Shown piece after piece: positions 1-64,000 of a DNA stretch of 64,000 nucleotides. The DNA is from Phycisphaerae bacterium (GTDB lineage: Bacteria; Planctomycetota; Phycisphaerae; SM23-33). The stretch covers positions 30,042 through 94,041 of the forward strand of contig DRGC01000032.1 in NCBI GenBank assembly GCA_011050235.1, in the 5' to 3' direction. Below the pieces are notes generated by a model. The model was given only the letters and a program-made list of their open reading frames with translations. It was not told the origin of the DNA and made no database searches. How positions within the stretch are numbered: the first letter of the stretch is position 1; each line of letters begins with the position of its first letter. The position numbers were made by a program, and so were the translations under genes.

Positions 1-103
1 TTGGCCCAAAGCCTCGTACATTGCTTGAGTCACTGTGGTCTGAAATCGAAGAAAGCCTGTATCCCTCTTGAGATCGCTGATCTTCTCGAATAAGCGCATC
101 ATG
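1..103 (-). CDS. 5' end of a small ORF running off the left window edge (hypothetical)
   Basis: An ATGATG start at 98..103 on the minus strand is in frame to the window edge (MMRLFEKISDLKRDTGFLRFQTTVTQAMYEALGQ...). It sits in the low-GC island downstream of the peptidase gene. Partial. Confidence 0.3.
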
Positions 104-187
104 ATGGGTCTTTCTCCTTCTCTTTCTGCCGAACGCTTTGCCGCTCAACGGGAGGGAAGTCCGTAGAGCGGCCGGTCGAGCGCCTGG

Positions 188-958
188 TTAGAAGCTTTCT
201 ATCAATTCGTGAACATAATACGAAGGTGTTACCATGGCTATTTTCCCCCCAGTCTTGTCTGAGATAGTGCCATGCATAACGCCATAGAAACATGTACCAT
301 TCCCCGTCGTTGTCATTGAGCCTGCCTTGAAAACGGACAGATCAACGATTGGACAACCACTATATCCTCCAACGGAAGGGTTCTCTAAAGCAAAGAAAGT
401 CTGTGGTGTCCTGGTGTCACCCCTAGGCAATGTTAGAAAGCCACTGGAAGCCTTTGATTCAAATGTAAGGGGACTAAAGTATCCTTGAGTACCTAATCCC
501 AGCGGGAATCCAATTGATGTCAGAATTAGTTCTCTGGCTGGCGCTGACTTCTCTTCAGAAAAGAATTCTAACGGAAGAAATCTGTTTTTCAGGGAAGCCC
601 CTGTTTGTGAATCCTGTGGGAACAGTTCAAATGCAGCCAAATCAGCTTCACTATGAGCTTTCCAGTCTAAGGAGGACTTTTCCACCAGCTTCTTAATAGG
701 AATCGTAAGCGGCCTATCGTCGTCGTCCTTAACAACAATATTGTCATTGATGGATATGTCATCAGCAACATGCTTTGCTGTTAAGACAAATGGCCGATCA
801 CTGCAAGCAACAAGAGTTCCTGTTCCACCTATATCGCTACTACAAACTTGGTCTCTCAGATTAACTACCATTCTAGCGATCAGTTCAAGAGGCAGTATGT
901 TACCCATCGTTCTCTTTCCAACAGTTGATCGAACGGAATTCCGTTGAGCCTTGGTCAC
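188..958 (-). CDS. trypsin-like serine peptidase (S1/Trypsin_2-like), no signal peptide
   Basis: All three catalytic-triad elements are present: His in TAKHV, Asp in DLAAFEL, and a GDSGGP-like GYSGCP serine motif. No N-terminal signal peptide. About 45% GC against about 67% elsewhere. The start may be the internal MGNIL. Confidence 0.6.
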   Translation of the reverse strand: MTKAQRNSVRSTVGKRTMGNILPLELIARMVVNLRDQVCSSDIGGTGTLVACSDRPFVLTAKHVADDISINDNIVVKDDDDRPLTIPIKKLVEKSSLDWKAHSEADLAAFELFPQDSQTGASLKNRFLPLEFFSEEKSAPARELILTSIGFPLGLGTQGYFSPLTFESKASSGFLTLPRGDTRTPQTFFALENPSVGGYSGCPIVDLSVFKAGSMTTTGNGTCFYGVMHGTISDKTGGKIAMVTPSYYVHELIESF

Positions 959-1097
959 GGGCCAGGCTATGCAGGATTCAGCATAACAAGGATATGGCCA
1001 TGCTCAACGGAAAAAGAAAACGTCCTGCCGACCCGACTCTTGGGCAGACCGGCGGGCCGGCTGATGGGCCTGCCCGCCGTAGGCGGGTGTGAGAGTT

Positions 1098-1970
1098 TCA
1101 GGCGTGGTCGGCGCGGAGTAGGGCTTGGTCGGTGGCGTGTTGGCGGAGGGTGGAGAGGTCGGCGGCGGCTGGGGTGTGGGTCAGGTCGGGGAACTCGTTG
1201 GCTCGAAAGCATGGGCGGTATTGGCCCATGATGTTGATCGCGCAGCCGGGGGCGGCTTGGGCGACGGTGTCGATGACGCCGCGGCTGTTGGCGAGATCGT
1301 TGGGCATGACGAGGTGCCGGACCAGAACCCCCCGGGTCGCAACACCGCGCCGGTCGGTCTGCAGCTTGCCCGTCTGCCGATACATCTCAGCCAGGGCGGC
1401 GGCGGCGACGGCCGGGTAGTCGCTCACGCCCGAGTACGTCCGCCCGCGGGCGGGGTCGGCCCATTTGAAGTCCGGCATGTAGATCTCGATCAGCCCGGCC
1501 AGCAGCTCCAGCGTCTCGACCCGCTCATAGCCGCCGCAGTTGTAGACGACGGGCACGCTCAGCCCGCCCGAGCGGGCGATGGCGATCGCCTCGGCGACGG
1601 CGTGGGCGACGTGGGTGGGCGTCACGACGTTGACGTTCTCGCAGCCGTCGCGCTGAAGACCCAGCATCATCTCGGCCAACTGCTCGGCCGTCACCGCCCG
1701 GCCGCGGTCGCTGTGGCTGATGTCGGCGTTCTGGCAGAACACACAGTCGAGGTTGCAGCCGGCGAAAAAGATCGTCCCGCTGCCGCCGCGGCCGACCAGG
1801 ACGGCCTCTTCGCCGAAGTGCGCCCCCGCCGAAACCACGACCGCCCGCTCGCCGATGCGACACGCCCCCACCTGCCCGGCCGTCCGGTCCACGCCACACG
1901 CCCGCGGACACAGCCCGCAATCGCGGATAAGCTCCCGAAGCTGATGCACGTTGTCCGCCAAGGCAGGCAT
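1098..1970 (-). CDS. radical SAM protein, PflA/PflX-like (glycyl-radical activase / AmmeMemoRadiSam-type) family
   Basis: A CxxxCxxC cluster is embedded in AGCNLDCVFCQN, and the N-terminal CGLCPRAC motif is typical of this subgroup. About 290 aa. Confidence 0.7.
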   Translation of the reverse strand: MPALADNVHQLRELIRDCGLCPRACGVDRTAGQVGACRIGERAVVVSAGAHFGEEAVLVGRGGSGTIFFAGCNLDCVFCQNADISHSDRGRAVTAEQLAEMMLGLQRDGCENVNVVTPTHVAHAVAEAIAIARSGGLSVPVVYNCGGYERVETLELLAGLIEIYMPDFKWADPARGRTYSGVSDYPAVAAAALAEMYRQTGKLQTDRRGVATRGVLVRHLVMPNDLANSRGVIDTVAQAAPGCAINIMGQYRPCFRANEFPDLTHTPAAADLSTLRQHATDQALLRADHA

Positions 1971-1983
1971 GGCGCTAGTGTAG

Positions 1984-2105
1984 CAAAGCTAAAAGCTGAA
2001 AGCTTAAAGCTGAAATTCAAGAACGACCGCCGCGACACGATACCGATTCTTGTTTTCAGCTTTTGTCTTTCAGCTTTAAGCTTTCAGCTTTAAGCTTTTG
2101 TTTCC
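1984..2105. repeat. inverted pair of heptanucleotide tandem arrays (NAAAGCT)x5 ... (TTTNAGC)x7 around a ~35-nt spacer
   Basis: CAAAGCT AAAAGCT GAAAGCT TAAAGCT GAAATTC, then a spacer, then TTTCAGC TTTTGTC TTTCAGC TTTAAGC TTTCAGC TTTAAGC TTTTGTT. It overlaps the stop of the DUF502 gene and lies upstream of the radical SAM gene. Confidence 0.8.
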
Positions 2106-2770
2106 GCTCCTTTGTCGAAGTTCATGTGTTCTGGCGTGACGGCGCCGCCGGAGACGATGAACGTCATCGCTTCGTCGACCGTCCAGTCGGTGGCGGTGAT
2201 CTTTTCGATCGGGACGATCTCGAGATAGCCCGAGGTCGGGTTGGGGGTGGTGGGCACATAGACGGCCGCGAGCTTTCGGCCGGTGTCGGAGTCCTCGAAC
2301 GTTCGCGTCACCAGGCCAACCGTCTTCATCTCCGGCGACGGGAAGTCGATCAGGACGACGCGTTGTACGTCGTCGGGGCTGGTCTGGAAGGTCACTAGCA
2401 GCTTCTTGGTCGCACCGTAGATGATCTTGACGATCGGGACCTGCTCCATCACCCAGTCCAGCAGGCCGATCAATTGCCGACCGATGACCTTGGTCGCCAT
2501 CCAGCCCAGCACCAGCAGGACCAACACGACCAGCACCACCGCCACGGCCGAGAGGAAGAACGGGTTGGTCACCGTCTCGGCCAGCCAAGGCGCGTGCGGG
2601 CGGATGGCCTTGGCCAGTTGCTCCACGGGCGGCCCGCCGACGGTCGTCAGGATCCGCACGACGAACGCCACGATCACCCACGTCACCGCCAGCGGGATGA
2701 TCGTCAGGATGCCGGCGATTAGGTACTTCTTCATGGCGGCGCCGAACGGGTTGGATTTCTTCCTGGCCAT
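2090..2770 (-). CDS. DUF502 family membrane protein
   Basis: The N-terminus MKKYLIAGILTIIPLAVTWVIV..., a second TM segment, and a YVPTTPNPTSGYL C-terminal region match the DUF502/COG2928 pattern. An alternative start lies at 2734. Confidence 0.65.
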   Translation of the reverse strand: MARKKSNPFGAAMKKYLIAGILTIIPLAVTWVIVAFVVRILTTVGGPPVEQLAKAIRPHAPWLAETVTNPFFLSAVAVVLVVLVLLVLGWMATKVIGRQLIGLLDWVMEQVPIVKIIYGATKKLLVTFQTSPDDVQRVVLIDFPSPEMKTVGLVTRTFEDSDTGRKLAAVYVPTTPNPTSGYLEIVPIEKITATDWTVDEAMTFIVSGGAVTPEHMNFDKGAETKA

Positions 2771-2851
2771 TGGGGCCCCTTTCTATGTGTGGTCGCCCCG
2801 AAGTCTACGCGCCAGCGCCGGCGGCTGAAAGCTTAAAGCGGCCGGGCGGAC

Positions 2852-2908
2852 GGCCGGGCGAGTGCGCCGGCGAGTTGGGGCAATATCTCGGTCGACAATA
2901 CCAACCGG
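2852..2908 (+). repeat. ~57-nt dispersed repeat, copy 1 (upstream of PEP-CTERM gene)
   Basis: The core GCGCCGGCGAGTTGGGGCAATATCTCGGTCGACAATACCAACCGG matches 3904..3948 at 43 of 45 positions. GGCCGGGCGAG lies upstream in both copies. Confidence 0.8.
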
Positions 2909-3209
2909 TGGGTGGCGGCGAAGGACACCATGAGGATGACGCATCCTGCCAAGAGTCTTGCCAAGAACGATGTTTTTTGATTGAACCCCCCCCGAATTTG
3001 AAGTAAACTACGCGTGTTGTGTAGAAACCAGCAGGCAATTCCTCGTGCTTTTGACAGAAACACTTCTGTTCCACTCGAGGAAGAGGAGGAGGCCATCTTG
3101 TGGAGGGCAAGCAAGAGAACCGTGACGGTGGCCCGCTGTATGAAGAACATCCATTGCGATGCGAACTTGAGACGAAGCGTTTACCAATACCAAAGCGAGG
3201 AGAAGCACG

Positions 3210-3875
3210 ATGAAGACGATTCGGACCATTCTGCTTGGCTTGGCGCTAACCTGTGGGCTTTCGACCGTAGCTTTCGGCGCCACGTTCGTTCAGACAACCC
3301 CGTACTTTAGCGCCGGTGACAGCCCGTTCAACACGGCGGCGCCCGGGTACCAAATCGAAGACTTCGAGGACTTGACCTTGAACACCCTCGGCATTCTTTC
3401 GTGGAGCACCTCCTTTGGCTCAGGGATATCTACGTTCTCGGTCGATGCTGATGACGGCGTCATCGACGGGTCAGGGGCTGGGGGGAAGTCGCTGTCGGTT
3501 GTCACCAGTGCAGGGGTCACCGGGTTGTTTATCAACTTCGATAGTGTCACATTTGGGCAATTCCCACAGGACGTCGGCATTGTGGTCACCCTTGCCAGTG
3601 CATTTCCTCTGGTCATTGAGGCGTTCGACCCTCTGGGCTTCTCGCTGGGAACGACCACGGCAAACTTGGCCTTGTCATCGCCGACCGGCGATGATGTGTT
3701 CTTCGGCGTAACGGACGTCGGCGGGATTTCGAAGTTCCACGTCTACTCAAACAGCGCGGCCACGTTCCTCCATGTGGACCACCTGCAGTACGGCCCTATC
3801 CCCGAACCAGCCACGATGAGCCTGCTGGCCCTGGGCGGCCTGGCCTTGCTACGGCGCAAGTCGAAGACCCCCTAG
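3210..3875 (+). CDS. PEP-CTERM sorting-domain secreted protein
   Basis: N-terminal signal peptide. The C-terminus is PEPATMSLLALGGLALLRRKSK: a PEP motif, a TM helix and a basic tail. Confidence 0.7.
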   Translation: MKTIRTILLGLALTCGLSTVAFGATFVQTTPYFSAGDSPFNTAAPGYQIEDFEDLTLNTLGILSWSTSFGSGISTFSVDADDGVIDGSGAGGKSLSVVTSAGVTGLFINFDSVTFGQFPQDVGIVVTLASAFPLVIEAFDPLGFSLGTTTANLALSSPTGDDVFFGVTDVGGISKFHVYSNSAATFLHVDHLQYGPIPEPATMSLLALGGLALLRRKSKTP

Positions 3876-3879
3876 GGGC

Positions 3880-3948
3880 GGCCGGGCGAGCGCGCAGGCG
3901 GGCGCGCCGGCGAGTTGGGGCAATATCTCGGTCGACAATTCCGACCGG
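3880..3948 (+). repeat. ~57-nt dispersed repeat, copy 2 (downstream of PEP-CTERM gene, upstream of PEBP gene)
   Basis: Same core, with a 12-nt insertion. Same orientation as copy 1, so the PEP-CTERM gene 3210..3875 is bracketed by direct repeats. Confidence 0.8.
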
Positions 3949-3993
3949 CAGGTATATAGTAAAGGTGTTCAGCCGTGGCAAGGAGATCGTGCT

Positions 3994-4587
3994 ATGACAC
4001 GGATCCGAACTATCACCGCGTGCGTCGCCGTTGGGTTGGCACTGGCGATGTCAGCGTGCAACGACAGCCCATCTCAGGCCGCCAACCCAGCCGAATACCA
4101 GCCACCCGAAGAGGCCGCCATGACCATCACATCCACCGCCTTCGCCAAGGGTCAGGCCATCCCGGAGAAATACACGGGCGAGGGCGAGGACGTCTCGCCG
4201 CCGTTGGCCTGGTCGGACGCGCCGGAAGGCGTGCGGCAGTTCGCGTTGATCTGCGACGACCCCGACGCCCCCAGCGGCGACTGGGTCCACTGGGTGATCT
4301 ACATGATCCCCGCCGACGCAGCCGGCCTGCCCGAAGCCATTCCCCCCGGCGAAAGGCCCGCCACGCCCAAGGGCTCGGCCCAGGGGGTGAACTCCTGGCC
4401 CGGGCGCATCCTCGGCTACAAAGGCCCCATGCCCCCACCCGGCCGCACGCATCACTACCACTTCAAGCTCTTCGCCCTCGAGGTGGTGTTGGACCTCGCG
4501 CCCGGCCTGGACAAGCCCGCCCTGCTGGCGGCCATGGCAGGCCACATCCTAGCCAAAGCCGAACTCGTCGGCACCTACGAACGCTAG
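3994..4587 (+). CDS. YbhB/YbcL (PEBP/Raf-kinase-inhibitor-like) family lipoprotein
   Basis: Lipobox AMSAC. PEBP motifs DDPDAP...WVHW and GPMPPPGRTHHYHFKLFAL are present. Confidence 0.75.
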   Translation: MTRIRTITACVAVGLALAMSACNDSPSQAANPAEYQPPEEAAMTITSTAFAKGQAIPEKYTGEGEDVSPPLAWSDAPEGVRQFALICDDPDAPSGDWVHWVIYMIPADAAGLPEAIPPGERPATPKGSAQGVNSWPGRILGYKGPMPPPGRTHHYHFKLFALEVVLDLAPGLDKPALLAAMAGHILAKAELVGTYER

Positions 4588-5107
4588 GTGGTCTTACGTA
4601 AGTCCGTAGCGATCGAGCCGTCGATTCAGGCCCCGGGGGGCCGTCTTGCTTAGCCCGGGGCGAAGCCGTAAGCGTGAGCGCAGCGAGCAGTCGAACGGCG
4701 AGCCCTGGGGAGTGAACCGACCCATGGGAAAGCCCCAACGGGGCGCCTTGAGGGGTCCGATAGCCCTGGCTCGTGTGATGGCACGGCCTCAACAATGGTC
4801 TCAAGCGCGTGGCTGACAAAGCCAAGACACCCCTTGCGGGGCTTGCCGCAATACCGACGATAACCCAGGGCTTGGCCTGACGGCCTACGCCCTGGGCTGA
4901 GCAAGGGACCCCGTTGGGGCCCAACAATCAACAAGGCCGCGCAAGAACTACCCGGGCAGGTCGCACGCCCGCCGGGCGGACACCTGCCATCCAAACGCTA
5001 CAGACTGATGGTAGGACGCTTAGTCGAGGCGACCAATATACGATGCGTTGTATAATGGTCGTGACTATTTTACGATGCCTGCGGGAACGGGGACCCAACC
5101 CGCGCTT

Positions 5108-5500
5108 CTAGTCGATCCCACCACCGCCACCACCACCCATCGCAACCAAGAACAGAAAGCTTATCGCCAGTAAACAGATGGCGATAATCACGGCGATGAC
5201 ACTGGTACAGGCCAACCTCATCGTCTGAAGAAAGACCCCTTCTTGTGGCGCACACGCTACGTATATCGGTCTATCGGCGCGTGGCTGTGGCATATCGCCC
5301 GAAATGCCTGTCTCAAGACTCATCCTGCAGAAGCGGCACACGAGGGCCACATACTTGATCTCTTCGCCGCAATATGGACATGCCTTCATGGCTGCCACAG
5401 TATTTCGCGTGCGGCAAACCGGGCATAATTCGATTTCACCCGCCAGCGAATCCGGCGCCTCCATAGGCGACCAGCAATCGGTGCACCGATAATAGATCAT
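5108..5500 (-). CDS. zinc-ribbon membrane protein (hypothetical)
   Basis: Four CxxC pairs (CTDC, CPVC, CPYC, CRFC) are followed by a TM helix and a poly-Gly tail. Start assumed at MIYYRCTDCW. Confidence 0.4.
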   Translation of the reverse strand: MIYYRCTDCWSPMEAPDSLAGEIELCPVCRTRNTVAAMKACPYCGEEIKYVALVCRFCRMSLETGISGDMPQPRADRPIYVACAPQEGVFLQTMRLACTSVIAVIIAICLLAISFLFLVAMGGGGGGGID

Positions 5501-5600
5501 CGCTTGCCCTTTCGATGTGAGCCCACATGCGCACATTGCCCCCGCGATAGGCACAACTCAAGAGGCGCTTTGACGGGCGCGGCGGGTTGATTAGAATGGG

Positions 5601-6368
5601 TTGATGCAGGTCGTGTCCCTTCAGTCCGGCAGCAACGGTAACTGTTACGTCGTCGAAGGCGGCGGGGTTCGCGTGTTGGTCGACGCCGGGTTGAGCGGGC
5701 GCGAGGCGCGGCGGCGGCTGGCCTCGGTCGGGCGCGATATCGACGACACCGACGCCCTGCTGGTCTCCCACGACCACAGCGACCACAGCCGCTGCGCGGG
5801 GATCTATCACCGCATGTTCGGCGTGGAGATCCACGCGACAGCGGGCACGATGCGGACGGCGTCGCGGAAACTCTCGCTGGGCCGCCTGGGCCCGGTGCGG
5901 CGGTTCCCGCCCGGCCGGGACCTGCACATCGGCGAGCTGCGCGTCGAGACGATCCCCACGCCGCACGACGGGACCGATCCGGTCTCGTTCGTCTTCGATG
6001 ACGGCCGGCGGCGGCTCGGCATCCTGACCGATCTCGGCCACGTCTTCGACGGCCTGGCCGACCTGATCGCGTCGCTGGACGCCGTCATCATCGAGAGCAA
6101 CTACGACGAGCGCATGCTCGAGACCGGCCCCTACCCGCGATTCCTGAAACGCCGCATCCGCGGGCGCGGCGGGCACATTTCCAACATCGAGTCGGCCCGG
6201 CTGATCGACCAGGCCGGCGGACGGCTGACCTGGGCGTGCCTCGCCCACCTCTCGCAGACCAACAACTCCCCCGATACGGCCTTGCGAACCTTCCGCGACG
6301 TGCTGGGCGATGGGCCGGCCCTGCACCTGGCCGGGCGGCACGCGGCCACCAAGATCATGACCGTGTAG
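5601..6368 (+). CDS. MBL-fold metallo-hydrolase
   Basis: The HxHxDH motif (VSHDHSDH) sits in a beta-lactamase-like fold. The N-terminus is typical of the YycJ/PhnP-like group. Confidence 0.7.
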   Translation: MMQVVSLQSGSNGNCYVVEGGGVRVLVDAGLSGREARRRLASVGRDIDDTDALLVSHDHSDHSRCAGIYHRMFGVEIHATAGTMRTASRKLSLGRLGPVRRFPPGRDLHIGELRVETIPTPHDGTDPVSFVFDDGRRRLGILTDLGHVFDGLADLIASLDAVIIESNYDERMLETGPYPRFLKRRIRGRGGHISNIESARLIDQAGGRLTWACLAHLSQTNNSPDTALRTFRDVLGDGPALHLAGRHAATKIMTV

Positions 6369-6393
6369 ATCCGTGTAGATCCAGGAGAACCGA

Positions 6394-8166
6394 ATGGGCG
6401 CGCTTGCGATCGTTGTGGTCACCTTTGTCGGCTATCTGGTCGTCTATCACACCTACGGGCGATTCCTGGCGCGCAGGATTTTCCGCCTGCGGCGCGACGC
6501 CGAGGTGCCGTCGAAAGTGTTCGCCGACGGCATCGACTTCGTCCCGACGCGCCGGAGCGTCATCTTCGGGCATCACTACACGTCGATCGCCGGCACGGGC
6601 CCGATCGTGGGCCCAGCGATCGGCATCATCTGGGGATGGGCGCCGGCGCTGATCTGGGTGTTCGTCGGTTCGATCGTCATGGGGGCCGTGCACGATCTGG
6701 GGGCGCTGGTGATCTCGCTCCGAAACGAGGGCAAAAGCATCTCGGAGATCGCCGCCCGCTACATCAGCCGCCGCGTGCGAACGATCTTCTTCCTGATCGT
6801 GTTTTTGGCGCTGCTGATCGTGATCGCCATCTTCGGCGTGGTCGTCGCGACGATCTTCAAGATCGCCCCCAAGTCCGTGATCCCCATCTGGTGTCAGATT
6901 CCCATCGCCATGATGCTGGGCGTGGCGGTGTATCGCTGGCGGGCCAATCTGGTGCTGGCCACGGTCGTCGCGGTGGCGGCGATGTACGCAACGATCTGGC
7001 TGGGCGCCGCCGGCGGCGACGTCGTCATGCCGGATCTGACGGTCGGGACGTTCGTCCTGCCGGCGACGGGTGTGTGGGTGCTGATCCTGCTGGCGTACGT
7101 GTTTGTCGCCTCGACGCTGCCGGTGACGCTGTTGCTGCAGCCGCGAGACTACATCAACGCGTGGCAGTTGTTCATCGCGATGGGCTTGCTCGTCACCGGC
7201 ATCGCGGCCGCGGCGCTGGGCGAGGGGGGCCTGCCGATTGTGGCGCCGGCGTTTCGCGCCGCCCCGCCGGGGGCGCCGCCGATTGTCCCGTTCCTGTTCG
7301 TGACGATCGCCTGCGGGGCGATCTCGGGCTTTCACTGCCTGGTCGCCTCGGGCACGTCCGTCAAACAGATCCGCTGCGAGACCGATGCGCTGTTCGTCGG
7401 CTACGGGTCGATGCTGCTGGAAGGCGCCCTGGCCGTGCTGGTAATCGTGGCCGTGGGGGCCGGCATCGGAATGGCCTATTCACAGGGCGGACAGACGCTG
7501 ACGGGCACGGCCGCGTGGGACGCCCACTACGCCACATGGTCCGGCGCCAAGGGCCTGTCGGACAAGGTCAACGCGTTCCTCTTTGGAGCGCGGAACCTGC
7601 TGGTCTCGCTGGGGCTCAAGCCCCAGTTCGCACTGGCGCTGATGGGCGTGTTTGTCGCGTCGTTTGCCGGCACGACACTCGACACGGCTACGCGCATTCA
7701 GCGCTATGTCATCAGCGAACTGGCCGGCGACCTCAAGCTCAAGCGCCTGGCCAATCGCTGGGTGGCCACCGCCATTGCGGTAGGCTCGGCGGCGGCGCTG
7801 GCCTTCACCGCGGGCGCCAGCGGCACGGGCGCGATGACGCTGTGGCCGATGTTCGGCGCGGTCAACCAGCTCCTGGCGGCCCTGGCGCTGCTGGTGGTGA
7901 CGATCTATCTGCGCCGCCGCGGCGGGTGGGGGTTCGTTCTCACGCTCGGGCCCTGCCTGTTCATGCTGGTGATCACCATGTGGGCCATGATCAGCAACGA
8001 GATCAACTTCCTGACCATGCCGGTCGCCGAGGGCGCGCTCGCCTATAAGAAATGGGTTCTCGTGATCATAAACGGCGCCATGCTCCCCCTGGCGGCCGTG
8101 GTCGCAGCCGAGGCCCTGACAACGCTGGTCAAGCCCAACAAGCCCCCCGCCGAGCAAGCGGCCTGA
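6394..8166 (+). CDS. cstA: carbon starvation protein A
   Basis: A 590-aa polytopic membrane protein. The CstA signature VIFGHHYTSIAGTGPIVGPAIG is present. Confidence 0.85.
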   Translation: MGALAIVVVTFVGYLVVYHTYGRFLARRIFRLRRDAEVPSKVFADGIDFVPTRRSVIFGHHYTSIAGTGPIVGPAIGIIWGWAPALIWVFVGSIVMGAVHDLGALVISLRNEGKSISEIAARYISRRVRTIFFLIVFLALLIVIAIFGVVVATIFKIAPKSVIPIWCQIPIAMMLGVAVYRWRANLVLATVVAVAAMYATIWLGAAGGDVVMPDLTVGTFVLPATGVWVLILLAYVFVASTLPVTLLLQPRDYINAWQLFIAMGLLVTGIAAAALGEGGLPIVAPAFRAAPPGAPPIVPFLFVTIACGAISGFHCLVASGTSVKQIRCETDALFVGYGSMLLEGALAVLVIVAVGAGIGMAYSQGGQTLTGTAAWDAHYATWSGAKGLSDKVNAFLFGARNLLVSLGLKPQFALALMGVFVASFAGTTLDTATRIQRYVISELAGDLKLKRLANRWVATAIAVGSAAALAFTAGASGTGAMTLWPMFGAVNQLLAALALLVVTIYLRRRGGWGFVLTLGPCLFMLVITMWAMISNEINFLTMPVAEGALAYKKWVLVIINGAMLPLAAVVAAEALTTLVKPNKPPAEQAA

Positions 8167-8189
8167 ACGTCGACAGTTGGACCGGGAAA

Positions 8190-9536
8190 CTAGCTCTTTC
8201 TGGTCTTCTTCTTCGTCGCCTTCTTCCGGGCCGTCTTCTTGCCGACCGCTTTCTTACCGGTGGCTTTCTTGCGGGCCGTTTTCTTGTGGGCGGGCCTGGC
8301 GGCGACGCGGGGCTCGAGGATGTACTGTCCGCGGCCGAGGTCGAACGCGTCGTGCACGATGCGCAGGGCCTTCTTGGCGGACCTGGCCTCGACCAGACAG
8401 GAGATCTTGATCTCGCTGGTGCTGATGTTCTCGATGTTCACGCCGGCCTTGCCCAAGGCGCTGAACATCTTGAAGGCGACACCCGCGTGCGTTCGCATGC
8501 CGCCGCCAACGATGGCAACCTTCGCGAGGTGATCTTCGTAGACGGCCTTGCACTTGAGCTTCTTCGACAGATCGTTGACGACCTTCCGGATGTCCGGCAG
8601 GTCGGTCAGGTCGATGGTGAACGACACGGTGGCCGTCTTTCGGTCGACGACGGTCTGGATGATGTCGTCGACAATGATGTTGTGGTTGGCGACGACCTGG
8701 AAAATCTTTGCGACGATGCCGGGCCTGTTGGGCGTTCCGGTCAGGGTCACGCGCCCAAGCTTTTCCTTGAGGGCCGCGCCCACGACGACGATTCTCTCCA
8801 TGGCTTCGGTGGCAGGCACGATCAGGGTTCCTTTCCTGTTATGGTTGGTGTTGCGAACGTGGATCGGGACGTTGTGGTGCATGGCGAGTTCGACGGCGCG
8901 GTCCTGCAGGACGGCGGCGCCGAGGCCGGCCAGTTGGAGCATCTCCTCGTAGCTGATGCGGTCGACCTTGCGGGCGTTGGGGACGATTCGCGGGTCGGCG
9001 GTGAACACGCCGTCGACGTCGGTGAAGTTCTCGCACACGCCTCCCAACGCGGCCGCCATCGCCACCATCGACACATTGCTTCCGCCGCGCCCCAGCGTGG
9101 TGACGTGCCCATCGGGCGTGATGCCCTGAAAGCCCGCCACGATCACGATCCGTCCGGCGCGGAGATGTTCGCGGACGCGTTCGGCGTCGATGCTCTTGAC
9201 GCGGGCCCGCATGTGGACCTCGTCGGTGATCAGGCGAATCTGCGCCCCGGTCAGGCTGATCGCATCGACGCCGCGCGTGTGCAGCGTCATCGCCATCAGG
9301 GCGATGGTCACCTGCTCGCCGGTGGCCAGCAGTTGATCCATCTCGCGGCGCGGCGGGTCCTTGGTGATCTGGTGGGCCAAGTCGATCAGGGCGTCGGTCC
9401 TCTTGCCCATGGCCGAGACCACCACCACAACCTGGTTGCCCGCACGCCTGCACCGGATGGCCCGGTCCGCCGCCCGCCGAATCTTGTCGGCGTCGGCGAT
9501 ACTCGTGCCGCCGAATTTCATTACGACCACGCTCAT
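8190..9536 (-). CDS. lysC: aspartate kinase with an unusual Lys-rich C-terminal tail
   Basis: MKFGGTSIADADKIRRAA..VVVVSAMGKRTDALIDLA, plus ACT domains. Start placed at MSVVVMKFGG; the upstream extension in the ORF track is rejected. The C-terminal ~40 aa are KK(T/A)ARKKATGKK repeats. Confidence 0.85.
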   Translation of the reverse strand: MSVVVMKFGGTSIADADKIRRAADRAIRCRRAGNQVVVVVSAMGKRTDALIDLAHQITKDPPRREMDQLLATGEQVTIALMAMTLHTRGVDAISLTGAQIRLITDEVHMRARVKSIDAERVREHLRAGRIVIVAGFQGITPDGHVTTLGRGGSNVSMVAMAAALGGVCENFTDVDGVFTADPRIVPNARKVDRISYEEMLQLAGLGAAVLQDRAVELAMHHNVPIHVRNTNHNRKGTLIVPATEAMERIVVVGAALKEKLGRVTLTGTPNRPGIVAKIFQVVANHNIIVDDIIQTVVDRKTATVSFTIDLTDLPDIRKVVNDLSKKLKCKAVYEDHLAKVAIVGGGMRTHAGVAFKMFSALGKAGVNIENISTSEIKISCLVEARSAKKALRIVHDAFDLGRGQYILEPRVAARPAHKKTARKKATGKKAVGKKTARKKATKKKTRKS

Positions 9537-9538
9537 CG

Positions 9539-10726
9539 TTATCTCACCGTTAGAAAGTATTCCATTAGTTCGCACCCGGCCTTGATGTGGATGTCCGCCT
9601 TGGCGGCGGCCGCCTCGCTGAACGGCAGGTGCAGGACGCTCTTGACGCGCTCGCCGGCGACCACGAACGGCACGGCCGCATTGGTTCGCTGTCGCGATTT
9701 GCACACCGTCGAGCGGCTGGGCGCCACCAGCATGCGCCAGTGGCCTTGCTCGCCGCGCAGCCGGCGAATCGCGCCGCCGACCACATCGCGGTCGATGGCC
9801 TCGATCGCGGCGATCTTGCCGGTCACGTCGCCGGCCAGGGCGGCGTCATCGGGCCAACTAACGTGCACGCACACGATGTCGCAGGTATCGATGGCTTCGA
9901 CGGCCGCCTCGGCCAGGGCCGACAAATGCGTGTCCGTGTAGCCCTCGCCTGTGGGAATATCGATCACGTCCCACCCGACCAGCCGCCCGAGCCCGCGAAC
10001 AAGCGGATCGGTAGCCAGGATCGCCCCGCGACAGCCAAACCGCTCGGCGAACGGCTCGACCGGCTGGAGCACCCCTTCGCCCCACAGCCAGATGCCCGTG
10101 ATGGGGCTTTCGCCGAGTTCCCGGCGAATGGCGTTGATCTCGTGGCCCTTCAGCGCCTCGGCCGCCAGGGCCATGATCTCCTGCAGCCGCGAGGCATCGG
10201 GGCCCTTGGGGGCGCCGCGGCGGATCGCCTTGCCCACCACCTCGTAGGGGCACGTGGTCTGCACGTCCAGCGACTGGGCCGACGTCATCAGGTGCCGGTG
10301 TCCGCTGCCCACGTGGAACGTCAGTTGCCCGGGGGCCAACTGCTCGTTCAGCAGGCCGATCACGGCGACGGCTTCCTGGGGCGAAACGGTCCCGGCCGTT
10401 GCGTCGGTCAGCGACTTGCCCGCAACGGTCACCAGGTTGCATCGAAACACCTGCTCGCCGGTCGGCAGGTCCAACCCCAGCCCCAGCGCCTCCAGGGCCC
10501 CGCCGCCGAGGGCGAAGCTGCCCGGATCGTAGCCCAATAGCGCCATCAGCGCATCCTGCGGCACGTGCGGATGGCGCCGGTCGGTGAACCGGACGGTCCC
10601 GCATCGGCCCTGCACCGCCAGCCAATCCATGTTCGGCGTATCGGCCGCGGCCAGCGGCGTGGTGTGGGCCAGTTCGGCTATCGGCTGGTCGGCAGCGCCT
10701 TCGGGGATGACGATTACGTATTTCAT
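9539..10726 (-). CDS. cofactor-independent phosphoglycerate-mutase-like (ApgM/COG3635) protein; candidate non-orthologous homoserine kinase
   Basis: The N-terminus MKYVIVIPEGAADQP is typical of ApgM-family AlkP-superfamily enzymes. It lies immediately downstream of aspartokinase on the same strand, with a 2-nt gap. Confidence 0.65.
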   Translation of the reverse strand: MKYVIVIPEGAADQPIAELAHTTPLAAADTPNMDWLAVQGRCGTVRFTDRRHPHVPQDALMALLGYDPGSFALGGGALEALGLGLDLPTGEQVFRCNLVTVAGKSLTDATAGTVSPQEAVAVIGLLNEQLAPGQLTFHVGSGHRHLMTSAQSLDVQTTCPYEVVGKAIRRGAPKGPDASRLQEIMALAAEALKGHEINAIRRELGESPITGIWLWGEGVLQPVEPFAERFGCRGAILATDPLVRGLGRLVGWDVIDIPTGEGYTDTHLSALAEAAVEAIDTCDIVCVHVSWPDDAALAGDVTGKIAAIEAIDRDVVGGAIRRLRGEQGHWRMLVAPSRSTVCKSRQRTNAAVPFVVAGERVKSVLHLPFSEAAAAKADIHIKAGCELMEYFLTVR

Positions 10727-11745
10727 GGCTCGCGTGGCGAATCCTCATCCTCCGCCGCCGGTACGATCCACAGCGGCGAGGATGGTCCTTCGCTGGTCAG
10801 CACCAGCGTCTTGCCGTCGGCGTCATAGCAGATGCTCTCGCCCTGGCGACGACGTGGCAATTGTACACGCCCGCCGCCGCGGCGAAAGGCCCCAGCCCAA
10901 CTCTCTCCGTCACGACGGACATATTCGGTCGCATTGCCGTAGTCGGCCACGATCGCCCGCCGCCCATCCGGCGATATGTCCATGGCCGTGACCATCGGGA
11001 TCCAGGGACTTGCGATACGGACCGGCACATCGACCAGGCCCGGCAGCCTGAGCATACATCCGCTCAGCACGGCCTTCACGCGCCCGCGATGCGACGCCGG
11101 AGGCAGGGGCAAGATGTAGACCCCGCAAGGCCCCAGGACCGTCTTGCTGACCAGGCAAACGACGCCCGCGGAGACTTGGACGGGCATTGACGACGGGGCC
11201 ACGAGAGAGAAGCCGAATGGCCGGACGCTGGTCGTGTCCACGGCGACCGCCTCGCAGTCGCGGGGGCCGTCGGGATAGCGAAACTCGATGGTCGTCTGCA
11301 CCTCGGCCGAGAGTTCCCGGCCGACCTGGGCTGGATCGACAGCCGGTTCGGGCACGATGTACAGTTGGCAACGATCGCGCTGGGCGTTGTTGTCGCCAAC
11401 GTCGGCAATGAGAAGGTACGCCTGGCCGTGCAGTTCGTAGCTGGCGAGGTCCTCCCAATCGACGTTCTCGGCCCCGGTGATCGTGACGGTCGCCAGCGTT
11501 CGGCCTTGGCGGTCGATGGCGAACAACTGCGGCGGATCGCCCGAATCGTTGTGCGTCCAGAAGACCCCCGGCGTCCGCCGACTGACCGCCAGGCCGCTAC
11601 TTTCATGGATGCGGGGATCGGTCAGCGTCGCCTCGCGCCGGGCCGGCCCGTAGGCAACGCCCCCGGGCTGGGGCCCGCAGGCCCCGATCAGAGCGCCCGC
11701 GGCGACAGCCGCGAACAGTCGACAGATTGATCTGAGCCTTCTCAT
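10723..11745 (-). CDS. lipoprotein, possible beta-propeller (phytase-like/SdiA-regulated-like) family
   Basis: Start at MRRLRSICRLFAAVAAGALIGAC (lipobox). Motifs WTHNDSGD and ADVGDNN are present. The family assignment is weak. Confidence 0.45.
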   Translation of the reverse strand: MRRLRSICRLFAAVAAGALIGACGPQPGGVAYGPARREATLTDPRIHESSGLAVSRRTPGVFWTHNDSGDPPQLFAIDRQGRTLATVTITGAENVDWEDLASYELHGQAYLLIADVGDNNAQRDRCQLYIVPEPAVDPAQVGRELSAEVQTTIEFRYPDGPRDCEAVAVDTTSVRPFGFSLVAPSSMPVQVSAGVVCLVSKTVLGPCGVYILPLPPASHRGRVKAVLSGCMLRLPGLVDVPVRIASPWIPMVTAMDISPDGRRAIVADYGNATEYVRRDGESWAGAFRRGGGRVQLPRRRQGESICYDADGKTLVLTSEGPSSPLWIVPAAEDEDSPREP

Positions 11746-11762
11746 AGGATCGGTCCCGTGGG

Positions 11763-12524
11763 CTAGATGTCGAACGTCGCCATGACCGGCGCGTGGTCGG
11801 AGGGTTTTTCGCCTTTGCGTTCGTCGCGGTCGACCTCGGCGGCGCTGCAGCATCTCGCCAGCGGGTCGGTGGCGAGGATGTGGTCCAGCCGCAGTCCGTC
11901 GCCCTTGGGAAAGGCCAGACGGCGGTAGTCCCACCAGGAGTAGATGCGGCCGTCGGGGTGATGCTTTCGAAACACGTCGACCAGCGGCCAATCGAGCAGG
12001 CCCCGGAAGAGCTCCCTCACCCGGTCATGGCAGAGAACCGAGTCGGCCCATTCGTCCGGATGGGCGACGTCGCTGTCGTCGGGGGCGACGTTGAAATCCC
12101 CACAGACGGCCAGCAGATCGGTCGCCTTGGCGGTCTTGGCCAGCCAGGCGGCGAGGGTCTTGAGCCAATCCAGCTTGTAATCCCAGTGCTCGCAGCCGAC
12201 CTCTCGGCCGTTGGGGACGTAGACGTTGACGATCCGCACACCGTCGACCGTCGCGGCGATCAGGCGGGCGTGCTCGTCGTCGCCGAGGCCCTTGTGGATG
12301 TCCGTGGGCTCGGCGCGGCTGAGGATGGCCACGCCGTTGTAGGTCTTCTGGCCAAGGACGGCTGCGTGGTAGCCGGCCTGCTGGATCGCATCGAAGGGGA
12401 ATACGTCCTCAGCCCCTTTGAGCTCCTGCAGGCAGACGACGTCGGGCTTGTGGCGGGCCAGCAAGGCCAGTAGCCGCTCCAGCCGCGAGCGAATCGAATT
12501 GACGTTCCAGGTGACGAGCTTCAT
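11763..12524 (-). CDS. xthA: exodeoxyribonuclease III
   Basis: MKLVTWNVNSIRSRL...VVCLQELKG and the C-terminal SDHAPV motif are present. The ORF-track N-terminal extension is rejected. Confidence 0.8.
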   Translation of the reverse strand: MKLVTWNVNSIRSRLERLLALLARHKPDVVCLQELKGAEDVFPFDAIQQAGYHAAVLGQKTYNGVAILSRAEPTDIHKGLGDDEHARLIAATVDGVRIVNVYVPNGREVGCEHWDYKLDWLKTLAAWLAKTAKATDLLAVCGDFNVAPDDSDVAHPDEWADSVLCHDRVRELFRGLLDWPLVDVFRKHHPDGRIYSWWDYRRLAFPKGDGLRLDHILATDPLARCCSAAEVDRDERKGEKPSDHAPVMATFDI

Positions 12525-12712
12525 GACCCGGCCATGGCCCAATCGACGTCGAACCGCGCCGAACAGCTCGGGCAAATCAGCACGATCCGAACTCCCCCGC
12601 TCTCGCGCCGCACGAACGAGACGTGAAATCCGTTGGTGTAGTCGCACTCGGGGCACGCCCGCAGTTCGTCAGCGATCTCAAGGCGTTTGGGTGTCTTCGC
12701 TTGGCTCATCAT
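12521..12712 (-). CDS. small zinc-ribbon protein (hypothetical)
   Basis: A 63-aa ORF has CPEC...CPSC zinc-ribbon pairs. A GGAAGGA Shine-Dalgarno sits upstream. Its stop overlaps the xthA start (ATGA). Its 5' end overlaps the 3' end of the upstream giant gene by about 35 nt. Confidence 0.45.
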   Translation of the reverse strand: MMSQAKTPKRLEIADELRACPECDYTNGFHVSFVRRESGGVRIVLICPSCSARFDVDWAMAGS

Positions 12713-15700
12713 CCGATCCTTCCGCTGCATCGGTGGCCGGGGCTGGAGTGTCCGCCCCCTCGCCGGGGTTGTGGTCCCACTGACAGATGAAGCCATACGC
12801 CCTCGCAGCCGGCACAGCCCGCCACTTGCCTCGCGTTCTCGGCCCCTCATACGGCACTTCGAACAGGATCGTCGCCGCCGGCGGGCCATAGATGCCGGCC
12901 CCCTCGTTGGTGGTCAGCCAGTTGGTGTAGTCGAGCGCCTTGCCTTGGGCCGTCTCCCACGCTTCGTCGGTTGGTCGGTGCGCGTCGATCCACATCGGCT
13001 GGCTTTGCCGGGTGAACATGGTGGCCAGATCGTTGGTCGCCTGCGAATCGATCTGAATCAGCCGCCCGCCCAGCCGGGCGCATATCTGATGGGCCTGGTC
13101 CCAGGTGACGGCTTCGTAGTAGGCCTTGTACCATTGGCCGCTGTGGCCGATCGCATCGGTGATCGCCCCGGCGGTTTCGGTGACGATCGCATCGAGCCCC
13201 AGTTCGGTCGGCTCGTCGGCGCTATCCCATTCGCACAGGAACACCGTGACGCCCGTGGGCGCGACGTCGTCCCACTCGGCCGCGCCGCCGAAGCCGATCA
13301 GGGCCACGTGCTGATACCCGTCCGTATTGTTCGGTTCGCCCGCAGCCCAGTTGGCATGGGTGACGGGCCGGCCGTCCACCCATCGCCAGTCTCCCTCGAC
13401 CTCGTCGTCGCTGGCCCCGATGAAGGTCAACTGCCCGCCGGCGAGAATAAAAGCGACCGTGTTCTCCTCGTCGCTGTCGATCGTGATCAAATGCCCGCCC
13501 CACGATTTGCAGATGGCCTTGGCCCGCGCCCAGGTGACGCCCTGGTTGAACAGCCGATAGCGATGGCCCTTGTAGATCACATCGTCGCCGCTCACGTCTA
13601 TCGCCAGCCCAGTCGCCTTGCGACGATCGGGCGGGCGGGGATCGTCATCCCACTGGCAGATGAAGCCCAACAGATCCGATTCCCGGGCGGGCTCCCACGC
13701 CCCCGTTCCGCGCCACCCGACGTAGGCGAACGCGTCAGCGGCGTCGACGGCCTCGGCCCCTTGCCGCCAATGGCCGCCCTCGGCGACCCGGCCGTCCAGC
13801 CACTGCCATTTGTCGCGCCCCGCCGGCTTGCTCAGGCCGATCCAGCCGGCCCTGCCGCCCGCGAGGTACAACAGGTAGCTGTTGACCACGCCCGAATCGA
13901 ACACCGCCAGACGCCCGCCCATCGCCTCGCAGCGGCGTTTGGCCTGAGCCCAGGTCAACGGAATGTCGACGTAGCGGTAGTAGCTGCCGCCCAGCTTGGC
14001 GACATCGCCGCCGGGGCGAAGGATGAACTCGGGTAAGGGCTCGCGGGCCAAGGGGGCCGGAGATTCGTCCACACACATGCCGGCCAGGTTGAGCGTCTCA
14101 GCCGTCACCACCCCCAACGCACTGACGCCCTCGCCCATGCGTCCAGCCAGCCCGACAATCGCTCGCCCGTCGCCGCCGAGCGTCTTGCTCACCTCGCCCC
14201 AGCCGTAGACGGCGCTCGTGCGGGCGCTGCCGGCGTCCAGACGCCCGTCGGCCAGAACGCGCATGAACACCACGCTGACGCCTGTGAGAGTTTTGTCGCC
14301 ATGAATGCGCAAGGCCCCGACGGCATAGCCGGCGGGAGCGGCGATCTCCAGCACCTCGCGGTCGCTTCGGCCGGCCGTCGGGCCGAGATGCCGACCCGTC
14401 GGTGTCCGATAGACCGGCTGGATGGTCGTGATCGGCGCATCGGCCGACGCCTGCAGGCCCAGCCGCACGCCCGCCAACCAGCCCGGGCCGCGCAGAACAT
14501 CCTCAAACGGCATGCCCTCGTCGCTGCCGATCGGCGTCGTTCGATCCAATTCGCTCTCGGCCGGCACGTCATCGTAGCCGGCAAACATGGGCCCGGCCGG
14601 CTGGGTCGACGGGTCGCCGACGCCAATCTGTCCCTTGGGCGGCATACGATCCAGTGTGCGGTAGTGAAGGTCTGTGAACTGACAGATCGCACGCCTCCCC
14701 CCCCCGTGACAGGTCAGTGTCAGTTGCGATTCGGAATCGAGCGGCGGATCGATCAGGTCTTTCTTATAGACCACGAGCTTGCCGTTGACATAAATGGCGA
14801 CCTGTTTGTCAAAGATCTGCAGGCAGAAGGCATTCTTTTCGCCCAGCGGAATCATGATCGTCTGACTCCTTTCATTCCGGTTGTTCTCATGATTTCGGTC
14901 GAACCGAACGAGGCCGCTCCGGGAGAAGCTGAGCTTGTAGGATGTCCTTCCGTCGTCGGTCTCCAGGGACAGGCCGCCTTCGCACTTGGTAACCTTCCGG
15001 TCGGGCAAGATCACCTGTCCGTGCACTGAAAAATGCGAGCCCACCGGCTGCGTTCGGGTCAGGCTGACGGCCCCTTTCGTTGCGTCCATCACGATCGCGC
15101 TGCCGGAGCCCCTGCGGGCGGCCCCCCGATCCAGCCGCCATCCGGCCAGGTCTGCACCCCCCGTCAGAGCCTGCCATCCGCCGCCGGCGAGAGTTTCAGT
15201 CTTCACCACCTGGGCCATGGCCTCACGCAGATAGGCCATCACTGCCCCCTCCTGGTGATACTGGCGGGCGATGGCGCGCAATGCTGTGGCGGCCCGGTCA
15301 TAGCGTTCGTTGCGGAAGGCTGCCCGGGCGCGGGCCAGCGCGTCGGCGTGCGGGCCTGTCTCGACGATAATACGCCCCACGGCCACCGGCGCCGCGGTGT
15401 CGGAATCGGTGAAGATCTCCTCCGCCGTCGCCCACCACGGGCCGACGTCGTCCAGATCGAACAGCCACTGCTGCGCTTGGGGCCAGGCGTGCTGCTCGTA
15501 GGCAACGCGAAGGCCCGCCAAGCGGACCCTCGCGGCGAACGAGCCTGTCGCGTGGGTGTCGGCGTAGCGTTGGAACATCCGACGAATCTGGCCCTGTTCG
15601 AGGGAGGGTTGCGACCAGAGCGGCCGCCCCTTGTGCCGGCCGGCGGCGACGATTGCCTGATAGGCGACCAGCGGCACGGCCGTGTCGTATCGCTCGGTCT

Positions 15701-16730
15701 GCAGGCATTGCCCGGCGAAGGTCCGCAGGTCCTCGACGACCGGGCGATTATGGGTGCGCTCGATCATCGCGATGCGGTTAGCGTATGCCGGTGCGTAATC
15801 AAACTGGGCGGCCAGGGCCCGTTCGAACCAGGCATGAGCGTCCCGGCTGTCGTAGAACAGAAGCCCCAGCATCTCGGCCGCCGCCTCGGGCCGATCGGGA
15901 CGGTCGTAATAGGCGGCCTTCAGGAGCCGGCGCGCCTCGGGGTACGCGGGGTGCCGGTCCGACGTGCGCCGCACGGCCACGATGCCGCCACGCTCGTCGA
16001 CGACGCCGACGTGATAACGGGCCGTCAGCATCTTGACCGTCCACGGGGACGAGTCGCTCTGCCGGCCGGACGCTTTGGCGAAACGCCACCTTCCGGCGGC
16101 CCCCAGGTTAGCGAACCATGGGTCGGTCACAATGGCCAGCAGCGCCCGCTGGTCGTCCTGGCCATAGGCCGCGCTGCCGACGGCGCGGAGGAAATGGTCG
16201 TGGGCGATCTCGTCGTAACGCTTGGAGACCGTTGCCTGCCCCCACACTCGCATGAGTCTCGCCAGCCTGGCGGCGGCCGAGCCCGCCAGGAGATCCGGAC
16301 CGGCCGGTCCGTTCAGGTGGGCGACCCCTTCGCGCAGATAGGTCATGGCTTCACCGTCCAAGCCCGTCTCGTCCAGAGCAATACCATACGCCGTCCAGAC
16401 GATCGGGTCGTCGCAGCCGGCGACGAGGAGTTCTCGCCCGGCTGCGGCCAGGTCGTCCCAGGGCGGGGCCTGCGTGGGCACATCACGATGGGCGGCCAGG
16501 CGCGCGGCGACGGCGGCAAGAAAGGCCCGAGCGTCGTCATCCCAGGCGGAATTGGCTTGGCCGCCGGCGGGGTAGGCGTCTGCGAGGTTGCGGGTCCACA
16601 GCGTCTGCCGGCCGGCGACGACGTCGGCCATGCTAACGGTGTTGGGAACGTTGGGGACGCGTTGGCCCCAGGCGGCCGTTGCCCACACGAGAACCAACGC
16701 GACGATTGCGATTGTGTTCTGTCTTGTCAT
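12678..16730 (-). CDS. 1350-aa secreted multidomain protein: signal peptide, TPR-like helical region, DUF1080/LamG-like domain, three tandem C-type lectin-like domains
   Basis: Signal peptide MTRQNTIAIVALVLVWATAAWG. The DUF1080-like stretch is (...GKLVVYKKD). CTLD repeats start at WAQAKRRCEAMGGRLAV, WARAKAICKSWGGHLITI and WDQAHQICARLGGRLIQI. The second CTLD carries EPN...E...WDD. Confidence 0.7.
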   Translation of the reverse strand: MTRQNTIAIVALVLVWATAAWGQRVPNVPNTVSMADVVAGRQTLWTRNLADAYPAGGQANSAWDDDARAFLAAVAARLAAHRDVPTQAPPWDDLAAAGRELLVAGCDDPIVWTAYGIALDETGLDGEAMTYLREGVAHLNGPAGPDLLAGSAAARLARLMRVWGQATVSKRYDEIAHDHFLRAVGSAAYGQDDQRALLAIVTDPWFANLGAAGRWRFAKASGRQSDSSPWTVKMLTARYHVGVVDERGGIVAVRRTSDRHPAYPEARRLLKAAYYDRPDRPEAAAEMLGLLFYDSRDAHAWFERALAAQFDYAPAYANRIAMIERTHNRPVVEDLRTFAGQCLQTERYDTAVPLVAYQAIVAAGRHKGRPLWSQPSLEQGQIRRMFQRYADTHATGSFAARVRLAGLRVAYEQHAWPQAQQWLFDLDDVGPWWATAEEIFTDSDTAAPVAVGRIIVETGPHADALARARAAFRNERYDRAATALRAIARQYHQEGAVMAYLREAMAQVVKTETLAGGGWQALTGGADLAGWRLDRGAARRGSGSAIVMDATKGAVSLTRTQPVGSHFSVHGQVILPDRKVTKCEGGLSLETDDGRTSYKLSFSRSGLVRFDRNHENNRNERSQTIMIPLGEKNAFCLQIFDKQVAIYVNGKLVVYKKDLIDPPLDSESQLTLTCHGGGRRAICQFTDLHYRTLDRMPPKGQIGVGDPSTQPAGPMFAGYDDVPAESELDRTTPIGSDEGMPFEDVLRGPGWLAGVRLGLQASADAPITTIQPVYRTPTGRHLGPTAGRSDREVLEIAAPAGYAVGALRIHGDKTLTGVSVVFMRVLADGRLDAGSARTSAVYGWGEVSKTLGGDGRAIVGLAGRMGEGVSALGVVTAETLNLAGMCVDESPAPLAREPLPEFILRPGGDVAKLGGSYYRYVDIPLTWAQAKRRCEAMGGRLAVFDSGVVNSYLLYLAGGRAGWIGLSKPAGRDKWQWLDGRVAEGGHWRQGAEAVDAADAFAYVGWRGTGAWEPARESDLLGFICQWDDDPRPPDRRKATGLAIDVSGDDVIYKGHRYRLFNQGVTWARAKAICKSWGGHLITIDSDEENTVAFILAGGQLTFIGASDDEVEGDWRWVDGRPVTHANWAAGEPNNTDGYQHVALIGFGGAAEWDDVAPTGVTVFLCEWDSADEPTELGLDAIVTETAGAITDAIGHSGQWYKAYYEAVTWDQAHQICARLGGRLIQIDSQATNDLATMFTRQSQPMWIDAHRPTDEAWETAQGKALDYTNWLTTNEGAGIYGPPAATILFEVPYEGPRTRGKWRAVPAARAYGFICQWDHNPGEGADTPAPATDAAEGSDDEPSEDTQTP

Positions 16731-16884
16731 GACCCCGCCGGAAGCCGCCCGGCCATCGCTGGTGACGGCGGATGCGCAGCCTGTGCGATCGACTCGGGGG
16801 AATTATACCGCGGAAGACAAGATGATACGAGGACTTGATGTCAGCCCAGGCGCACAGCGGAGGAAGGGCGATGGGGCCGGCGGA

Positions 16885-17019
16885 TCAGGCGGCCGCGGCG
16901 CGGGCTTCGGCCTTGGCGGCCTTGCGGGCGCGCTCGCGGGCCTTGCGCTTGGCGTTCTTACGGCGGGTAATGATCTGGTTTTCGCGTCGTTTGTTCAGAC
17001 GGTCTCGTCGGCGTCCCAC
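16885..17019 (-). CDS. small (44 aa) highly basic protein, GTG start (hypothetical, possibly ribosome/nucleic-acid associated)
   Basis: Translation VGRRRDRLNKRRENQIITRRKNAKRKARERARKAAKAEARAAAA. Third-position GC bias is strong and codon usage matches the genome. AAAGGA lies 6 nt upstream of GTG, and a TATACT -10-like box is upstream. Confidence 0.35.
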   Translation of the reverse strand: MGRRRDRLNKRRENQIITRRKNAKRKARERARKAAKAEARAAAA

Positions 17020-17185
17020 GGCGGTTCCTTTCGGACAGACTATTATGAACCCCGCAGTATACCGTCTCCCCCGGCCGAGAACAATGCCCCAAATGGGTTT
17101 GCCACGCCCGCCGGCGACCACCCTTGACGGCAGCGGGCGCGGCGGGCTATCTTGCGACTTCAGTTTTCTCCAAGGGAGTCGGACC

Positions 17186-18634
17186 ATGGCCAAAGCTGCC
17201 GCACTGATCAAAACCAAGATTGTCGCCACCATCGGACCGGCCAGCCGGGACCGGCGGATGCTGGAGAGGCTTATGGCGGCTGGGGTGGATGTGTTTCGCC
17301 TGAACTTCTCCCATGGCGCGCGGGCCGAGCACGAACAGGCGCTGCGGACGATCCGGGCCCTGGCCGGTCGGCGGGGCGACGGGCCGGCTGTGATGGCCGA
17401 CCTGTGCGGGCCGAAGATTCGTGTCGGGCAGATCGCCGGCGGCGGCGTGCTGCTGGTCGAGGGCGCCGAGGTCACGATTCAGCGCCGCACCGTGGTCGGG
17501 ACAGTCAAGCGGTTCAGCACGACGCTGGCCGAGCTGATCGACGACGTGCGTAAGGGCCAGCGGATCCGCCTGGACGACGGCAAAATCGAGCTGGAGGTCA
17601 TCCGGCGTCGCCTGCCCCAGGCGATCGTCTGCCGCGTCCTGACCGGTGGAATACTGAGCAGCAGCAAGGGCGTCAACCTGCCGCAGACGGCCCTGAAGCT
17701 GTCGGCCCTGACGGAAAAGGATCGCGCCGACGCTCGCTGGCTGGCCAAGCAGGATATCGACTACGTGGCGCTGTCGTTCGTTCAGCGCGCCGCCGACGTC
17801 GAGGCCCTTCGAAAGATCCTTCGCGCCGGGGGCAGCGACGCGCACATCATCGCCAAGATCGAAAAGCCCCAGGCCCTCAAGAATATCGACGGCATCCTGG
17901 CCGCCGCCGATGGGATCATGGTCGCCCGCGGCGATCTGGGCGTGGAGATGTCGCTGCCGGAGGTGCCGCTGGCCCAGAAGCGCCTGGTCCGCCTGGCCGC
18001 GGCGGCGGGGAAGGTCTGCATCGTGGCCACCCAGATGCTCGAGACGATGACGGAATCCGCCTCACCCACGCGGGCGGAGGTCTCCGACGTCGCCAACGCC
18101 GTGCTCGACGGGGCGGACGCCGTGATGCTGTCGGGCGAGACGGCTATCGGAAAGTATCCTGAGAAAACGGTCCGCATGATGGACAGCATTCTGCGGGAGA
18201 CCGGGCAGTACCACGACGAGCTGCGCCGCGAGGGGACCGTCCGCATCGTGTTGCCGGAGGCCTCCGCCGTCGGCGAGGACCTGCTGGCCGTTGCGCGGGC
18301 GGTGGCGGCGCTGGTTGACGACGAGCGCGTCAAGGCGGTGGCGGCCTTTACGATCTCGGGCGAGACGGCGCGGGTGCTGTCGCGGATGCGTCTGCCCGTG
18401 CCGATTCTGGCGCTGACGCCTTCGCGCAGGGTCGCCCAGCAGATGTCTCTGCTATACGGCACGGTTGGGCGCGAGGCGCCGATCTGCACACACACGCGGG
18501 AAATCCTGGCGGTCGCGGCCGATCAGGCGCGCCGCCTTCGCTGGGCGAGCAAGGGCGAGAAGATCGTCGTCGCATCCGGCCGGCCGTTGGGCGTCAGCGG
18601 CACGATCAATACGCTCGTGGTGCACACCGTGTAG
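17186..18634 (+). CDS. pyk: pyruvate kinase
   Basis: MAKAAALIKTKIVATIGPAS...FRLNFSHG...MVARGDLGVE are present. The long N-terminal extension in the ORF track is rejected. Confidence 0.85.
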   Translation: MAKAAALIKTKIVATIGPASRDRRMLERLMAAGVDVFRLNFSHGARAEHEQALRTIRALAGRRGDGPAVMADLCGPKIRVGQIAGGGVLLVEGAEVTIQRRTVVGTVKRFSTTLAELIDDVRKGQRIRLDDGKIELEVIRRRLPQAIVCRVLTGGILSSSKGVNLPQTALKLSALTEKDRADARWLAKQDIDYVALSFVQRAADVEALRKILRAGGSDAHIIAKIEKPQALKNIDGILAAADGIMVARGDLGVEMSLPEVPLAQKRLVRLAAAAGKVCIVATQMLETMTESASPTRAEVSDVANAVLDGADAVMLSGETAIGKYPEKTVRMMDSILRETGQYHDELRREGTVRIVLPEASAVGEDLLAVARAVAALVDDERVKAVAAFTISGETARVLSRMRLPVPILALTPSRRVAQQMSLLYGTVGREAPICTHTREILAVAADQARRLRWASKGEKIVVASGRPLGVSGTINTLVVHTV

Positions 18635-18761
18635 GCCCGCGGGGCAGCGGCGCCGGGAGGCGACGTGATCGCCAGCGAAACCGACAGGTGACGCTGCAAC
18701 GGCGGGACGATATACTCCCGGTGGTTTGCGGCCGCCGCTGAGCCGTTTGGAGACGAACGTC

Positions 18762-19178
18762 ATGGCATTCAAGATCGAGCGAATAGAGGTGTGGTCGTCC
18801 AACCTCCACGACAAGCCGGGCGCGCTGGCCCGGAAGCTGACGGGCCTGACGGAGGCGGGGGTGGACATGGACTTCCTGCTGTGCCGCCGGACGTCCGCGC
18901 ACGCCGGGTTGGTCTTCGTAGCGCCGATCAAGGGCGCCCGCCAGATTCAGGCCGCCAAACGGGAGAAGTTCGAGCGAGATAGTAGTGTGTCCGTTCTTCG
19001 CGTCGAGGGCCCCAATAAGCCCGGGACCAGCGCGATGATTTCCCAGAGGCTGGCTCAGGCGGGGATCAACATCGCCGGGGTATCGACAACCGGGACTGGG
19101 CGAAAGTTTGTCGCGTACCTGGCCTTCGACGACACGCACGACGCCGCGCAGGCCCTGCGCCTGCTGCATAAGCTTTAG
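18762..19178 (+). CDS. ACT-domain protein
   Basis: Two ACT-like halves: MAFKIERIEVWSSNLHDKPGALARKL and SVLRVEGPNKPGTSAMISQRLAQAGINI. It lies downstream of pyk. Confidence 0.55.
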   Translation: MAFKIERIEVWSSNLHDKPGALARKLTGLTEAGVDMDFLLCRRTSAHAGLVFVAPIKGARQIQAAKREKFERDSSVSVLRVEGPNKPGTSAMISQRLAQAGINIAGVSTTGTGRKFVAYLAFDDTHDAAQALRLLHKL

Positions 19179-19228
19179 AACGCCGCACGGGGCTGTTGTG
19201 CGTGCCCTTGTCGGCGGGTGATTGATCT

Positions 19229-19894
19229 ATGATGCCTGGACTCATCTTTCTGTTTGTGGCTGTCTTCATCGTGATCGCGGTGGTCGGGGCCCATATGGCG
19301 GGCCAGCGGCGGAAGGTGGTGCGCACCTGGGCCCAAGGCAAGGGGTGGCGGTTCAGCCAGGACAAAGACCACGACCTGCACGAGAGGCACGATTTTGACT
19401 GCCTTCAGCGCGGGCGTAGCCGCTATGCCTACAACATCTGCCAAGGGCAGTGGGACGACCTGCCCGTCAGGGCGTTCGACTATCACTACACCACCGGCAG
19501 CGGCAAGAACCGCACCGACCATAACTTCTCCGCCGTGATCCTTGGGACTCTGGTGCCTCTCAAGCGGATGCTCATTCGGCCGGAGGGGGTGTTTGACAAG
19601 CTGACCGCGTTCTTCGGCCTCGACGACATCGATTTCGAATCGGCGGAGTTCAGCCGGCGGTTTTTCGTCAAAGCCGACGATCGCCGCTGGGCCTACGACG
19701 TGATCCACCAGCGGACGATGGACTTTCTGCTCTCGTCGCCGCAGTATTCGATCGCATTCGACCGGGATTGCGTCATTGCCTGGCGCGATCGGCGGCTTCA
19801 GCCGGAGCAGTTCGACGAGGCCATGGAGCTGGTCAAAGGTATCTTGGACCGCCTGCCGGACTATCTGATCCAGCAGCAGAGACAGGAGGCGTGA
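19229..19894 (+). CDS. membrane-anchored protein, DUF3137-like (LemA-associated)
   Basis: A single N-terminal TM helix. It lies immediately upstream of lemA, where DUF3137 proteins are often found. The family call is tentative. Confidence 0.4.
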   Translation: MMPGLIFLFVAVFIVIAVVGAHMAGQRRKVVRTWAQGKGWRFSQDKDHDLHERHDFDCLQRGRSRYAYNICQGQWDDLPVRAFDYHYTTGSGKNRTDHNFSAVILGTLVPLKRMLIRPEGVFDKLTAFFGLDDIDFESAEFSRRFFVKADDRRWAYDVIHQRTMDFLLSSPQYSIAFDRDCVIAWRDRRLQPEQFDEAMELVKGILDRLPDYLIQQQRQEA

Positions 19895-19929
19895 GCGTGG
19901 CTGGCCTGACATTGTTGGGTTTGGAATCG

Positions 19930-20487
19930 ATGGCGCCGGTGATTGTGCTGGCTGCGGTCGTTCTGCTTCCGTTGGTCTGGTTGATCGGGACGTACAACGG
20001 GCTCGTTCGGCTGCGGACGCACTGCCGCGAGTCGTGGGCCGGCATCGACACGGAACTGCGGCGCCGCTATGACCTGATCCCCAACCTCGTTGAGACGGTC
20101 AAGGGCTACGCCGCCCACGAGCGGCAGACGCTCCAGGCCGTCGTCGAGGCCCGCAGCCGGGCGGCCGGGTCGACCGGGTCGCCCGCCGACCAGGCGCGCG
20201 ATGAGAATATGCTCGTTGGCTCGCTGCGACAGTTGTTCGCGATTTCGGAGAACTACCCGGACCTCAAGGCCAGCGGGAACTTCCTGCACCTCCAGCAGGA
20301 ACTGGCCAACACCGAGGACCGCATCCAGGCGGCCCGGCGTTTCTACAACGCCAATGTCCGCGACTTCAACACACGCACGGAGATCTTCCCGTCGAGCATC
20401 ATCGCCGGGCTGTTCCGCTTCCGGAAGCAGGAGTTCTTCGAGATCGAAAGCGCCGCCGCGCGGGCCGTCCCAGCCGTCGACGTCTAG
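19930..20487 (+). CDS. lemA: LemA family protein
   Basis: The N-terminal TM then YNGLVRLRTHCRESWAGIDTELRRRYDLIPNLVETVKGYAAHE is the LemA signature. An alternative GTG start at 19891 overlaps the upstream stop. Confidence 0.75.
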   Translation: MAPVIVLAAVVLLPLVWLIGTYNGLVRLRTHCRESWAGIDTELRRRYDLIPNLVETVKGYAAHERQTLQAVVEARSRAAGSTGSPADQARDENMLVGSLRQLFAISENYPDLKASGNFLHLQQELANTEDRIQAARRFYNANVRDFNTRTEIFPSSIIAGLFRFRKQEFFEIESAAARAVPAVDV

Positions 20488-20542
20488 GGCATCTTCCATT
20501 TTCAGCTTCTCGCACGCGGCGTGGAGCTTTAAGCTCGTGCCC

Positions 20543-21184
20543 ATGCCTTCGACCCACCCGCCCCTTACACGCCGTCAGCGTCGGCGTCGGTACGTGGTGC
20601 GGCGGCTCCGCGGCGCGCTGCTGGTGGTCGCGGTGCTGGCGGCGCTGGTCCTGGGCGACCACTGGGGCCTGTTCGCCCGGCGTCCGACCAGCGACCCGGT
20701 CACCTACGACGGCAAGACGTTCACGGTCGTTCGTGTTGTGGACGGGGATACGATCGACGTGGATGTTCCCGACAAGCGGCGCCAGGCCACGCGCGTTCGC
20801 CTGTGGGGCGTCGACACCCCCGAGATGGCCAGGCGCGACAGGCCGGGCGACCATTTTGCCCGCGAGGCGACCGAGTTTGTCGAAGCTCTCGCGGGCAACA
20901 AGTCCGTCACGCTGCACCTGGAGCCCGGCCGGCGAACGCGCGACAACGACGATTACTATCGCCTGCTGGCGTTTGTGATCCTGCCCGACGGGCGAATGCT
21001 CAACCGCGTGCTGGTCGAAACCGGCCACGCCTACGCCGACCCGCGCTATCCCCACCATCTGCGCGACGAGTTCCTGCGCCTGCAGGATCGCGCCCGCCAG
21101 GCCCGCCTGGGCCTGTGGAAGACAGTGACGCAGGATGACCTGCCCTACTACTGGCGCAACACGCTCGACCTCGACCCGCCCTAG
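20543..21184 (+). CDS. thermonuclease (SNase-like), TM-anchored
   Basis: Start at MPSTHPP. TM helix. The SNase core is VVDGDTIDV...RVRLWGVDTPE...YYRLLAFV. Confidence 0.7.
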   Translation: MPSTHPPLTRRQRRRRYVVRRLRGALLVVAVLAALVLGDHWGLFARRPTSDPVTYDGKTFTVVRVVDGDTIDVDVPDKRRQATRVRLWGVDTPEMARRDRPGDHFAREATEFVEALAGNKSVTLHLEPGRRTRDNDDYYRLLAFVILPDGRMLNRVLVETGHAYADPRYPHHLRDEFLRLQDRARQARLGLWKTVTQDDLPYYWRNTLDLDPP

Positions 21185-21342
21185 TAGTCCGTAACTTGGT
21201 GGGTGGCACAGGTTGCTTGCAACCTGTGTTGCTACACCTACACGGCTTGCAAGCAAGCCGTGGCACCCAGCTTTCCTGCGGACCGGAGGCGAGTCGCGTC
21301 GAAACTCATCGGGGCGATCGGCCGATAAGTAAGTACCCCCCC

Positions 21343-21828
21343 ATGCCCAATCTGATCGACGGAAACAACGTGCTTCACGCCCTGGCGGAAGTCGGCCCCG
21401 AGCTGGGCAGATCGGGCCTGTGCGCGCTGCTGGCGCGGGTGGCCGACCCAAAAGATCCGACCTGCATCGTCTTCGACGGCCCGCGGCGAGGGGAGCTGCC
21501 GGAGGGGCTGGCCGAGGTCGGTATCGAGGCCGTCTTCTGCCCCGGGCGAAAGGCCGACGGCGTCATCATCGAGCGACTCCAGGCCGACAGCGCTCCGCGA
21601 CGGCTGGTCGTCGTCAGCACCGACCGCGAGATCCGCCGCGAGGCCCAACGGCGGCGCTGCCAGTCGGTGACCAGTGAGCAATTCTCCCGGACGCTGATGC
21701 GCGACCTGCGCAAGGCGGCCGCCCGAAAGGACCGGCGCGAGCCGCCCGAGAAGCACCAAGGCCTAGCCGACGACCAGACGGACCAGTGGCTGACATACTT
21801 CGGGCTCGGCGGCGACGGTTCGGACTGA
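21343..21828 (+). CDS. NYN-domain (YacP-like) predicted ribonuclease
   Basis: MPNLIDGNNVLHAL....IVFDG....VFCPGRKADGVIIE...VVVSTDREIRREAQ matches the YacP/NYN pattern. Confidence 0.6.
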   Translation: MPNLIDGNNVLHALAEVGPELGRSGLCALLARVADPKDPTCIVFDGPRRGELPEGLAEVGIEAVFCPGRKADGVIIERLQADSAPRRLVVVSTDREIRREAQRRRCQSVTSEQFSRTLMRDLRKAAARKDRREPPEKHQGLADDQTDQWLTYFGLGGDGSD

Positions 21829-21901
21829 TTCATCTTGTTGAAGCTCACACCCCGCATTGCAGCCGGGCGAGCAGAGGGTTGTCTCGGCCCATCGCCGAGG
21901 G

Positions 21902-22288
21902 TCAGTTCAGCTGGGGGGTTGGCTCTTCGGCTGGTTCGGTGGTTGGCTGGGTGGTCGCGGTTGTGAGGGGCGGGATGTCTTCGCCGATTTTCAGCAGCGT
22001 GATGCGGCGGGACCATTTCTTGATGAATGGCACGGTGGTGGTCCGGTAGCCGATCTTCGCCACGGCGATCAGTTTTGGCGGCTGGGGATAGTACCAGCCG
22101 AGCAGCATCGTTCCGTTCGGGCCGGTCCAGGCGACGACGTCGCCGGCGGCGTAGGGGTCGATGTCGGCATCCACCTGGGCCGCGTACAGCAGAATGCCGC
22201 TGGCGCCCGAGATAGGCCGGCCCTGGGTGTCTTCGACGATCAGGCGCGTGCACCCCGCCGACATCAGACACGTCGCGCAGATCCCCAT
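21902..22288 (-). CDS. lipoprotein (hypothetical)
   Basis: Start at MGICATCLMSAGC (lipobox). Thr/Pro-rich C-terminal tail. Confidence 0.4.
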   Translation of the reverse strand: MGICATCLMSAGCTRLIVEDTQGRPISGASGILLYAAQVDADIDPYAAGDVVAWTGPNGTMLLGWYYPQPPKLIAVAKIGYRTTTVPFIKKWSRRITLLKIGEDIPPLTTATTQPTTEPAEEPTPQLN

Positions 22289-22382
22289 CAAGAGCCAGCC
22301 CGCCCGTCCCCCCCGACAACGTGCGCCTGATTGCAGGAATTGTCCGTTCATCGTCTTGGCGCCCCAGCGCGCGGGCGGGCGG

Positions 22383-22898
22383 TCACAGGCCCAGATCGCT
22401 CTTGGTCAGAATCGCCTCGAACGTGTAGCCGGCCTTATCGACGTTTTCCCGCGCGCCTTCCATGCGGTCAATAGCGAACACGATGCGTTTGACGGTCGCC
22501 CCAGCGGCCGTCAGGGTCTCGGCCGCGGCCAGAGCCGCCCCGGCGGTCGTGCCGACGTCCTCAACCAGCAGCACGCACTTGCCGTCCACGGGCGTGCCTT
22601 CGATCAGCTTGGCCGTGCCGTAGTCCTTCTGCGCCTTGCGAACGATCACGAACGGCTTGCAGGCGGCCATGGACGTGGCCGCCGCCAAGGCAACCGCGCC
22701 CAGTTCGGGCCCGGCGATGAGATCCACGTCATCGGCGTAAGCGGCCAGGCACGTGCCCAATGCGGCCAGGATGTCCGGCTGGGTCTCGAAGAGATACTTG
22801 TCGAGATAGTACGAACTCCGCTGCCCGGAGCGCAACACAAAATCACCCTCCAGATAGGCCACATCGCGAATTCGCCGGGCAAGGTCGGCCTTGTCCAT
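22383..22898 (-). CDS. pyrE: orotate phosphoribosyltransferase
   Basis: Short-form OPRTase. The PRPP-binding loop VLLVEDVGTTAGA is present. Confidence 0.8.
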   Translation of the reverse strand: MDKADLARRIRDVAYLEGDFVLRSGQRSSYYLDKYLFETQPDILAALGTCLAAYADDVDLIAGPELGAVALAAATSMAACKPFVIVRKAQKDYGTAKLIEGTPVDGKCVLLVEDVGTTAGAALAAAETLTAAGATVKRIVFAIDRMEGARENVDKAGYTFEAILTKSDLGL

Positions 22899-23031
22899 GT
22901 GGGTCTCCTGTCGCCGGTGTGCGGAGTCACTCTATCGCGGCGGCGGCGATGCGTCAAGCCGCCCGCCGGCGGGGGGAAATCTCCACCAGCCCCTTGGCGA
23001 CGACGGCAAAAGAGACTATCTTGGCGGCCCC

Positions 23032-24732
23032 ATGACACGAACATCCAGCAGTGCAGACGCGTGGAAGGCGGAGGTCGCCTCCATCCGCGACACGGTGGAG
23101 AGCATCGGCATCGCAATCGTGATGGCGTTCCTGCTGCGCGCGTTCCTGATCGAGGCGTTCGTCATTCCGACCGGTTCGATGGCGCCGCGGCTCATGGGTG
23201 AACACTACAATCTTCGCTGCCCTTACTGCGGGTGGGAGTACGATCATGGCCACCAGGTGGTCGCCAAGATCGAGCGAGCCGAAAAGTACCCGCCTCGCGG
23301 CGCCACCTGCCCCAATTGCCGCCGCGAGTATCTTCTCGACGAGGCCCACGAGGCCCACATCGACGGTGGCGACCGCGTGCTGGTGATCAAGTACCTCTAC
23401 ACCTTCATCGACCCCAAGCCCTGGGACGTGATTGTCTTTCGCAACCCGCAGAACAACCGCGAGAACTTCATCAAGCGCCTCGTCGGCCTGCCGGGGGAGA
23501 CGCTGGAGATTGTCCGTGGGGACCTGTGGGTCAAGCGCCCCGGCAGCGACACCTGGTCCATCCGCCGAAAGCCCCATCACGTCCAGAAAGCGATGTGGCA
23601 AATCCTCCACGACAGCGACTATCCCCTGGTCAATCCCCCCCAGGCCCCGCCGCGATGGATCGCACCCACTGATGACGACGGGCGATGGGACCTGACGAGC
23701 CAGCACACCCGGCGGATGCGGTTCAAGGGCGGCGATCGCGGAACGATCGTTTTCGACGGCGCCAATGGGGGCTTTTTCCCCTTCTACGGGTACAACAAAC
23801 GCGACCAAGTCAGAAGTCAAATCCGGTATCAATACAACTACGATATCTGCAGCGATCTGAAGCTGTCGCTGGTGTTCACGCCCGGCGAGGCGGATAGTCG
23901 CATCGCGCTGGTATTCGATGTGCTGGACCAGCGTCTGGCCGCCGACATCAGCGCCGACGGGGTGGTCCGCCTGTGGCAACAATCTCGCCGGCCCGCCGAT
24001 GGGGCCGATGGGACGGCAGGCCAGCGGGCTGCCCAGTGGTTCGCCGATGGGCCATGGACGCTCTGGGAGCAGGGCTTGATCGCCCCCCTCCAGCCCGGCC
24101 GGGGCTACGAACTGGCCCTGACGAACGTGGATTTCCGCCTGACGCTTCGGATCGACGACGAGGTCGTCCTGGAGAGCACCGACCAGGACTATCCGGCCGA
24201 CTATGTTGCGGTCAAGGCACGGCTGGCCCCGCGGATATTGGCTGACACCCCCCTGCCCGACACCAAAGTCGCCATCTCGGCCGGCGGCGGCCCGTCCGAC
24301 CTGCTGCACGTGAGGCTGTCCCGTGACGTGTACTACACAGCAATGTTCCGCAGCCGGCCACAGGGCACGGCCGGGCAATACGCCCGAGACGATCCAGAAT
24401 ACAAGCGATTGCCGGAAGCATGGGACGCCAAGCCCGGCTGGGCCGTCACCGGGAACCCGATCAAGCTGGACGACGATTCCTTCTTTGTCCTGGGCGACAA
24501 CAGCCCCCAGAGCCTCGATTCGCGGCGATGGATGCAGGCGGCGCCAACCCTGCGTCTTTACGACAAGGGTCCGGGCGGCAAGACGTCGCGGCGGTACCAG
24601 CTTGGCACCGTTCCGCGGTACAACATCATCGGCAAGGCCGTTTTCGTCTACTGGCCGGCCGGGCTGCGCGTGCCCGGGCTGCCAAGCTTGCCGCTTGTAC
24701 CCAACGTGGGTAAAATGCGGCTCATTCGGTGA
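23032..24732 (+). CDS. lepB: signal peptidase I with large internal insertion
   Basis: Start at MTRTSSS. The TM is followed by IPTGSMAPRL (catalytic Ser box). The C-terminal FVLGDNSPQSLDSRRW has the GDNRxxSxDSR motif. A large insert (~300 aa by eye) separates the two boxes. Confidence 0.75.
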   Translation: MTRTSSSADAWKAEVASIRDTVESIGIAIVMAFLLRAFLIEAFVIPTGSMAPRLMGEHYNLRCPYCGWEYDHGHQVVAKIERAEKYPPRGATCPNCRREYLLDEAHEAHIDGGDRVLVIKYLYTFIDPKPWDVIVFRNPQNNRENFIKRLVGLPGETLEIVRGDLWVKRPGSDTWSIRRKPHHVQKAMWQILHDSDYPLVNPPQAPPRWIAPTDDDGRWDLTSQHTRRMRFKGGDRGTIVFDGANGGFFPFYGYNKRDQVRSQIRYQYNYDICSDLKLSLVFTPGEADSRIALVFDVLDQRLAADISADGVVRLWQQSRRPADGADGTAGQRAAQWFADGPWTLWEQGLIAPLQPGRGYELALTNVDFRLTLRIDDEVVLESTDQDYPADYVAVKARLAPRILADTPLPDTKVAISAGGGPSDLLHVRLSRDVYYTAMFRSRPQGTAGQYARDDPEYKRLPEAWDAKPGWAVTGNPIKLDDDSFFVLGDNSPQSLDSRRWMQAAPTLRLYDKGPGGKTSRRYQLGTVPRYNIIGKAVFVYWPAGLRVPGLPSLPLVPNVGKMRLIR

Positions 24733-25100
24733 ACCTTGCGAAACGGGCCAGCCCCTCTGCGCGATGGAGATTCTACAAGGGCCATACGAGGCGTTATACA
24801 CAATCGAAACTGTCTATTTTCCCCCTACCAATTTTGCCGGTTCATCTGGGACGGCTGTCTGCTCCGTAGAAATCATTGACAGCCGAGCCGGGAACACAGG
24901 CGGAAAGCAAAACGGCAAGACCTTATGTTAAAATGTGTTACAGGGACAAACATCCATGGCCAACTGAGGATTCCAACAGACCGCAACGCCAGTGCTTGGC
25001 TGATGGGTCCGGACCGGATGCATCGGCGCTTGCCCGCCCCTGAGTTTTGCACACTTTATCCACAAAGAGCGATAGGACCGAATAACGGAAATAAAGCCAA

Positions 25101-25838
25101 ATGATCCTGCTCCAGGCAAAGGGATTGGTCAAGCGGTACAGCGGGCGAACGGTCGTCGACAATGTGTCGCTGACGGTCAACCAAGGCGAAATCGTCGGTC
25201 TGCTGGGCCGAAACGGCGCCGGCAAGACGACGGCCTTCCGCATGATCATCGGCATGGTTACGCCCAACGGCGGCCGTGTGACCTTCGACGGGGTCGACGT
25301 GACGCACATGCCCATGTACAAGCGTGCGCGGCGCGGTATGGGGTACCTCTCGCAGGAGCCCAGCATCTTCCAGCGGCTGACGGTCCGCGAGAACATCATG
25401 GCCATCCTCGAGCTGATGCCGCTGCCCAAGGCCACCCGCAACGAGCGGTGCGACCACCTGCTGGAGCAGTTTGGTCTGACGGTCCAGGCCCGCCAACTCG
25501 CCCGGACGCTGTCCGGCGGCGAACGCCGCAAGCTGGAGATCGCCCGAGCCCTGGTGACCAACCCGACGATGATGCTGCTGGACGAGCCGTTCTCCGGCGT
25601 CGACCCGATCGCCGTGCAGGACCTCCAGAGAGAGATTCGCGCCCTGCGCGACCGCGGGATCAGCATCCTGCTGACCGACCACAACGTGCGCGAGACGCTC
25701 TCCGTCACCGACCGGACCTACATCATCGATTCGGGCAAGGTCCTGCGTGAGGGCCCCCCGCAGGATCTCGTCAACGACGAACTGGTGCGGAAGACCTACC
25801 TGGGCCACACCTTCCGCGGCGACGAGTTCGACGGGTAG
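25101..25838 (+). CDS. lptB: LPS export ABC transporter ATP-binding protein
   Basis: MILLQAKGLVKRYSGRTVVDNVSL..GLLGRNGAGKTT, an ABC signature LSGGERRKLEIARAL, and a length of about 245 aa. Confidence 0.85.
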   Translation: MILLQAKGLVKRYSGRTVVDNVSLTVNQGEIVGLLGRNGAGKTTAFRMIIGMVTPNGGRVTFDGVDVTHMPMYKRARRGMGYLSQEPSIFQRLTVRENIMAILELMPLPKATRNERCDHLLEQFGLTVQARQLARTLSGGERRKLEIARALVTNPTMMLLDEPFSGVDPIAVQDLQREIRALRDRGISILLTDHNVRETLSVTDRTYIIDSGKVLREGPPQDLVNDELVRKTYLGHTFRGDEFDG

Positions 25839-25870
25839 TCCCCGCTCCTCCCTGATCGCCGCGGCGGGCC

Positions 25871-26722
25871 TTAGGTCTCGACGATTTCGGGGATGAGGAT
25901 CAGCAGCGTCTCCACCGGCAGGCCGCCTTTGGTTTTGACCAGGAATTGATGGCCGACGGTGTTCGGTTCGCTCGCCCGCCCGCTGGGCCCGATGAGGATG
26001 AAGCTTCCGGTGGAGATCGTCAACTGGAACGTCATGCTCTCCAGGCCCGTCAGCGTCGGCCGGCGGGCCACCGACGTCCGGCCCTGGACGTTTCTGATAC
26101 GCGCGCGGCGGCGCCGGCTGCGGATCTGCGGCTGACCGGTGATGGTGAGCTGGTTCAGCTGGCCGGGCTTGGTCGCACACAGCATCGCCAGCAGATAGTC
26201 GCCCGCAGGAATGTCCCTGCCGCTGAGCGTGCCGTCTCGGTGAACGATGAACAGCGTCTTGGGCCCCTGGCGCTCCTTCAGCGCCACCGTGATGGGCTGA
26301 GACAATGCCCCGATGGTGATGGTCTGACGGACAGGCCGCCCGGCCAACTCCCCCAGCGCGCCGGCAAGTCGGTCCCACTGCTCCAGCGAGCCGACCCCCA
26401 CGCGAAGCCCGTTGGCCGTGAAATTGACCGATTGCACCGGCGAGACAACGTCCTCATCGACCGTGCTCCAGACGTCCTCGGAGGCGCTTGAAAGGCCGAT
26501 CGGCACGTCAACGACCGCCACACGCAGCCGTAGGACCCGGACGCCCTGGTGCTCATCCCGTCGATTTTCCCAACGGGCCTTCATCATCTCTTGCCCGCTC
26601 ACGAACAGAGGATCCTCGCCCTCATCGCCTTTGCATCCAAACAGCGCCACCGCCGCGACGAGCGCAAGGGCGGCGCTGGGGGAGATGCTCTTTCGGATCA
26701 AGCGTCGGGCGTTGAATCTCAT
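25871..26722 (-). CDS. lipoprotein (hypothetical)
   Basis: Signal/lipobox ALFGC. No recognisable family. Confidence 0.4.
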   Translation of the reverse strand: MRFNARRLIRKSISPSAALALVAAVALFGCKGDEGEDPLFVSGQEMMKARWENRRDEHQGVRVLRLRVAVVDVPIGLSSASEDVWSTVDEDVVSPVQSVNFTANGLRVGVGSLEQWDRLAGALGELAGRPVRQTITIGALSQPITVALKERQGPKTLFIVHRDGTLSGRDIPAGDYLLAMLCATKPGQLNQLTITGQPQIRSRRRRARIRNVQGRTSVARRPTLTGLESMTFQLTISTGSFILIGPSGRASEPNTVGHQFLVKTKGGLPVETLLILIPEIVET

Positions 26723-26791
26723 TCCATCACTGGATATCGGCTAAGTCTACGGGCCCTCTAAAGCGTGTTGCATTGGGGTGTGTCGCGCGGC

Positions 26792-26811
26792 GTCCCGATG
26801 TACATCGGGAC
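26792..26811. repeat. 20-nt perfect palindrome GTCCCGATGTACATCGGGAC
   Basis: A related copy TCCCGACGTACATCGGGA lies at about 51777..51794. It is adjacent to the REP-like element. Confidence 0.7.
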
Positions 26812-26830
26812 TGTCCCGCCGCGCAGCCAA

Positions 26831-26876
26831 GCCAGGCAAGAGCAGGCGGGACAGGAGCCCCGCCTGCCGACGCTAT
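26831..26876 (+). repeat. REP-like dispersed element, copy 1
   Basis: CCAGGCAAGAGCAGGCGGGACAGGAGCCCCGCCTGCCGACGCTATG holds the internal hairpin GCAGGCGGG/CCCGCCTGC. It lies 3' of a minus-strand gene. A second copy is at 58029..58074. Confidence 0.8.
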
Positions 26877-26942
26877 GAGCGAACGTCACACGCTCTAAAG
26901 CCGGGCAAATCGGCGCCGCTCCATGGGAAAAGCGATGTCTTC

Positions 26943-27701
26943 CTATGCCTGACCGGCCGGCGCTACCGGCACGGCCATGACACGGTGTTTCAACGGTCGA
27001 AAGCCCCGGCCGAACTTCGCCGCAACCACCAGTACAATCAGCACCGCCAGCGCCGGGTAGGCGATGAACCGAGCGTAGAAGAACACCACCGCAAGCCATC
27101 CCGGCTTCTCGCCGTCGGCGCCGGCCTGGATGGTTTCCCGCAGGCGTTCCAACTGGTCCAGATTGAACGTCGCCCCGCACGCGATGGCCGAGTTTATGAT
27201 CGCCTGCCACGGCGTCATCACCGCCAGCAGGATCAACGACCAGTAGAAGGCGCCCAGAAACCCCGATGGCGCGCCGAGGCGGCCGAGCAGGGACAGCTTG
27301 ACGCTGAACATCACCGTCAGCACCAGCAGCAGCGCCAGCACAACGCCAAAGAATTTCGTCCCCGCCAGCGCCCAGGTCATGGCGTCGCGCAGCTTCGCCC
27401 GGGTCTCGCTGTCGGCTGTCTCGGCCGACGCGGCCGGGGTCGCGTCCGGGTCGACGGGAGCGGTATCCTCCTTGACCGCTATCTCGGTCTTTTCGCCCTC
27501 GGCCGGCGCTGCCGGCTGGGTCGTCGCCGCATCCGCGGCCGGCTCGTCAAGTCCGCCGCCAAAATGCACGAACGCAAACACGCCTACCTGAACCGCCAGG
27601 ACCAGCAACAGGCCCAGCAGCAGCCAGGTCTTCGCACAGCCAACGGACCTCAGTGCGTCGTGGAACTCCAGGGTATCGATTTGACCGGTTGTCGGTTCCA
27701 T
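26943..27701 (-). CDS. polytopic membrane protein (hypothetical)
   Basis: Start at MEPTTGQ. Four or more TM helices. Acidic, Ala/Pro-rich loop. Confidence 0.4.
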   Translation of the reverse strand: MEPTTGQIDTLEFHDALRSVGCAKTWLLLGLLLVLAVQVGVFAFVHFGGGLDEPAADAATTQPAAPAEGEKTEIAVKEDTAPVDPDATPAASAETADSETRAKLRDAMTWALAGTKFFGVVLALLLVLTVMFSVKLSLLGRLGAPSGFLGAFYWSLILLAVMTPWQAIINSAIACGATFNLDQLERLRETIQAGADGEKPGWLAVVFFYARFIAYPALAVLIVLVVAAKFGRGFRPLKHRVMAVPVAPAGQA

Positions 27702-27823
27702 AGCGGGCGCCTTTCCAACATCGTTCGAGGGGCCGCCCCGCATCGGTCCTGTCGATGCGGGGGCGTCGATTCTGTCGATGCGTATGATATCGACCGGCCC
27801 GGCCTCGGTTGTGTATGTTTTCC

Positions 27824-30619
<2,796 letters not shown>

Positions 30620-30850
30620 CCGTCATACCTCATGACACACATCGACCCGCCCGGACCGTGGGTTTCGTGGGACCATCATGTAACACATCGGCAAAACGGT
30701 CACCACAAAAAACATTCGCCCCCGCCCGAACCGCGGCCGCCCGTGAGCCGTAGGAACTGCAGCAACTATCGTCGGGGTCGTCCAGTGGGCCGCCCACGCG
30801 CGGCCCGCCCGCCCGTGCAGCGTCGAATAGGACCCGATCGGAGTCAGCGC

Positions 30851-31840
30851 ATGATCGCCAACGTTTTCCAGGGAATGCCGACTCGAGACGTGATGGTCCT
30901 TTTTTCGTTCCTGGCAGCGATCGGCGTGGTCTACGCGGCGACGGGCGTCATTGTGATCCGCTATCTTTGGCGATTGGCGATCGGGTCTAAGAAGCGCCCA
31001 ACGTCCGCTTGGCTGAAGTGGGGCCGGCGGGTCATATTGACTCTGGCCGTGGTGGGCGTGCTCTGCGGCCTGTACGGATGGCTGGTCGAGCCCTATTGGC
31101 TGGAGACGACGCACGCGCAGGCGCCGACCGCCAAGCTGCCGCCAGGCGCCAAGCCGATCCGCATCGTTCACATCAGCGACCTGCACTGCGACCCCAAGGT
31201 CCGCCTGGAAGATGAGCTGCCCCAAGCCGTCGCCGAGTTGAGGCCCGACATCATCTGCTTCACCGGCGATGCGGTCAATTCGCCCGCCGGCCTGGCCAAC
31301 TTCCGGCGATGCATGACGGCATTGGCCAAGATCGCGCCGACCTACGCCGTCTGGGGCAACTGGGAACACTTTTTCCCCACCCTCGACTACTACGGCGGCA
31401 CGGGCGTCCATCTCCTCGACGATACCTCGATCCAACAGACCATCGACGGCCAGCCTGTGACCATTGCCGGAATCCGTCACCGGCGTGACCTTCGATCCGG
31501 CATGCAGCGCGCCCTGGCGAGCATCGAGGGCGAAGGCCCGGTGGTGCTTCTGTGCCACATGCCCAGCATCATTCTCGAGCTGCCCGGCCGGGGTGTCGAC
31601 CTGTGCCTGTCCGGCCACATCCACGGCGGCCAGGTCGCCCTGCCGATCTATGGCGCGATGGTGACACTGACGCCGACGGGCAAGCGTTTCGAGCGGGGGC
31701 TATACAAACATGAGGACACGCACCTGTACGTTAGCCGCGGCTTGGGCATCGAAGGCGGCGGCAACGCGCCGCGCCTGCGATTCTGCGCCCGCCCGGAAGT
31801 GACGCTCATCGAACTGGTCCCCGACCGCCCGGCCCCCTAG
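30851..31840 (+). CDS. membrane-anchored metallophosphoesterase (calcineurin-like)
   Basis: Two N-terminal TM helices. Motifs IVHISDLHCD, FTGDAVN, GNWE and LSGHIHGGQ. It is the only genuine part of the 1343-aa ORF in the track. Confidence 0.7.
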   Translation: MIANVFQGMPTRDVMVLFSFLAAIGVVYAATGVIVIRYLWRLAIGSKKRPTSAWLKWGRRVILTLAVVGVLCGLYGWLVEPYWLETTHAQAPTAKLPPGAKPIRIVHISDLHCDPKVRLEDELPQAVAELRPDIICFTGDAVNSPAGLANFRRCMTALAKIAPTYAVWGNWEHFFPTLDYYGGTGVHLLDDTSIQQTIDGQPVTIAGIRHRRDLRSGMQRALASIEGEGPVVLLCHMPSIILELPGRGVDLCLSGHIHGGQVALPIYGAMVTLTPTGKRFERGLYKHEDTHLYVSRGLGIEGGGNAPRLRFCARPEVTLIELVPDRPAP

Positions 31841-34800
31841 GCCTGTGCGCCCCCTTGCCCCTCAGCCGACGACGTTCGCCGCGGCGCCTTCTGCGGCCAG
31901 GGGAGAATGAAGTCCAGGGCCATGGTCCGCAGCGAGCCCGTCTGCTGGGCGTTGGCGTGACGGCGGGCGATCTTCGCAAACTCCGGGAACCGGGCCTCAT
32001 CGGTATAGAACTCGATCATCGTATGCCCGTCGTCCAAACCGGCCTGTGTCCCATCGCCCAACAGCCAGGGCATCACCCAGCGCCCGTGGAACTCCCGTTG
32101 AATGCCCATGCGCGTGACGGCGAATGTCTCCGGGCTCTTTCGATAGCCAAGGAAGACGGCGACGATCGTCTCGCCCCTGAGCATCACGCGCGGGATGTTC
32201 GGGCTGAACTGGCGAGCCGGCGCCCCGGCCCCGTCGGCAAACCACTGGCGCAGGAACTCGTCCACCTGTTGCCAGGGCACGTCTCCAAGCGGCACGAGGC
32301 GGACGTCCTCGGGGATTTCCTTGCGGCGCCGATAACGGTCGACGATGCCCATGCACAGATCTCTGAACGTCACCCCGTCCATTATGTAGATCGATTCGAC
32401 CGTCGTCGTCTCGAAACTCAGCCGTTCCAGGCATTGCCGGAGCACCACCTGGCTCTCATCCTCGACAAGTGTCGACACCATCCGCTTGGCCCCGCCGGCG
32501 GCCGCCCGGGCCACAGCCGCGCGCATCAGGCGTGTCAGGAGCAGCGCCTCTTGCCCATCGCCCTGGGGAGCATCTGTTTGCTGACGCACGCTCAGTTTCA
32601 ACTTGATCGTATTGCCTGTGGGATCTTGAAGCTGCAGGACCACCGCGCCATGGACGTCGTTGACGCCGGCCGGATGTATCACCAGGACCTCCCGGTTGTA
32701 GGGATCGATGAACGGATTCTCGAACATTTGGCACAGCACGGGTTGATCCGAAGGCAACGTCGGCCGGACGATCCAGGTCGTCTGGCCCGGCGCGCCTTTG
32801 GCGGGGGCCCCCGCTTCGCCTGCGCCAGCCTCCGGCGAGAATGTCACCTCTCGTGCGGCGGCGTTTTCCGCCACGTAGTCGTCCAGGCACTCGTCGGCGG
32901 CGGCCAGGTCGTCGATGAACTGGCGCTGCCACTCGGCAATCTCCCGTTGGGCTTGTTGGATATGAGCATCACTGGCGGGAGGCGGCTCATCCAGGCCGCC
33001 ATCCGTTGAGGCCGACTTGCGCTGTGAAGGGCTGTCCCCGGCCTGCATCCGAGCCAGCGCTTCTTGTGCGGCCGTATGGTTCGGATCGATACCCAAGGCG
33101 GTCTCAAAGGCCTGTTTCGCGCGGTCGCAGTCGCCCAGCTCAGTCAGGGCCCTGCCCAGCGCCACGTGTCCGGCCGGGCGGGCGAAATCCACCCCCACAG
33201 CCTGCAGCGCCGCCTCGGCGGAAGGGGCGAACTGTCCCCAGCGATACAGGGCCTCCGATAGGCCCATGTGGCCCGGCCAGAAACCGGGGGCCAATTCGAC
33301 CGATCGCGTAAAGGCCTCAATAGCCCGCGGCAGGTGATCCGTCAGCAGACAGGCCCGGCCAAGATGGTAGAACAGTTCGGGAATCGGTGGGTCGTCCTCC
33401 GCCGCCTGTTCCAACAGGTCCATCGCCTGGTCGGTCTGTCCGCTGTGCAAGGCGATCAGGGCGGCCATCAACTTCCCGACCGGCTGGTCAGGGAACGACC
33501 GGGCGATCGGCGCCGCCAAGGCGAGGGCCTGGCGGACCTGCCCCCCGACATAGAGCGCGTGCGTTGCGGTCAGGGCCCTGGCTACGTGCAACGGATGGGT
33601 GTAGTACAGGCGAAGCAGCAGCGGCAGGGCCATCCTCTCGCGCGAAGAGCCCAGAAACGTTCGAGCCAGGTTCCACTCACGGTCCGTCCGGACGCCCGTC
33701 GCCGCCCGGTCCGCGTGGGCGGCGAAAAAACCGATCTCCTCGATCCATGAAGCCGGGGCGGCCAGGTGATCCGCCGGCGGGCGATGCGGCGGGGCCTGAT
33801 CCCACGACGCGGCCATCTGGATCGACAAAGGCGGCTGGCTGAAGGCCTCCGTTAGCACTCGCCCGTCCATGTCATCGCCCGGGGCCAGGCCGCACAGATG
33901 CAGAACGGTCGGACAGAGGTCGAGGCTATGGACGTTGTGAATCAACTCGCCTTCGACCACGCCCGGCGCCCGCATGACGAAGATACCTTCGCCTCGATAG
34001 ACCGAATCGAGCGGCATCAGTTGCGCTGCTCTGCGCCGAGGCCGTCGGGCAGGCGGCGCAAAGCTGCAGGCCGAGTACAGCACGATCGCAGCGTCGTCGC
34101 CGGCCAACTCCAACAGCCGTCCGAGGAGCAAATCACACAGCCGCACCGCAGCCGCCGCCACGCCGCTGAACAGTTCAAATCCCCGCATGTCCACCCACGG
34201 TAGGCGCGGGGGATGGTATTTCAGAAACTGCATCCACAACGCCTCAATAGCGGGATAGGTCACCGACGTGACGTCCCAGTCGGTCTTCTCCATCAGCCTG
34301 GTCACGACCGCGTGGATGGACAGGGTCTGGGAGACGATGGCGGCAATGGTCACCAGCCGCGGGTCGTGCGCATCGAACTGCCCGAAACGCGGGACGAACA
34401 GGGCCATCGTCTCGGCATCGATCTCTTCCAGGGAGACGACGAACTCCTTGAGGGATCCGAGATGATTGGCCGGCAGGACGCTGCCGAACGGCACGACGAA
34501 CGATGATTGATAGCTGGCGGGGATGTTTCGGAAGAACTCCGGGCTGACGAAGACACCGTTGACGGGCTCGGCCGGCGCGGTGGCGGGGAAACTGACGACG
34601 TTGCAGCGGCGCCCGCTCTGCGAAACGATCTCCCAGAATGCCTTGGCCCGGCGCGACAGGCTGTTGACGGCCTGCACCGCCCCGTTGCTGCGGACCTCAC
34701 TGGGCCCCAGAACGCCGTGTTTGTCGGCGCGCTTGCCGGTCGCGACGGTGTTATGCACGATCGGAGCGATCAGGGGTCCCTGGGTCAAGGGGGTCCCCAT

Positions 34801-34941
34801 CACCCCCTGGTCGACGAGGCGTTGGAGATTGGGCAACTGCCCGCTATCCAGCATCGGGGTGATCTGGCGCCACCCGGCTGAATCCCAGCCGACCATCAAG
34901 ATCCTGGTGCACTTGGCCTGACTCGAACTCATCATTTGCAT
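31837..34941 (-). CDS. 1034-aa protein: N-terminal AlkP-superfamily NPP/type-I-phosphodiesterase-like domain + TPR repeats + unassigned C-terminal domain (paralog A)
   Basis: ILMVGWDSAGW...TPMLDSGQLPNLQRL...HNTVATGKRADKHGVLG resembles the NPP motif around the catalytic Thr, but the Thr position is not conserved. Central TPR repeats. The C-terminal ~350 aa are unassigned, possibly GNAT-like. Confidence 0.6.
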   Translation of the reverse strand: MQMMSSSQAKCTRILMVGWDSAGWRQITPMLDSGQLPNLQRLVDQGVMGTPLTQGPLIAPIVHNTVATGKRADKHGVLGPSEVRSNGAVQAVNSLSRRAKAFWEIVSQSGRRCNVVSFPATAPAEPVNGVFVSPEFFRNIPASYQSSFVVPFGSVLPANHLGSLKEFVVSLEEIDAETMALFVPRFGQFDAHDPRLVTIAAIVSQTLSIHAVVTRLMEKTDWDVTSVTYPAIEALWMQFLKYHPPRLPWVDMRGFELFSGVAAAAVRLCDLLLGRLLELAGDDAAIVLYSACSFAPPARRPRRRAAQLMPLDSVYRGEGIFVMRAPGVVEGELIHNVHSLDLCPTVLHLCGLAPGDDMDGRVLTEAFSQPPLSIQMAASWDQAPPHRPPADHLAAPASWIEEIGFFAAHADRAATGVRTDREWNLARTFLGSSRERMALPLLLRLYYTHPLHVARALTATHALYVGGQVRQALALAAPIARSFPDQPVGKLMAALIALHSGQTDQAMDLLEQAAEDDPPIPELFYHLGRACLLTDHLPRAIEAFTRSVELAPGFWPGHMGLSEALYRWGQFAPSAEAALQAVGVDFARPAGHVALGRALTELGDCDRAKQAFETALGIDPNHTAAQEALARMQAGDSPSQRKSASTDGGLDEPPPASDAHIQQAQREIAEWQRQFIDDLAAADECLDDYVAENAAAREVTFSPEAGAGEAGAPAKGAPGQTTWIVRPTLPSDQPVLCQMFENPFIDPYNREVLVIHPAGVNDVHGAVVLQLQDPTGNTIKLKLSVRQQTDAPQGDGQEALLLTRLMRAAVARAAAGGAKRMVSTLVEDESQVVLRQCLERLSFETTTVESIYIMDGVTFRDLCMGIVDRYRRRKEIPEDVRLVPLGDVPWQQVDEFLRQWFADGAGAPARQFSPNIPRVMLRGETIVAVFLGYRKSPETFAVTRMGIQREFHGRWVMPWLLGDGTQAGLDDGHTMIEFYTDEARFPEFAKIARRHANAQQTGSLRTMALDFILPWPQKAPRRTSSAEGQGGAQA

Positions 34942-35034
34942 TGACGCCTTCGGTCACCGGACGGGGGGCCGCCGTCACAACCACTGCAGCCGCCGACGGA
35001 TGGCCGGGGAGCGCTCGAGCCAGGCCCGCTGAGG

Positions 35035-38000
35035 CTATGGTTTCTTCTGGCCCGGCTGCGACCAAGGCACGACGATATCCAGTGTCATGATCCACGTCCG
35101 GGCGAGTTCTTTGCCGCCCGTCCGACGGCCGATTCGGATCATGTCAGGAAAGACGCTCTCATCGGCATACAAGTGGATCGTCCGCAGACCGCTGTCGTAG
35201 CCGGCCTTGGCCCCGTAGCCGACAAGCATCGGCGTCGCCCAACCGTTCTGGTATTCGTCCAAGACGGCAAGACGCGGCGAAATCCATATGTCATCTTGCA
35301 CATGACCCACGTAGCCCGCGATGATCTCATCGCCGCGCAGGATCACCAGCGACAGACGCTCATCCAGGCCCAGTCGTCCGGGCCCCACACCGTCGTCGAA
35401 GAAGCCTTGGAAGAACTGGTCGACCTTGTGCATGGGCACATCCCGAAACGACACAACCCGGACGTCGTCTGGGATCACCTGCCGCTGCCTGCAGCGCTCG
35501 ACGACCCTCAGACACCGATCGCGTGTTGCGGCCATGTCCATGCCAAAGACCATCTCGCGTTTCTTGACCCGGAAGCCCACTCGTTCGAGGGATTCTCTCA
35601 GTTGCCCTTGTCCTTCAGGGGAAAAGGCGTACGAGACCGCCGTTGCCCCGGAGGCGACCGCACGAATGATGCCCGCACGAATCAGCGCCCATCGCGCGGT
35701 GTTCTCGTCTAGGCCGACATCGGCCGCCGCGGCGAGGGAGGCGAGATAGGGCACAAGCGCGATGCGCTTGCCGGTGTTGTCGCCTGTCCGCAGGGATACG
35801 GCGCCGATCAATGGGATTTCGCCCTCCCGGTGAAGGACAAAGACGTCATGGCGATGGTGTTCCGTCAGCACCCGGGAGGTGATTTCGCTCACCTGGCCAA
35901 AATCAGCAGGCATGATGGGGCGTACGACAAGCCCCATGTCGGTCAGCATCGGCCCGGATATCTCGCTCGATTCCGCCGGCGGCGCCTGGTCGTCCTGGTC
36001 GGCCAGTTGGCTGGCGTTGGTGGCAAGATACGCATCCAACTGCTGATCCGCTTGTCGGAAGCAGTCGATAAAGTTGTTGGCCCAGATCGAGACCTCTCGA
36101 CGGGCGCCGGCGACACCCAGGCGCAATTGGTCCACATCCCAGCGTGACGGCCCCTCACCGGCCAGGGGCAGGGCGTCCTCCTCTTCGACGTCCTCAAGCT
36201 CCCCACCGGATTGCAGGTGGGCCAGTCGGTTCTTGGCCAGCGTGAAATTCTCATTGAACCTCAGGGCGTTGGCGTAGGCCTGCTTGGCTTGCTCCGGATC
36301 GTCGAGTTTTTCCAGACACATGCCCAGCATATAGTGGGCCGGCGCGCTGGAGAAGTCCACCGACAGGGCCTGCAGCGCCTCGTCGGCGGCCGCTTCGTGC
36401 TCTCCCGACGCGAGGCGCACCCGACTGCGTCCCAGATACCCGGGGATGCAGGTCGAATCGATCTCGATGGCCTGGGTGAAGCAGTCCATGGCCCGGCCCA
36501 GTCGGTGCGCTCGCCGATGGACTTCCCCCAGGTAGAGGTACAACTGGGGGATCGGCGGATTGTCTTTAGCGGCATCCTCGAACAGATCCAGGGCCTCATA
36601 GTCGCGGCCTTCGCTCTGGGCGATGACGCCGGCCATGCACTTCCCAGCCGGGGACTGGCCATGAACGGACACAAAGTTCCGCATGACGGTGATCGCTTCT
36701 TCGGTGAGGCCGTGGAGATATAGCGACTCGGCCACCAACGGCGCCATCTCCGTCCAGAACGGGGTGACATAGTATAACCGGGTCATCAGAGGCAGGGCCA
36801 GATCGGGGCGCGAGGAGTTCAGGCAGGCTTCGGCCTGGTTCCAGTCGTTCTGCATCTGCACCCATAGCGCATTCCGACCGCCATGCGCTGAAGTAAAGGA
36901 CATCTGCTCTGTCCACGGGATCGGCTGGCGGTCCTCGGGCAACGCCGGTCTGACGGGCGGACGTGTCTCCCAGGTCTTGATGGTCTTGGCCTGAGGCAGT
37001 GGTTGAGCGAACGCGTCGGTCAAGACGCGACCGTCCATATCCTCCGGCACGGCGACATTGCACAGGGCCAGCACCGTCGGACAGAAGTCCGTCTCTCGGA
37101 CGCCATGAATCAACTCATCACGTCGCGTGCCGTCGGCCCGCATGACGAAGATGCCCTGCGGCCGATGCAGCTGCGCTTCCGTCCGAGGCCCGGACACTGG
37201 GGTCTGTGACACCCGATGATGCGCCTGATACGCCCGCGGGGAATAGATAATGACCGCGGCATCCTCGCCGGCCAACGCCAGCACGCGCCCCAGAAGCAAG
37301 TCACACAGGCGGACCGAACTGTTGACGACGTCCTTGAACAGGTCGAACTCCTCTGGGTCCACCCAGTCCAGACGAGGGGGATGGTACTGCAGGAATTTTC
37401 GGGAGAACACCTCGATGGCGGGATAGTTGACGCTCATGACGCGCCACTGCGAGTTTTCCATCAGCCACGTCGCCACCGCATGCACGGACAGCGTTTGCGT
37501 CACGGCGCTGGCAATCTGAGCCAGGCGATCGTCACGGAACGACAACTCGCTCATCCGCGGCACGAACAAGCCGACGGTGGGCGGATCCAGATCTTCCAGA
37601 GCGACGATGAACTCCTGAAGCGTCGACGCCAAATCAGCGGGCCAGACACTGTCTTCCGGCACGTGCACCGGGCTCCAACTGCTGGTCCGCTGGCTGCCAA
37701 AGAATGCACGACCGACAAAGCTGCCGCTCGTTTCTTCGGCGGGCTCGGCCGTGGGAAAATTGACCACGTTGCATAGAACGTCATTCTGCGAGAGGATCTC
37801 CCAGAACGCTTTGGCGCGGCGTGATAGGCTTGTGATCGGCCGGAACGACTGCCCGTAGCTGCCCATCTCGTGGGTGCCGAATATGCCATGCTTTTCCGGA
37901 TACTTGCCAGTCGCCAGAGAGGAGTACACCATCGGCTCCATTACAGGTCTGACCGATGTCATCGACCCCATCACCCCTTGCTCGAGGACCCGGGCCAGAT

Positions 38001-38145
38001 TGGGCAGTTCGCCACGGTCCAGCAGAGGGGTGATCACGTCCCAGCCGGCCGCATGCCAGCCAACCAGCAAGACTTTTTGATCCTTCGGATTACTCTTAGG
38101 CGCCACGGTGGTACTCCTGTACGAGGTGCACTCGGCGTGCTTCAT
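35035..38145 (-). CDS. 1036-aa paralog B of the NPP-like/TPR protein
   Basis: Same architecture. LLVGWHAAGW..TPLLDRGELPNLARV...SSLATGKYPEKHGIFG is a very NPP-like block. About 45-50% identity to paralog A over the N-terminal domain, by eye. Confidence 0.6.
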   Translation of the reverse strand: MKHAECTSYRSTTVAPKSNPKDQKVLLVGWHAAGWDVITPLLDRGELPNLARVLEQGVMGSMTSVRPVMEPMVYSSLATGKYPEKHGIFGTHEMGSYGQSFRPITSLSRRAKAFWEILSQNDVLCNVVNFPTAEPAEETSGSFVGRAFFGSQRTSSWSPVHVPEDSVWPADLASTLQEFIVALEDLDPPTVGLFVPRMSELSFRDDRLAQIASAVTQTLSVHAVATWLMENSQWRVMSVNYPAIEVFSRKFLQYHPPRLDWVDPEEFDLFKDVVNSSVRLCDLLLGRVLALAGEDAAVIIYSPRAYQAHHRVSQTPVSGPRTEAQLHRPQGIFVMRADGTRRDELIHGVRETDFCPTVLALCNVAVPEDMDGRVLTDAFAQPLPQAKTIKTWETRPPVRPALPEDRQPIPWTEQMSFTSAHGGRNALWVQMQNDWNQAEACLNSSRPDLALPLMTRLYYVTPFWTEMAPLVAESLYLHGLTEEAITVMRNFVSVHGQSPAGKCMAGVIAQSEGRDYEALDLFEDAAKDNPPIPQLYLYLGEVHRRAHRLGRAMDCFTQAIEIDSTCIPGYLGRSRVRLASGEHEAAADEALQALSVDFSSAPAHYMLGMCLEKLDDPEQAKQAYANALRFNENFTLAKNRLAHLQSGGELEDVEEEDALPLAGEGPSRWDVDQLRLGVAGARREVSIWANNFIDCFRQADQQLDAYLATNASQLADQDDQAPPAESSEISGPMLTDMGLVVRPIMPADFGQVSEITSRVLTEHHRHDVFVLHREGEIPLIGAVSLRTGDNTGKRIALVPYLASLAAAADVGLDENTARWALIRAGIIRAVASGATAVSYAFSPEGQGQLRESLERVGFRVKKREMVFGMDMAATRDRCLRVVERCRQRQVIPDDVRVVSFRDVPMHKVDQFFQGFFDDGVGPGRLGLDERLSLVILRGDEIIAGYVGHVQDDIWISPRLAVLDEYQNGWATPMLVGYGAKAGYDSGLRTIHLYADESVFPDMIRIGRRTGGKELARTWIMTLDIVVPWSQPGQKKP

Positions 38146-38286
38146 TCGACACAGACAGAATCGGCATCAATCGGACCTTCCTTAAAGAAATCCTTCTCAG
38201 CGCGACCACAACACCTCTTGTAAGCAGTCACTACATCGCTAGCGGCGCCGGGGGGAGAGATCTGCCTCGCGCCGGTGGGCCCGGGC

Positions 38287-40266
38287 CTATGGGCCGCGAC
38301 GTTTGTGAAGCTCTGCCCAGTCGTTCGTGAAACTCTTGAGTATAACCGGAAGCAGCAGAGTCGGTTCGACCATATAGCGAAGGATATCATACAAGAAGAC
38401 ATTGGGGCTGGCGCTCGCGTTCCGCAGGCGGAACCGACGGTAGCCGAGGTCGTAGACACGCTTGAGTTCCATGACGGTGAAATTACGGGATCGCGGGCCG
38501 GGCGCCAACCTGGCCCTCGGTGTTGACGATTCGTCTTGACCGCCCTCTGGCGTGCTGCCCCAGGGGGCGTCGTCGTTGACCACGATCTCGATTCGGTCGC
38601 GATCGAGTCTGGCCAGCAAATCCAGATCGAACCCGTCTGAGGGAGATACGGCAACGACGTCGAATCGTTCGGCCAGCGCGTTGTAATGCTCCGCTTGTCC
38701 GCAGCCGCCTTCGGCGATCGTCTTGGCCAGCGATGCCGAGAGCCTCAGCTCCGGATGTCGAGATCGAATGTGATCAGCCAGCACGTCGCTGGCGACCTCT
38801 ACGCCGTTGAGGCGACTTTCGTGATCGAGGATCTCCAGGATGCCATTGCCCGACTCATCGCCAAGATCGGCCGATTGGAGTTGGTGGCTGTTGAAGATGC
38901 AGAACACCCCGATATCCATCTTATTGAAACGCCCAACGACCTCAGCCCACCCCGCCAAGTTCAGCCTGGATCTTGCCGATCGGGGCAGCCCGTTCCAACG
39001 CACCTGAAGTTCACCGTAAACGCCATCGACGCTCGTCTGACACTTGAGCTCTTCAGTCAACACACCAAGGACGTTACGGATCACCTGTCCGTGGGCGGTC
39101 AGGCCCTCGATCGACCAACGACCATCCGGCCATAGCGGATGTCGACCCTCCATTCCGGTCGGCAGGCCGGTTCCAGCCATGATGGCCGGGCCCACGACTG
39201 TCGGCAGGGCTGGCGCAGGCTCTGCGGGGCATGCCTCGACGGCGGTCGACGCGGGGACACCGGTCTTCGCTTCCTGCAGGTGGGCGCGGCGGACATTCCT
39301 GACCGATTCCAGGGCCTGGCGGGTGACTTGGCCTGAAACGAAGGCCTTGAAGATGACGGGCGTAAGGAGTTCCGGCTCGACCGAGAAGCGAAGCAGGTCG
39401 AACAGGAATGTGCCCGGCATGTTCTGACGCCCCTGCAGCTTGAAGCGGCGGAAGCCCATCTCGTAGACCCGCAGCAAATGCGCCATGGAGAAGTTGCAGG
39501 ACCGCACGACCGGCGTAAGCCGCCCCCCGGGCGCTCGGCAGTACTTCTTTCGCGTGTATTCGTACTCCAGATCGGAGGCATCGGGTAATCCGGACTTTAT
39601 CAGCTCCGCCATCACCTGGTAGTCGTTTATGCGGTGCGTGCACAGATAGGCACAGTCCTCATTGACCATGATCTCGGTCTTCTCGCGGTCGAGCTGCTCC
39701 AGCAGGTCATACTCAAACCCGTCATCGGGATGCACCATGACGCCGTCGTACCGCTTCAGGACCGAGCGATAGTAGCCCAAATCGCCGCGCCCCTCTTCTT
39801 CGGTGACTTTGACGATCGAGGCCGTCAGCCTCAACTCCGGGTGCCTTTGGCGAACGTAGTCCAACAGCAGATCACTAGCCAAGATCACACCGTTGAGGCC
39901 CAGACCATTGTCGATGCCCTCCAGCAGCATGTTGCAGTTGGCGTTCGCCAGATCGCTCTTGTCCAGCAAGTGATTGCTGAAGGTGAAGTAAACCCCGATC
40001 CCCACATCGTTGAATGACCGCACCATTGCCTCCAGGGCTTCCGGTGTCGGTACCCGCACGGTGCTGATCCGACCGCAATTCCACGGGACCTCAGGCGCTC
40101 CATGAATGCTGTCAAGATTCAAGTGGCAGCCGTACCGATCCTCAAGGACGCTGTAGACCTGGAGGATCAACTGGTCATGCACGAACAGGCCGGTGAGGTT
40201 CCAGTGCGCCTCCGGCCAAAGAGGATTCCTCGCTTGATAACCGAATGGCAGTGAGTCCGTCATCAC
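38287..40266 (-). CDS. 659-aa protein made of two tandem copies of an uncharacterised ~300-aa module (paralog 1)
   Basis: Module hallmarks are NPLWPEAHWN / HPLWPDGRWS, FNDVGIGVYFTFSNHLL / FNKMDIGVFCIFNSHQL, HPELRLTAS / HPELRLSAS, VNEDCAY / VNDDAPW, RVYEMGFRRFKLQ / RVYDLGYRRFRLR and EPELLTPVIFKAF / EPTLLLPVILKSF. A beta/alpha pattern suggests a TIM-barrel-like fold. Confidence 0.55.
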   Translation of the reverse strand: MMTDSLPFGYQARNPLWPEAHWNLTGLFVHDQLILQVYSVLEDRYGCHLNLDSIHGAPEVPWNCGRISTVRVPTPEALEAMVRSFNDVGIGVYFTFSNHLLDKSDLANANCNMLLEGIDNGLGLNGVILASDLLLDYVRQRHPELRLTASIVKVTEEEGRGDLGYYRSVLKRYDGVMVHPDDGFEYDLLEQLDREKTEIMVNEDCAYLCTHRINDYQVMAELIKSGLPDASDLEYEYTRKKYCRAPGGRLTPVVRSCNFSMAHLLRVYEMGFRRFKLQGRQNMPGTFLFDLLRFSVEPELLTPVIFKAFVSGQVTRQALESVRNVRRAHLQEAKTGVPASTAVEACPAEPAPALPTVVGPAIMAGTGLPTGMEGRHPLWPDGRWSIEGLTAHGQVIRNVLGVLTEELKCQTSVDGVYGELQVRWNGLPRSARSRLNLAGWAEVVGRFNKMDIGVFCIFNSHQLQSADLGDESGNGILEILDHESRLNGVEVASDVLADHIRSRHPELRLSASLAKTIAEGGCGQAEHYNALAERFDVVAVSPSDGFDLDLLARLDRDRIEIVVNDDAPWGSTPEGGQDESSTPRARLAPGPRSRNFTVMELKRVYDLGYRRFRLRNASASPNVFLYDILRYMVEPTLLLPVILKSFTNDWAELHKRRGP

Positions 40267-40441
40267 AGGCGGCCCTTTCTCAACACGTAACCTACCGTCA
40301 TCATTCCCTTAAAGGCAGCTAGGCCCAAGCCGGCTTGGACGGCTCAGTGAATTATAATGTCCTGCCCGCCTGCCGACAAACGAGAACCCATCCCCGGGTG
40401 CATCGGAATGGGTCGACGGCGGCCGGTCCGCCCCGTCGTCC

Positions 40442-42472
40442 TCACGGCGATTGGCTCGCCTGCAAGCCAGTCCCATCGAGGGCGACGGACGCCTGCTCGC
40501 GCGCCCAGTCGTTCGTGAAGCTCTTGAAGACCACCGGCAGCAGCAGGTTTGGCTCGAGCGTATAGCGAAGGATGTCATACAAGAACAGATTGGGGTTGCG
40601 GCCGGCGCTTTGCAGGCGAAACCGACGATAGCCGAGGTCGTAAACCCGTTTGAGTTCGGCGGTGGTGAAGTTGCGCGATCGGACGTCGGCGTCCAGAGCC
40701 GACATCGGCATCGCCCGGCGGTCGGCCGACCCCTTCGGGGCGCCGTCCGCCGCGCCGCACCACGGGGCGTCGTCGTTGACCAGGATCTCGATTCGGTCGC
40801 GATCGAGTTGGGCCAACAAGTCCTCGTCGAAGCCGTCCTCGCTGCATAGGGCGACCGTGTCGAACCGTTTGGCCAGTGACTGGTAATGCTCCACTCGCCC
40901 GCCGCCGCCTTCGACTATCGTCTTGACCGCCGAGGCCGTCAGCTTCAGTCCCGGATGTCGAGATCGAATGTGATCGGCCAGCACGTCGCTGGCCAGGCCC
41001 ACACCGTTGAGCCCGGATCCGTCATCGAGAATCTCCAGAATGCGATTGCCCATGTCGTCGTTCAGGTCGGCCGATGCGATCCGGGTATCGTTGAACAGGC
41101 AACGAACGCCGACGCCCATGTCATTGAATTGTCGGACGGTCCGAGCCCACAGTTCCATGTTCATTCCGCCCGCCCCCGACTGACGCGCCCCGTTCCAGCC
41201 TGCACCAGGCCCGCCGCCGCACACGCGCTCAACATTCGGGCGACCGTCGAACCGATCGGCCAACAGCGCCAGCATTTCGCGGATCAGACGTCCGTGGGTG
41301 GCCATGCCCTCAATCGTCCAACGCGCATCCGGCCAAAGCGGGTGTCGAGTTTCGGCGCCGGTCGGCAACCCATCGCCGGCCACGACGGGCGCCTGCACGA
41401 TCATCGGGCGGGGGGGCGCCAAATCGCCCTGGCGCGCCTCGTCACCGCCGGCCGCGCGAGCCGCATCGGGCGCCCGCTGGTAGGCGGCCCGGGTCTTGGT
41501 GACCGCTTCGGCGGCCAGACGGCTGACGCGCCCGGAGATGAAGGCTTTGTAAATGACCGGCGCGAGGATGTCCGGCTCGATGGCGAAGCGAAGCAGCGAG
41601 AACAGGAACGTCGCCGGCATGTCTTGTCGCCCCTGCAGCTTGAAGCGGCGAAAGCCCATCTCGTAAACGCGCACCATCTGCGCGGTGGGGAAGTTGCAGG
41701 ACTGAATAGCCGACGTGAGCTTTTTCAGCGGCATGCGGCAATGGCGGCGCTCCATTACCATGTAGGGATTATCGGGCCCGGGGAGCCCGCCCGCCTTCAG
41801 CACCTGGGCCATCACCTCATAGTCCTTGACGCGGTTGGGGCACTGAAAGGCGCAGTTCTCATTGACCATGATCTCGATCTTGTCGCGGTCGAGCTGGTCC
41901 AGCACCTCGCAGTTAAACCCGTCGTCGGGGTGGACCATGACACTGTCGAACCGCGGAAGGACCGACTGATAGTAGGCGACATTGCCGCGCCCGCGCTCCT
42001 CGGTAACCTTGATGATAGAGGCCGTCAGCTTCAGCTCCGGGTGCCTCCGGCGAATGTGATCGTACAGCAGGTCACTGGCCAGGATCACGCCGTTGAGGCC
42101 CAGGCCGTTGTCGATCGACTCCAACAAGCGGTTGCACGCCCGGTCGTCCAGATCGTTCTTGTCCAGCAGGTGGTTGCTGAAGGTGAAGAAGACCCCGATC
42201 CCCACGTCGTTGAATGTCCGGAGCATTGCCTCCAGAGCCTGCGCTGTCGGCGCCGGCGTGAAGCTGAAGCGACCACAGTTCCACGGAACATCCGGCGCGC
42301 CGTGAATGCTGTCGAACTTCAGAGGACACCCGAATCGCTCATGGAGGAGGCTGAACACCTGGAGGGTCAGCAGATCATGGACGAATAGCCCCGTCAGATT
42401 CCATCTGGCCTCTGGCCAGAGAGGATTGCGGGCGGCCAGGCCGGACGGCAATTGGGAAATCATTGGCAACAT
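40442..42472 (-). CDS. 676-aa paralog 2 of the duplicated-module protein
   Basis: About 65-70% identical to 38287..40266 over the first module, by eye. Same two-module architecture. Confidence 0.55.
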   Translation of the reverse strand: MLPMISQLPSGLAARNPLWPEARWNLTGLFVHDLLTLQVFSLLHERFGCPLKFDSIHGAPDVPWNCGRFSFTPAPTAQALEAMLRTFNDVGIGVFFTFSNHLLDKNDLDDRACNRLLESIDNGLGLNGVILASDLLYDHIRRRHPELKLTASIIKVTEERGRGNVAYYQSVLPRFDSVMVHPDDGFNCEVLDQLDRDKIEIMVNENCAFQCPNRVKDYEVMAQVLKAGGLPGPDNPYMVMERRHCRMPLKKLTSAIQSCNFPTAQMVRVYEMGFRRFKLQGRQDMPATFLFSLLRFAIEPDILAPVIYKAFISGRVSRLAAEAVTKTRAAYQRAPDAARAAGGDEARQGDLAPPRPMIVQAPVVAGDGLPTGAETRHPLWPDARWTIEGMATHGRLIREMLALLADRFDGRPNVERVCGGGPGAGWNGARQSGAGGMNMELWARTVRQFNDMGVGVRCLFNDTRIASADLNDDMGNRILEILDDGSGLNGVGLASDVLADHIRSRHPGLKLTASAVKTIVEGGGGRVEHYQSLAKRFDTVALCSEDGFDEDLLAQLDRDRIEILVNDDAPWCGAADGAPKGSADRRAMPMSALDADVRSRNFTTAELKRVYDLGYRRFRLQSAGRNPNLFLYDILRYTLEPNLLLPVVFKSFTNDWAREQASVALDGTGLQASQSP

Positions 42473-42694
42473 CTCTGTCCTACGACGGGTTCGTGTCTAT
42501 TGTAGGAAATGCGGCCAGCGCGAGCAAACGAGATTCAACTCGCCAGGCCCTCGATGGCCGGGCCGGGGCATCGGTGAGAAGAAAAAACCGCAGGCGTCGG
42601 GTGATAACACCCGACGCCTGCGACCAAATCTTCAGATTGCGAATCCATCCTCAGCCTCTATCGCGCCAAGGATAACCCGCAACCGGAGCTAGAG

Positions 42695-43990
42695 TTACGC
42701 ACGCTTCCTTCGGTGCAGCAGCCCTACGGCGCCCAGGGCCAGCACAGTCAGCGTGGCCGGTTCGGGGACACCACCAGCGCCCGGTCCCGACGAGCCAAAG
42801 GCCTGCTTAAGAATCGCAAGGTCCGTGGCGTCGATAGTGCCGTCGCCGTTGGCATCGCCGAGCTCGAAGCCGGGCAGGATGGGCCGGCTGCCGTCCTCGG
42901 GGAAGTAGCCTCCGGTCCCGAAGTTCGCCTTCAGGATGGCCAGGTCCGTGCCGTTGACGGACATATCGCCGTTGAAGTCGGGGACGATTCGTATCACATC
43001 ATCCCCAACAAGCTCCGTGCCGTCAAGCAGCTGGCCGGTCAGTTCCAGATCGGTCATTCCCGGCAGGATTCCCAGCGACTGCGTCAAAAACTGCATGACC
43101 AAGTCATCGATCCCATCGTCATTCACGTCCTCGAAGTCGGCCTGCCATATGCCGTTGGAGTTCTGAACGACGTTGGCGTCGTTCAGCTCAACCGTCGACA
43201 CGTCGATGTCAGCCACGTCCAGGTCTTCGGTGCCGAAGATAACAACAGGCGTCTTGCCGATCGACTTGAGGTTGATGGGGTTCTCATCGCTGTCAGGCTT
43301 GATGTCTATGTCTATTGGTATGAACGGCGGCGGGACTTCGCCACCACCGGCATAGACAGCCCGACCGGGAATATCCGAGAACGCGAACTCATTCAACCCG
43401 ACGGCCCAGTACGCCGTCATGCTGATGTCCGCCCAGCCATAGAAGCGGTCGGCGCCGACATCGGCGTACAAGCCGATGGTGCCGCCACCGCCAAAGGGCC
43501 ACTCGCCATGGAACCAGAAGTACCAGCCGCCCAGGCCGCCCGTGTCAGTCACGGAATCATCGGACCAATTGCGACCACCAGCCAACGTGTCGCCGATTTC
43601 GTAGCCTCCGCCAAGCCTGCCGACGTTCCATACATTGCCGCCAGCGACGTAGCCTACGTTGGAATTGGTGCCGTCACCGACCTGAAGGGTCGTGGCGTCT
43701 TTCCGGTCATATCCATACCAATAGAAGTCCTGTTCCTGGAAGGTGAAACTGTCGGCATCCTGCCCTAACGACAGAAGTCCTGTGTTGGCGGTGTTCACCA
43801 CGACCGTCCCGTCCATCTTGAACGAGAGCATGTCCTGTCGCCAGTTGCTCGTGCCGTCCCACCAGCCCGCGCCGCCATTGTTGAAGACGTTCATGGCAGC
43901 GTTGGCGGGAACAGCCTGGGTGGCCAAAACGGCCGCACCAGCCGCCAGGGAGTAAGCTCCCAGCTTCTTTGCTAAATTGCCTTTTCTCAT
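42695..43990 (-). CDS. PEP-CTERM protein with dockerin-like Ca-binding repeats
   Basis: Signal peptide. Two DxNGDGxIDxxDLAILKxxFG repeats of dockerin/EF-hand type. The C-terminus is VPEPATLTVLALGAVGLLHRRKRA (PEP-CTERM). Confidence 0.65.
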   Translation of the reverse strand: MRKGNLAKKLGAYSLAAGAAVLATQAVPANAAMNVFNNGGAGWWDGTSNWRQDMLSFKMDGTVVVNTANTGLLSLGQDADSFTFQEQDFYWYGYDRKDATTLQVGDGTNSNVGYVAGGNVWNVGRLGGGYEIGDTLAGGRNWSDDSVTDTGGLGGWYFWFHGEWPFGGGGTIGLYADVGADRFYGWADISMTAYWAVGLNEFAFSDIPGRAVYAGGGEVPPPFIPIDIDIKPDSDENPINLKSIGKTPVVIFGTEDLDVADIDVSTVELNDANVVQNSNGIWQADFEDVNDDGIDDLVMQFLTQSLGILPGMTDLELTGQLLDGTELVGDDVIRIVPDFNGDMSVNGTDLAILKANFGTGGYFPEDGSRPILPGFELGDANGDGTIDATDLAILKQAFGSSGPGAGGVPEPATLTVLALGAVGLLHRRKRA

Positions 43991-44561
43991 AATCCTTCTC
44001 CTTCTCTGCGGATACGGGAAGGGGTTGTCTGATCAGAACAACGTACCCGAATCCTTAATAGTAACACTCTCGTTGTGATCTGCTCCTTCTGCCAATGACC
44101 ACCCGCGTGGCCACTCGACACTTCTTGCCCGCTACCTCATAGAAATGCTAAGCAAACGACAAGAAGGTAATGTTTCTGAGATCTGCGAAACAGCCACTCC
44201 ACGAGGCTGTCCTCTCGATTGAATAGATTAACACAAACTTGTACAGCGCGTCAAGCAATTAACCCGCGATCGGCAAAAAATTACACTGATTTACAAGACG
44301 ACGTATCTTATTGATGTATCAACCCTTATCGATCACCCCCCCCCTTCCCATGAACGCTTTTGGTGAGAAGAACCCGCCTTTTCCTTTAAGGTTTTCCTCT
44401 CAGACAGCTCAAACCGCGCCGCGAGCCCCGACACCCACTGACGCAGCCGCCGGCGGCCCGGCCGGGAATGAAACGGGCCCTTCGAACTCCGCGACAAAGC
44501 AACGCGGGCGGATGTGATCGCTCCGCGCCCGCTCGTATCGGTTTGTGAGTGTGCGATGAGT

Positions 44562-45800
44562 TCATCGACGACGTGACACCTTGCCGCGCTTGACCTTCTT
44601 CCCCCTGCCCTTCGCCATCAAGCGGCGGAAGTCGGCGTTGGCCTTGCGGCGGACGCCCTGCCCCTTGCCCGTCGAAAGCTTCCGCTCCAGGCGGTTCATC
44701 AGGCGCTCCATCTCGGCCGCATCGACCGGCAGGTCGACGGTCTTTTCGCTGTAGCCCGCCAGATGCATCGCGTTGGACAGCTCCAGCTCGTTCAGCGCCT
44801 GTCGGCCATCGGCGAAGTCGAAGGGCTTCTTGCCCGTGAGGATCAGGTGCACGAAGCCCCGCGTGATTTCGATGTGCCCGTCCGGGCGATTCTTTACCGG
44901 CACGTCGGTCCACGTGATGCCCTGCTCCGCCCCGCCAGCCATCGCGTTGGCCGAGGTGAAGATGTGCTTGCTGACCGGCATCTTGAGCTTGCCGAGTTTG
45001 ATCTTGCCCCACTCCTCCAGAACGATCGTGCCCTTGTCGCCGCAGATCATGAACTGCTCGTAGCCGGGCTCCTCGGCCGTGGTCGCATAAATGTAGCCCA
45101 CCTTGCCCTTGCCGTAGTCCAGCAGGAAGTTGGCGCAGTCCTCCACCTCGATCTTGTGGCGCCGCGTGGAGATCAGCCCCAGCACACGCTTGGGCATCCC
45201 GACGATCCACTGATACAGGTCCAGATGGTGCGGGGCCTGGTTGATCAGCACGCCGCCGCCCTCGCCGTCCCACGTGCCGCGCCACGCGCCGCTGTCGTAA
45301 TACGCCTGCGTGCGGAACCAGTTCGAGCAGATCAGCTGCGCCCGAAAGACCTCGCCGATCGCGCCGCGGTCGATGAGCTTCTTGACCGTGATCATGTCGG
45401 CCCGCGCGCGCTGGTGGAGCATTACGCCCAGGTGCACCCGGCGCTTCCTGCATTCGGCGATCATCGCGCGGGCGTGGCCGACCGTGCTCGATAGCGGCTT
45501 TTCGCACATCACGTGCAGACCCGCGCGGGCGGCGCGGATCGTCAGCGGCGCGTGCCAGTAGTGCGGCGTCGCCACGATCACGGCGTCGCACAGGCCCGAG
45601 TCGATCATCTCCCTGCCGCTGGCAAACCAGGCAACGTCGTACTTCTCGCCGAAGGTCTTCGCCCTATCGGCGTCGATGTCCGCCACCGCTGTGAAGCTGA
45701 AGCGCCGATCCTTGTCGGCGGACATGATCTCGGCGTGACAGCCACCCATCATGCCCAGCCCGATGATGCCGAAACGAACGTGCTTGAGTTTCTTCGCCAT
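44562..45800 (-). CDS. Gfo/Idh/MocA family oxidoreductase with Lys/Arg-rich C-terminal tail
   Basis: Start at MAKKLKHVRFGIIGLGMMGGCHA. Rossmann GxGxxG, EKP motif and a C-terminal alpha/beta domain are present. The tail is KGRGKKVKRGKVSRRR. Confidence 0.8.
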   Translation of the reverse strand: MAKKLKHVRFGIIGLGMMGGCHAEIMSADKDRRFSFTAVADIDADRAKTFGEKYDVAWFASGREMIDSGLCDAVIVATPHYWHAPLTIRAARAGLHVMCEKPLSSTVGHARAMIAECRKRRVHLGVMLHQRARADMITVKKLIDRGAIGEVFRAQLICSNWFRTQAYYDSGAWRGTWDGEGGGVLINQAPHHLDLYQWIVGMPKRVLGLISTRRHKIEVEDCANFLLDYGKGKVGYIYATTAEEPGYEQFMICGDKGTIVLEEWGKIKLGKLKMPVSKHIFTSANAMAGGAEQGITWTDVPVKNRPDGHIEITRGFVHLILTGKKPFDFADGRQALNELELSNAMHLAGYSEKTVDLPVDAAEMERLMNRLERKLSTGKGQGVRRKANADFRRLMAKGRGKKVKRGKVSRRR

Positions 45801-45891
45801 CAGTGGCTCCTGTCTGCGGATCAACTCGTTGCGAGGCGGCCAGTCTAGGTCTCGCCCCCCAGGATTGCAAGACGCCCCGCCCGCACCTAGT

Positions 45892-47082
45892 ATGGCGGCC
45901 ATGAGCAACGTCTGGGTCAAGATCGAGAGGCTCACCCGCCCCGAACAAGCGTTGAAAGTCGCCGCCATGGGGGCCGACGCGATCGGGTTGGTCTTCGCCG
46001 AATCGCCGCGGCGCGTGACAATCAAGCAGGCCCAGGCCATTGTCGCCCCCCTGCCGCCGGCGACCCAGACCGTCGCCCTGTTCGTCAACACCGAGGTCGC
46101 CGAGATCAACCGCATCGTCGAACAGCTCCATCCCACGTTCGTCCAACTCCACGGCGACGAGCCGCCTGAGATCGTCCGGTGGATCGACGCGCGGTGCATC
46201 AAGGCCTTTCGCATCCGCAATGCCGCCTGGGCCGACGAGGTGCAGAGCTGGCTGGACGGCCTGCTCGATATCAACGATGTCGCCGCCATTGTGCTCGACG
46301 CCTACAGCCCTAAACGCCGCGGCGGAACGGGCAAGCGGTTCAACTGGCAGTGGGTGGCCGCTGCCCGCGACGCCCGCCGGCTCGAACACTGGCCGCCCAT
46401 AATCCTCGCCGGAGGTCTGAACGCCGACTGCGTCGCCGACGCCGTCCGCGGGCTCCAGCCGTTCGGCGTCGATGTCGCCAGCGGCGTCGAACGTTCGCCG
46501 GGCATCAAGGACATGAAGAAAGTCGCAGCCTTCATCGCCGCCGCCGGCAGCGTCCACCCGCCCCCCGGCGATACAGCCATCGACCGATGGCTGCGCAGCG
46601 GCCGGCGGACGAAACTGCTGCGACACCTCGACGCGCATCCGCAGTTGAAACGCCGACGGCCTTGGGGCCCGTCCGTGCTACACCGAGCTTCCCGCGCCAA
46701 GAAGCGACAGGCCCTGACACGGATGTTGATCGCCCACGGCGTGTGTGTTGACCAACGAGACGGCCTGGAGATGACGCCGCTGATGACGGCAGCCTCCGAC
46801 AACGACGTCGAGATGATCAGACTTCTTCTGGCACAAGGGGCCGACGCCAACGCCTGCAACTGGTCCAGCGAGACGGCCTTCAGCTACGCCTGTTGTTACA
46901 ACTGCTTCGAGCCAGCCAAACTCCTCCACGAACATGGTGTCGAGATCAACCGCCCCGACACGCACGGCGCCACGCCCCTGGACTGGGCTAAGTACCACGC
47001 CTCGAAGCGATTCTACGACTGGCTGATAAGCATCCACTGCGTCCACCGCGCCGAACCCCCCGGCCACTGCCCGCGCCGATAA
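45892..47082 (+). CDS. trpF: phosphoribosylanthranilate isomerase fused to C-terminal ankyrin repeats
   Basis: The N-terminal ~210 aa (MSNVWVKIERL...GADAIGLVFAESPRRV...ILAGGLN) match TrpF. The C-terminal ~170 aa contain 3-4 ankyrin-like repeats (TPLM.AA..N..EMIRLLLAQGADANA, GATPLDWA). An alternative start lies at 45901. Confidence 0.65.
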   Translation: MAAMSNVWVKIERLTRPEQALKVAAMGADAIGLVFAESPRRVTIKQAQAIVAPLPPATQTVALFVNTEVAEINRIVEQLHPTFVQLHGDEPPEIVRWIDARCIKAFRIRNAAWADEVQSWLDGLLDINDVAAIVLDAYSPKRRGGTGKRFNWQWVAAARDARRLEHWPPIILAGGLNADCVADAVRGLQPFGVDVASGVERSPGIKDMKKVAAFIAAAGSVHPPPGDTAIDRWLRSGRRTKLLRHLDAHPQLKRRRPWGPSVLHRASRAKKRQALTRMLIAHGVCVDQRDGLEMTPLMTAASDNDVEMIRLLLAQGADANACNWSSETAFSYACCYNCFEPAKLLHEHGVEINRPDTHGATPLDWAKYHASKRFYDWLISIHCVHRAEPPGHCPRR

Positions 47083-47240
47083 GCCGATGCGTAGGGCGTG
47101 CAGCTTTGCTGCACGGCGAGCTTGAATATTCCATGTGCAACACTACGGTTCTGCAATAACCGTCCATGGTTTTCGTCATTGATACGGGCGGGTATACTCG
47201 CACGGGATATTGGTAAACCAATGAAAAGGGAGCAATCGCT

Positions 47241-48071
47241 ATGGGACGCATGAAAAAGGTGTTGGTCGTAATGGGCGTGTTGGCCTCGTCGTTCGCCGGC
47301 GGGATGGTTGGGCATGTAGTGCTGGGCCCATCAACGGCGCAAGCGAAGGACGCGGCCATGCCGAATATCGTCGATGCTGAGGCCTTTCGCGTGGTCGACG
47401 CCGACGGCAACGTCCGCGCAGCGCTGGCGATGGGTGATGACGGGGCTGTGCAGTTGGAAATGCTCGACGCGAAGGCTCAATCGCGAATGGTGATCGGTCT
47501 GGACGCCAAGGGCATATCGAGCATAGCCATGGCTGACGGCGACGGCTCGATCCGCTGGAAGGGGGGCCTCGTGCCGGGCGAGGACGGCAAGATGCTGGCA
47601 GGCGCCCTTGCGGTTCAGGTAATCGATGCGCGGACAATGCGCATCGGCGATGGGCGGGGCAACCACCGCGGCGTGTTCCGCGCCACTCCGAGCGGCCCGT
47701 TCCTGGTGCTGATGGACAAAGAGGGCAAACCCGTCACCGTCATGGGCGTCCAGGACAGGGACGGCTCGGCCGGATTCAAGGTCCAGGATTCCACGGGTCA
47801 GGAGCGACTTCACCTGGGCATCGTCAAGGACGGCGGCGTGTCCCTGGTGATTCGCGACAAGACACGCAAGGCCTGCACCGCCCTCGGCGTCAGCGCAGCC
47901 GGCGACCCCGAACTCATCGTTCGCGACAAAGCCGGCAACAAACGCATCCTCCTCGAACTGGACAACGACGCCACCGGCCGGCTGCACTTCCTGGACGCCG
48001 ACGGCAAGCCCATCGCCCAGGCGCCGCCGACGCCCGACAAGGAAGACACCGCCACGACCGAGGACGACTAG
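47241..48071 (+). CDS. secreted repeat protein (hypothetical)
   Basis: Signal peptide. Reiterated (V/F)(V/L)DADG(N/K) beta-strand-like repeats. Acidic C-terminus. Confidence 0.5.
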   Translation: MGRMKKVLVVMGVLASSFAGGMVGHVVLGPSTAQAKDAAMPNIVDAEAFRVVDADGNVRAALAMGDDGAVQLEMLDAKAQSRMVIGLDAKGISSIAMADGDGSIRWKGGLVPGEDGKMLAGALAVQVIDARTMRIGDGRGNHRGVFRATPSGPFLVLMDKEGKPVTVMGVQDRDGSAGFKVQDSTGQERLHLGIVKDGGVSLVIRDKTRKACTALGVSAAGDPELIVRDKAGNKRILLELDNDATGRLHFLDADGKPIAQAPPTPDKEDTATTEDD

Positions 48072-48189
48072 CGCCGCGGGCCAGCCCCGTGGGAGCCAGC
48101 CCGCTGTATTCAGAAGGATGGCGGCCCGGCAGCTTCAAAGAACCGCCTAAGAATCATGCGGGTCAATCGTAATAGAGGATAGGGAGAAC

Positions 48190-48663
48190 ATGGCGATGAG
48201 ACGGATTGCAGCCATTTGTGTCGTTGGGGCCGTCTTGCTCTGCGTAGGGTGCGGGCGGAGCGTCGCGCCGGGGTTGACCGTGCTGGAAGGTATGCGGGAT
48301 CACGATCTGGTCTTTCGCGGCCGCGTCCTTGAGGTCGGCGAGTCCCCGGGGTACTGGAGCGGCATCCTGGCCGCTCGCCAGGAAGTGATCTACAAGATCA
48401 TCGACATCTACAAAGGCCAACTCCCGCTGGACACAGACCAGGTGCGGGTGGCGCACATCCTTGTCGGTAGCGGCCCCACGGAGGACCGTAACGTGCCGCA
48501 GTTGGACCCCGGCGTGATCGGCCCAGGCCGAGAGGCGGTTATCTTTGCCGCCACAGATTTCGCCAACGAGAAGGGCATCTTCGTCTTCGGCGATGATCCC
48601 ATCGGCGTGCTCTTCATCGACGGGCGGAATCTGACGACGCCATCACGCCTGCACGCTCCTTGA
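48190..48663 (+). CDS. lipoprotein (hypothetical)
   Basis: Lipobox LLCVGC. 157 aa. Confidence 0.45.
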   Translation: MAMRRIAAICVVGAVLLCVGCGRSVAPGLTVLEGMRDHDLVFRGRVLEVGESPGYWSGILAARQEVIYKIIDIYKGQLPLDTDQVRVAHILVGSGPTEDRNVPQLDPGVIGPGREAVIFAATDFANEKGIFVFGDDPIGVLFIDGRNLTTPSRLHAP

Positions 48664-48838
48664 AATCGCACGGCCGCCCCTCCCCCCCCGCCAGGCGACG
48701 AACAGCATTGCATTTGCCGTAGCCAATCGGGACAATGTTGGGTGATTTGGTTGAGCGACAGCCGTCGCCGTCGTGTGGCGGCCGCCGGGCCGTGTGAGGC
48801 CGGGCTGGCCGTTGCGGCACGCACCGAAGGAAGGACCC

Positions 48839-50275
<1,437 letters not shown>

Positions 50276-50276
50276 A

Positions 50277-50405
50277 GATTGCGGATTGCGGATTGGCGAT
50301 TGCGGATTGAAAAACAAAGTGCGGCGGGTCACTGACTCCGCCGCACGTCGTTTCTTCTATCTTCTGTTCAATCCGCAATCCGAAATCCGAAATCCACAAT
50401 CGCAA
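50277..50405. repeat. inverted pair of heptanucleotide tandem arrays (GATTGCG)x5 ... (CGCAATC-type)x5 flanking the ahcY terminator hairpin
   Basis: GATTGCG GATTGCG GATTGGC GATTGCG GATTG, then the terminator, then CAATCCG CAATCCG AAATCCG AAATCCA CAATCGC. It fills the 130-nt gap between convergent ahcY and the REC-GAF regulator. Confidence 0.85.
50319..50368 (+). terminator. rho-independent terminator of ahcY
   Basis: A perfect 9-bp GC stem (GTGCGGCGG...CCGCCGCAC) with a 10-nt loop is followed by the T-rich tract GTCGTTTCTTCTATCTTCTGTT. It lies 44 nt after the ahcY stop. Confidence 0.6.
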
Positions 50406-51404
50406 TTATTCGTTTCGCCGGACGGCGACCGCTGTTGGGCGGGCGGTCATTTCGGCCAGCGATATGTCCAGATCGGTGAAAGGCTGTTCGCCTTTGCGAT
50501 AGAGGACCACCAGGCCGATCAGTTCGCCCGGCTCGGGGACCAGCGGCAGCAGCAGAACGCTCAGGCCGGGCAGGTAGCGGCGGATCTGCTGGGGGAACTG
50601 CTCAGCCTCGTCGCCGGCATCCATCACCATGCACTGAGGGCTGGTCAGAGCGATCTCGACCAAGGGGAGACAAAGGGCCTGGCAAAACTCCAGTTGGTCG
50701 GGGGTGGGCACACCGAACCGCCCCATCACGTGCAGCTCGGCGTCTTCGTTGCAGACCAACGCTATGCCGTGGACCGGGCCGCTGCGACGAACGAACAACT
50801 GGAACAGCGAGCGGAACACGTCGTCGTCGCACTTGGCCCCGATCAACTCTCCCTGGTAGCCGATCACGATCTGCTGGAGGGCCATCTGGCTGCTGAGCGC
50901 CTTGTAGGCGGCCGTCAGGTCGGCGCACGTGCTGTCGAGCTGTTGGCCTATCTGCTTGCGTTCGATGTTGACCCCCCGGGCCAGGTCGCGCAGTTTCAGT
51001 GTGCGTTGCTTCGTGCGGTGTCGGGCGCTGCGGCGCTCGAGTTCCTGGCGAACCGTCATTCTCAGGCGGTCCATGTCCAGCGGCTTGGTCATCAGCTCGA
51101 CCAGGCCGATCTGGGTCGCCTCGGCGACGGCCTCGGTGTCGTCGCAGCCGGTGATGACGACCGCCGGAATGTCGCCGATGGTCTCGCGCAGGTGCGCGAT
51201 GACATCCAGGCCGGTGTGGTCACCCAGCCGAAGGTCCGCGACGATCAGGTCGACCGGACCATCGGCCGCCAGGGCCAGCGCCTCGTCTTCCGAGGCCGCG
51301 GCCAGCACCTGAAGGTCATCGGCGGCCAGCGCGTCGGTCAGAAGTTCCCTGAGCTCGGGTTCGTCGTCGACCACCAATACGCGTGCGGTCTGATTGCCTG
51401 CCAA
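50406..51404 (-). CDS. response regulator, N-terminal REC domain + C-terminal GAF-like domain
   Basis: VLVVDDEPELRELL..DLIVADLRLGD..G is a CheY-like receiver with a phospho-acceptor Asp. The C-terminal ~170 aa are GAF-like. Confidence 0.6.
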   Translation of the reverse strand: MAGNQTARVLVVDDEPELRELLTDALAADDLQVLAAASEDEALALAADGPVDLIVADLRLGDHTGLDVIAHLRETIGDIPAVVITGCDDTEAVAEATQIGLVELMTKPLDMDRLRMTVRQELERRSARHRTKQRTLKLRDLARGVNIERKQIGQQLDSTCADLTAAYKALSSQMALQQIVIGYQGELIGAKCDDDVFRSLFQLFVRRSGPVHGIALVCNEDAELHVMGRFGVPTPDQLEFCQALCLPLVEIALTSPQCMVMDAGDEAEQFPQQIRRYLPGLSVLLLPLVPEPGELIGLVVLYRKGEQPFTDLDISLAEMTARPTAVAVRRNE

Positions 51405-52043
51405 CGTCAGTCCTCCTGCGCCCCATCGAGGGCGCTCGGGTCAAATAGACGATCCACCGAAACGCTCAAGCGTCATTGGCGAGCGGGCGGCCCAGGTGTC
51501 AGGGCGGCCCGCCTGTCGCCTCCGTTCTAGATATCGGACTCGCAGGAAGCATCTTGAGTTTGCGCTGCGGAACTTTTCAGCCTAAATATCCCACCGTAAG
51601 GGCCGTCCAAAGAAAAACTTACAAGGGCCCGCTCTGCCCCTAGAGTGATGGGCACAGTCGTGTAGGCACGCCGGGGCTCTGCCAGCCGATGGCACAATGA
51701 TCGGGTGCCACGCTCTTGCGCTGTGTGCAAAAGCGTGAAGGGACCTGAACAAACACGCTTCTGCAAGTCCCGACGTATCCCGACGTACATCGGGAGGATG
51801 GCGCCCCCACCTGAGCTATGTAATATCGGAATCTGCCCTTAGCGGTCTTACGTAAGTTTGTAGCGGTTATGGTGGAAGATGGGCAAGTCGTGGCCTTACC
51901 CGTTGCCTCCCACCCGAGCTCAGCATATCAGAGCCCAACTGTCGCGGCCGGCCGATACCTCATGTGCCGATGTATCGTTCCGTTCGACCGAGATACCCCC
52001 TTTCCCAAGACCGGCAAGCGTGCCCCCACCTGCAGAGCCGTTG

Positions 52044-52078
52044 CATTGGACATTGGACATTGGACATTGGGCATTCGG
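52044..52078 (+). repeat. heptanucleotide tandem repeat array (CATTGGR)x5
   Basis: CATTGGA CATTGGA CATTGGG CATTCGG CATTGGG, immediately 3' of the minus-strand regulator gene. Seen directly in the sequence. Confidence 0.8.
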
Positions 52079-52113
52079 CATTGGGACGCCCCCCCGTCAA
52101 CCGGCCCCCGCCC

Positions 52114-52707
52114 CTAGGGCCGCACCAGGGCGACGATGCGGTCGACCACCTGCTCGATATTGAACGGTTTGCGGATGAACTCGTCCGCCCCCGCCTCCGT
52201 GAGGCGCCGGACCTCCGATGCATTGGCCACGCCCGATATCATCAGAATCTTGATGTGCGACAACTCCGCATGCCGGCGAATGGTCGTACAGACGACATTG
52301 CCGTTGACGTCCGGGAGCATGTAGTCCAGCACCAGGATGTCCGGGCGGAACTGCTGGGTCAAAACGCCGGCGTCGTAGCCGGTCGTCGCGGTGACGACCT
52401 CGAACCGATCATCCCCATCGAGGACATCCACGAACAGATCGATGATCTCCGGATCGTCGTCCACCACCAGGACGCGAATCTTGTCGCCTTCGATCTGGTC
52501 CAGTGGGATCTTGTTCGCCCTCATGAACGTGATGAGGCTATCGCGCGGGATGCGACGGAACTTGCTGCCGGGCACACGGAATCCTTCGAGCTGCCCGCTA
52601 TCGAAGCAGCGAATGATCGTCTGTTGAGACAGATTGCAGATCTGGGCGGCCTCGCCCGTGGTGTACACTGCCTTGTGTCGCACGCCTGCATCTCCTTTTT
52701 CGTTCAT
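52114..52707 (-). CDS. response regulator with N-terminal excisionase/MerR-type HTH (HTH_17) and C-terminal REC domain
   Basis: YTTGEAAQICNLSQQTIIRCFDSGQLEGFRVPGSKFRRIPRDSL is the HTH_17 region. RVLVVDDDPEII..DILVLDYMLPDVNG is the receiver. Confidence 0.6.
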   Translation of the reverse strand: MNEKGDAGVRHKAVYTTGEAAQICNLSQQTIIRCFDSGQLEGFRVPGSKFRRIPRDSLITFMRANKIPLDQIEGDKIRVLVVDDDPEIIDLFVDVLDGDDRFEVVTATTGYDAGVLTQQFRPDILVLDYMLPDVNGNVVCTTIRRHAELSHIKILMISGVANASEVRRLTEAGADEFIRKPFNIEQVVDRIVALVRP

Positions 52708-52903
52708 CGCTCGGCCGGCGCCGCTTCGATCCGCGGCGCCAAGGTAACCGAACGCCACGACAGCCTGACGCCGTAATGCGTCTGCTGATGAATCGACACA
52801 GTGATTGGCGAAACTTAAGTTTTCAAGCCCCCACCTTCCCCATTTTCTTCATCTTGCCAAGAGCGCCCCCAAGAGCTCGAAGCGCCACGTTATCGGACGT
52901 AGG

Positions 52904-52936
52904 TAAAGAAAAGGGGCGCCCGTTCGGGGTGCCCCT
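52904..52936 (-). terminator. rho-independent terminator downstream of flgM
   Basis: On the minus strand, the hairpin AGGGGCACCCCGAACGGGCGCCCCT is followed by TTTTCTTT. Confidence 0.5.
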
Positions 52937-52963
52937 GAGTGTTCGCAGATGGCGGTCTCGCCG

Positions 52964-53281
52964 CTAGTGTCCGATAAACTTTCCCTTGGTTTCCGGCCCG
53001 TCGACAGGAAGGTCCTTGGCCAGCGACTCGATCGCTCGATCGATCTTCTCCGGTGTCTCGTAGGTCCCCTCGGCGATCTGGCGGCGAACGCCGGTGACCA
53101 GTTCGCGTCGGACATCGGGAAGATGCCTGGCCATCTCAAGCAAGCGCTGGGCCGTTGCGGTCTCCGCCTCGGTCCGCAGCTTGGGAAGGGATACGGACTT
53201 CTTACCCGTCTTGATCGCAGTGGCTGTCGCCTTGGCTGCGCCCTTGCCTTTGCCCGAACCGCTACGAGATGAATAAGCCAT
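52964..53281 (-). CDS. flgM: anti-sigma-28 factor FlgM family protein
   Basis: Start at MAYSSRSGSG. The C-terminal VRRELVTGVRRQIAEGTYETPEKIDRAIESL matches the FlgM pattern (xxxLxxxIxxGxYxxDxxKIAxxLI). Confidence 0.55.
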   Translation of the reverse strand: MAYSSRSGSGKGKGAAKATATAIKTGKKSVSLPKLRTEAETATAQRLLEMARHLPDVRRELVTGVRRQIAEGTYETPEKIDRAIESLAKDLPVDGPETKGKFIGH

Positions 53282-53620
53282 TGTCTGCCGCCAGTTCAAC
53301 CGTGCGCATAGTCGCACAGATATCGAACCCGATGGGCCGGCCAATTGGGTCATCCTCCGTGATCTCCGTGTCTGGCACTGCACACAGGCTCGCAAGGTAT
53401 CAAACGTCTGATCTGTCGACCTGTCGAAGGTCGATGTGTGTGCGTCCTTGCACTATTAATATCGAAATACGGGGCCTTCCACCTTAAGAAAATGCTTACG
53501 GCGCTTCCTTCGACAACTCGTGCTTATATATATACTTGAATGGCTTATGCCGATCAAGACCAAAGTTTGAAAAGTTTTTCCCCGCCCTGGGGGCCGCATA
53601 GGTTCTCCACTGTTCATAGC

Positions 53621-55513
53621 TTACCCATCTTTACCGGCGGCGGCCGGTTGGCCGCGATTTTCGGCGCCGGCCAGGTAAATGGCAAGGACCGTCACATCGG
53701 CCGGCGTGATGCCGCTGACCCGCAGGGCCTGGCCCAGGGTGCGCGGGCGGATGTCGGTGAGCTTCTCCCCCGCCTCGCGCCGCAGGTGGCTGATCGCGGC
53801 GTAGTCGACCTCCGGCGGGATGAGCTTGGCGTCCAGGTCCTGCATCTGCCGCAGGGCCGTCTCCTGCTTGGCCAGGTACCCGGCGTAACGCAGATCGATC
53901 GTCAGCGATTCCACCGCATCAGGCTCGGCCTCGGCCAGTCGCCGCAATCGATCGGCCGTCGCGTCGTCGGCCTTGGCGAAAACTCGCTCGGCCGTCATGT
54001 CGGGCTGCTGGAAGTAATCGGCCAGCGTCTTGCCCTCGCACCGCGCAGCCGCCAGGAGGTCGCCGGCCTCATCGACGGCCGCCCCGCCCTGCTGGAAGCG
54101 CGCCCACCGATCGTCGGCCACCAGACCGACGGTCCGGCCGAGGTCGGTCAGCCGTCGGTCCGCGTTGTCGGCCCGCAGGTGCAGGCGATGCTCGGCCCGG
54201 CTGGTGAACATGCGGTACGGCTCGGTGACGCCCTTGGTGACCAGGTCATCGATCATCACGCCGATGTAGGCCTGGTCGCGCCGCAGGACCAGCGACTCGC
54301 GACCGGACGCGGCGAGGGCGGCATTGACGCCCGCGATCAGCCCCTGGGCGGCGGCCTCCTCGTAACCGGTCGTGCCGTTGATCTGCCCGGCCAGGTACAG
54401 GCCGCCTGTGGCTTTCGTCTCGAGCGTCGCCTGAAGCTGTGTCGGCGGGGCGAAGTCGTACTCGATCGCGTAGCCGTACCGCACTATCTCCGCCCGCTCC
54501 AGCCCGGCGATGTGATGGACGATGATCTCCTGCACATCCTCCGGCAGCGACGTGGAGATGCCGTTGACGTAGACCCAGTTGGTGGTTCGGCCCTCCGGTT
54601 CGATGAAGATCTGATGGCTCGTCTTGTCGGCGAAGCGCTGGATCTTCGTCTCCAGCGACGGGCAGTACCGCGGGCCCACGGCCTGAATCTGGCCGGTGTA
54701 GAGCGGGGCGCGGTGGAGGTTGGCGCGAATGACGTCGTGGACTTTCTCGTTGGTCGCCGTGATCCAGCACGGAATCTGATCCACGGCCAGCCGGCCGGTC
54801 ATGAACGAAAACGGCCGGGGGTGATCGTCGCCATCCTGCCGCTCGCAGCGGTCGGTGTCGATGGTCTCGGCCGCCAGCCGCGGACACGTACCGGTCTTGA
54901 GTCGCTGCAACTGGAGCCCACAGCGGACCAGGCTGTCGCCAAGCTTCTCGGCCGCCGGCTGGCCGTAGCGCCCGCCGGGCCAGGTGGTCTCGCCAAGGTG
55001 CATCAGGCCGCTCAGGAAGGTGCCGCTGGTGACGATGACAGCTCGGGAGCGGAATGTTGAATGCTGAATGCTAAATGCTGAATGGTCATCGCCACACGCC
55101 AAGCTAACACCGCAGACGCAGCCGCCTTCGGTGAGGATGTCAGTGACTTCCCCGGCAATGATCGTCAGGTTGGGCGTTTGGCGCAGGGCATCCTGGACCC
55201 ACGCGGCGTAGGCGTGGCGGTCGGATTGGCAGCGCGGGCCCCAGACGGCCGGGCCTTTCGAGCGGTTGAGCATGCGGAACTGAATCCCCGTCGCGTCGGC
55301 CGCCAGCGCCATCAGCCCACCGAGCGCGTCGATCTCTCGAACGATCTGCCCCTTGCCCACCCCGCCGATCGCCGGATTGCACGCCATCGCGGCAATCTCG
55401 GCCTCATCGAGAGTAATCAGCGCCGTCTGCGCCCCAAGCCGCGCCGCCGCATGGGCGGCCTCGGCCCCGGCATGGCCGCCGCCGATGACGATGACGTCAA
55501 AATCACAAGCCAT
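53621..55513 (-). CDS. mnmG: tRNA uridine 5-carboxymethylaminomethyl modification enzyme MnmG (GidA), with in-frame insertion encoded by a heptamer repeat
   Basis: MACDFDVIVIGGGHAGAEAA..., an FAD-binding fold and a length of 630 aa. The extra segment DDHSAFSIQHST is encoded by 55053..55086. Confidence 0.85.
   Translation of the reverse strand: MACDFDVIVIGGGHAGAEAAHAAARLGAQTALITLDEAEIAAMACNPAIGGVGKGQIVREIDALGGLMALAADATGIQFRMLNRSKGPAVWGPRCQSDRHAYAAWVQDALRQTPNLTIIAGEVTDILTEGGCVCGVSLACGDDHSAFSIQHSTFRSRAVIVTSGTFLSGLMHLGETTWPGGRYGQPAAEKLGDSLVRCGLQLQRLKTGTCPRLAAETIDTDRCERQDGDDHPRPFSFMTGRLAVDQIPCWITATNEKVHDVIRANLHRAPLYTGQIQAVGPRYCPSLETKIQRFADKTSHQIFIEPEGRTTNWVYVNGISTSLPEDVQEIIVHHIAGLERAEIVRYGYAIEYDFAPPTQLQATLETKATGGLYLAGQINGTTGYEEAAAQGLIAGVNAALAASGRESLVLRRDQAYIGVMIDDLVTKGVTEPYRMFTSRAEHRLHLRADNADRRLTDLGRTVGLVADDRWARFQQGGAAVDEAGDLLAAARCEGKTLADYFQQPDMTAERVFAKADDATADRLRRLAEAEPDAVESLTIDLRYAGYLAKQETALRQMQDLDAKLIPPEVDYAAISHLRREAGEKLTDIRPRTLGQALRVSGITPADVTVLAIYLAGAENRGQPAAAGKDG
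55053..55086. repeat. heptanucleotide tandem array (GAATGCT)x5 inside the mnmG coding sequence
   Basis: GAATGTT GAATGCT GAATGCT AAATGCT GAATGG. On the minus strand it reads in frame as HSAFSIQHSTF. Confidence 0.8.
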
Positions 55514-55575
55514 ACACCGATTCTAGCACACAGGCCCGGCCTGGTCATCTCCATCAGTTGCGGGCAGATAGTCCA

Positions 55576-56445
55576 TCATCTCGCCATGGGTGCGATCCCG
55601 GTTGGGCCCGCCACGGGCGCGCCCGAGTCGCCTGCGCCGGCCTGGCGCAGGTCCTCATGGAAATGAGCGACGGATGCCGCCATGTAGGGACTCAGCCACA
55701 AGAAACCAATGCCCAACGTCAGCATGCACAACAGCGCCCAGCCGAAGAAACGAAAGTACAGACAGAACAGCTTGCCCTTGTGTCCCTGCATCAGGGCCTT
55801 GCTCTTGCGAATCGCTGCCAGCGGGTCCAGCGAAGAGTCTTCGGCCATGAGGTAGAATGTCTGCGAATAGGCCAGTGCGGCGATCAGGCCCGGGATGATG
55901 AGCAATAGCGACCATAGAAATATAAAAATGCTCATCAGGATGCAGGCCCCAAGGGCATTGCCGAAGTTCTTGAACCCGACGAACAGCATCCCCATCTCCG
56001 TCTTCCCGCCACGAACGAGTGTCAGGAAGAACACTGCCCCTCCCAGTGCGAACGGACCCGACACGATCAGAGCGATCAGCGGGCTCACATACGGAACGCC
56101 GCCGCCGGACAGCAACACCCCCAGCACCAGAGAGAATGCGATGGGCAAGCCCCATCGCCCCTTGAGCAGGGCGCGCGCCCTTGACGTGATGTCACGATTG
56201 GGGGTCTCCCCACCCGTTCCCGTCAACGGCGGCGGAAGGATGGCAAACCCCGCTACCGGCGGTGGGGCCTCTCCGTCGCCGCGGAATAGATTCTCCAGCG
56301 AGCCCGCTCGCACCCAATCGGACATTCCGTCGGTCCAGACAAGGTGCTCCTCAAGCAGGCGTCCCTGGCCGATCCATTCCCGCAGCGTGGCCTCATCGAT
56401 CGGGCCATACTGCTTATCGCCAACGTAAACATACCACGTTGCCAC
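55576..56445 (-). CDS. membrane protein, N-terminal DUF4339 (GYF-like) + DUF975-like TM domain
   Basis: MATWYVYVGDKQYGPIDEATLREWIGQGRL... is DUF4339-like. Four TM helices resembling DUF975 follow. Confidence 0.5.
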   Translation of the reverse strand: MATWYVYVGDKQYGPIDEATLREWIGQGRLLEEHLVWTDGMSDWVRAGSLENLFRGDGEAPPPVAGFAILPPPLTGTGGETPNRDITSRARALLKGRWGLPIAFSLVLGVLLSGGGVPYVSPLIALIVSGPFALGGAVFFLTLVRGGKTEMGMLFVGFKNFGNALGACILMSIFIFLWSLLLIIPGLIAALAYSQTFYLMAEDSSLDPLAAIRKSKALMQGHKGKLFCLYFRFFGWALLCMLTLGIGFLWLSPYMAASVAHFHEDLRQAGAGDSGAPVAGPTGIAPMAR

Positions 56446-56481
56446 AGGCGCTCACCCATCATCACTACGTCAGACCGTCGA

Positions 56482-56874
56482 CTAGGCCGCTGGAGGTGCG
56501 GATGGCGCGGGTGGCGCGGGTGGCGTTGCCGCCGCAGCCGCAGCGCCCTGATATGTCGCGCTGCCGAAGCCCAGGATCGGGTAGAAAATGAAGGGTAAAA
56601 AGATAAGCCCAATGCCGAAGCCGCCCTCTTTGCCGAACTTCGCGGCAACGGCGAAGCCGACCTTGAAGGGCGGGATAAGGAAGACGATGGGAACGAAAGA
56701 CAAAATGAACCACAGAATAGGCAGTTTGGCGATCTCGACCGTTACAATGTACCCGTTGTAGACCGGGACCAGGCACGCCCAGCCCGGCTGGCCGGCCTTG
56801 ACGAACACCTTCCACAACCCTGCAATCATCAACACCATCAAAGCGAGGCAAAGCACAGGAAGAAGTATTGCCAT
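56482..56874 (-). CDS. small membrane protein (DUF5684-like)
   Basis: Start at MAILLPV. The VYNGYIV motif is followed by TM helices. Pro/Ala-rich tail. Confidence 0.4.
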   Translation of the reverse strand: MAILLPVLCLALMVLMIAGLWKVFVKAGQPGWACLVPVYNGYIVTVEIAKLPILWFILSFVPIVFLIPPFKVGFAVAAKFGKEGGFGIGLIFLPFIFYPILGFGSATYQGAAAAAATPPAPPAPSAPPAA

Positions 56875-57027
56875 CGATTTCCCTTTCCATAAAGTGCGGA
56901 CAGAACTGACCGGCCCATGCCTATGCAATGGGCAACCCCGTGCCTGGACCTACCGTCCCTGGCGAGGTCGACATCAATATCCCACAGAATCCTTTGCTGT
57001 GTCAAGAACTTAAGAATATTCGCCAGC

Positions 57028-57933
57028 TCAGGCGAACAGCGCCTCGACGAAGCTGTCCGGGTCGAACGGCTCGACGTCTTCGTAGGTCTCGCCGAGACCG
57101 ACGAACTTGACCGGCAGGTCGACCTCGTGGCGGATGGCGACGACGATGCCGCCCTTGGCGGTCCCATCGAGCTTGGCCAGGAAGATGCCCGAGACATCGA
57201 TGGCCTTGGCGAACGCCCGGGCCTGGTCGATGGCGTTTTGGCCTGTGGTGGCATCGAGCACCAGCAGCACCTCGTGCGGGGCGCCGGGGATCTTCTTGGC
57301 CGCGACGTCGCGGACCTTGGTCAGTTCGCGCATGAGGTTGTCCTGCGTGTGCATCCGCCCGGCGGTATCGACGATCAGGACATCGGCCTTGCGGGCGATG
57401 GCCGCGTCGCAGGCGTCGAAGACCACCGAGGCCGCATCGTTGCCGCCCCCGGTGACGATGTCCACACCGATGCGGTCGGCCCAGATTGTCAACTGCTGGA
57501 CGGCCGCCGCCCGGTAGGTGTCGGCCGCGGCCAGACACACCTTCCGCCCCTCCTGCTTGAACCGATACGCCAGTTTGGCCACCGAGGTGGTCTTGCCCGT
57601 GCCGTTGATGCCCGTCATCATCACCACCGTCGGCGGGCTGTCGGCGAAATGCACCGACCGGTCCGACTCGGGCCAGTACGTCACGAGCTCGGCCTTGAGA
57701 AACTCGATCACGTCCTCGCCCCTGGCGATCCGCTTGTCGCGGTGGGCGGCCTGGAGGTCGTCGCAGATCCGCATCGTAGCCGCCACGCCGAAGTCGGCCT
57801 GGATGAGGATCTCCTCCAGATCGTCCAGCAGCGCCGCATCCAGTTGCCGCCCGGCGAGCAGGCTCCGCAACGAACCGACAAACTTCTCCCGCGTCCTGGC
57901 CAGACCTGACAGCAGTCGTTTCAGTATTGCCAT
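57028..57933 (-). CDS. ftsY: signal recognition particle receptor FtsY (short form)
   Basis: NG domain: VVMMTGINGTGKTTSVAKLA, DTAGR, and an SRP54-type GTPase. Confidence 0.85.
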   Translation of the reverse strand: MAILKRLLSGLARTREKFVGSLRSLLAGRQLDAALLDDLEEILIQADFGVAATMRICDDLQAAHRDKRIARGEDVIEFLKAELVTYWPESDRSVHFADSPPTVVMMTGINGTGKTTSVAKLAYRFKQEGRKVCLAAADTYRAAAVQQLTIWADRIGVDIVTGGGNDAASVVFDACDAAIARKADVLIVDTAGRMHTQDNLMRELTKVRDVAAKKIPGAPHEVLLVLDATTGQNAIDQARAFAKAIDVSGIFLAKLDGTAKGGIVVAIRHEVDLPVKFVGLGETYEDVEPFDPDSFVEALFA

Positions 57934-58028
57934 GGCATCTTCTTATTGGCAGGGATGCATGCGATGCAAGCGATTACTTCTCCGCGGGCTTGCGGAGCGC
58001 TTGTTCGCTTTCCGCCCATCGATCTTTC

Positions 58029-58074
58029 TGCAGCGAGACCAGGCAAAAGCAGGCGGGACAGGAGCCCCGCCTGC
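58029..58074 (+). repeat. REP-like dispersed element, copy 2 (3' of nusB)
   Basis: 45 of 47 positions match 26831..26876. Same orientation. Again just downstream of a minus-strand gene end. Confidence 0.8.
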
Positions 58075-58103
58075 CGACGCTATAGGCTACATCCCTGTCC
58101 TTG

Positions 58104-58535
58104 CTACTGGTCTTCGCTGCCGCCGGCGATCTCCCCATAAAGGTCCCTGGCGACGGCGTCCAGGATGCCGTTGACGAAGCGGGGGCTCTCAGCGGTGGAG
58201 AACTCTTCGGCAAGCTTGAGCGCTTCGGCGATCACCACGCGGGGCGGCGCCGATTTGGCGCGCAGCTCACAGACGGCCAGGCGAAGGATGTTGCGGTCCA
58301 CCAGCGCCAGGCGATTGAGCTGCCAGTGACGCGCATACTCGGCTAGAGTCGCGTCGCATGCCTCCAGGTCGGCCCGAACGTCGGACAGGAGTTGGCGGGC
58401 CAGTTGATGGGTCTGGGCGTCGCTGCGGCTTTCGGCGATGAACCCCTCGGCCATGTCGGCGGCCCGATCGCCCTGGACGTCCAGCAGGCATAGTCCCTGC
58501 AGCGCCAGACGTCTTGCGCGGTGAATGCGGCTCAC
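58104..58535 (-). CDS. nusB: transcription antitermination factor NusB (GTG start overlapping ribH stop)
   Basis: [14 protein letters not shown]...[17 protein letters not shown]...[13 protein letters not shown] are present. The GTG overlaps the ribH TGA (GTGA), the classic ribH-nusB arrangement. Confidence 0.7.
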
Positions 58536-59014
58536 GATTCCGACGGCAGCTGCGACAGGAGATTGGCCATTTCGACGGCCGCCGTCGCCGCATCGGCGCC
58601 CTTGTTGCCCGCCTTGGCGCCGGATCGCTCGACGGCCTGTTCGATCGTGTCGCACGTCAGGACGCCGAAGATGCAGGGCACGCCGGTCTGCAGCGACGCC
58701 TGGGCGACCCCTTTGGCGACTTCCGAGGCGATGTATTGGTGGTGGTCGGTTCCGCCGCGGATGACGGCCCCCAAGCACACCACGGCGGTGTAGACGCCGC
58801 TGGCGGCCAGCCGGCGGGCCAGCAGCGGGATCTCGAAGCTGCCCGGCGACCAGACAACGTCCAGGTCCTTCTCCGCGACACCGTATCGCTTGAAGGCGTC
58901 TGTCGCGCCGGCCAGCAGCTTACCGGTCACGAACTCATTGAATCGGCTGACCAGCATCACAAAGCGGGCCCCGGTGGGCGCCGTCAGTTTTCCTTCGTAT
59001 GTCGTCATGGCCAC
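58532..59014 (-). CDS. ribH: 6,7-dimethyl-8-ribityllumazine synthase
   Basis: [20 protein letters not shown]....SPGSFEIPL...[15 protein letters not shown] is present. 160 aa. Confidence 0.85.
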
Positions 59015-59120
59015 AACTCCTCGTCATCGGCCCGGGTCAGCAGGTCTGGGCCGGTCCGTGCGGCGACCAGTATAAGGCCAACGGCCGCCGGTTGGCAAGC
59101 GGCTCACCGCCACCGGCCGC

Positions 59121-59909
59121 TCAGATGCGATTGGCGATGTAGGCCAGCAGGAACGCCGTCTGCGTCAGCAGATTCGTCGCCAGCAGCACCTCCCGCGTCA
59201 AGCGCCGGCCTCGCCGCGAAAACACCAACCCCGCGATCACGGCCGCCACAATCGTCACGCCCGAGATCGTCACCTGCATCCAGGGCAGGTAGTTGAAATA
59301 CCAGATCGACAGCGTCAGAACGCCCCCCATCACCGCCGCCGTCGCCAGCGGGCCGCACCGGTCCGCATACGCCAGAACGGCCGGCTGGCTCGTGTAGGTC
59401 CGCCGGCAGAACAGGCAGGTCGCCATCATCGCCCACGCCCCCCACAGCGGCGCCAGCAGCAGCGGGCGGAGCACACCGTGCGGCCGAAGCCACACAAGCC
59501 ACCACGGATTCTCCGCCGACGATTGCTCATTCCACCCCCGAAGGGTCAGCAGGATCAGCGCCCACACCGCCACGATGACGGCCATCCCAAGCGGGCGGTC
59601 GGGCCCGCCAACCACCGCGTCGGCCAGTGCGGCCGCCGCCCGGCGATAGACCCACAGGAATGTCACCCCCAGGACCGCTACGACGGGCATAATGGGCAAG
59701 GCCGCCCGTCCCTGCGGGGCGTTCCACGCCAACGCCCACAGGCCCGCCTGACCGACCCCCCATGCCGCCGACAGCGCCAGCACCTGCCACCACGCCCCGC
59801 CGAGCCGCTCGGGCGGCGCGCTCTGAAGGCGCGTATTATCGGCGATCAACATCAGCCACCCGGGCCGATTGACCAGCCAGTTCACCAGTGACGTAAAGAT
59901 CTTCTTCAT
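59121..59909 (-). CDS. polytopic membrane protein (hypothetical; CobS-like not confirmed)
   Basis: At least six predicted TM helices, Trp-rich. No diagnostic motif recognised. Confidence 0.4.
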   Translation of the reverse strand: MKKIFTSLVNWLVNRPGWLMLIADNTRLQSAPPERLGGAWWQVLALSAAWGVGQAGLWALAWNAPQGRAALPIMPVVAVLGVTFLWVYRRAAAALADAVVGGPDRPLGMAVIVAVWALILLTLRGWNEQSSAENPWWLVWLRPHGVLRPLLLAPLWGAWAMMATCLFCRRTYTSQPAVLAYADRCGPLATAAVMGGVLTLSIWYFNYLPWMQVTISGVTIVAAVIAGLVFSRRGRRLTREVLLATNLLTQTAFLLAYIANRI

Positions 59910-59960
59910 GATTCTTCGCCCCCGTCGGGAGATCGTATGGCCGTCGATGACGGGCCGCCG

Positions 59961-61001
59961 CTACGGCGGGTTGTCGTCCGGGCCCGCCGGGGTCCCAAGC
60001 TCCAGCCGCAGTGCGTCCGCTTCGGCGCCAGCGGTCTCGGCCGCGGCAGTCTGCGGGTAGCGACGGACGACGTCCTCATAGTACTTCAGGGCCTTGGCCA
60101 GCATGCCGCCCTTGTGATACAGCCGCGCTCGCTTCAGCGCCCGCTCTGCGTCTTCGGCGTGGCGGGCCCTTCGGACGGGCCCCATAAACTCCTCATCGCC
60201 GGTCAGTGCGACCCGTTCGTCGGCGATCCGCCCGGCGACCGCGGTTTTTCCGTAGTCCCGTTGGATCTTCTCCATGATCCCGATCACGGCCACCTGCTTG
60301 TCCACAGCAAGCAGCTTGATCGCGGCGACCCGCCCGCCGGGGTCGGACGGGCGAGACGACGGGCCCGGACGGGTGGCGGCCCCGTCGTCAGGGCGGTCGC
60401 TTGATTCCGATGACGCCTCGGCGATGATCCTGTCGATCTGGCGATCCAGCGCCGCCGCCCGCATCGCCGCATAGTGCGCCTTGATCTGCGGGTCGGCCTT
60501 GGCTGTTTGCAGCGAGGCCTGCGCCTCCTTGGCGGCCGGGAGGCCCTTCAACACGTGGGCGACCTGCTGATACAAGTCGATCGCCTCGGCGTAGCGCTTC
60601 TGGTCGTACGCTTCGTTGGCCTGGGTCAGGACGCTACGGCCGTAGTTCTCCAACTGCTGATAGAGGTTTCGCAGCCGCGGGACATCGGCCTTACGGTCCG
60701 TCACCAGTGTCCGCGCCGTGTCCAGGCTCTGACGGGCCCGCAGCCATTTTTCATCGGCGATGAGCTTCTGAGCCTTGGTGATGAGTTGATCGAACCGCTT
60801 TTTCCTCCGCTGCTTTTCCTTTTCGGGGTCTTCCCCGGCCGGCCCCATACCGACACGCGTCCCGCTGGGAAGATTCGCCCCGCCCTGGACCTGTCCCCGC
60901 GCAACCGGCGCCGTCAGGGCCACACATGCCGCCAGGGCTCCCACGGCCCAGAGGCCAAGGGGCTTTCTGATGGCGTCATCCTGTTGCGCCCGCTCGGTCA
61001 T
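59961..61001 (-). CDS. secreted TPR-repeat protein
   Basis: Signal peptide. TPR-like helical repeats. Its start overlaps the upstream gene stop by 4 nt. Confidence 0.45.
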   Translation of the reverse strand: MTERAQQDDAIRKPLGLWAVGALAACVALTAPVARGQVQGGANLPSGTRVGMGPAGEDPEKEKQRRKKRFDQLITKAQKLIADEKWLRARQSLDTARTLVTDRKADVPRLRNLYQQLENYGRSVLTQANEAYDQKRYAEAIDLYQQVAHVLKGLPAAKEAQASLQTAKADPQIKAHYAAMRAAALDRQIDRIIAEASSESSDRPDDGAATRPGPSSRPSDPGGRVAAIKLLAVDKQVAVIGIMEKIQRDYGKTAVAGRIADERVALTGDEEFMGPVRRARHAEDAERALKRARLYHKGGMLAKALKYYEDVVRRYPQTAAAETAGAEADALRLELGTPAGPDDNPP

Positions 61002-63415
61002 TCGCCCCGATCCTCTTGACCGCCATCGTCAGCGGCAGCGTCGGCGGGCTGGGTATGGGCCGGCTTGATGAAGGCCGACGCCATCTTGGCGACCAGCGCA
61101 TCCTCATCGTTAGCCAACTGCCGCAGGCGCGGGTCTTCGGCCTCCTTCGATGAGCGGCCGAGGAACACGGCCCCCTCCGCCGACAGGCCGAGCAACTCGG
61201 CCTCCCTCACCCGCACGAGCGGGGAGACATCATCCAGGACCAGGCCCATCAACTGCAAACGGTCGGCCCGTTCGGCCTGGCGCAGTGCATTGAGCATTTC
61301 GGCCCGAACGACCGCCGACCGGTCCTGCAGAAGACGGCGCGTCATCGCCAACAGGTCCGACCGCATCCGTTCAGGGGGAATTTGCTCGGGCAACGAGGCC
61401 CGTTTGGCATCCACTTCGGCCAGCAGCGCCAGCAACGAGCCGATTCGTCCGGCCGTCCGCATCCGGTCGGATGGATCGTCACTGTCGAGACCTTTACGCA
61501 AAAGCGCGTCGAGTGGGTCGTATCCGCCTCCCTTGGCGAGGTCCGTCAACAGGCTCGTTCGGACAATCGTCGCCGAAGCGACCTGGACGCTGGGCAGGGC
61601 GCTGACAAGCTCCTCGCCCCGCTGGACCGGATCGAGAATGCCTGTCACCACCAATGTCAGTTTGCTCATAGGCCGAGCGGACAGGTAGTCCCTTAGCGGC
61701 CCGACATCCAAACGAGTTTCGCACGATAACGTCCGCCCCGGGCCCAGGTAGCGCGGCGCGTGCCAGACCGCCATCGGCAGCAGCACAAACGTCGCCTCCG
61801 GGTCCTCAGCCACGGCAACCCGCAGGGCCATCACGGGCGAGCATACCCCGGTCTGCCCGATGGGGATGTCCACAGGTCCGATGTTGGTCAGACGGGCCGT
61901 GATCGTGATCGGGTCGCCCACGGCGACCGTCGGGGCGGCGGTGAGGGAGGCCTGGACAAACCGTTCGGGCTGACGGCCCATCTGAAAGGTCAGTGTGCCG
62001 AACTTGGTCATCAGGGCCTTGATCTGTCCGGTTCCGGGCGCCGGCTCGATGGGGATCCGATGCTTCCTGGCCACCATCGCCAACAGCCGATACGCCGGTC
62101 CGCTGCGCCCCAGCGCGACGCCCGCACCGAGGGCCTCGGTGGCTGGCTGATCCTGCGCGGCGCCGAAGTAGTATTCCGCGAGGAAGTACGCAGCATACGC
62201 ATCCTCCGACGAGATCGTCGCCAGCCGTTTGACGCCGGCTGCAATGGCGCCGCTGGCGACTTCCGCCGCACCCAGCAATCGCATCAACAGAACGCTCTCG
62301 CCGGCATCGGGGCCCGCCAGTTGGACCGCTTGCCGCGCGTGGCGCAGCGCCCGCGTGGCGTCCGGGCGGGCCGTCAGGTAGAACATGGCCATCTCGATGT
62401 TGTACTGCAGAGCATCCGGGCCGGTCGGCGTGCCCTGATAGGCCGCTTCAATCTGACGGATCAGATCCCGCACCTCGCCCGGCTTGTTGAGTTGCCCATA
62501 CGCCTCCATCAGCAGTATCTGCAGGTCCAGGCTGTCGGGAAAGCGGCCGCGCATAGGCGAGAACATTTTGACCGCCCGCTCGGCCTGCCTGGCATCGAGC
62601 ATGGCATTGCAGTACCGCATCAACCAAACGTGAGGGAACGCCTCGGGCCCCATGTCGCGTCGGCCTACCTCCCAGGCATAGTCGAACACCGCGATCGCGT
62701 CCTTCCACAGCCCCATCGATCCCAGCAACACGGCCACATCGCTCGCGGCGTTGAGGTCCATCGGACTGCCCCGCAGGATCCGCAGAAGCATGTTGCATTG
62801 GTCCACGGGGCTGATGGCCTCCTTTTGAAGGCTTAGCCACCCGGTCAGACCGCCGCGATGATATGGATCGAACGCCAGCGTCTGCAGAAAGAGCCGCCTG
62901 GCCTCGTCCGTCAGCCCCTGGCCGACGAGGATCTCCGCATAGCGCACCATGGCCTGGGCCCGAACGGCCGACGGGATGGCTTGGTCCTTGATCACCCGGT
63001 CGAAGAACTCCCGGCGATCCTCAGAGGATTGCAGCGTAGCCGTCTTGTTGACCAGCCATTGGCGCCAGATCGCCTGATCGTTGTCGGCCGTTTTCAGGCA
63101 GACGTCCAACGCTCCGACGGCCTGAGCGAAATCGTCCTGGCCCTGATAGACGTCAGCCAGAAGGCGGTTGGCGTGGTAGTTGTCGGGCGCCAATCGACGG
63201 GCAAGTTCGGCCAGCACGATCAGCCGCCGCACGCGCGCCGGGGCATCGGGGGTCAGAAGAATACCGCCAGCCGAGCGAGCGAGGCTCTCGGCGGCGAGCG
63301 TCCGTTCGGCCTTGGTCAGATCGGCTGGCGCCGCAGCCGGTGGCTGTGCCGACACGCCGGCCCCCGTGCACGCCAGCACGATGGTGAGCATCCGTGCGCA
63401 GATCATCGTCACCAT
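60998..63415 (-). CDS. 805-aa secreted TPR/HEAT-like repeat protein
   Basis: Signal peptide MLTIVLACTGAGVSA. Long alpha-helical repeat architecture. Translationally coupled to the downstream TPR gene. Confidence 0.45.
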   Translation of the reverse strand: MVTMICARMLTIVLACTGAGVSAQPPAAAPADLTKAERTLAAESLARSAGGILLTPDAPARVRRLIVLAELARRLAPDNYHANRLLADVYQGQDDFAQAVGALDVCLKTADNDQAIWRQWLVNKTATLQSSEDRREFFDRVIKDQAIPSAVRAQAMVRYAEILVGQGLTDEARRLFLQTLAFDPYHRGGLTGWLSLQKEAISPVDQCNMLLRILRGSPMDLNAASDVAVLLGSMGLWKDAIAVFDYAWEVGRRDMGPEAFPHVWLMRYCNAMLDARQAERAVKMFSPMRGRFPDSLDLQILLMEAYGQLNKPGEVRDLIRQIEAAYQGTPTGPDALQYNIEMAMFYLTARPDATRALRHARQAVQLAGPDAGESVLLMRLLGAAEVASGAIAAGVKRLATISSEDAYAAYFLAEYYFGAAQDQPATEALGAGVALGRSGPAYRLLAMVARKHRIPIEPAPGTGQIKALMTKFGTLTFQMGRQPERFVQASLTAAPTVAVGDPITITARLTNIGPVDIPIGQTGVCSPVMALRVAVAEDPEATFVLLPMAVWHAPRYLGPGRTLSCETRLDVGPLRDYLSARPMSKLTLVVTGILDPVQRGEELVSALPSVQVASATIVRTSLLTDLAKGGGYDPLDALLRKGLDSDDPSDRMRTAGRIGSLLALLAEVDAKRASLPEQIPPERMRSDLLAMTRRLLQDRSAVVRAEMLNALRQAERADRLQLMGLVLDDVSPLVRVREAELLGLSAEGAVFLGRSSKEAEDPRLRQLANDEDALVAKMASAFIKPAHTQPADAAADDGGQEDRGE

Positions 63416-63456
63416 CCTTTCATCCGGCCGAGGGTCCGTCCGCGGTCGCTCGCGTC

Positions 63457-64000
63457 CTACGGCATCGGTGGCTCGGGTGTTGCGGATATCTTCAGGCTGA
63501 AAGCAATATCCTGCCCACTTCGGCTAATCGCCAGATCGACGGGTTTCCCCTCCTTCAACGCGCGTTCGATCAGCTTCTTGAAGGCCTCGATGGTCGTAAC
63601 CTTCTCGCCGTTGACTGCAGAGATCGTGTCGCGCACTTCCACCCCCGCTCGTTCGGCGGCGGTGTTCTGCCCGATCCGCAGCACCAACAACCCCGGCGTC
63701 TTTCCGCTGGAGGTCTTATCGATGTATTGGTCGATATTGATTTTTTCACGAATGATGACGCCGACCTCCTGCGAGATGTGGCGCAGGGCCTGGGTGGGCT
63801 GTTTCGGCGCAGCCTCGAGGGTCAGTACGGCCTGCATCGGCTTGCCGCCGCGAATCACATCGATCTCGACGGCGGCCCCGACCCCATAGCCGGCCATGGT
63901 CCGCCCGAAATGCTTGACCATCTGCTGGACCAGTGGGAACTTCGGCAAGGGCTTGCCCTGGATGCCCACAATGATGTCTTCGTCCTCCAAGCCGGCCTTG
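63457..64000 (-). CDS. 3' part of an HtrA/DegP-like serine protease (two PDZ domains), 5' end beyond window
   Basis: PDZ-like segments GLEDEDIIVGIQGKPL and GVEVRDTISAVNGEKVTTIEAF are present. The ORF is open to the right edge. Confidence 0.5.
   Translation of the reverse strand, partial: KAGLEDEDIIVGIQGKPLPKFPLVQQMVKHFGRTMAGYGVGAAVEIDVIRGGKPMQAVLTLEAAPKQPTQALRHISQEVGVIIREKINIDQYIDKTSSGKTPGLLVLRIGQNTAAERAGVEVRDTISAVNGEKVTTIEAFKKLIERALKEGKPVDLAISRSGQDIAFSLKISATPEPPMP

Follow-up and report, generated by a model that had tools for sequence, protein, structure and literature searches.

Can five large neighbouring genes, four of them forming two pairs of duplicates, make up a single functional system? 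The question is raised by a locus in a 64,000-nt stretch of DNA from a Phycisphaerae bacterium, analysed as a whole and called the window in what follows. An earlier note, made from the letters alone, had singled out five consecutive minus-strand genes at positions 31837-43990. The genes are real: they are successive open reading frames (ORFs) of that strand, with a GC3 of 0.75-0.81, which is of the coding type in all five, and g3 is identical to a public protein (P0009). They encode one protein A (g1), two proteins B (g2 and g3) and two proteins C (g4 and g5). Each gene was duplicated individually, as the note had proposed, with g2 and g3 60% identical over 655 aa, less than the 65-70% estimated by eye, and g4 and g5 38% identical over about 1030 aa. 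Judged by the tree, in which g3 groups with L020_B2 and g5 with L011_C2, both duplications are old, the paralogue lineages being orthologous across genomes. A 333-aa minus-strand ORF (30623-31624) was considered and rejected as a further gene. It matches no family and is left uncalled in the identical public contig, where a Metallophos gene, convergent with the cluster, occupies positions 30851-31840 of the plus strand; g5 is therefore the final gene of the cluster.

Table 1. Positions in the window of the genes, domains and putative signals of the cluster.
Feature	Residues	Positions	Strand	Remarks
Region upstream of g1		43991..44561	-	571 nt; GC 0.53, against 0.64 for the whole window
Gene A (g1)		42695..43990	-	431 aa
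g1 signal peptide	~1-32		-	
g1 family-specific N-domain	33-222	43325-43894	-	
g1 dockerin	338-397	42800-42979	-	Dockerin_1, within an inserted segment
g1 PEP-CTERM anchor	408-431	42698-42769	-	ends RRKRA
Intrinsic terminator 3' of gene A		42576..42625	-	consensus scan; 18-bp GC-rich stem, 4-nt loop, T-run
Promoter-like element before g2		42499..42528	-	TTTGCT-17-TACAAT; aligned across six loci (A5), L005 deviating
Ribosome-binding site of g2		42473-42481	-	AGGA, downstream of TTTGCT-17-TACAAT
Gene B1 (g2)		40442..42472	-	676 aa; tandem U32-like TIM-barrel protein
g2 N-barrel	~1-335	41468-42472	-	conserved C207, C211, C245, C259 (41696-41854) and FKLQGR
g2 C-barrel	~366-660	40493-41377	-	without the Cys set
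Second promoter-like element, before g3		40351..40380	-	TTTGTC-17-TATAAT; consensus match 10/12, best in the region
Gene B2 (g3)		38287..40266	-	659 aa; 658 aa from the ATG at 40263; two-barrel layout as g2
Gene C1 (g4)		35035..38145	-	1036 aa; 1023 aa in the public call
g4 NPP-type AlkP domain	~24-385	36991-38076	-	catalytic residues replaced
g4 TPR repeats, then long helix	~440-645	36211-36828	-	
g4 tandem GNAT fold	~735-1030	35056-35943	-	
Gene C2 (g5)		31837..34941	-	1034 aa; architecture as g4
g5 AlkP-like domain		33826-34908	-	
g5 TPR repeats		33037-33654	-	
g5 GNAT		31888-32778	-	

The first gene had been described as coding for a PEP-CTERM protein with two dockerin calcium-binding repeats, and Pfam places both features above cut-off: Dockerin_1 (PF00404) in two stretches (E 9.4e-14; 51.8 bits for a cut-off of 22.9) and PEP-CTERM (PF07589; E 4e-5; 24.0 bits for 20.7), the latter also matched in NCBIfam (TIGR02595; 20.5 bits for 16). 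With an N-terminal signal peptide, the PEP motif, a transmembrane helix and a basic tail (VPEPATLTVLALGAVGLLHRRKRA), protein A has the features that define PEP-CTERM substrates. Among the larger ORFs of the window, which were scanned against Pfam, none encodes an exosortase. The dockerin insert is missing from most A orthologues; A proteins from other loci, ~240 aa long, share 48-56% identity with the N-domain. Invariant residues of the family are mostly glycines and aromatics, with no invariant lysine, serine or threonine among them as an obvious acceptor.

Protein B is visible through its fold. Neither g2 nor g3 matches a Pfam or NCBIfam family or a PDB sequence (phmmer), PF01136 being absent at E<=1, and the sole U32 trace in sequence models is UbiU at E 0.19 (NCBIfam), below every U32 cut-off. 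The protein nevertheless folds as two tandem TIM barrels, of the (beta-alpha)8 type that characterises the U32 family (PF01136), and in structure comparison only the U32 "peptidase" Mk0906 (PDB 5d88) matches it closely, scoring well above glycosidases. The internal duplication is real, since one half of g2 matches the other at 38% identity (E 2e-75), and the reading of g2 and g3 as two copies of one module each stands. Relatives of B make up an unnamed sister family of U32, with more than 1000 representative sequences and a Cys signature of its own, mainly of three residues. PF01136 matches 15 of 60 single-barrel relatives at E<=0.01, its gathering score is passed by 2 of 10, and weak NCBIfam matches to UbiU and TrhP also occur among the relatives. 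In an HMM search, the profile of the B family finds two collinear matches in Escherichia coli UbiU, including FKLqGR against VKIEGRQ; when the same profile is aligned to single sequences with hhalign, UbiU receives a weak probability of 7% and UbiV none.

The cysteines of the N-barrel are spaced CX3CX33CX13C and have no counterpart in the C-barrel. In a 60-member family C207, C211 and C245 are conserved at 97-98% and C259 at 45%, and this set probably holds an Fe-S cluster. The two kinds of barrel also exist as unfused gene pairs, one Cys-bearing and one Cys-less, with overlapping stop and start (L017, L028 and L029). Around the unfused relatives L013, L015, L016 and L017, the neighbouring genes include no shared partner that hints at a substrate. 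In the window itself, a 276-aa ORF (47241-48071) was considered as a U32-like gene, as it stands in place of a single-barrel gene of the syntenic locus L009, but it is unrelated to the family.

In protein C, the AlkP-like domain and TPR repeats that had been recognised by eye are borne out by Pfam, with Phosphodiest (PF01663) at 50.7 bits in g4 and 40.3 in g5 (cut-off 23) and TPR repeats in both. The phosphodiesterase-like domain is also degenerate, as had been suspected: the nucleophile position is a glutamate in g4 and an alanine in g5, and in the clade ending in GNAT neither the nucleophile serine nor the D-H metal pair is present in any of 26 sequences, while H228 is found in one. By contrast, all catalytic residues are kept in 40 of 40 sequences of the wider family. 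Judged from these residues, the AlkP domain of C is catalytically dead. Its C-terminal region has the two-lobed GNAT fold; a profile search of this region against the PDB gave chance matches only, and PF13480 is matched by four of nine GNAT domains (best E 1.9e-4). In canonical GNATs the loop that binds the pyrophosphate of acyl-CoA reads Q/R-x-x-G-x-G/A. C, aligned by eye, has EYQ.GWATP or EFHGRWVMP at this place (..GW[AV]..), the tryptophan being near-invariant, and the use of acyl-CoA is therefore uncertain. The GNAT halves otherwise retain many invariant residues. Modules that had been left without a family thus remain so in the case of g2 and g3, as far as sequence families go, but each now has a fold, either a U32-like TIM barrel or a tandem GNAT.

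These assignments bear on what the earlier note had made of the cluster, namely an extracellular module for polymer processing or surface remodelling, with hydrolase-like barrels and phosphodiesterase-like scaffolds as its components. Protein A is indeed a surface protein with a dockerin, and in one locus (L004) a sulfatase gene follows the cassette. However, B and C have neither signal peptide nor membrane segment, nor even an N-terminal hydrophobic segment, so that the idea of extracellular hydrolases is not supported. Furthermore, glycosidases come far below U32 as fold matches, conserved cysteines clustered in this way are typical of Fe-S proteins of the cytoplasm, and the AlkP active site is lost. 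We consider this proposal very unlikely.

Is there a system at all? The core of the cluster is an A-B-C cassette, the copy number of which varies between loci. C comes after a fused B in all eight loci, while A lies directly upstream in six; in a seventh it is found on the same strand at a distance of about 6 kb (L007/L012 have no adjacent A gene). This conserved three-part cassette, which occurs in a narrow set of Planctomycetota from sediments, is present here in duplicated form, and the five genes belong to a co-conserved unit, as had been supposed. To be sure, the genes might be unrelated, merely adjacent and tandemly amplified: a shared pathway is not known, copy numbers differ, and the flanking genes are housekeeping genes, different at each locus. 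This would fit poorly with a B-C order that is maintained across proteins diverged to 47-50% identity, with intergenic signals that are conserved, and with three families matched in rarity (19, about 28 and 26 clusters among 5.8 billion, that of A accounting for 26), and mere adjacency appears to us highly improbable. The modules do belong to known superfamilies, yet no established pathway joins them, and the genes are conserved together.

Belonging together does not imply a common transcript. The intergenic gaps from g1 to g5 (222, 175, 141 and 93 nt) are not especially short, although they had been taken as such. Upstream of g1, what had been described as a 560-nt AT-rich leader is AT-rich indeed and may carry the g1 promoter, a candidate for which (TTGACG-18-TAATCT, 44254-44225) was read by eye. 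Yet the region is not conserved in comparison with five other loci, has no Rfam match and no tRNA, and is unlikely to precede a single operon. Following gene A, a hairpin and T-run occupy the same position at all six A-B loci, and also at L038. The stem displays compensatory changes in 8 of 15 pairs, and 93% of the cells of the alignment pair, a proportion that falls to 26-44% once the partners are slid. Next comes the conserved promoter-like element before g2, a putative promoter in view of its sequence. The similar element before g3 is weak taken alone, since the region holds four consensus sites where 2.5 are expected. Given the terminator that follows A and the promoter-like element that precedes B, both conserved, the cluster is not one simple operon, and the co-transcription that had been suggested is unlikely.

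What, then, could the three proteins do? What the data establish is the folds, the loss of active-site residues, the co-occurrence of the genes and the terminator; Fe-S binding, the chemistry and the identity of the substrate we infer. Our leading explanation, held tentatively, is that B as a cytoplasmic redox enzyme and C as an acyltransferase act on protein A before its export, or else on its anchor. B, in which a barrel with a probable Fe-S Cys set is fused to a degenerate one, would correspond, in a single chain, to U32 heterodimers of the UbiU-UbiV type, and by analogy would carry out O2-independent redox chemistry of the hydroxylase type. In C, also predicted to be cytoplasmic, the dead AlkP domain and the TPR repeats probably form a substrate-binding scaffold for acyl transfer by the tandem GNAT. 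Expressed from what is probably their own promoter, B and C would act jointly on one substrate, the likeliest being A before export, or a moiety to which A becomes attached. A itself would be exported with its family-specific N-domain and its exosortase-type anchor, its gene being closed by a strong terminator. As A is a Sec substrate, modification in the cytoplasm would need to come before export. That B is the first U32-type Fe-S enzyme acting on a protein, and together with a TPR-guided GNAT forms a cytoplasmic system that, without O2, hydroxylates or otherwise oxidizes and then acylates a dedicated exosortase-sorted protein before export, is a bolder and improbable version of this scheme.

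All characterised U32 enzymes use quinones or RNA bases, not proteins, and B and C could likewise modify a small molecule, a lipid or RNA (a cofactor, an amino sugar or a nucleobase, for example, might be hydroxylated without O2 and N-acylated), A being a co-inherited or co-regulated neighbour. Amino-sugar and mycothiol acetyltransferases are among the nearest GNAT folds, A forms a transcription unit of its own, at L007/L012 B and C occur without an A gene next to them, and at L006 a methyltransferase adjoins C. However, the N-domain family of A matches B and C in rarity and is found adjacent or nearby in seven of eight loci, the surroundings of the cassette show no further conserved biosynthetic gene at the loci compared, and TPR repeats bind peptides more often. 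On balance we find a substrate other than A somewhat unlikely. Another track is to see B and C as largely non-catalytic: in the cytoplasm they would act as chaperones or targeting factors, keeping A or its basic C-terminal tail ready for export or exosortase sorting. This would account for an AlkP domain dead throughout the clade, a C-barrel devoid of the Cys set and a non-canonical GNAT cofactor loop, and secretion chaperones often contain TPR domains (there are weak NCBIfam matches to SycD/LcrH and SctY). It is hardly in line with the near-complete retention of three cysteines in a family with over 1000 representatives, which argues for a functional metal site, nor with the invariant residues kept in the GNAT halves, and it would be uncommon for chaperones of about 1000 aa to persist as two ancient paralogues; we deem it improbable.

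If A, B and C cooperate, U32-type chemistry would extend to a new substrate class, and the cassette would offer a testable example of exosortase cargo modification, which is still little understood. Should protein maturation be the correct reading, anaerobes would have a new post-translational modification pathway for PEP-CTERM proteins. If they do not cooperate, four large "hypothetical" proteins have gained a fold-level annotation. Among the papers searched, none joins 'U32' and 'exosortase'. The form in which an active and a degenerate barrel are fused sits within the unnamed sister family of U32, tied to a pseudo-phosphatase-TPR-GNAT protein and a dedicated PEP-CTERM protein.

How does the cassette compare with known systems? 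In U32 enzymes a 4Fe-4S cluster is held by conserved cysteines, with motifs such as CX6CX15CX3/4C and CX6CX16CX38C, and UbiU and UbiV form a heterodimer (PMC6747719). The family includes the O2-independent Fe-S hydroxylases UbiU/UbiV, TrhP and RlhA; it is large, its few characterised members perform O2-independent hydroxylation, and in the ubiquinone pathway this uses prephenate as the oxygen donor. B shares with it the TIM-barrel fold, collinear matches around beta4-alpha4-beta5 and the hK-h-x-GR motif, conserved cysteines past later barrel strands and, with UbiU-UbiV, a two-barrel design. In contrast to the heterodimers, it fuses both barrels in one chain, the second without cysteines, its own spacing replaces the four-Cys pattern CX6CX15CX3/4C, with only three cysteines kept family-wide, and its partners A and C are unlike any U32 context described so far. 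C, for its part, has AlkP-like and TPR regions homologous to those of AlkP-TPR-sulfotransferase proteins (30-43% identity over about 60% of g4), whose N-termini, inspected by eye, also have no signal peptide. Those proteins, however, keep their catalytic residues (40/40) and end in Sulfotransfer_1/3, where the C clade has lost them (26/26) and ends in a tandem GNAT. The sulfotransferase family is itself uncharacterised, its source labels being, where named, Planctomycetota, Verrucomicrobiota or Terriglobia. From tandem-repeat GNATs (MAB_4324, MshD, glucosamine N-acetyltransferases, clavulanate ORF14) C differs by an identity of only 11-13%, by its non-canonical cofactor loop and by the fusion of the domain behind a dead AlkP and TPR repeats. 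Finally, A resembles exosortase-sorted PEP-CTERM proteins in its signal peptide, C-terminal PEP motif, hydrophobic helix and basic tail, and stands apart from them by an N-domain that forms a very small family tied to B and C.

The five-gene cluster of the earlier note is confirmed, and its genes can now be assigned: g1 (A), a surface protein in which Dockerin_1 is combined with a PEP-CTERM anchor; g2 and g3 (B), each with two U32-like barrels; and g4 and g5 (C), combining AlkP-like, TPR and GNAT regions. The identity of 65-70% estimated there for g2 and g3 was too high (60% measured); g4 and g5 are 38% identical over their whole length. The window has a GC content of 64%, a marine-sediment metagenome contig (LCGC14) is identical to it over the region compared, and another annotation of the same protein assigns it to a Phycisphaerae MAG. 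The flanks are of housekeeping type (leuS, pyruvate kinase, aspartokinase, mnmG, AdoHcy hydrolase, a trpF-ankyrin fusion). Searches of the whole window for tRNAs and Rfam families gave no match. A Metallophos gene is convergent with g5, the two overlapping by 4 nt at the g5 stop; the minus-strand frame of 333 aa at this place is absent from the gene calls of the identical contig and is probably spurious. In another locus (L017) an unfused U32-like pair likewise has a Metallophos gene beside it, which may be coincidence.

Features of the window and of related loci (L numbers, in other contigs)
Feature	Sequence	Position	Strand	Remark
g1	window	42695-43990	-	ORF, coding-type codon composition
g2	window	40442-42472	-	ORF, coding-type codon composition
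g3	window	38287-40266	-	ORF, coding-type codon composition
g4	window	35035-38145	-	ORF, coding-type codon composition
g5	window	31837-34941	-	ORF, coding-type codon composition
GC-rich hairpin (18 bp) and T-run (terminator)	window	42625-42576	-	after g1
Metallophos (calcineurin-like phosphoesterase), 329 aa	window	~30851-31840	+	called in identical public contig
333-aa ORF	window	30623-31624	-	no family match
TrpF (PRA isomerase)-ankyrin fusion	window	45751-47082	+	kept in related genome (L009 587-1768)
276- and 157-aa ORFs	window	47241-48663		no family match
1350-aa protein, three C-type lectin domains	window	12678-16730	-	unusual for bacteria
Left edge	window	1-1000		GC 0.46, ~0.64 elsewhere
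Split C genes	L011	9413-12478, 12608-15751		
Dockerin-bearing A variant	L004	3533-4672	-	
Dockerin-bearing A variant	L020	3252-4571	-	
Dockerin-bearing A variant	L040	200-1387		
Single-copy ABC locus and surroundings	L005	1-8742, 20639-21965		
Single-barrel U32-like gene	L009	1976-2980		50% identical to g2 N-barrel

HMMs of A, B and C were built and all fetched loci scanned with them. C follows fused B (two barrels in one chain) in all eight loci having downstream DNA (the window, L004, L005, L006, L007/L012, L011, L020 and L021), bearing out the co-conservation predicted earlier. The gene immediately upstream is A in the window, L004, L005, L006, L020 and L022, as well as in L038, a locus found from the A side; in L011/L036 the A gene is on the same strand, ~6 kb downstream. 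The layout is ABC in L005, ABBCC in the window, ABBBC in L004 and L020, ABC-methyltransferase-C' in L006 and BCC in L011, where both C genes are split at the same TPR/GNAT junction into an AlkP-TPR ORF and a helix-GNAT ORF; these could be natural splits or assembly frameshifts. No other gene is consistently present in these neighbourhoods. The family of the A N-terminal domain comprises 26 clusters, a rarity matching that of B and C. In neighbour-joining trees B1, B2 and B3, and C1 and C2, are lineages common to different genomes, and the duplications are therefore old and retained. In two loci the cassette is preceded, at a distance of a few kb and on the other strand, by a second, dockerin-bearing A variant (379-439 aa), which in L040 stands apart from any B gene. 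The genes around the L005 locus are of kinds typical for strict anaerobes (NifB/FeMo-cofactor-like domains, CbiA/ParA-ferredoxin fusions, a glycyl-radical enzyme).

The terminator after g1 recurs in each of the six A-B loci aligned and in L038; its stem has changes on both sides in 8 of 15 pairs, and 93% of cells pair, against 26-44% with the partners slid. Directly downstream comes a TTTGCT-17-TACAAT element, alignable across loci, followed by an AGGA ribosome-binding site; a similar element, TTTGTC-17-TATAAT, precedes g3. Because of the conserved terminator and the aligned promoter-like element, A is probably its own transcription unit, possibly highly expressed, with B and C reached via read-through or separate initiation. 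The AT-rich leader noticed upstream of g1 is real (GC 0.53) but unconserved, and matches no RNA family.

In A, a signal peptide is combined with a C-terminal helix. Neither B nor C begins with a hydrophobic segment, and both are for this reason placed in the cytoplasm, which argues against the extracellular hydrolase role, in polymer processing or surface remodelling, proposed in the earlier note; that functional guess is, overall, largely unsupported.

The N-terminal domain of C passes the Phosphodiest model (PF01663) and is followed by TPR repeats. About 28 database clusters match C along its full length; in more than 200 others the match stops after the first 60%, and sulfotransferase domains form the end. 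Aligned to Xanthomonas NPP, the nucleophile position is Glu in g4 and Ala in g5. Asp, Ser nucleophile, D..H, D-H pair and His are all kept in 40/40 members of the wider family, as against 12/26 (Asp), 0/26 (Ser), 1/26 (H at the D..H position), 0/26 (D-H pair) and 12/26 (His) in the full-length clade, whose AlkP domain is, by its sequence, a pseudoenzyme, the "degenerate phosphodiesterase" recognized earlier. A large uncharacterised ~900-aa family (P0048-P0139), joining AlkP/NPP with all catalytic residues intact to TPR and Sulfotransfer_1/3, comes, where the source names an organism, from Planctomycetota, Verrucomicrobiota or Terriglobia; the C proteins appear to descend from it.

The halves of g2 are 38% identical to each other (E 2e-75), and g2 and g3 match nothing in Pfam, NCBIfam or PDB except a trace of UbiU (E 0.19). 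Only 19 clusters among 5.8 billion resemble a full-length B protein, while a profile search of 1.84 billion representatives gathered 1110 relatives, nearly all single-barrel (300-330 aa) and matching the N-terminal half. Peptidase_U32 (PF01136) is matched at E<=0.01 by 15 of 60 single-barrel relatives, its gathering score is passed by 2 of 10, a few match the UbiU or TrhP NCBIfam models, and E. coli UbiU has two collinear matches to the family profile, one pairing FKLqGR with VKIEGRQ. On these matches, the ~300-aa module belongs to an unnamed family that is distantly sister to U32. The U32 enzymes UbiU-UbiV, TrhP and RlhA are O2-independent hydroxylases in which four Cys bind 4Fe-4S, UbiU and UbiV forming a heterodimer (PMC6747719; PMC11574389). 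C207, C211 and C245 of the g2 N-barrel are 97-98% conserved in this family, and C259 45% family-wide, 95% within fused proteins; their spacing, CX3CX33CX13C, is not that of the U32 motifs. In g2 and g3 these Cys are missing from the C-terminal barrel, whose FRLQ motif is degraded; the more basal fused proteins of L006 and L012 keep both Cys sets. In unfused pairs (L017, L028, L029) a Cys-bearing gene precedes a Cys-less one, stop and start overlapping. Given the Cys-less barrel and these pairs, B resembles an "active plus degenerate" heterodimer joined in one chain. L009, syntenic with the window (trpF-ankyrin ... AdoHcy hydrolase ... response regulator-GAF), has a single-barrel U32-like gene whose place is taken in the window by the unrelated 276- and 157-aa ORFs.

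The folds, the loss of active-site residues, the shared occurrence of the genes and the terminator lead us to infer a pair of cytoplasmic enzymes. B would be a U32-like Fe-S redox enzyme and C a GNAT acyltransferase guided by its TPR repeats and pseudo-phosphatase, both acting on one substrate tied to A, most likely A prior to its export, or the molecule that exosortase joins it to. The principal alternative, with a metabolite, lipid or RNA as the target of B and C and with A only a linked neighbour, draws on the fact that all known U32 enzymes act on such substrates; as a third possibility, B and C may be mostly scaffolds or chaperones. No paper that we found connects U32 proteins with exosortase systems, and the cassette is a new variant assembled from known superfamilies.

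Follow-up and report, generated by a model that had tools for sequence, protein, structure and literature searches.

Catalytically dead members of the bacterial alkaline phosphatase (AlkP) superfamily are, to our knowledge, poorly documented, and our literature search found neither a paper on the protein family considered here nor a description of a catalytically dead member of its PF01663 branch. The closest described structures are those of Xanthomonas NPP (2gsn) and PhnA (3szy), with which the family shares the PF01663 fold according to Pfam and profile alignment. A sister group of 'AlkP superfamily phosphohydrolase/phosphomutase + TPR (+ sulfotransferase)' proteins (P0029-P0120) from Planctomycetota, Verrucomicrobiota and Acidobacteriota is uncharacterised. 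For the other end of these proteins the tandem GNATs are the relevant class, in which the N-terminal lobe is usually degenerate and the C-terminal lobe better conserved.

We analysed a stretch of 64,000 nucleotides (the window) from a marine-sediment planctomycete, in which two neighbouring genes encode the paralogues A and B with the following features:

35035-38145, minus strand: ORF B (paralogue B), 1036 aa, with a PF01663-type domain, TPR, a long helix and a tandem GNAT
36946-38076, minus strand: dead PF01663-type domain of B (aa ~24-400), with H31, G34, E70, E245, R249, P303, R304 and H327
38041-38064, minus strand: VGWHAAGW of B (aa 28-35)
37876-37938, minus strand: EPMVYSSLATGKYPEKHGIFG, nucleophile block of B (aa 70-90)
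36211-36825, minus strand: TPR region of B (aa ~441-645)
35995-36144, minus strand: single helix of ~50 residues linking TPR to GNAT in B (aa ~668-717; model helix 29-78 of the 640-1036 fragment)
35077-35931, minus strand: tandem GNAT fold of B (aa ~739-1023), second lobe with R/Q-x-x-W-A-T
31837-34941, minus strand: ORF A (paralogue A), 1034 aa, architecture as in B
33742-34908, minus strand: dead PF01663-type domain of A (aa ~12-400), with D20, G23, A59, E233, M237, A291, C292 and Y315
34705-34767, minus strand: APIVHNTVATGKRADKHGVLG, nucleophile block of A (aa 59-79)
31888-32772, minus strand: tandem GNAT module of A (aa ~724-1018; profile-based)

Both minus-strand reading frames, placed here by the initial annotation as well, are intact, the strings it had quoted from them translate as written, and full-length identity between the two proteins is 39%. 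B is identical to the public LCGC14_0525250, whose later start gives 1023 aa; the public record for A, LCGC14_0525240, is 15 residues shorter, which truncates the first beta strand. In public records these genes are annotated as 'hypothetical protein' or 'alkaline phosphatase family protein', and no activity should be read into the latter name.

The PF01663 (Phosphodiest) profile of Pfam matches B at 50.7 bits and A at 40.3 bits against a gathering cutoff of 23, which exceeds chance level by far, with matches spanning only profile positions 2-223 of 342. At aa ~450-645 the cutoffs of several TPR families (TPR_2, TPR_1, TPR_8, TPR_14 and TPR_19) are exceeded by one or both paralogues, in agreement with the TPR fusion proposed earlier. 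The register was checked with a profile built from 15 family N-terminal domains and aligned to solved structures; a single-sequence alignment was also run. This profile matches the phosphonoacetate hydrolase 3szy (PhnA) with an E value of 6e-6 and Xanthomonas NPP 2gsn with 2e-4, so that the family nucleophile column coincides with the Thr in PSFTNPNN (a residue that is Ala in 3t02) and in PSLTFPNH, and the SD[HR]G column with ADHG (3szy) and SDHG (2gsn). The block around the nucleophile that had been recognised in both proteins is thus confirmed, and the profile alignment gave no shift that would restore Thr and Asp. Of the proposed family the PF01663 fold stands, but not the NPP/autotaxin branch proper; the domain belongs instead to a Ser-nucleophile, cytoplasmic branch of PF01663, which JGI names 'predicted AlkP superfamily phosphohydrolase/phosphomutase'.

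Among the seven nucleophile and metal-ligand positions each paralogue keeps a single one, namely the last His in B and the first Asp in A, whereas the residues D, D, S, D, H, D, H and H are conserved in 91-92 of the 92 sister proteins. The nucleophile in P-x-x-[TS], which is Ser in 92/92 sisters, is Glu (E70) in B and Ala (A59) in A, and the first metal-site Asp (G-x-D-G/A, after strand 1) has become H31 within VGWHAAGW in B, as first reported, and is D20 in A. The D-x-x-x-H ligands (D/H in 91/92 sisters) read E245/R249 in B and E233/M237 in A, the S-D-H-G turn (D in 92/92 sisters, H in 91/92) reads S-P-R-A in B and S-A-C-S in A, and the last His ligand (H-R motif) is retained as H327 in B and replaced by Y315 in A. 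The substitutions pointed out at the outset are therefore real, but their extent was understated, with six of the seven canonical positions changed per paralogue and not one or two. With the nucleophile and most metal ligands gone, the proposal of pseudo-phosphodiesterases, either binding scaffolds or enzymes with altered chemistry, is supported, and it is well supported that the PF01663 domain of A and B is a pseudoenzyme.

This loss is common to a clade of ~1000-residue proteins, which a neighbour-joining tree without bootstrap values separates as monophyletic from three representatives of the sister group. Ser occurs in none and Thr in one of the members at the nucleophile column, which is covered by 26 of 28; the first-Asp column holds D (12), H (5), N (5), K (2), Q (1) and S (1), and the DH pair has changed to P or A plus R, W or C. 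The replacement set E, E, R, P, R, H is nearly fixed in the 13 B-type proteins, and the A-type proteins are variable at these positions. Compared by mean pairwise identity, the dead domain is the best conserved module, with 61% among B-type proteins, 50% among A-type proteins and 48% overall, against 42-52% for TPR and 32-52% for the GNAT lobes. Given the intact reading frames, the monophyly of the clade, the near-fixed B-type replacements and this conservation, the domain is not decaying. The common ancestor of the whole clade had probably already lost its nucleophile along with the ligands at both metal sites, with the fold being kept. A and B, judged cytoplasmic because no signal peptide is visible in either, are in all likelihood intact and selectively maintained three-module proteins, although one metagenome-assembled genome (L009) counts against this explanation with an in-frame stop in both of its copies.

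The reading that we favour, and hold to be rather likely, is that these are non-catalytic binding or scaffold domains delivering an acyltransferase module, probably to an adjacent PEP-CTERM protein. The dead domain and its TPR platform would form a recognition or docking module and not a hydrolase. In B-type proteins both metal sites would have given way to a fixed Glu/Glu/Arg/Arg/His network, a putative salt-bridged plug or pocket for an anionic ligand. The same residues (Glu70/Glu245/Arg249/Arg304/His327) might alternatively be a new catalytic apparatus, leaving the B-type domain a metal-independent enzyme, for instance with a Glu nucleophile or general base and Arg-stabilised anionic substrates, and the eroded A as its non-catalytic partner. 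Such a neofunctionalised pocket would fit replacements that are near-invariant in B-type and variable in A-type proteins, a dead domain that is the most conserved module, and pocket-lining motifs other than ligands retained from live relatives (ATG...KHG, R109, W115, PAE and D353-x-x-PT). It is nevertheless unlikely, as our literature search found no precedent for metal-free catalysis in the AlkP fold, and Pro for the Asp of SDHG and Gly for the second Asp of GWDAADW look more like filling in than like rebuilding. Since A-type proteins and distant fused forms differ at these positions, any new chemistry would be confined to one subclade.

The favoured reading, with its binding domain that delivers a transferase, draws on the genes upstream of B. 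We denote dead-AlkP/TPR/GNAT proteins (A, B and relatives) as Y, the tandem U32-like proteins as X and the PEP-CTERM protein as P:

42695-43990, minus strand: P, 431 aa, first gene of the cassette, with a signal peptide, a conserved domain of ~220 aa, dockerin repeats and a PEP-CTERM signal
40442-42472, minus strand: X1, 676 aa, paralogue of X2 (60% identical)
38287-40266, minus strand: X2, 659 aa, two U32-like TIM-barrel halves in tandem, directly upstream of B

P ends in ...GGVPEPATLTVLALGAVGLLHRRKRA, i.e., a C-terminal PEP motif, a hydrophobic helix and a basic tail, and matches PF07589 (24.0 bits, cutoff 20.7) and TIGR02595 (20.5 bits, cutoff 16). X, of which only 19 sequence clusters are known, has the TIM-barrel fold of the peptidase U32 / O2-independent hydroxylase family and gives no match to the Pfam U32 profile at E<=0.1. 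Four Cys are invariant in the first half in 18/18 members, with a spacing (C-x157-C-x3-C-x33-C) that differs from the four-Cys motif of the U32 family used for the 4Fe-4S comparison (PMC6747719); the second half has lost its Cys in 13/18 members, including the copies in the window. X is probably [4Fe-4S]-binding. In each of the five loci examined (window, L001/L010, L004, L006 and L009), the gene immediately upstream of a B-type Y encodes X. In the window, L004 and L006, X in turn follows directly on a PEP-CTERM protein that is homologous among these loci (42-52% identity); L009 has in this place a PEP-CTERM ORF that is unrelated and seems to be frameshifted. Not every A-type relative is found beside X (L008), and single-domain relatives of X occur without Y (L011, L013-L015). 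The order PEP-CTERM surface protein, X and Y is kept in related uncultured bacteria.

The only candidate catalytic part of A and B is the C-terminal third, a putative acyltransferase. An AF2 model of the C-terminal fragment of B (pLDDT 86) has a tandem GNAT fold; almost all of its top 50 Foldseek matches in the PDB are GNATs, with tandem GNATs best (MAB_4324, 3tt2, VipF, 2wpx and MshD, E values down to 4e-14). No Pfam GNAT family matches full-length A or B at E<=0.1 or the B fragment at E<=10, and weak matches (Acetyltransf_6, best E 2.6e-4) occur in 8/18 members. The second lobe lacks the canonical loop for pyrophosphate binding, R/Q-x-x-G-x-G/A, which connects strand 4 to helix 3; every aligned member instead has a non-canonical CoA loop with the consensus R-x-x-W-A-T (Y-Q-N-G-W-A-T in B), W and T being at least 90% conserved. 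Judging by this loop, the acyltransferase may use another donor or be inactive as well. If inactive, the whole protein would be non-enzymatic, a scaffold or regulator made of dead AlkP, TPR and dead tandem GNAT, perhaps acting as an A:B heteromer to organise or regulate either X or the export or anchoring of the PEP-CTERM protein without any group transfer. The universally non-canonical loop and the poor Pfam record speak for this, as do the tandem copies of Y in two lineages (window and L009) and the Cys-less second half of X, by which degenerate modules would be a theme of the cassette. We find it doubtful, however, because the second lobe is well conserved (41-52% identity), with R, W, T, G and D invariant near the usual donor site, and because standalone tandem GNAT homologues are widespread (most of 268 representatives) and easier to explain as enzymes.

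A dead site goes together with the GNAT fusion. The site is degenerate in every GNAT-fused relative examined, including further fused forms from a full HMMER scan (P0142-P0153, P0184, P0199, P0221 and P0229), among which P0184 is intermediate, P0199 lacks TPR and P0229 carries the GNAT at its N-terminus; P0146, P0153, P0199 and P0221 have unrelated residues at the former site positions. Relatives with a sulfotransferase or without any C-terminal domain keep the full catalytic set. Such a live AlkP-TPR-sulfotransferase is immediately preceded by a standalone homologue of the tandem GNAT together with a P-like protein in L018, where the system sits amid acyl-CoA metabolism genes, and by two PEP-CTERM P-like proteins in L019. 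It could be argued that the PEP-CTERM association is incidental and that X and Y act on a small molecule or polysaccharide, for example an exopolysaccharide or lipid precursor that they would acylate and hydroxylate, with the dead domain binding a nucleotide-like group, for instance the 3'-phospho-ADP part common to CoA and PAPS. The live sisters are indeed fused to PAPS-dependent sulfotransferases, the NPP fold typically binds nucleotides, and the acyl-CoA genes of L018 point the same way; yet the same ~220-aa domain of P stands directly upstream in three distant loci, P-like proteins also flank live relatives, and TPR modules usually bind proteins or peptides. The classical tie of PEP-CTERM systems to exopolysaccharide loci (PMC1569441) would favour an incidental association, but the window cassette has no glycosyltransferase or polysaccharide export gene, and we consider this explanation quite improbable.

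Delivery of an acyltransferase by a dead binding domain, our preferred reading, gives that domain a functional context through the tandem GNAT (~300 residues) and the conserved partner genes, both of which the initial annotation had missed. Observed are the lost catalytic residues, the folds, the conservation across the clade and the linkage of the genes, whereas the binding role, transfer of an acyl group and what the substrate is are inferred as follows. The module of dead domain and TPR would place the tandem GNAT on its target, most likely the exported PEP-CTERM protein encoded by the first gene of the cassette, or a precursor destined for P, and X, with its two U32-like halves and probable [4Fe-4S] cluster, would act on the same target. 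As X and Y appear cytoplasmic and P is exported, modification of P would have to precede export. A more speculative extension, to which we give limited credence, is that Planctomycetota and their relatives use P, X and Y to mature a family of PEP-CTERM surface proteins in the cytoplasm, as a cassette not described before. The dead domain and TPR would then be a 'reader' that captures the precursor or its phospho- or sulfo-ester mark, the fused tandem GNAT would acylate this precursor, and X would modify it oxygen-independently. The live AlkP-TPR-sulfotransferase relatives would represent the sulfating version of the same machine, and coupling of the module to a CoA-dependent transferase may have been followed by selection for the loss of hydrolysis.

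The whole clade offers a clean natural experiment, with the same AlkP-TPR chassis live beside a sulfotransferase or nothing and dead beside a tandem GNAT. It also provides a testable case of a hydrolase turned binding module, in which a fixed Glu/Arg/His set takes the place of the B-type metal sites. Three uncharacterised families are hereby tied to PEP-CTERM, i.e., the dead-AlkP/TPR/GNAT proteins, the tandem U32-like Cys-rich TIM barrels and the ~220-residue PEP-CTERM domain.

Compared with the known systems, A and B align column for column with 2gsn and 3szy in the P-x-x-[T/S]-x(6)-A-T-G-x(5)-H-G block and the S-D-H-G turn, but their nucleophile is Glu or Ala, the D-x-x-x-H and D-H pairs are gone, and they are apparently cytoplasmic and fused to TPR and GNAT. 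With the tandem GNATs MAB_4324 (7q3a), MshD (1ozp), VipF (6wqb) and the clavulanate protein (2wpx) they share the two-lobed fold (Foldseek E 4e-14 to 1e-10, probability 1.0) and the degenerate N-terminal and better conserved C-terminal lobe. They differ in their low identity (9-15%), the lack of a Pfam GNAT match, the R-x-x-W-A-T loop and the position of the module behind AlkP and TPR via a 50-residue helix. Unlike the Fe-S proteins UbiU/UbiV of the U32 family, X has no Pfam U32 match, its own Cys spacing, and two units in one chain, the second mostly without Cys. PbgA/YejM (LapC), whose residual enzymatic activity is debated (PMC7576196), also has an AlkP-superfamily domain, with an established regulatory role in the cell via the TPR protein LapB; it belongs, however, to the sulfatase/LtaS-like branch, is periplasmic and membrane-anchored, and serves an unrelated pathway. 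The sister proteins P0029-P0120 have 30-44% identity over AlkP and TPR, the same domain order and likewise P-like PEP-CTERM neighbours, but their catalytic residues are complete and their C-terminus is a sulfotransferase or carries no further domain.

Two adjacent open reading frames of the window, A and B, encode paralogues in which a PF01663-type AlkP domain is followed by TPR repeats, a helix of about 50 residues and a tandem GNAT module:

about 30750..31840, plus strand, calcineurin-like metallophosphoesterase gene, convergent to A
31837..34941, minus strand, A, 1034 aa
35035..38145, minus strand, B, 1036 aa

A and B are separated by 93 bp and share 39% identity end to end; their extents match exactly those of the initial annotation, and the three peptide strings cited there are identical to the translation of the window. 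Both have public entries from a marine sediment metagenome as 'hypothetical protein' (LCGC14_0525250 for B, LCGC14_0525240 for A), a neighbouring gene has a public record from a Phycisphaerae MAG, and no paper on the family was found in the literature. The public models are 1019 aa (A) and 1023 aa (B), starting downstream of the longest-ORF starts (window 34896..34941 and 38107..38145). For A the longer start is more likely, since the shorter one lacks R-I-L-M-V-G-W-D, the first beta strand, which is conserved. A and the convergent metallophosphoesterase gene overlap by 4 bp at their ends, where the stop codon of A lies (window 31837..31840). Housekeeping genes (leuS, pyruvate kinase, AdoHcy hydrolase, mnmG) make up the surroundings.

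Both proteins match Pfam PF01663 (B 50.7 bits, A 40.3 bits; gathering score 23), and their TPR repeats lie after this domain, at about aa 450-645. Membership in NCBIfam PrsT or MamA was rejected, the matches being sub-threshold and TPR-driven. We aligned the N-terminal 480 residues of A, B and 120 database relatives, including a sister group of 92 that align to B over only about 60% of its length and consist of AlkP and TPR, then end or continue into a sulfotransferase. Near-invariant in this sister group (91-92 of 92) are G-W-D-A-A-D-W, a D-x-x-x-H pair, S-D-H-G, the final H-R and the nucleophile, the Ser of P-x-L-S-P-M-L-W-x-S-I-A-T-G. An FGly-sulfatase identity was rejected, as L-S-P-M-L-W is unlike C/S-x-P-x-R and the best profile matches in the PDB are PhnA and NPP. 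Searched as a single sequence with phmmer, the N-terminus of B reached no better than E 0.5 in the PDB, to PhnA, and a family profile was used instead; built from both the sister group and the A/B-like proteins, it matched phosphonoacetate hydrolase (3szy, E 6e-6) and Xanthomonas NPP (2gsn, E 2e-4). Its Ser column coincides with the known nucleophile Thr of the matched structures, the position mutated in 3t02, and its S-D-[HR]-G column with their ADHG or SDHG. Because these columns land on known catalytic residues, a shift of register, the weakness that the initial annotation had itself foreseen, is ruled out, and an alignment artefact was likewise rejected as the cause of the apparent residue loss.

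At the aligned site columns the sister group carries D, D, S, D, H, D, H and H, where B has H31, G34, E70, E245, R249, P303, R304 and H327, and A has D20, G23, A59, E233, M237, A291, C292 and Y315. Each paralogue thus keeps one of seven canonical nucleophile and ligand positions plus a conservative Asp-to-Glu change, and five of the six defining catalytic features of PF01663 enzymes fail in B, as do five of six in A. The earlier proposal that the catalytic Thr is replaced in both proteins, and the first metal-binding Asp in B, is therefore borne out by the profile-anchored alignment. Judged from sequence, A and B are very probably pseudo-phosphodiesterases and, given these failed features, should not be annotated as phosphodiesterase or 'alkaline phosphatase family' enzymes.

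The full catalytic set is missing in all 28 full-length relatives (~1000 aa) and present in all 92 relatives that have no GNAT. Throughout the ~1000-aa clade, the nucleophile column holds Ser in none and Thr in one, and the DH pair reads P or A followed by R, W or C. A neighbour-joining tree without bootstrap, in which three proteins represent the sister group, recovers the clade as monophyletic. Within it, the 13 proteins of the B-type subclade have the replacements E, E, R, P, R and H almost fixed, and those of the A-type subclade have variable residues at the replaced positions. The fixed E/E/R/R/H set would agree with a new, metal-independent active site in B-type proteins; we regard this as improbable, since a filling in of the site is the better fit to the substitution by Pro and Gly and to the fact that other fused lineages have unrelated residues there.

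The C-terminal third (residues about 640-1036), overlooked by the initial annotation, has no Pfam match in B and weak GNAT matches in 8 of 18 relatives. Its AlphaFold model (pLDDT 86) consists of a 50-residue helix and two alpha/beta lobes, for which the top Foldseek matches in the PDB are tandem GNATs (MAB_4324 at 4e-14, then 3tt2, VipF, 2wpx and MshD). The second lobe is better conserved than the first, and its strand-4/helix-3 loop reads R-x-x-W-A-T in place of R/Q-x-x-G-x-G/A, so that the acyl donor is uncertain. This non-canonical CoA loop also agrees with the whole protein being a non-enzymatic scaffold, a reading that we consider unlikely.

Searched with the GNAT profile in a full HMMER scan, 1.84 billion representatives yielded 268 relatives; about two dozen are fused like A and B (Y-type), and the majority stand alone, with lengths of 275-315 aa. 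The AlkP site is degenerate in all the further fused forms (P0142-P0153, P0184, P0199, P0221 and P0229), including one without TPR (P0199) and one with the GNAT at the N-terminus (P0229). P0184 (969 aa; AlkP, TPR, tandem GNAT) retains D, D, the S nucleophile and the last H, with D-x-x-x-H changed to N/R and D-H to A/S, and by its residues it is an intermediate form. The association of dead site and GNAT holds in at least three different architectures, although the counts are not phylogenetically independent. Catalytic loss is ancient, clade-wide and coupled to the tandem GNAT fusion. Also among the scan's matches is P0156 (1952 aa), in which a unit of ~130 aa that matches the profile's first GNAT lobe occurs 15 times in tandem, nearly unchanged; it is an unusual repeat protein or else an artefact of assembly.

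Of all modules in these proteins, the dead fold is under the tightest constraint. Its mean pairwise identity is the highest (61% in B-type, 50% in A-type, 48% overall), compared with 42-52% for the TPR, 32-52% for the GNAT lobes and 26-39% for the linkers, and it shares with the live sister group the non-ligand motifs A-T-G...K-H-G, R109, W115, P-A-E and D-x-x-P-T. This top identity, together with the retained motifs, indicates strong constraint on the fold for something besides bimetal hydrolysis. Decay of A and B into pseudogenes was rejected, given two uninterrupted ORFs and a dead domain that is better conserved than any other module.

Upstream of A and B, on the same strand, lie three further genes, two of them encoding U32-like TIM-barrel paralogues (X1 and X2) and one a PEP-CTERM protein (P):

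38287..40266, minus strand, X2, upstream of B
40442..42472, minus strand, X1, 60% identical to X2
42695..43990, minus strand, P, 431 aa, with signal peptide, ~220-aa domain, dockerin repeats and PEP-CTERM tail

The PEP-CTERM signal of P is above threshold, and neither its ~220-aa domain nor X1 or X2 has a Pfam match. Each X protein is an internal duplication of two fused U32-like TIM-barrel halves, from a very rare family that forms 19 clusters among 5.8 billion sequences. Four Cys of half 1 are invariant (C49, C207, C211, C245). In 13 of 18 members, X1 and X2 of the window among them, half 2 no longer has these Cys, and four single-domain copies in locus L007, encoded after Y, keep them. In the U32 proteins UbiU and UbiV, which form a heterodimer, four conserved Cys bind a 4Fe-4S cluster in each subunit (PMC6747719), and X resembles a fused, half-degenerate analogue of this Fe-S heterodimer.

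Among the related loci, mostly MAG or metagenome contigs, the five examined (window, L001/L010, L004, L006, L009) each have X as the gene immediately upstream of a B-type Y, with three X copies in L006 and the order X-Y-Y in L009. Directly upstream of X, a P homologue (42-52% identity over about 220 aa) is found in the window, L004 and L006, the latter two without the dockerin insert of the window P. A and B are part of a conserved P-X-Y cassette. L009, from a Candidatus Brocadiia MAG, has the series PEP-CTERM, X, Y, Y; its tandem Y recurs with a second paralogue that differs from the window's. Its PEP-CTERM ORF (5808..6710) is apparently frameshifted, and its Y copies have one in-frame stop each (TAA, 11171-11173; TAG, 14501-14503) at differing positions within or just past the TPR region, which may reflect assembly error, real decay or split expression. 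Membrane-anchored sulfatase-type AlkP and TPR genes (~624 aa) adjoin the cassette in L001 (5595..7469, one copy) and L007 (7678..13267, three copies), with D-T-C...T...D-H motifs that look intact; having no family-profile match and no window homologue, they were rejected as members.

A scan that covered the larger ORFs of the window revealed no exosortase. A second, unrelated small ORF (window 3171..3875, plus strand) has a PEP-CTERM tail (...GPIPEPATMSLLALGGLALLRRKSKTP). Elsewhere (window 12678..16730, minus strand) a 1350-aa protein carries three C-type lectin domains (Pfam Lectin_C, 5.6e-34), which are unusual in bacteria.

The live relatives follow the same neighbourhood logic. L019 has two PEP-CTERM P-like proteins ahead of the live enzyme, and in L018 the first two genes listed lie immediately upstream of it:

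6314..7243, standalone tandem GNAT homologue, 309 aa, profile E 1e-14
7269..7952, P-like protein whose sorting tail is a variant, with PTPEN in place of VPEP
8001..10670, live AlkP-TPR-sulfotransferase, catalytically intact

This suggests that the fused dead version arose from an L018-like three-gene arrangement.

Beyond residue loss, fold and linkage, what these proteins do is something that we infer. The dead domain and TPR platform would form a docking or recognition unit, which would place the GNAT module, and perhaps X too, on a substrate, for which the best candidate would be the adjacent PEP-CTERM protein before its export; A and B may work together. In B-type proteins a Glu/Arg/His network would replace the two metal sites and could act as a plug held by salt bridges or as a pocket that binds anions; by homology to NPP, the replacement residues are predicted to cluster within a few angstroms. 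The specific substrate and chemistry are put forward tentatively, and the composite of pseudoenzyme, docking, substrate and chemistry we hold to be somewhat probable. Least likely is a role in a small-molecule or polysaccharide pathway, with the dead domain binding a nucleotide moiety that CoA and PAPS share.

Compared with known systems, A and B belong to PF01663 by fold, but not by catalytic features. The nearest known functional analogy is PbgA/YejM, whose AlkP-superfamily domain has a regulatory role through a TPR protein, although it belongs to another branch and another compartment, and its residual activity is debated. What is new about A and B is the architecture, and the conserved cassette, in which a pseudoenzyme that goes back to a known fold is found.

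Follow-up and report, generated by a model that had tools for sequence, protein, structure and literature searches.

Two adjacent genes (A and B) within a 64,000-nucleotide stretch of Phycisphaerae bacterium DNA (the window) each encode two copies of a module of about 300 aa, and this module is a very distant, divergent relative of the peptidase U32 superfamily that goes unrecognised by Pfam and NCBIfam. We lean, by a modest degree, toward the reading that A and B are cytoplasmic double barrels of the U32 branch, where the N-terminal barrel would be a metal-dependent, O2-independent enzyme and the C-terminal barrel its non-catalytic partner, both linked to the other products of a conserved gene cassette.

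Tandem genes and barrel fold

The first-pass annotation had described an approximately 300-aa module in four copies across two tandem paralogues, with a TIM-barrel-like alternation of strands and helices. The duplication was borne out by the ORF coordinates (Table 1) and by module alignments: A and B are 60% identical over 655 aa, each holds two homologous copies, and the N module of A and the C module of B share 40% identity across 316 aligned residues (E 5e-64), which puts the four-module arrangement far beyond chance. Of the six peptides quoted in the annotation, five occur verbatim in the A N module; in place of the sixth A has TEIMVNEDCAY, the quoted IEIMVNE being the reading of B. Gene A is 100% identical to public protein P0001 (“LCGC14_0525260, marine sediment metagenome”; 658 aa, starting one codon later), and gene B is identical in alignment to P0008 (NCBI name “Phycisphaerae bacterium”). 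The GC content of the A/B region (0.60-0.64) is similar to that of the remaining window. A hydrophobic signal-like stretch is absent from the N termini of A and B, so both proteins are considered cytoplasmic.

Table 1. Features of genes A and B and of their neighbours (positions within the window).
Feature	Position	Strand	Basis
Gene A, 659 aa, two-module U32-like protein	38287-40266	(-)	ORF; 658 aa if from ATG at 40263
Gene B, 676 aa, two-module U32-like protein	40442-42472	(-)	ORF
A N-terminal barrel, aa 1-335, eight beta/alpha units, intact site	39262-40266	(-)	model, fold search, conservation
A candidate metal-binding segment between strands 7 and 8: E198-x6-C205-x3-C209-x5-D215...C243...C257	39490-39675	(-)	
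A strand-8 motif RFKLQGR, aligned to VKIEGRQ of E. coli UbiU	39427-39447	(-)	
A C-terminal barrel, aa 362-652, degenerate: EIVVNDDAPWG in place of EIMVNEDCAYLC	38311-39183	(-)	
B N-terminal barrel, aa 1-337, intact site	41462-42472	(-)	alignment
B C-terminal barrel, aa 366-660, degenerate	40493-41377	(-)	alignment
Upstream gene, 431 aa: signal peptide, Gly/Trp/Tyr-rich domain, dockerin repeats, PEP-CTERM signal	42695-43990	(-)	Pfam
Partner gene C, 1036 aa: AlkP-superfamily (Phosphodiest) domain, TPR repeats, C-terminal tandem GNAT fold	35035-38145	(-)	
Partner gene D, 1034 aa, paralogue of C, same architecture	31837-34941	(-)	

The fold was assessed with an AlphaFold2 model of A (md7f65223fe03; mean pLDDT 84.7, pTM 0.87), which agreed with the strand/helix periodicity noted earlier. 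Each modelled module has eight beta-strands alternating with helices (those of the N module at residues 21-25, 51-56, 91-96, 126-129, 146-149, 175-177, 197-202 and 274-277), and pLDDT is low in the loop around 235-250, which carries C243. The top fold matches to the model were TIM barrels without exception. The closest, far above any glycosidase, was Mk0906 (5D88), catalogued as a U32 peptidase, and the model has the (beta/alpha)8 barrel of the 5D88 type; GH18, GH20, GH84, GH113 and GH5 structures appeared among the lower-ranked matches. We read A and B each as two tandem (beta/alpha)8 barrels.

The module family comprises 1093 cluster representatives at 50% identity, and nearly all of the 150 listed carry a single module. 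The annotation had called a tandem two-barrel protein unusual; this stands for the fusion, a rare one with 18 clusters in a set of 5.8 billion proteins, but not for multi-copy module arrays, which are the rule in the family.

The N-terminal site and its relation to U32

The U32 superfamily (Pfam PF01136 / IPR001539) has as members UbiU-UbiV, TrhP (YegQ), TrhP1/TrhP2 (YrrO/YrrN) and RlhA (YdcP); of these, UbiU/UbiV, TrhP and RlhA are Fe-S, O2-independent, prephenate-dependent hydroxylases. We examined the module for signs of kinship with these proteins. Neither A, B nor any of the 19 two-module proteins matched PF01136, even at E<=10, and A and B gave no meaningful Pfam or NCBIfam match (chance zinc-finger and UPF0728 matches, and NCBIfam UbiU at E 0.19). 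Among single-module relatives, 67 of 136 matched PF01136 at E<=1 (best 3.7e-6), and those examined individually scored 12.8-21.2 bits, under the gathering score of 22.4 bits. The matches in the examined relatives were collinear, with family positions ~100-200 falling on profile positions 5-89 and ~235-287 on 130-186. When the family profile was compared by hhalign with E. coli UbiU, UbiV or a UbiU alignment (its UbiU-seeded sequences being orthologues of 85-99% identity only), weak collinear matches of 11-17% probability were obtained; those to E. coli UbiU include FKLQGRQ against VKIEGRQ. PDB sequences gave no match by phmmer with A or by hmmsearch with the family profile.

The best-conserved residues of the module are three cysteines and one histidine, within the family signature E-x6-C-x3-C-x5-H...C. 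In 135 single-module relatives (A numbering) C205, C209 and C243 are 99% conserved, followed by H215 and N202 (93% each), E198 (91%), R280 (90%) and K276 (89%); a fourth cysteine, C257, is found in 29% of these relatives and is near-invariant in the two-module proteins. The residues of the E198...C257 segment are invariant or nearly so across the two-module alignment (19 proteins, 18 with an N module), where E198, N202, E203, C205, C209, C243, K276, Q278 and R280 do not vary, and this invariance of the N barrel points to a maintained active site. Position 215 is Asp in the N barrels of all two-module proteins. The corresponding residues in the N barrel of B are E200, C207, C211, D217, C245, C259, K278 and R282. 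Judged from conservation, the family-wide ligand set C, C, H, C is a candidate metal-binding site.

Essential residues have been reported for TrhP (E162, C170, C177) and RlhA (E161, C169, C176) (PMC6599085), and the [4Fe-4S] ligands of UbiU, which forms a heterodimer with UbiV, are C169, C176, C193 and C232 (PMC6747719). Prephenate is the oxygen donor, and direct hydroxylase activity of the canonical U32 enzymes has so far gone without in vitro demonstration (PMC10990095). The N barrel of A and B appears to resemble these proteins in having a strand-7 Glu followed by two Cys, with more Cys before strand 8, and in the strand-8 motif K-[IL]-[EQ]-G-R. The occurrence in anaerobes is also common to both. 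Joint action of paired paralogous barrels may be a further likeness; the fusion in one chain and, in the model of A, a confident arrangement of the two domains (pTM 0.87) speak for it, as do adjacent unfused pairs in L015, L019, L026 and L005. The motifs differ in detail: the module has E-x6-C-x3-C-x5-H/D-x27-C(-x13-C), whereas U32 has E-x7-C-x6-C-x15/16-C-x3/4/38-C. The E198-x6-C205-x3-C209 element (91-99% conserved) is located where strand 7 ends, apparently the position of its U32 counterpart, yet its spacing is unlike that of U32, with no significant alignment over the segment, and the C, C, H, C set does not conform to a four-Cys motif of the CX6CX15CX3/4C type. An N-terminal segment, P-L-W-P-E-A-R-W-N-L, further sets the module family apart from U32.

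Degenerate C barrels and the gene cassette

The C barrels have lost every ligand and about 25 loop residues; in that of B, the conserved cysteines are gone, a deletion removes about 22 residues, and the strand-8 K and R are replaced by R and A, respectively. The C barrels of A and B nevertheless remain under constraint (59% identical), and the C barrel is most likely a non-catalytic partner barrel. Both barrels retain ligands in the P0015/P0016/P0018/L014 clade. Elsewhere the two kinds of barrel are encoded by adjacent single genes, one intact and one degenerate (L019 of Akkermansia, L005 and L026), and in L015 both members of the adjacent pair are intact. By analogy, A and B would be a covalent version of such catalytic/non-catalytic pairs. 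In a neighbor-joining tree of modules, the degenerate C barrels share a long branch with further degenerate modules. The C barrels may have arisen in the same internal duplication as the intact barrels or from an older degenerate paralogue, and the branch uniting the degenerate copies may represent long-branch attraction.

Two paralogous barrels encoded side by side act as one unit in UbiU-UbiV (E. coli yhbU/yhbV), which the adjacent unfused pairs of L015, L019 and L026 resemble more literally than do A and B. Whereas UbiU and UbiV each carry a [4Fe-4S] cluster and U32 barrels are separate chains, A and B have their barrels fused in one chain with ligands in only one of them, the second barrel having none. 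Neither an SCP2 (UbiT) partner nor genes for ubiquinone lie near A and B; the partners of U32 proteins are UbiT or RNA-modification genes, and those of A and B are a PEP-CTERM protein and AlkP-like/TPR/GNAT proteins.

The latter form a conserved cassette in the order PEP-CTERM secreted protein, one to three U32-like genes, and AlkP-like/TPR/tandem-GNAT genes. In every related locus whose sequence continues downstream, the two-module gene(s) are followed by a homologue of gene C, and homologues of the upstream gene (35-52% identity by BLASTP) precede the two-module gene in L001, L022 and L023, with PF07589 found on that of L023. The C-terminal domain of the partner, modelled from 3 sequences (pLDDT 69.7), is clearly a tandem GNAT fold; its AlkP-like domain had no sequence relative in the PDB. 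The surroundings of relatives include glycyl-radical enzyme and Fer4 genes (L023), five radical-SAM genes (L025), and three radical-SAM genes with a chorismate mutase of type II (E 1.3e-14), the latter encoded three genes away from a single-module relative (L010); chorismate mutase was searched for in all fetched loci (about 20) and was found in L010 only. Membership of A and B themselves in the radical-SAM enzymes was rejected, there being no C-x3-C-x2-C in either sequence and no PF04055 match. They share with radical-SAM enzymes a barrel-type fold and a C-x3-C element, and relatives lie inside radical-SAM-rich clusters, but the Cys motif of A and B follows strand 7 and the radical-SAM motif follows strand 1.

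Alternative readings and significance

The activity of A and B is most likely that of a metal-dependent, O2-independent modifying enzyme. The Glu/C-x3-C/loop-Cys site of the N barrel would bind an Fe-S cluster, the chemistry would be an O2-independent oxidation or hydroxylation, and A and B would cooperate with the AlkP-like/TPR/tandem-GNAT protein; the substrate is possibly the PEP-CTERM protein of the cassette or some other component of the envelope. Zinc could be bound just as well by a Cys3His set, and a Cys3His/Cys4 zinc site would make the barrel a non-redox enzyme (hydrolase, lyase or aldolase) or serve a structural role, with the U32 likeness reflecting barrel ancestry only. We consider this unlikely, though worth keeping in view: the Glu and two Cys lie just past strand 7, matching the location of the essential Glu-Cys-Cys in TrhP and RlhA, the top fold match is U32 and not a zinc aldolase, and relatives sit in anaerobic clusters rich in radical-SAM and Fe-S genes, one with a chorismate mutase.

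Less weight still is given to a true peptidase of the U32 type (“collagenase-like PrtC”) processing the Gly-rich PEP-CTERM or another protein. The catalogued name of the nearest fold, the IMG name of one relative (“collagenase-like PrtC family protease”), and a cassette joining a Gly-rich secreted protein to a TPR (protein-binding) partner speak for such an activity, which we nonetheless hold improbable: U32 proteolysis has no established catalytic mechanism and the characterised members are Fe-S hydroxylation factors, A and B lack a signal peptide while the candidate substrate is exported, and the conserved cysteines are laid out as a metal site rather than a protease triad. A non-catalytic role of both barrels, as scaffold or binding partners of the AlkP-like/TPR/GNAT enzyme, would fit the loss of the site from the C barrels and the Asp in place of His215 in all fused-protein N barrels, but is very improbable given the nine invariant N-barrel residues, C205, C209 and C243 among them, in the two-module proteins. 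The annotation had itself offered, as speculation, a loose likeness to clan GH-A glycoside hydrolases, taking “NE” as acid/base and a later Glu/Asp as nucleophile, which would make the module a retaining enzyme of that kind. In clan GH-A enzymes, strand 4 ends in the acid/base Glu (N-E-P) and strand 7 in the nucleophile Glu, both of them conserved. The TIM-barrel fold, the acidic residues where strands end and the glycosidases among the lower-ranked fold matches agree with that proposal; however, this catalytic Glu pair is absent from A and B. In the model, N202-E203 fall on strand 7 (197-202) instead of strand 4, and Glu269 of YEMG at the end of the helix preceding strand 8, not on strand 7. 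Nor is Glu269 conserved: of the 135 single-module relatives, 44 have D at this position, 21 have N and 18 have E, and one two-module homologue has Gln. With U32 as the closest fold, and with three top-conserved Cys and a His for which a GH-A enzyme has no need, the proposal was rejected as scarcely credible.

A more detailed extension of the Fe-S reading is a long shot. The cassette would be a cytoplasmic protein-modification system of anaerobic Planctomycetota, in which an Fe-S, prephenate-type hydroxylase would oxidise aromatic residues of the surface protein (e.g., Tyr to a DOPA-like product) before export, and the TPR-GNAT partner would keep this substrate bound and add further modifications; the single-module family of >1000 clusters would then be a sister of U32 working in anaerobic natural-product or macromolecule modification.

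To our knowledge, U32 proteins are the sole enzymes tied to hydroxylation by an organic oxygen donor (prephenate), and we know of few subfamilies with an assigned function and of no in-vitro activity or cluster-bound structure. The module defines a large family whose nearest structure is U32 and whose Cys/His signature is different yet topologically equivalent. Should its site bind zinc, this would be a TIM-barrel family of merely ordinary interest. The natural fusions of a “catalytic” and a “dead” barrel may suit structural study better than UbiU-UbiV. If the N barrel is an Fe-S oxidase, the family would enlarge both the sequence space and the range of gene neighbourhoods where O2-independent oxidation should be sought, among the latter radical-SAM clusters, PEP-CTERM surface proteins and ribosome-maturation operons.

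Repeated barrel modules and their relation to U32

The genes B, A, C and D lie in a row on the minus strand of the window, and the tandem paralogues A and B were 60% identical across their full length (393/655). Modules also matched between the two halves: the first ~315 residues of A and the C-terminal half of B shared 40% identity (E 5e-64), far past chance, so the internal module duplication described in the first-pass annotation was correct. The GC content of the A and B region was similar to that of the remainder of the window; A was 100% identical to a protein of the LCGC14 marine-sediment metagenome, and B to a protein assigned by NCBI to a Phycisphaerae MAG. An AlphaFold2 model of A was built on a 19-sequence alignment (mean pLDDT 84.7, pTM 0.87; low confidence in the inter-module linker 340–356, loop 235–241, C-module loop 575–579 and C-terminal tail 650–659). 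Each module had eight strands alternating with helices (N module: 21–25, 51–56, 91–96, 126–129, 146–149, 175–177, 197–202, 274–277), which bears out the TIM barrel proposed earlier.

The first-pass annotation had also, speculatively, likened the module to clan GH-A glycoside hydrolases, with an “NE” motif as acid/base and Glu269 (“YEMG”) as nucleophile. In the model the NE motif falls on strand 7 instead of strand 4, and residue 269, within the helix before strand 8, was Glu in 18 of 135 relatives (Asp in 44, Asn in 21); the GH-A reading is thus contradicted by the conservation test that the annotation itself had proposed. The nearest solved fold of the modelled module is that of the peptidase-U32 superfamily, not a glycosidase: Foldseek ranked the U32 structure 5d88 top (E 1.2e-6, target TM 0.64). 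We regard the duplication, the barrel and its U32-like fold as shown, with high confidence.

Two-module homologues formed only 18 clusters in a word-indexed search of 5.8 billion proteins, all aligning over both modules and 654–699 aa long except for one 577-aa fragment. When 1.84 billion cluster representatives were searched exhaustively with HMMER, 1093 matched at E<=1e-3 (711 at E<=1e-10, 138 at E<=1e-30), and among 150 matches listed nearly all were single-module proteins of 270–370 aa. None of those single-module proteins that were scanned one by one had a Pfam domain above threshold. At E<=1, PF01136 (Peptidase_U32) matched 67 of 136 single-module members (best E 3.7e-6), in the members examined in two collinear regions, strand 4/5 falling upon profile positions 5–89 and strand 8 upon 130–186; IMG labels one member a “collagenase-like PrtC family protease”; and the family profile gave weak, collinear matches to E. 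coli UbiU (A 116–192 with UbiU 82–153, and A 262–286 with UbiU 256–280, placing FKLQGRQ over VKIEGRQ). From these matches and the fold result combined, we consider the module a very divergent U32-superfamily branch outside current family libraries; A and B themselves fell outside PF01136 by Pfam's own membership criterion, and this uncharacterised family is missing from both Pfam and NCBIfam.

Candidate metal site and paired barrels

Conservation was assessed among 135 single-module relatives (A numbering): C205, C209 and C243 were each 99% conserved, position 215 was His in 93%, and N202 (93%), E198 (91%), R280 (90%) and K276 (89%) followed. Further residues, N98, H99, S150, H179, D182, E203, R212 and Q278, were invariant in the 19 two-module proteins, in which C257 was nearly invariant and N-module position 215 was Asp, not His. 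The resulting signature, E198-x6-C205-x3-C209-x5-H/D215...C243(...C257), lies between strands 7 and 8, the same place as the essential motif of canonical U32 enzymes, but differs from it in spacing and in having His/Asp as one ligand. E162/C170/C177 of TrhP and E161/C169/C176 of RlhA are needed for RNA hydroxylation (PMC6599085); UbiU ligates its [4Fe-4S] cluster through C169, C176, C193 and C232, and UbiV, its heterodimer partner, binds a cluster of this kind through four Cys (PMC6747719). The module probably carries a metal site homologous to that of U32, and by analogy Fe-S would be somewhat favoured over Zn.

The C modules of A and B are degenerate: they have EI[VL]VNDDAPW in place of EIMVNEDCAYLC, a ligand loop shortened by about 25 residues with C243 and C257 gone, and the changes K276 to R and R280 to A; they retain the barrel core, S150, D182, E198 and N202. 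Identity between A and B was 59% for C modules and 65% for N modules. In a sister two-module clade (P0015, P0016, P0018, L014) C-x3-C-x5-H...C was present in both barrels. Unfused arrangements were found as well: two intact genes side by side in Tepidisphaeraceae (L015), an intact gene followed by a degenerate one in Akkermansia (L019; changes including C205G, C209M, H215F and C243G) and in L026, and one degenerate plus two intact genes in L005. Barrels that come in pairs, in many cases a live one with a dead one, are therefore a trait of the family, of which A and B are the fused form; the pairing parallels UbiU-UbiV and TrhP1-TrhP2.

Gene neighbourhoods

Every related locus with enough sequence had a cassette of fixed gene order: a ~240-aa protein with signal peptide, Gly/Trp/Tyr-rich region and PEP-CTERM signal (copies 35–52% identical among themselves), then one to three two-module genes, and last one or two genes encoding AlkP-superfamily (Phosphodiest), TPR and C-terminal domains. 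In L001, L022 and L023 the PEP-CTERM homologues ahead of the two-module genes were 236–243 aa long and lacked the dockerin part; the window protein, at 431 aa, has a dockerin segment added. Glycyl-radical enzyme and ferredoxin-type genes were also present in one locus. VGWHAAGW in C stands against VGWDSAGW in D and its homologues; this may be the change of a metal-binding Asp, so that one copy may be catalytically altered. A literature search found no paper joining U32 to PEP-CTERM cassettes.

Coordinates of genes in the window and in related loci
Feature	Location	Strand	Description
D	window 31837-34941	-	1034 aa
C	window 35035-38145	-	1036 aa
C and D	window 31837-38145	-	tandem paralogues, ~1035 aa; Phosphodiest domain, TPR repeats, tandem GNAT fold
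A	window 38287-40266	-	659 aa; public copy P0001, from ATG one codon in, 658 aa
B	window 40442-42472	-	676 aa
PEP-CTERM gene	window 42695-43990	-	431 aa; secreted, Gly/Trp/Tyr-rich, two dockerin repeats, PEP-CTERM sorting signal
leuS	window 27824-30619
333-aa ORF	window 30623-31624	-	directly downstream of D, upstream of leuS; no Pfam match
Gfo/Idh/MocA oxidoreductase ORF	window 44562-46289	-	listed with a ~170-aa N-terminal extension that runs into the start of the divergent PRAI-ankyrin gene, so the real start is probably further downstream
PRAI-ankyrin gene	window 45751-47082	+	phosphoribosylanthranilate isomerase (TrpF/PRAI) fused to ankyrin repeats
PRAI-ankyrin gene	L012 587-1768		adjoins P0020, closest single-module relative
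Two-module paralogues	L022 5750-12001		one metagenomic contig; three in succession (675, 577, 666 aa), then a single partner gene, then sulfatase and alkaline phosphatase genes
Radical-SAM clusters	L010 433-8808; L025 1002-12170		three to five radical-SAM genes around single-module relatives; SPASM-type enzyme, C1 peptidase, GNAT
Distant single-module relative	L020 7937-8884; L021 9899-10801		Acidaminococcaceae, Phascolarctobacterium

Single-module relatives adjoined three or five radical-SAM genes (L010, L025), in clusters resembling those for anaerobic natural-product or peptide modification; once, in L010, the cluster also encoded a type II chorismate mutase (E 1.3e-14), which makes prephenate. 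Another relative followed a sulfatase, and one lay beside a metallophosphoesterase. In Negativicutes, to judge from N-terminal sequences alone, the module gene appears to lie between dnaJ and ybeY/era-like genes in a housekeeping cluster (hrcA-grpE-dnaK-dnaJ-[module]-...-ybeY-era-recO), an arrangement that would be a hint of an RNA- or ribosome-related function in this branch. The hosts named for genome loci were Brocadiia, Planctomycetaceae, Tepidisphaeraceae, Phycisphaerales, Bacillota, Akkermansia and Acidaminococcaceae; hosts, settings and the glycyl-radical/ferredoxin genes are consistent with anaerobic chemistry.

Proposed function

We propose that barrel 1 of each chain binds a metal centre at its C-terminal face, with C205, C209, C243 and C257 (or D215) as ligands; by analogy with U32, an Fe-S cluster is the likeliest. 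E198, N202, E203, K276, Q278, R280, H179 and D182 would line the catalytic face, and barrel 2 would serve as the non-catalytic partner that completes a dimer-like unit. As for UbiU/V, TrhP and RlhA, the chemistry could be O2-independent oxidation or hydroxylation, with prephenate possibly the oxygen donor, and we propose hydroxylase chemistry only tentatively. The conserved linkage suggests that the A/B enzyme and the AlkP-like/TPR/GNAT protein act together. The PEP-CTERM protein, rich in aromatic residues, would be a candidate substrate; that the substrate is a protein we consider improbable. We see the module family as a variation on the known paired U32 barrels rather than as a category of its own, and the function that we infer for it would be worth testing by a U32 or Fe-S specialist.

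What the first reader, a model, noticed from the sequence alone, without database searches (positions are those of the whole stretch)
45892..47082. TrpF fused to a C-terminal ankyrin-repeat domain
The first ~210 aa are a clear phosphoribosylanthranilate isomerase. The C-terminal ~170 aa contain 3-4 ankyrin repeats (TPLMTAASDNDVEMIRLLLAQGADANA..., GATPLDWA). The usual VKICG motif reads VKIER, but the remaining TrpF motifs are intact. An ankyrin fusion on a tryptophan-biosynthesis enzyme is unusual. It could mediate complex formation, or it could reflect a gene-fusion or frameshift artefact.
Basis: seen in the sequence. Interest (0 to 1): 0.5.

Follow-up and report, generated by a model that had tools for sequence, protein, structure and literature searches.

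The report
TrpF enzyme fused to ankyrin module
A tryptophan-pathway enzyme (TrpF) in an uncultured marine-sediment Phycisphaerae bacterium really is fused to a captured small ankyrin-repeat protein; the fusion is inherited in a small clade, its role is unknown, and it was lost again twice.

Summary
Observation confirmed. Window 45901-47082 (+) is one 393-codon ORF: an N-terminal TrpF (PF00697, E 6e-42) and a C-terminal ankyrin module (helical cap, four repeats, short tail).

It is not an artefact. The DNA is identical in six assemblies from at least two sequencing runs. Nine other intact fusion ORFs (50-69% identical overall) occur in other metagenomes and MAGs. Both halves are under purifying selection.

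The gene sits where related Phycisphaerae carry a plain 220-aa trpF, next to a divergent Gfo/Idh/MocA gene, so it is the positional ortholog. In a TrpF-domain tree the fusions form one clade (92-93% bootstrap) with two nested members that lost the ankyrin part. That implies one gain and two losses, so the module is accessory.

The ankyrin part is a whole captured gene. Stand-alone 110-165-aa homologs are common in Planctomycetota and Verrucomicrobiota.

"VKIER" is two separate things. Glu in place of the catalytic Cys is the norm in this lineage (KIEG in 114 of 123 close homologs scored). The Gly-to-Arg change is unique to this genome.

No other trp gene or second trpF lies in the 64 kb. What the ankyrin module binds is unknown. 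This is a new variant of a known kind, of moderate interest.

The parts
45801..45900 (.). 100-bp divergent intergenic region between the Gfo/Idh/MocA oxidoreductase gene (minus strand, 44562-45800) and trpF-ank. It is the presumed promoter region for both genes.
   Evidence: Gene calls. The simple sigma-70 scan found no promoter-like site, and there is no Rfam leader or riboswitch. The same divergent arrangement occurs in L004, L005, L007, L010 and L056.
45901..47082 (+). trpF-ank fusion CDS: 393 codons plus stop. An alternative in-frame ATG lies at 45892. Public records are KKN61111.1, HDZ44756.1 and UniRef100_A0A0F9UIP9.
   Evidence: GC3 is 0.87 in the TrpF part and 0.79 in the ankyrin part, both host-like.
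45910..46548 (+). TrpF (phosphoribosylanthranilate isomerase) (beta/alpha)8-barrel domain, aa 4-216.
   Evidence: PF00697 E 6.4e-42. NF002298 scores 208.3 bits against a cut-off of 215. Foldseek TM is 0.91-0.92 to 1nsj/1lbm. Only 2 of 67 columns that are at least 95% conserved deviate.
45925..45927 (+). Glu9 codon (GAG), at the position of the catalytic general-base Cys (Cys7 of T. maritima TrpF).
   Evidence: The alignment to 1lbm pairs 'vkier' with 'vkicg'. KIEG occurs in 114 of 123 close homologs scored and KICG in 7.
45928..45930 (+). Arg10 codon (AGG), at a position that is Gly in the close homologs scored and in every solved TrpF shown. It is a change unique to this genome.
   Evidence: It was reproduced in all six assemblies.
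46297..46299 (+). Asp133 codon (GAC), equivalent to the general-acid Asp126 of T. maritima TrpF. It is invariant in the 64-sequence alignment.
46549..46575 (+). Short linker (aa 217-225, GSVHPPPGD) between TrpF helix alpha8 and the first ankyrin-module helix.
   Evidence: Secondary structure and pLDDT of about 80-90 across the junction in the model. There is no stop or frame change here in any of the ten fusion ORFs.
46576..46662 (+). Basic N-terminal helical hairpin (cap) of the ankyrin module, aa 226-254. It carries the conserved RW.R.GRR..L...LK..RPWGP motif.
   Evidence: Helices 224-233 and 236-245. Conservation is shown. It aligns with the N-terminus of the stand-alone P0271/L011 protein. 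The first 60 aa of the module carry net +13 charge.
46663..47040 (+). Four ankyrin repeats (about aa 255-287, 288-320, 321-353, 354-380). They include TPLMTAA (from nt 46774), ETAFSYA (from nt 46870) and TPLDWA (from nt 46972).
   Evidence: Pfam Ank families, DARPin matches, helix pairs in the model and motif coordinates.
47041..47079 (+). C-terminal tail (aa 381-393, ...CVHRAEPPGHCPRR). It is conserved in the fusion clade (H, P and G invariant) and has counterparts in stand-alone homologs.

Best explanation
This is a genuine, vertically inherited gene fusion in a small clade of uncultured Phycisphaerae (Planctomycetota).

**N-terminal half.** It is the organism's ordinary trpF, occupying the ancestral trpF locus. 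It most likely still isomerises phosphoribosylanthranilate to CdRP by the usual Amadori acid-base mechanism. Glu9 would act as general base in place of the canonical Cys, a replacement shared by nearly the whole lineage. Asp133 would act as general acid.

**C-terminal half.** It is a complete small ankyrin-repeat protein of a family that is otherwise stand-alone in Planctomycetota and Verrucomicrobiota. It was captured once at the 3' end of trpF.

**How the two parts relate.** The ankyrin part is joined through a linker of about 9 residues and is predicted to sit in a fixed orientation. Barrel geometry places it at the N-terminal (non-catalytic) face. It acts as an accessory protein-binding or stabilising module rather than as part of catalysis.

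**What is shown:** the reality of the fusion, orthology of the locus, single origin, two losses, purifying selection, and the origin of the module.

**What is inferred:** enzymatic activity, Glu as the base, the position of the module on the barrel, and the existence of a binding partner.
For: **Reality of the fusion**
- The DNA is identical in six assemblies from runs SRR1555743 and SRR1555744, two JGI assemblies and MAG GCA_011050225.1.
- Nine other intact fusion ORFs exist: P0002-P0008, L010 and L056.

**Orthology of the locus**
- The same Gfo/Idh/MocA(-)/trpF(+) arrangement, with LeuRS upstream and AdoHcyase downstream, occurs in non-fusion relatives L005 and L007 and in fusion loci L004, L010 and L056.

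**Single origin and losses**
- In an NJ tree of TrpF domains, all fusions plus P0009 and P0013 form one clade (92/100 and 56/60 bootstraps).
- (P0007, P0013) is supported at 98%.
- P0013 and P0009 have no ankyrin sequence in any frame.

**Selection**
- dN/dS is 0.13-0.36 for the TrpF part and 0.28-0.56 for the ankyrin part.
- The ankyrin part is 35-82% identical between members and tracks TrpF divergence.

**Catalytic competence**
- The fold matches solved TrpFs.
- Asp133 and the GGTG, AGGL and SGVE phosphate loops are invariant.
- Only 2 of 67 conserved columns deviate.
- KIEG and KICG sequences are nearest neighbours of each other at 70-73% identity, which suggests the two forms are interchangeable.
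- HisA and PriA perform the same rearrangement with Asp/Asp pairs (PMC9088769).

**Origin of the module**
- The stand-alone 162-aa P0271 aligns end to end with the fused module (42% identity).
- At least 297 family members were found, all ankyrin-only.

**Fixed orientation**
- pTM is 0.88 for the window protein and 0.84 for P0007, which is 56% identical.
Against: - No activity data exist.
- The catalytic Cys is absent. In this particular genome the next residue, Gly in every other close homolog scored, is Arg, which could impair catalysis.
- The NCBIfam equivalog score falls just below its cut-off (208.3 against 215).
- I could not check the rest of the genome for a second trpF or for the other trp genes. 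None lie in the 64 kb.
- No coordinates or PAE were available, so the domain interface is not seen directly.
- No TrpF-surface substitutions are shared by all fusion members.
- Two losses show that the ankyrin part is dispensable, so it may confer little.
Confidence: 0.6

Rival explanations
1. Rosetta-stone fusion for a tryptophan metabolon. The ankyrin groove binds another pathway enzyme (TrpD upstream or TrpC downstream). The unstable intermediate PRA is then handed over directly. This would replace the covalent TrpC-TrpF or TrpF-TrpB fusions used by other bacteria whose trp genes are clustered.
For: - The trp genes are dispersed here: none lie in the 64 kb.
- TrpF is repeatedly fused to pathway neighbours elsewhere (NF006945 TrpCF and NF010376 TrpF-TrpB; 1pii and 7ety).
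- Positions that lie on the canonical ankyrin binding surface are conserved: Q-R before repeat 2, E/Y in ETAFSY, and D/W in PLDWA.
- The ankyrin part is under purifying selection.
Against: - The same surface residues are conserved in stand-alone homologs from organisms with unfused TrpF, so the groove's target probably predates the fusion and need not be a Trp enzyme.
- None of the stand-alone homolog loci examined has a TrpF nearby.
- The module was lost twice without replacement.
Confidence: 0.15
2. Intramolecular cap. The ankyrin module packs rigidly on the N-terminal face of the barrel, the face through which T. maritima TrpF dimerises. It stabilises or solubilises a monomeric TrpF and has no external partner.
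For: - pTM is high for a two-domain chain in two divergent members (0.88 and 0.84), and the linker is short.
- Helix alpha8 of any (beta/alpha)8 barrel ends at the N-terminal face (geometry).
- T. maritima TrpF is a dimer (1dl3 title).
- Fused modules are basic, especially their first 60 aa (net +6 to +13). TrpF domains and most stand-alone homologs are acidic. This fits an electrostatic interface acquired after the fusion.
Against: - No TrpF-surface substitutions are shared by all fusion members; P0007 resembles its unfused sisters.
- Relatives at 78-85% identity function without the module.
- pTM with few ankyrin-bearing sequences in the alignment is weak evidence, and no PAE or contacts were available.
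Confidence: 0.2
3. Near-neutral fusion. A small ankyrin gene landed downstream of trpF and the stop codon was lost. Each half simply keeps its own unrelated job, and the ankyrin half still serves its ancestral, unknown partner.
For: - The whole stand-alone protein is recognisable in the fusion.
- Retention is patchy, with two losses.
- dN/dS is more relaxed in the ankyrin half.
- No adaptive TrpF substitutions were found.
Against: - The fusion has persisted through divergence down to about 50% overall identity in at least ten sequences.
- The fused module shifted to basic charge relative to stand-alone homologs, and two models predict a fixed orientation. Both suggest adaptation after the fusion.
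Confidence: 0.25
4. Pseudo-enzyme or neofunctionalised TrpF. With Glu for Cys and, in this genome, Arg for the conserved Gly, the barrel no longer makes CdRP. It either binds a ligand or catalyses another Amadori-type reaction, and the ankyrin module targets it.
For: - Two consecutive active-site-strand residues are non-canonical.
- The NCBIfam equivalog score is below its cut-off, and NCBI named the protein 'hypothetical'.
- There is a precedent for a promiscuous TrpF in Chlamydia, which is also a PVC bacterium (PMC4161248).
Against: - Glu is the lineage norm at the conserved trpF locus and interchanges with Cys among near neighbours.
- All other catalytic and phosphate-binding residues are intact, with only 2 of 67 conserved columns changed.
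- dN/dS of the barrel is low.
- Arg10 occurs in one genome only, so it cannot explain the fusion clade.
Confidence: 0.1
5. Assembly, frameshift or chimera artefact that joins two separate genes.
For: None was found. The only oddity is that in MAG GCA_054868905.1 a gene caller reported just a 124-aa ankyrin gene at the homologous locus.
Against: - The DNA is identical in six assemblies from at least two runs.
- The L056 DNA in fact holds an intact 395-407-aa fusion ORF.
- Ten fusion ORFs from several projects share the same junction.
- The coding signature (GC3) is continuous across the junction.
- The ankyrin half is under purifying selection.
Confidence: 0.02

Closest known systems
Monofunctional TrpF / PRAI (EC 5.3.1.24; Pfam PF00697), e.g. 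Thermotoga maritima TrpF (PDB 1nsj, 1lbm)
   Same: - (beta/alpha)8 barrel with TM 0.91-0.92 and 33-35% identity.
- General-acid Asp, the Arg after beta2, the QLHG motif, and the phosphate loops GGTG, AGGL and SGVE are all retained.
- The gene sits at the same locus as plain trpF in related Phycisphaerae.
   Different: - Glu replaces the general-base Cys (lineage-wide).
- Arg replaces the following Gly (this genome only).
- A 175-aa ankyrin extension is present.
- No evidence here for the dimer seen in T. maritima.
Multifunctional TrpF fusions: TrpC-TrpF (E. coli, PDB 1pii; NF006945), TrpF-TrpB (NF010376), and fungal TrpG-TrpC-TrpF (the last from my own knowledge)
   Same: TrpF is covalently joined to a second domain, so it is a fusion-prone enzyme.
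   Different: In all of those the partner is another catalytic enzyme of the same pathway. Here the partner is a non-catalytic repeat domain with stand-alone homologs unrelated to trp loci.
Unnamed family of small stand-alone ankyrin proteins of Planctomycetota and Verrucomicrobiota (e.g. MAG Tepidisphaeraceae P0271, Roseimaritima ulvae P0295, Novipirellula P0303)
   Same: - The whole fused module aligns with them.
- They share the signature N..GETAFSYAC...AKLLH..GA.IN..D..G.(T/S)PLDWA...AS..F..WL..G plus tail.
   Different: - They are free-standing, 100-200 aa and mostly acidic.
- The fused copies are basic and carry the conserved RW.R.GRR motif in the cap.
- The function of the family is unknown.
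HisA / PriA (beta/alpha)8 isomerases
   Same: They carry out the same Amadori rearrangement, with a carboxylate general base at the end of beta1 (PMC9088769). That is what a Glu-type TrpF would resemble mechanistically.
   Different: They are a different sequence family, with different substrate range and fold details. The window protein matches PF00697, not the HisA/PriA families.
Chlamydia trachomatis TrpF (promiscuous, folate bypass; PMC4161248)
   Same: It is a PVC-group TrpF living outside a complete trp operon and shown to have an extra role while keeping PRA isomerase activity.
   Different: It has no extra domain. There is no evidence here for folate-related context or promiscuity.

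Membership tests
TrpF / PRAI (PF00697, EC 5.3.1.24) | Sequence match to the family profile above the curated threshold | tested here: met
   PF00697 scores 143.9 bits against a cut-off of 22.7, E 6.4e-42, covering profile positions 2-192 of 193.
TrpF / PRAI (PF00697, EC 5.3.1.24) | NCBIfam equivalog threshold (the one used to assign the name in PGAP) | tested here: not met
   The best model, NF002298, scores 208.3 bits against a cut-off of 215. NCBI names the protein 'hypothetical protein'. The shortfall is 7 bits.
TrpF / PRAI (PF00697, EC 5.3.1.24) | (beta/alpha)8-barrel fold superposable on solved TrpFs | tested here: met
   Foldseek TM is 0.91-0.92 with rmsd 2.0-2.1 A to 1nsj/1lbm. Eight beta-alpha units are present in the model.
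TrpF / PRAI (PF00697, EC 5.3.1.24) | General-base Cys at the end of beta1 (K-I/V-C-G) | tested here: not met
   The window has Glu9 and Arg10. Glu is the norm in this lineage (114 of 123 close homologs scored). The Gly-to-Arg change is unique to this genome.
TrpF / PRAI (PF00697, EC 5.3.1.24) | General-acid Asp (T. maritima Asp126) and the phosphate-binding loops | tested here: met
   Asp133, G141-G142-x-G144, G171-G172-L173 and G195-V196-E197 are invariant in 64 sequences. They align to 1lbm.
TrpF / PRAI (PF00697, EC 5.3.1.24) | PRA-to-CdRP isomerase activity, or complementation of a trpF mutant | not testable with these tools
   This requires an enzyme assay or genetic complementation.
TrpF / PRAI (PF00697, EC 5.3.1.24) | It is the genome's trpF (orthologous locus; no other copy) | tested here: inconclusive
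   Positional orthology holds. There is no second TrpF in the 64 kb. The rest of the genome was not available.
Ankyrin repeat domain (PF12796 / PF00023) | Profile matches above threshold and stacked helix-turn-helix repeats | tested here: met
   Ank_2 scores 61.5 bits against 27.3, and Ank scores 53 against 21.1. Five helix pairs are present. DARPin superposition covers about 153 columns with TM of about 0.8.
Small stand-alone PVC ankyrin family (unnamed) | End-to-end alignment with the shared GETAFSYAC...PLDWA...F..WL signature | tested here: met
   P0271 is 42% identical over 93% of the module. tblastn gives E 3e-32 for L011.
Bifunctional Trp-pathway fusions (TrpCF, TrpFB) | The second domain is another tryptophan-biosynthesis enzyme | tested here: not met
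   The C-terminal half matches only ankyrin families. TrpCF and TrpFB models match through the TrpF part only.

The most novel reading that the evidence does not exclude
The ankyrin module may have been recruited as a built-in adaptor that docks TrpF onto another tryptophan-pathway enzyme or a regulator. A non-catalytic repeat domain would then organise channelling of the labile PRA intermediate in bacteria with scattered trp genes. Independently of that, the Phycisphaerae TrpFs may be a natural, lineage-wide switch of the TrpF general base from Cys to a carboxylate (Glu). That would converge on the HisA/PriA solution.
Probability: 0.15. Interest if true: 0.6.

Novelty: new variant of a known kind. 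Interest (0 to 1): 0.38.

Why it matters
TrpF is a textbook model for (beta/alpha)8-barrel evolution and for gene fusion in amino-acid pathways. All well-known TrpF fusions join it to another pathway enzyme.

A conserved fusion to a non-catalytic ankyrin module is a different kind of partner, and I found no paper that describes one. It offers a simple experimental handle, the full-length protein against the truncated one, on what small bacterial ankyrin proteins do. That family is common in Planctomycetota and uncharacterised.

The side result may interest enzymologists more. A whole lineage of apparently housekeeping TrpFs replaces the catalytic Cys by Glu. This tests how freely the general base of this Amadori isomerase can be exchanged.

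None of this changes our understanding of the pathway unless a specific partner or altered activity is demonstrated.

Tried and rejected
- **Ankyrin-half homolog search.** A single-sequence search with the ankyrin half gathered only 32 candidates and was uninformative. A profile of fused plus stand-alone modules worked instead.
- **Whole-protein search of 1.84 billion representatives.** It was swamped by giant ankyrin proteins. It showed only that a single 50%-identity cluster (P0002) represents the fusion.
- **The search for related loci with the 8-sequence ankyrin alignment.** A 4-sequence alignment worked.
- **AFDB50 fold search.** This was meant to look for other TrpF-ankyrin architectures in UniProt. 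The library was unavailable.
- **TrpF-surface substitutions shared by all fusion members.** These would have marked an interface. Only clade-specific (phylogenetic) differences were found.
- **Contexts of stand-alone ankyrin homologs.** No trp genes and no consistent neighbour were found. One sits next to a BrnT-like toxin gene and one next to a GNAT gene. A weak Pfam Imm35 hit (E 0.1) was not supported by anything else.
- **Literature searches.** Searches for a TrpF-ankyrin fusion and for Cys7/Asp126 found nothing directly relevant in the held library. The Cys/Asp mechanism is cited from PMC9088769.
- **A Zn-binding role for the HC.H...HC tail.** Rejected, because only one His is conserved across the clade.
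- **Promoter, terminator, tRNA and Rfam scans.** They gave nothing that bears on regulation.
Full report
**1. The observation**

The window contains one uninterrupted ORF on the + strand, 45751-47082, with in-frame ATGs at 45892 and 45901. Homologs begin at the position of the second ATG (MSNVWVKIER against MDSIWVKIEG, MNRVWVKIEG and MEHIWVKIEG). Public gene calls use it too (393 aa).

- Pfam places PRAI (PF00697) at aa 10-216 of the 396-aa reading, E 6.4e-42. It places several ankyrin families between about aa 245 and 333, E 1e-16 to 2e-13.
- PDB sequence searches hit T. maritima, T. thermophilus, Jonesia and Pyrococcus TrpFs, and DARPins or ankyrins over aa 255-378.
- An AlphaFold model built on a 64-sequence alignment has mean pLDDT 90 and pTM 0.88. 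It shows eight beta-alpha units, a linker of about 9 residues, five helix pairs (a helical cap plus four repeats) and a short tail.
- In Foldseek the barrel superposes on 1nsj/1lbm (TM 0.91-0.92, rmsd 2.0-2.1 A). The C-terminal part superposes on DARPins over about 153 columns.

**2. Not an artefact**

- The ORF and its 10-kb flanks are identical, base for base, in six assemblies: the JGI 358-kb contig, a second JGI assembly, two ENA assemblies made from different runs (SRR1555743 and SRR1555744), and the NCBI MAG GCA_011050225.1, annotated as Phycisphaerae bacterium.
- Seven further proteins with the same architecture came from other metagenomes: P0002-P0008, 55-69% identical.
- Two more intact fusion ORFs came from MAGs: L010, and L056 at 5152-6375.
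- In L056 a gene caller had reported only a 124-aa ankyrin gene and left 1 kb uncalled. The DNA there nevertheless holds a continuous TrpF-ankyrin ORF.
- GC3 is high and host-like in both halves (0.87 and 0.79).
- Nei-Gojobori dN/dS among five members is 0.13-0.36 for the TrpF half and 0.28-0.56 for the ankyrin half. Both halves are maintained by selection, the ankyrin half less tightly.

**3. It is the lineage's ordinary trpF locus**

- In the window and in the fusion loci L004, L010 and L056, the gene lies divergently next to a Gfo/Idh/MocA oxidoreductase gene. In the window, L004 and L056, AdoHcyase and a response-regulator gene follow downstream. LeuRS lies upstream in the window.
- Related Phycisphaerae with a plain 220-237-aa TrpF have that gene in the same place. 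The Gfo/Idh/MocA gene is divergent and LeuRS is upstream in both L005 and L007. AdoHcyase lies downstream in L005. There is no ankyrin gene beside it.
- Within the 64 kb there is no second TrpF (profile search of the six-frame translation), no other ankyrin-family member and no other trp gene.
- There is also no tRNA, riboswitch or leader RNA.

**4. One gain, two losses**

I built a neighbour-joining tree of the TrpF domains of about 124 close homologs.

- All fusion proteins with a complete TrpF domain, plus two unfused proteins (P0009 and P0013), form one clade (92/100 bootstraps; 56/60 after adding L010 and L056).
- The core group of seven fusions is supported at 98-99%.
- The sister group is (L056, ((P0007, P0013), P0009)), with 98-100% support.
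- P0013 is 85% identical to the fusion protein P0007 in the TrpF part. It ends at the normal TrpF C-terminus and is followed by an unrelated gene, with no ankyrin sequence in any frame.
- P0009 is followed directly by a homolog of the lipoprotein gene at window 48190-48663.

The simplest history is a single fusion at the base of the clade followed by two deletions of the ankyrin part. The module is therefore accessory and not indispensable for TrpF.

**5. Where the ankyrin part came from**

- A scan of species-representative genomes with the ankyrin part alone found small stand-alone ankyrin genes (111-162 aa) in Tepidisphaerales, Akkermansiaceae and Fuerstiella. None has a TrpF nearby.
- The 162-aa Tepidisphaeraceae protein (P0271) aligns with the fused module from its first helix to its tail. 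It shares the signature GETAFSYAC...AKLLH..GA.(I/V)N..D..G.(T/S)PLDWA...AS..F..WL..G.
- A profile search found at least 297 such proteins, all ankyrin-only. Several come from cultured Planctomycetes (Roseimaritima ulvae, Novipirellula).
- Their neighbourhoods give no functional clue.

The fusion thus captured a whole small ankyrin gene. After fusion the module became basic (pI 7.9-10.2; first 60 residues net +6 to +13). It carries a conserved RW.R.GRR..L motif in the cap. Stand-alone homologs and TrpF barrels are mostly acidic.

**6. The VKIER motif**

- All solved TrpFs shown read K-(I/V)-C-G. The alignment puts Glu9 at the position of T. maritima Cys7 and Arg10 at Gly8.
- TrpF uses a Cys/Asp acid-base pair, whereas HisA and PriA use Asp/Asp for the same Amadori rearrangement (PMC9088769).
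- Among 123 close homologs scored for the motif, 114 read KIEG, 7 read KICG and only the window protein reads KIER.
- Two KICG sequences have KIEG sequences as next-nearest neighbours at 70-73% identity. Cys and Glu therefore interchange within one orthologous group at a conserved housekeeping locus.
- I infer that Glu serves as the general base. This is not shown.
- Arg10 is different. It is unique to this genome, reproduced in all assemblies, and one of only two deviations at 67 highly conserved columns. The other deviation is W188F, which matches the residue T. maritima TrpF carries.
- There is no sign of general decay, but Arg10 could reduce activity.
- It probably also explains why the NCBIfam equivalog score (208.3) falls just under its cut-off (215), and why NCBI calls the protein hypothetical while naming unfused relatives TrpF.

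**7. How it most likely works**

*Shown:* a real fusion that is orthologous, of single origin and selected.

*Inferred:*
- The barrel still isomerises PRA with Glu9 and Asp133.
- The ankyrin module is attached through a short linker to the end of helix alpha8. In any (beta/alpha)8 barrel that end lies at the N-terminal, non-catalytic face, so the module should not occlude the active site.
- Two models of members only 56% identical both give a high pTM (0.88 and 0.84). This implies a confidently predicted fixed orientation.
- Coordinates and PAE were not available to me, and few ankyrin-bearing sequences support the alignment.

The module could be an intramolecular cap. T. maritima TrpF is a dimer, and from my own recollection of the structure paper it pairs through that same face. 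The module could instead be an adaptor for an external partner, or a passenger keeping its ancestral role. Surface-type positions (Q-R, E/Y, D/W) are conserved in both fused and stand-alone proteins. That points to an ancestral partner that need not be a Trp enzyme.

No TrpF-surface substitutions are common to all fusion members. I rank the readings as follows:
- accessory binding or stabilising module on an active TrpF: best
- near-neutral passenger: 0.25
- intramolecular cap: 0.2
- Trp metabolon adaptor: 0.15
- pseudo-enzyme or new activity: 0.1
- artefact: 0.02

**8. Comparison and novelty**

- The protein is a TrpF by profile, fold, locus and most catalytic residues. It fails two sequence-level membership items: the canonical Cys, and the NCBIfam equivalog cut-off by 7 bits.
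- Known TrpF fusions (TrpCF, TrpF-TrpB) join it to pathway enzymes. An ankyrin partner is not among them, and I found no paper on one.
- The sequence is already in public databases as a hypothetical protein (KKN61111.1, HDZ44756.1, A0A0F9UIP9).
- In a library of 1.84 billion cluster representatives, only one 50%-identity cluster appeared as a full-length fusion. The architecture is therefore rare and confined to one narrow clade.

I rate it a new variant of a known kind, of moderate interest. The lineage-wide Cys-to-Glu replacement in TrpF is arguably the more general point and deserves its own survey.

Noticed in passing
window 45925-45927; homologs P0002-P0120: Nearly all close Phycisphaerae and Planctomycetota TrpF homologs read KIEG instead of the canonical KICG (114 of 123 scored). 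Glu therefore replaces the catalytic general-base Cys lineage-wide. KICG and KIEG forms occur among near neighbours at 70-73% identity.
   Followed up: partly
L056 5152-6375 (MAG GCA_054868905.1, JBTYBN010000023.1): An intact TrpF-ankyrin fusion ORF of 395-407 aa lies in the same synteny. The public gene call there is only a 124-aa 'ankyrin repeat domain-containing protein' (MHC4562227.1), with 1 kb left uncalled. This is probably a mis-annotation.
   Followed up: yes
L011 1164-1652, L013 5980-6363, L014 5980-6315, L012 1728-2165, L015 about 1690-2176, L057 7001-7444: A large uncharacterised family of small (100-200 aa) stand-alone ankyrin proteins occurs in Planctomycetota and Verrucomicrobiota, with at least 297 hits. 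They share a distinctive GETAFSYAC...PLDWA...F..WL signature. Their gene neighbourhoods are not informative.
   Followed up: partly
window 46576-46760 versus stand-alone homologs: The fused ankyrin modules are basic (pI 7.9-10.2), with a strongly basic N-terminal cap. Stand-alone homologs and TrpF barrels are mostly acidic. This may be adaptation after the fusion.
   Followed up: partly
window 12681-16802 (-): A stop-to-stop reading frame of 1374 aa encodes a protein with three C-type lectin (PF00059) domains and no other Pfam match. This is an unusual domain for a bacterium.
   Followed up: no
window 31840-34953 (-) and 35038-38166 (-): Two tandem reading frames of about 1040 aa combine a type I phosphodiesterase/sulfatase-like domain with TPR repeats. 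Similar tandem genes lie upstream of the fusion gene in L004.
   Followed up: no
window 47241-48071 (+): A 276-aa predicted secreted protein has internal repeats of about 25 aa and no Pfam match. It lies directly downstream of the fusion gene and is also present downstream in L004 and L056, but not in L010 or L052.
   Followed up: partly
window 38290-40308 (-) and 40445-42496 (-): Two adjacent genes for proteins of about 660-680 aa have no Pfam family on record (gene calls in L001-L003).
   Followed up: no
L001 8662-10068 versus L002 8662-9900 (window 44562-45800): The NCBI call of the Gfo/Idh/MocA gene (468 aa) is extended upstream so that it overlaps the trpF-ank start by 68 nt. The JGI and ENA calls (412 aa) begin at MAKKLKHVRFGIIGLG, which matches homologs.
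   Followed up: partly
window 1-64000: No tRNA gene and no Rfam family at gathering threshold was found anywhere in the 64 kb.
   Followed up: yes
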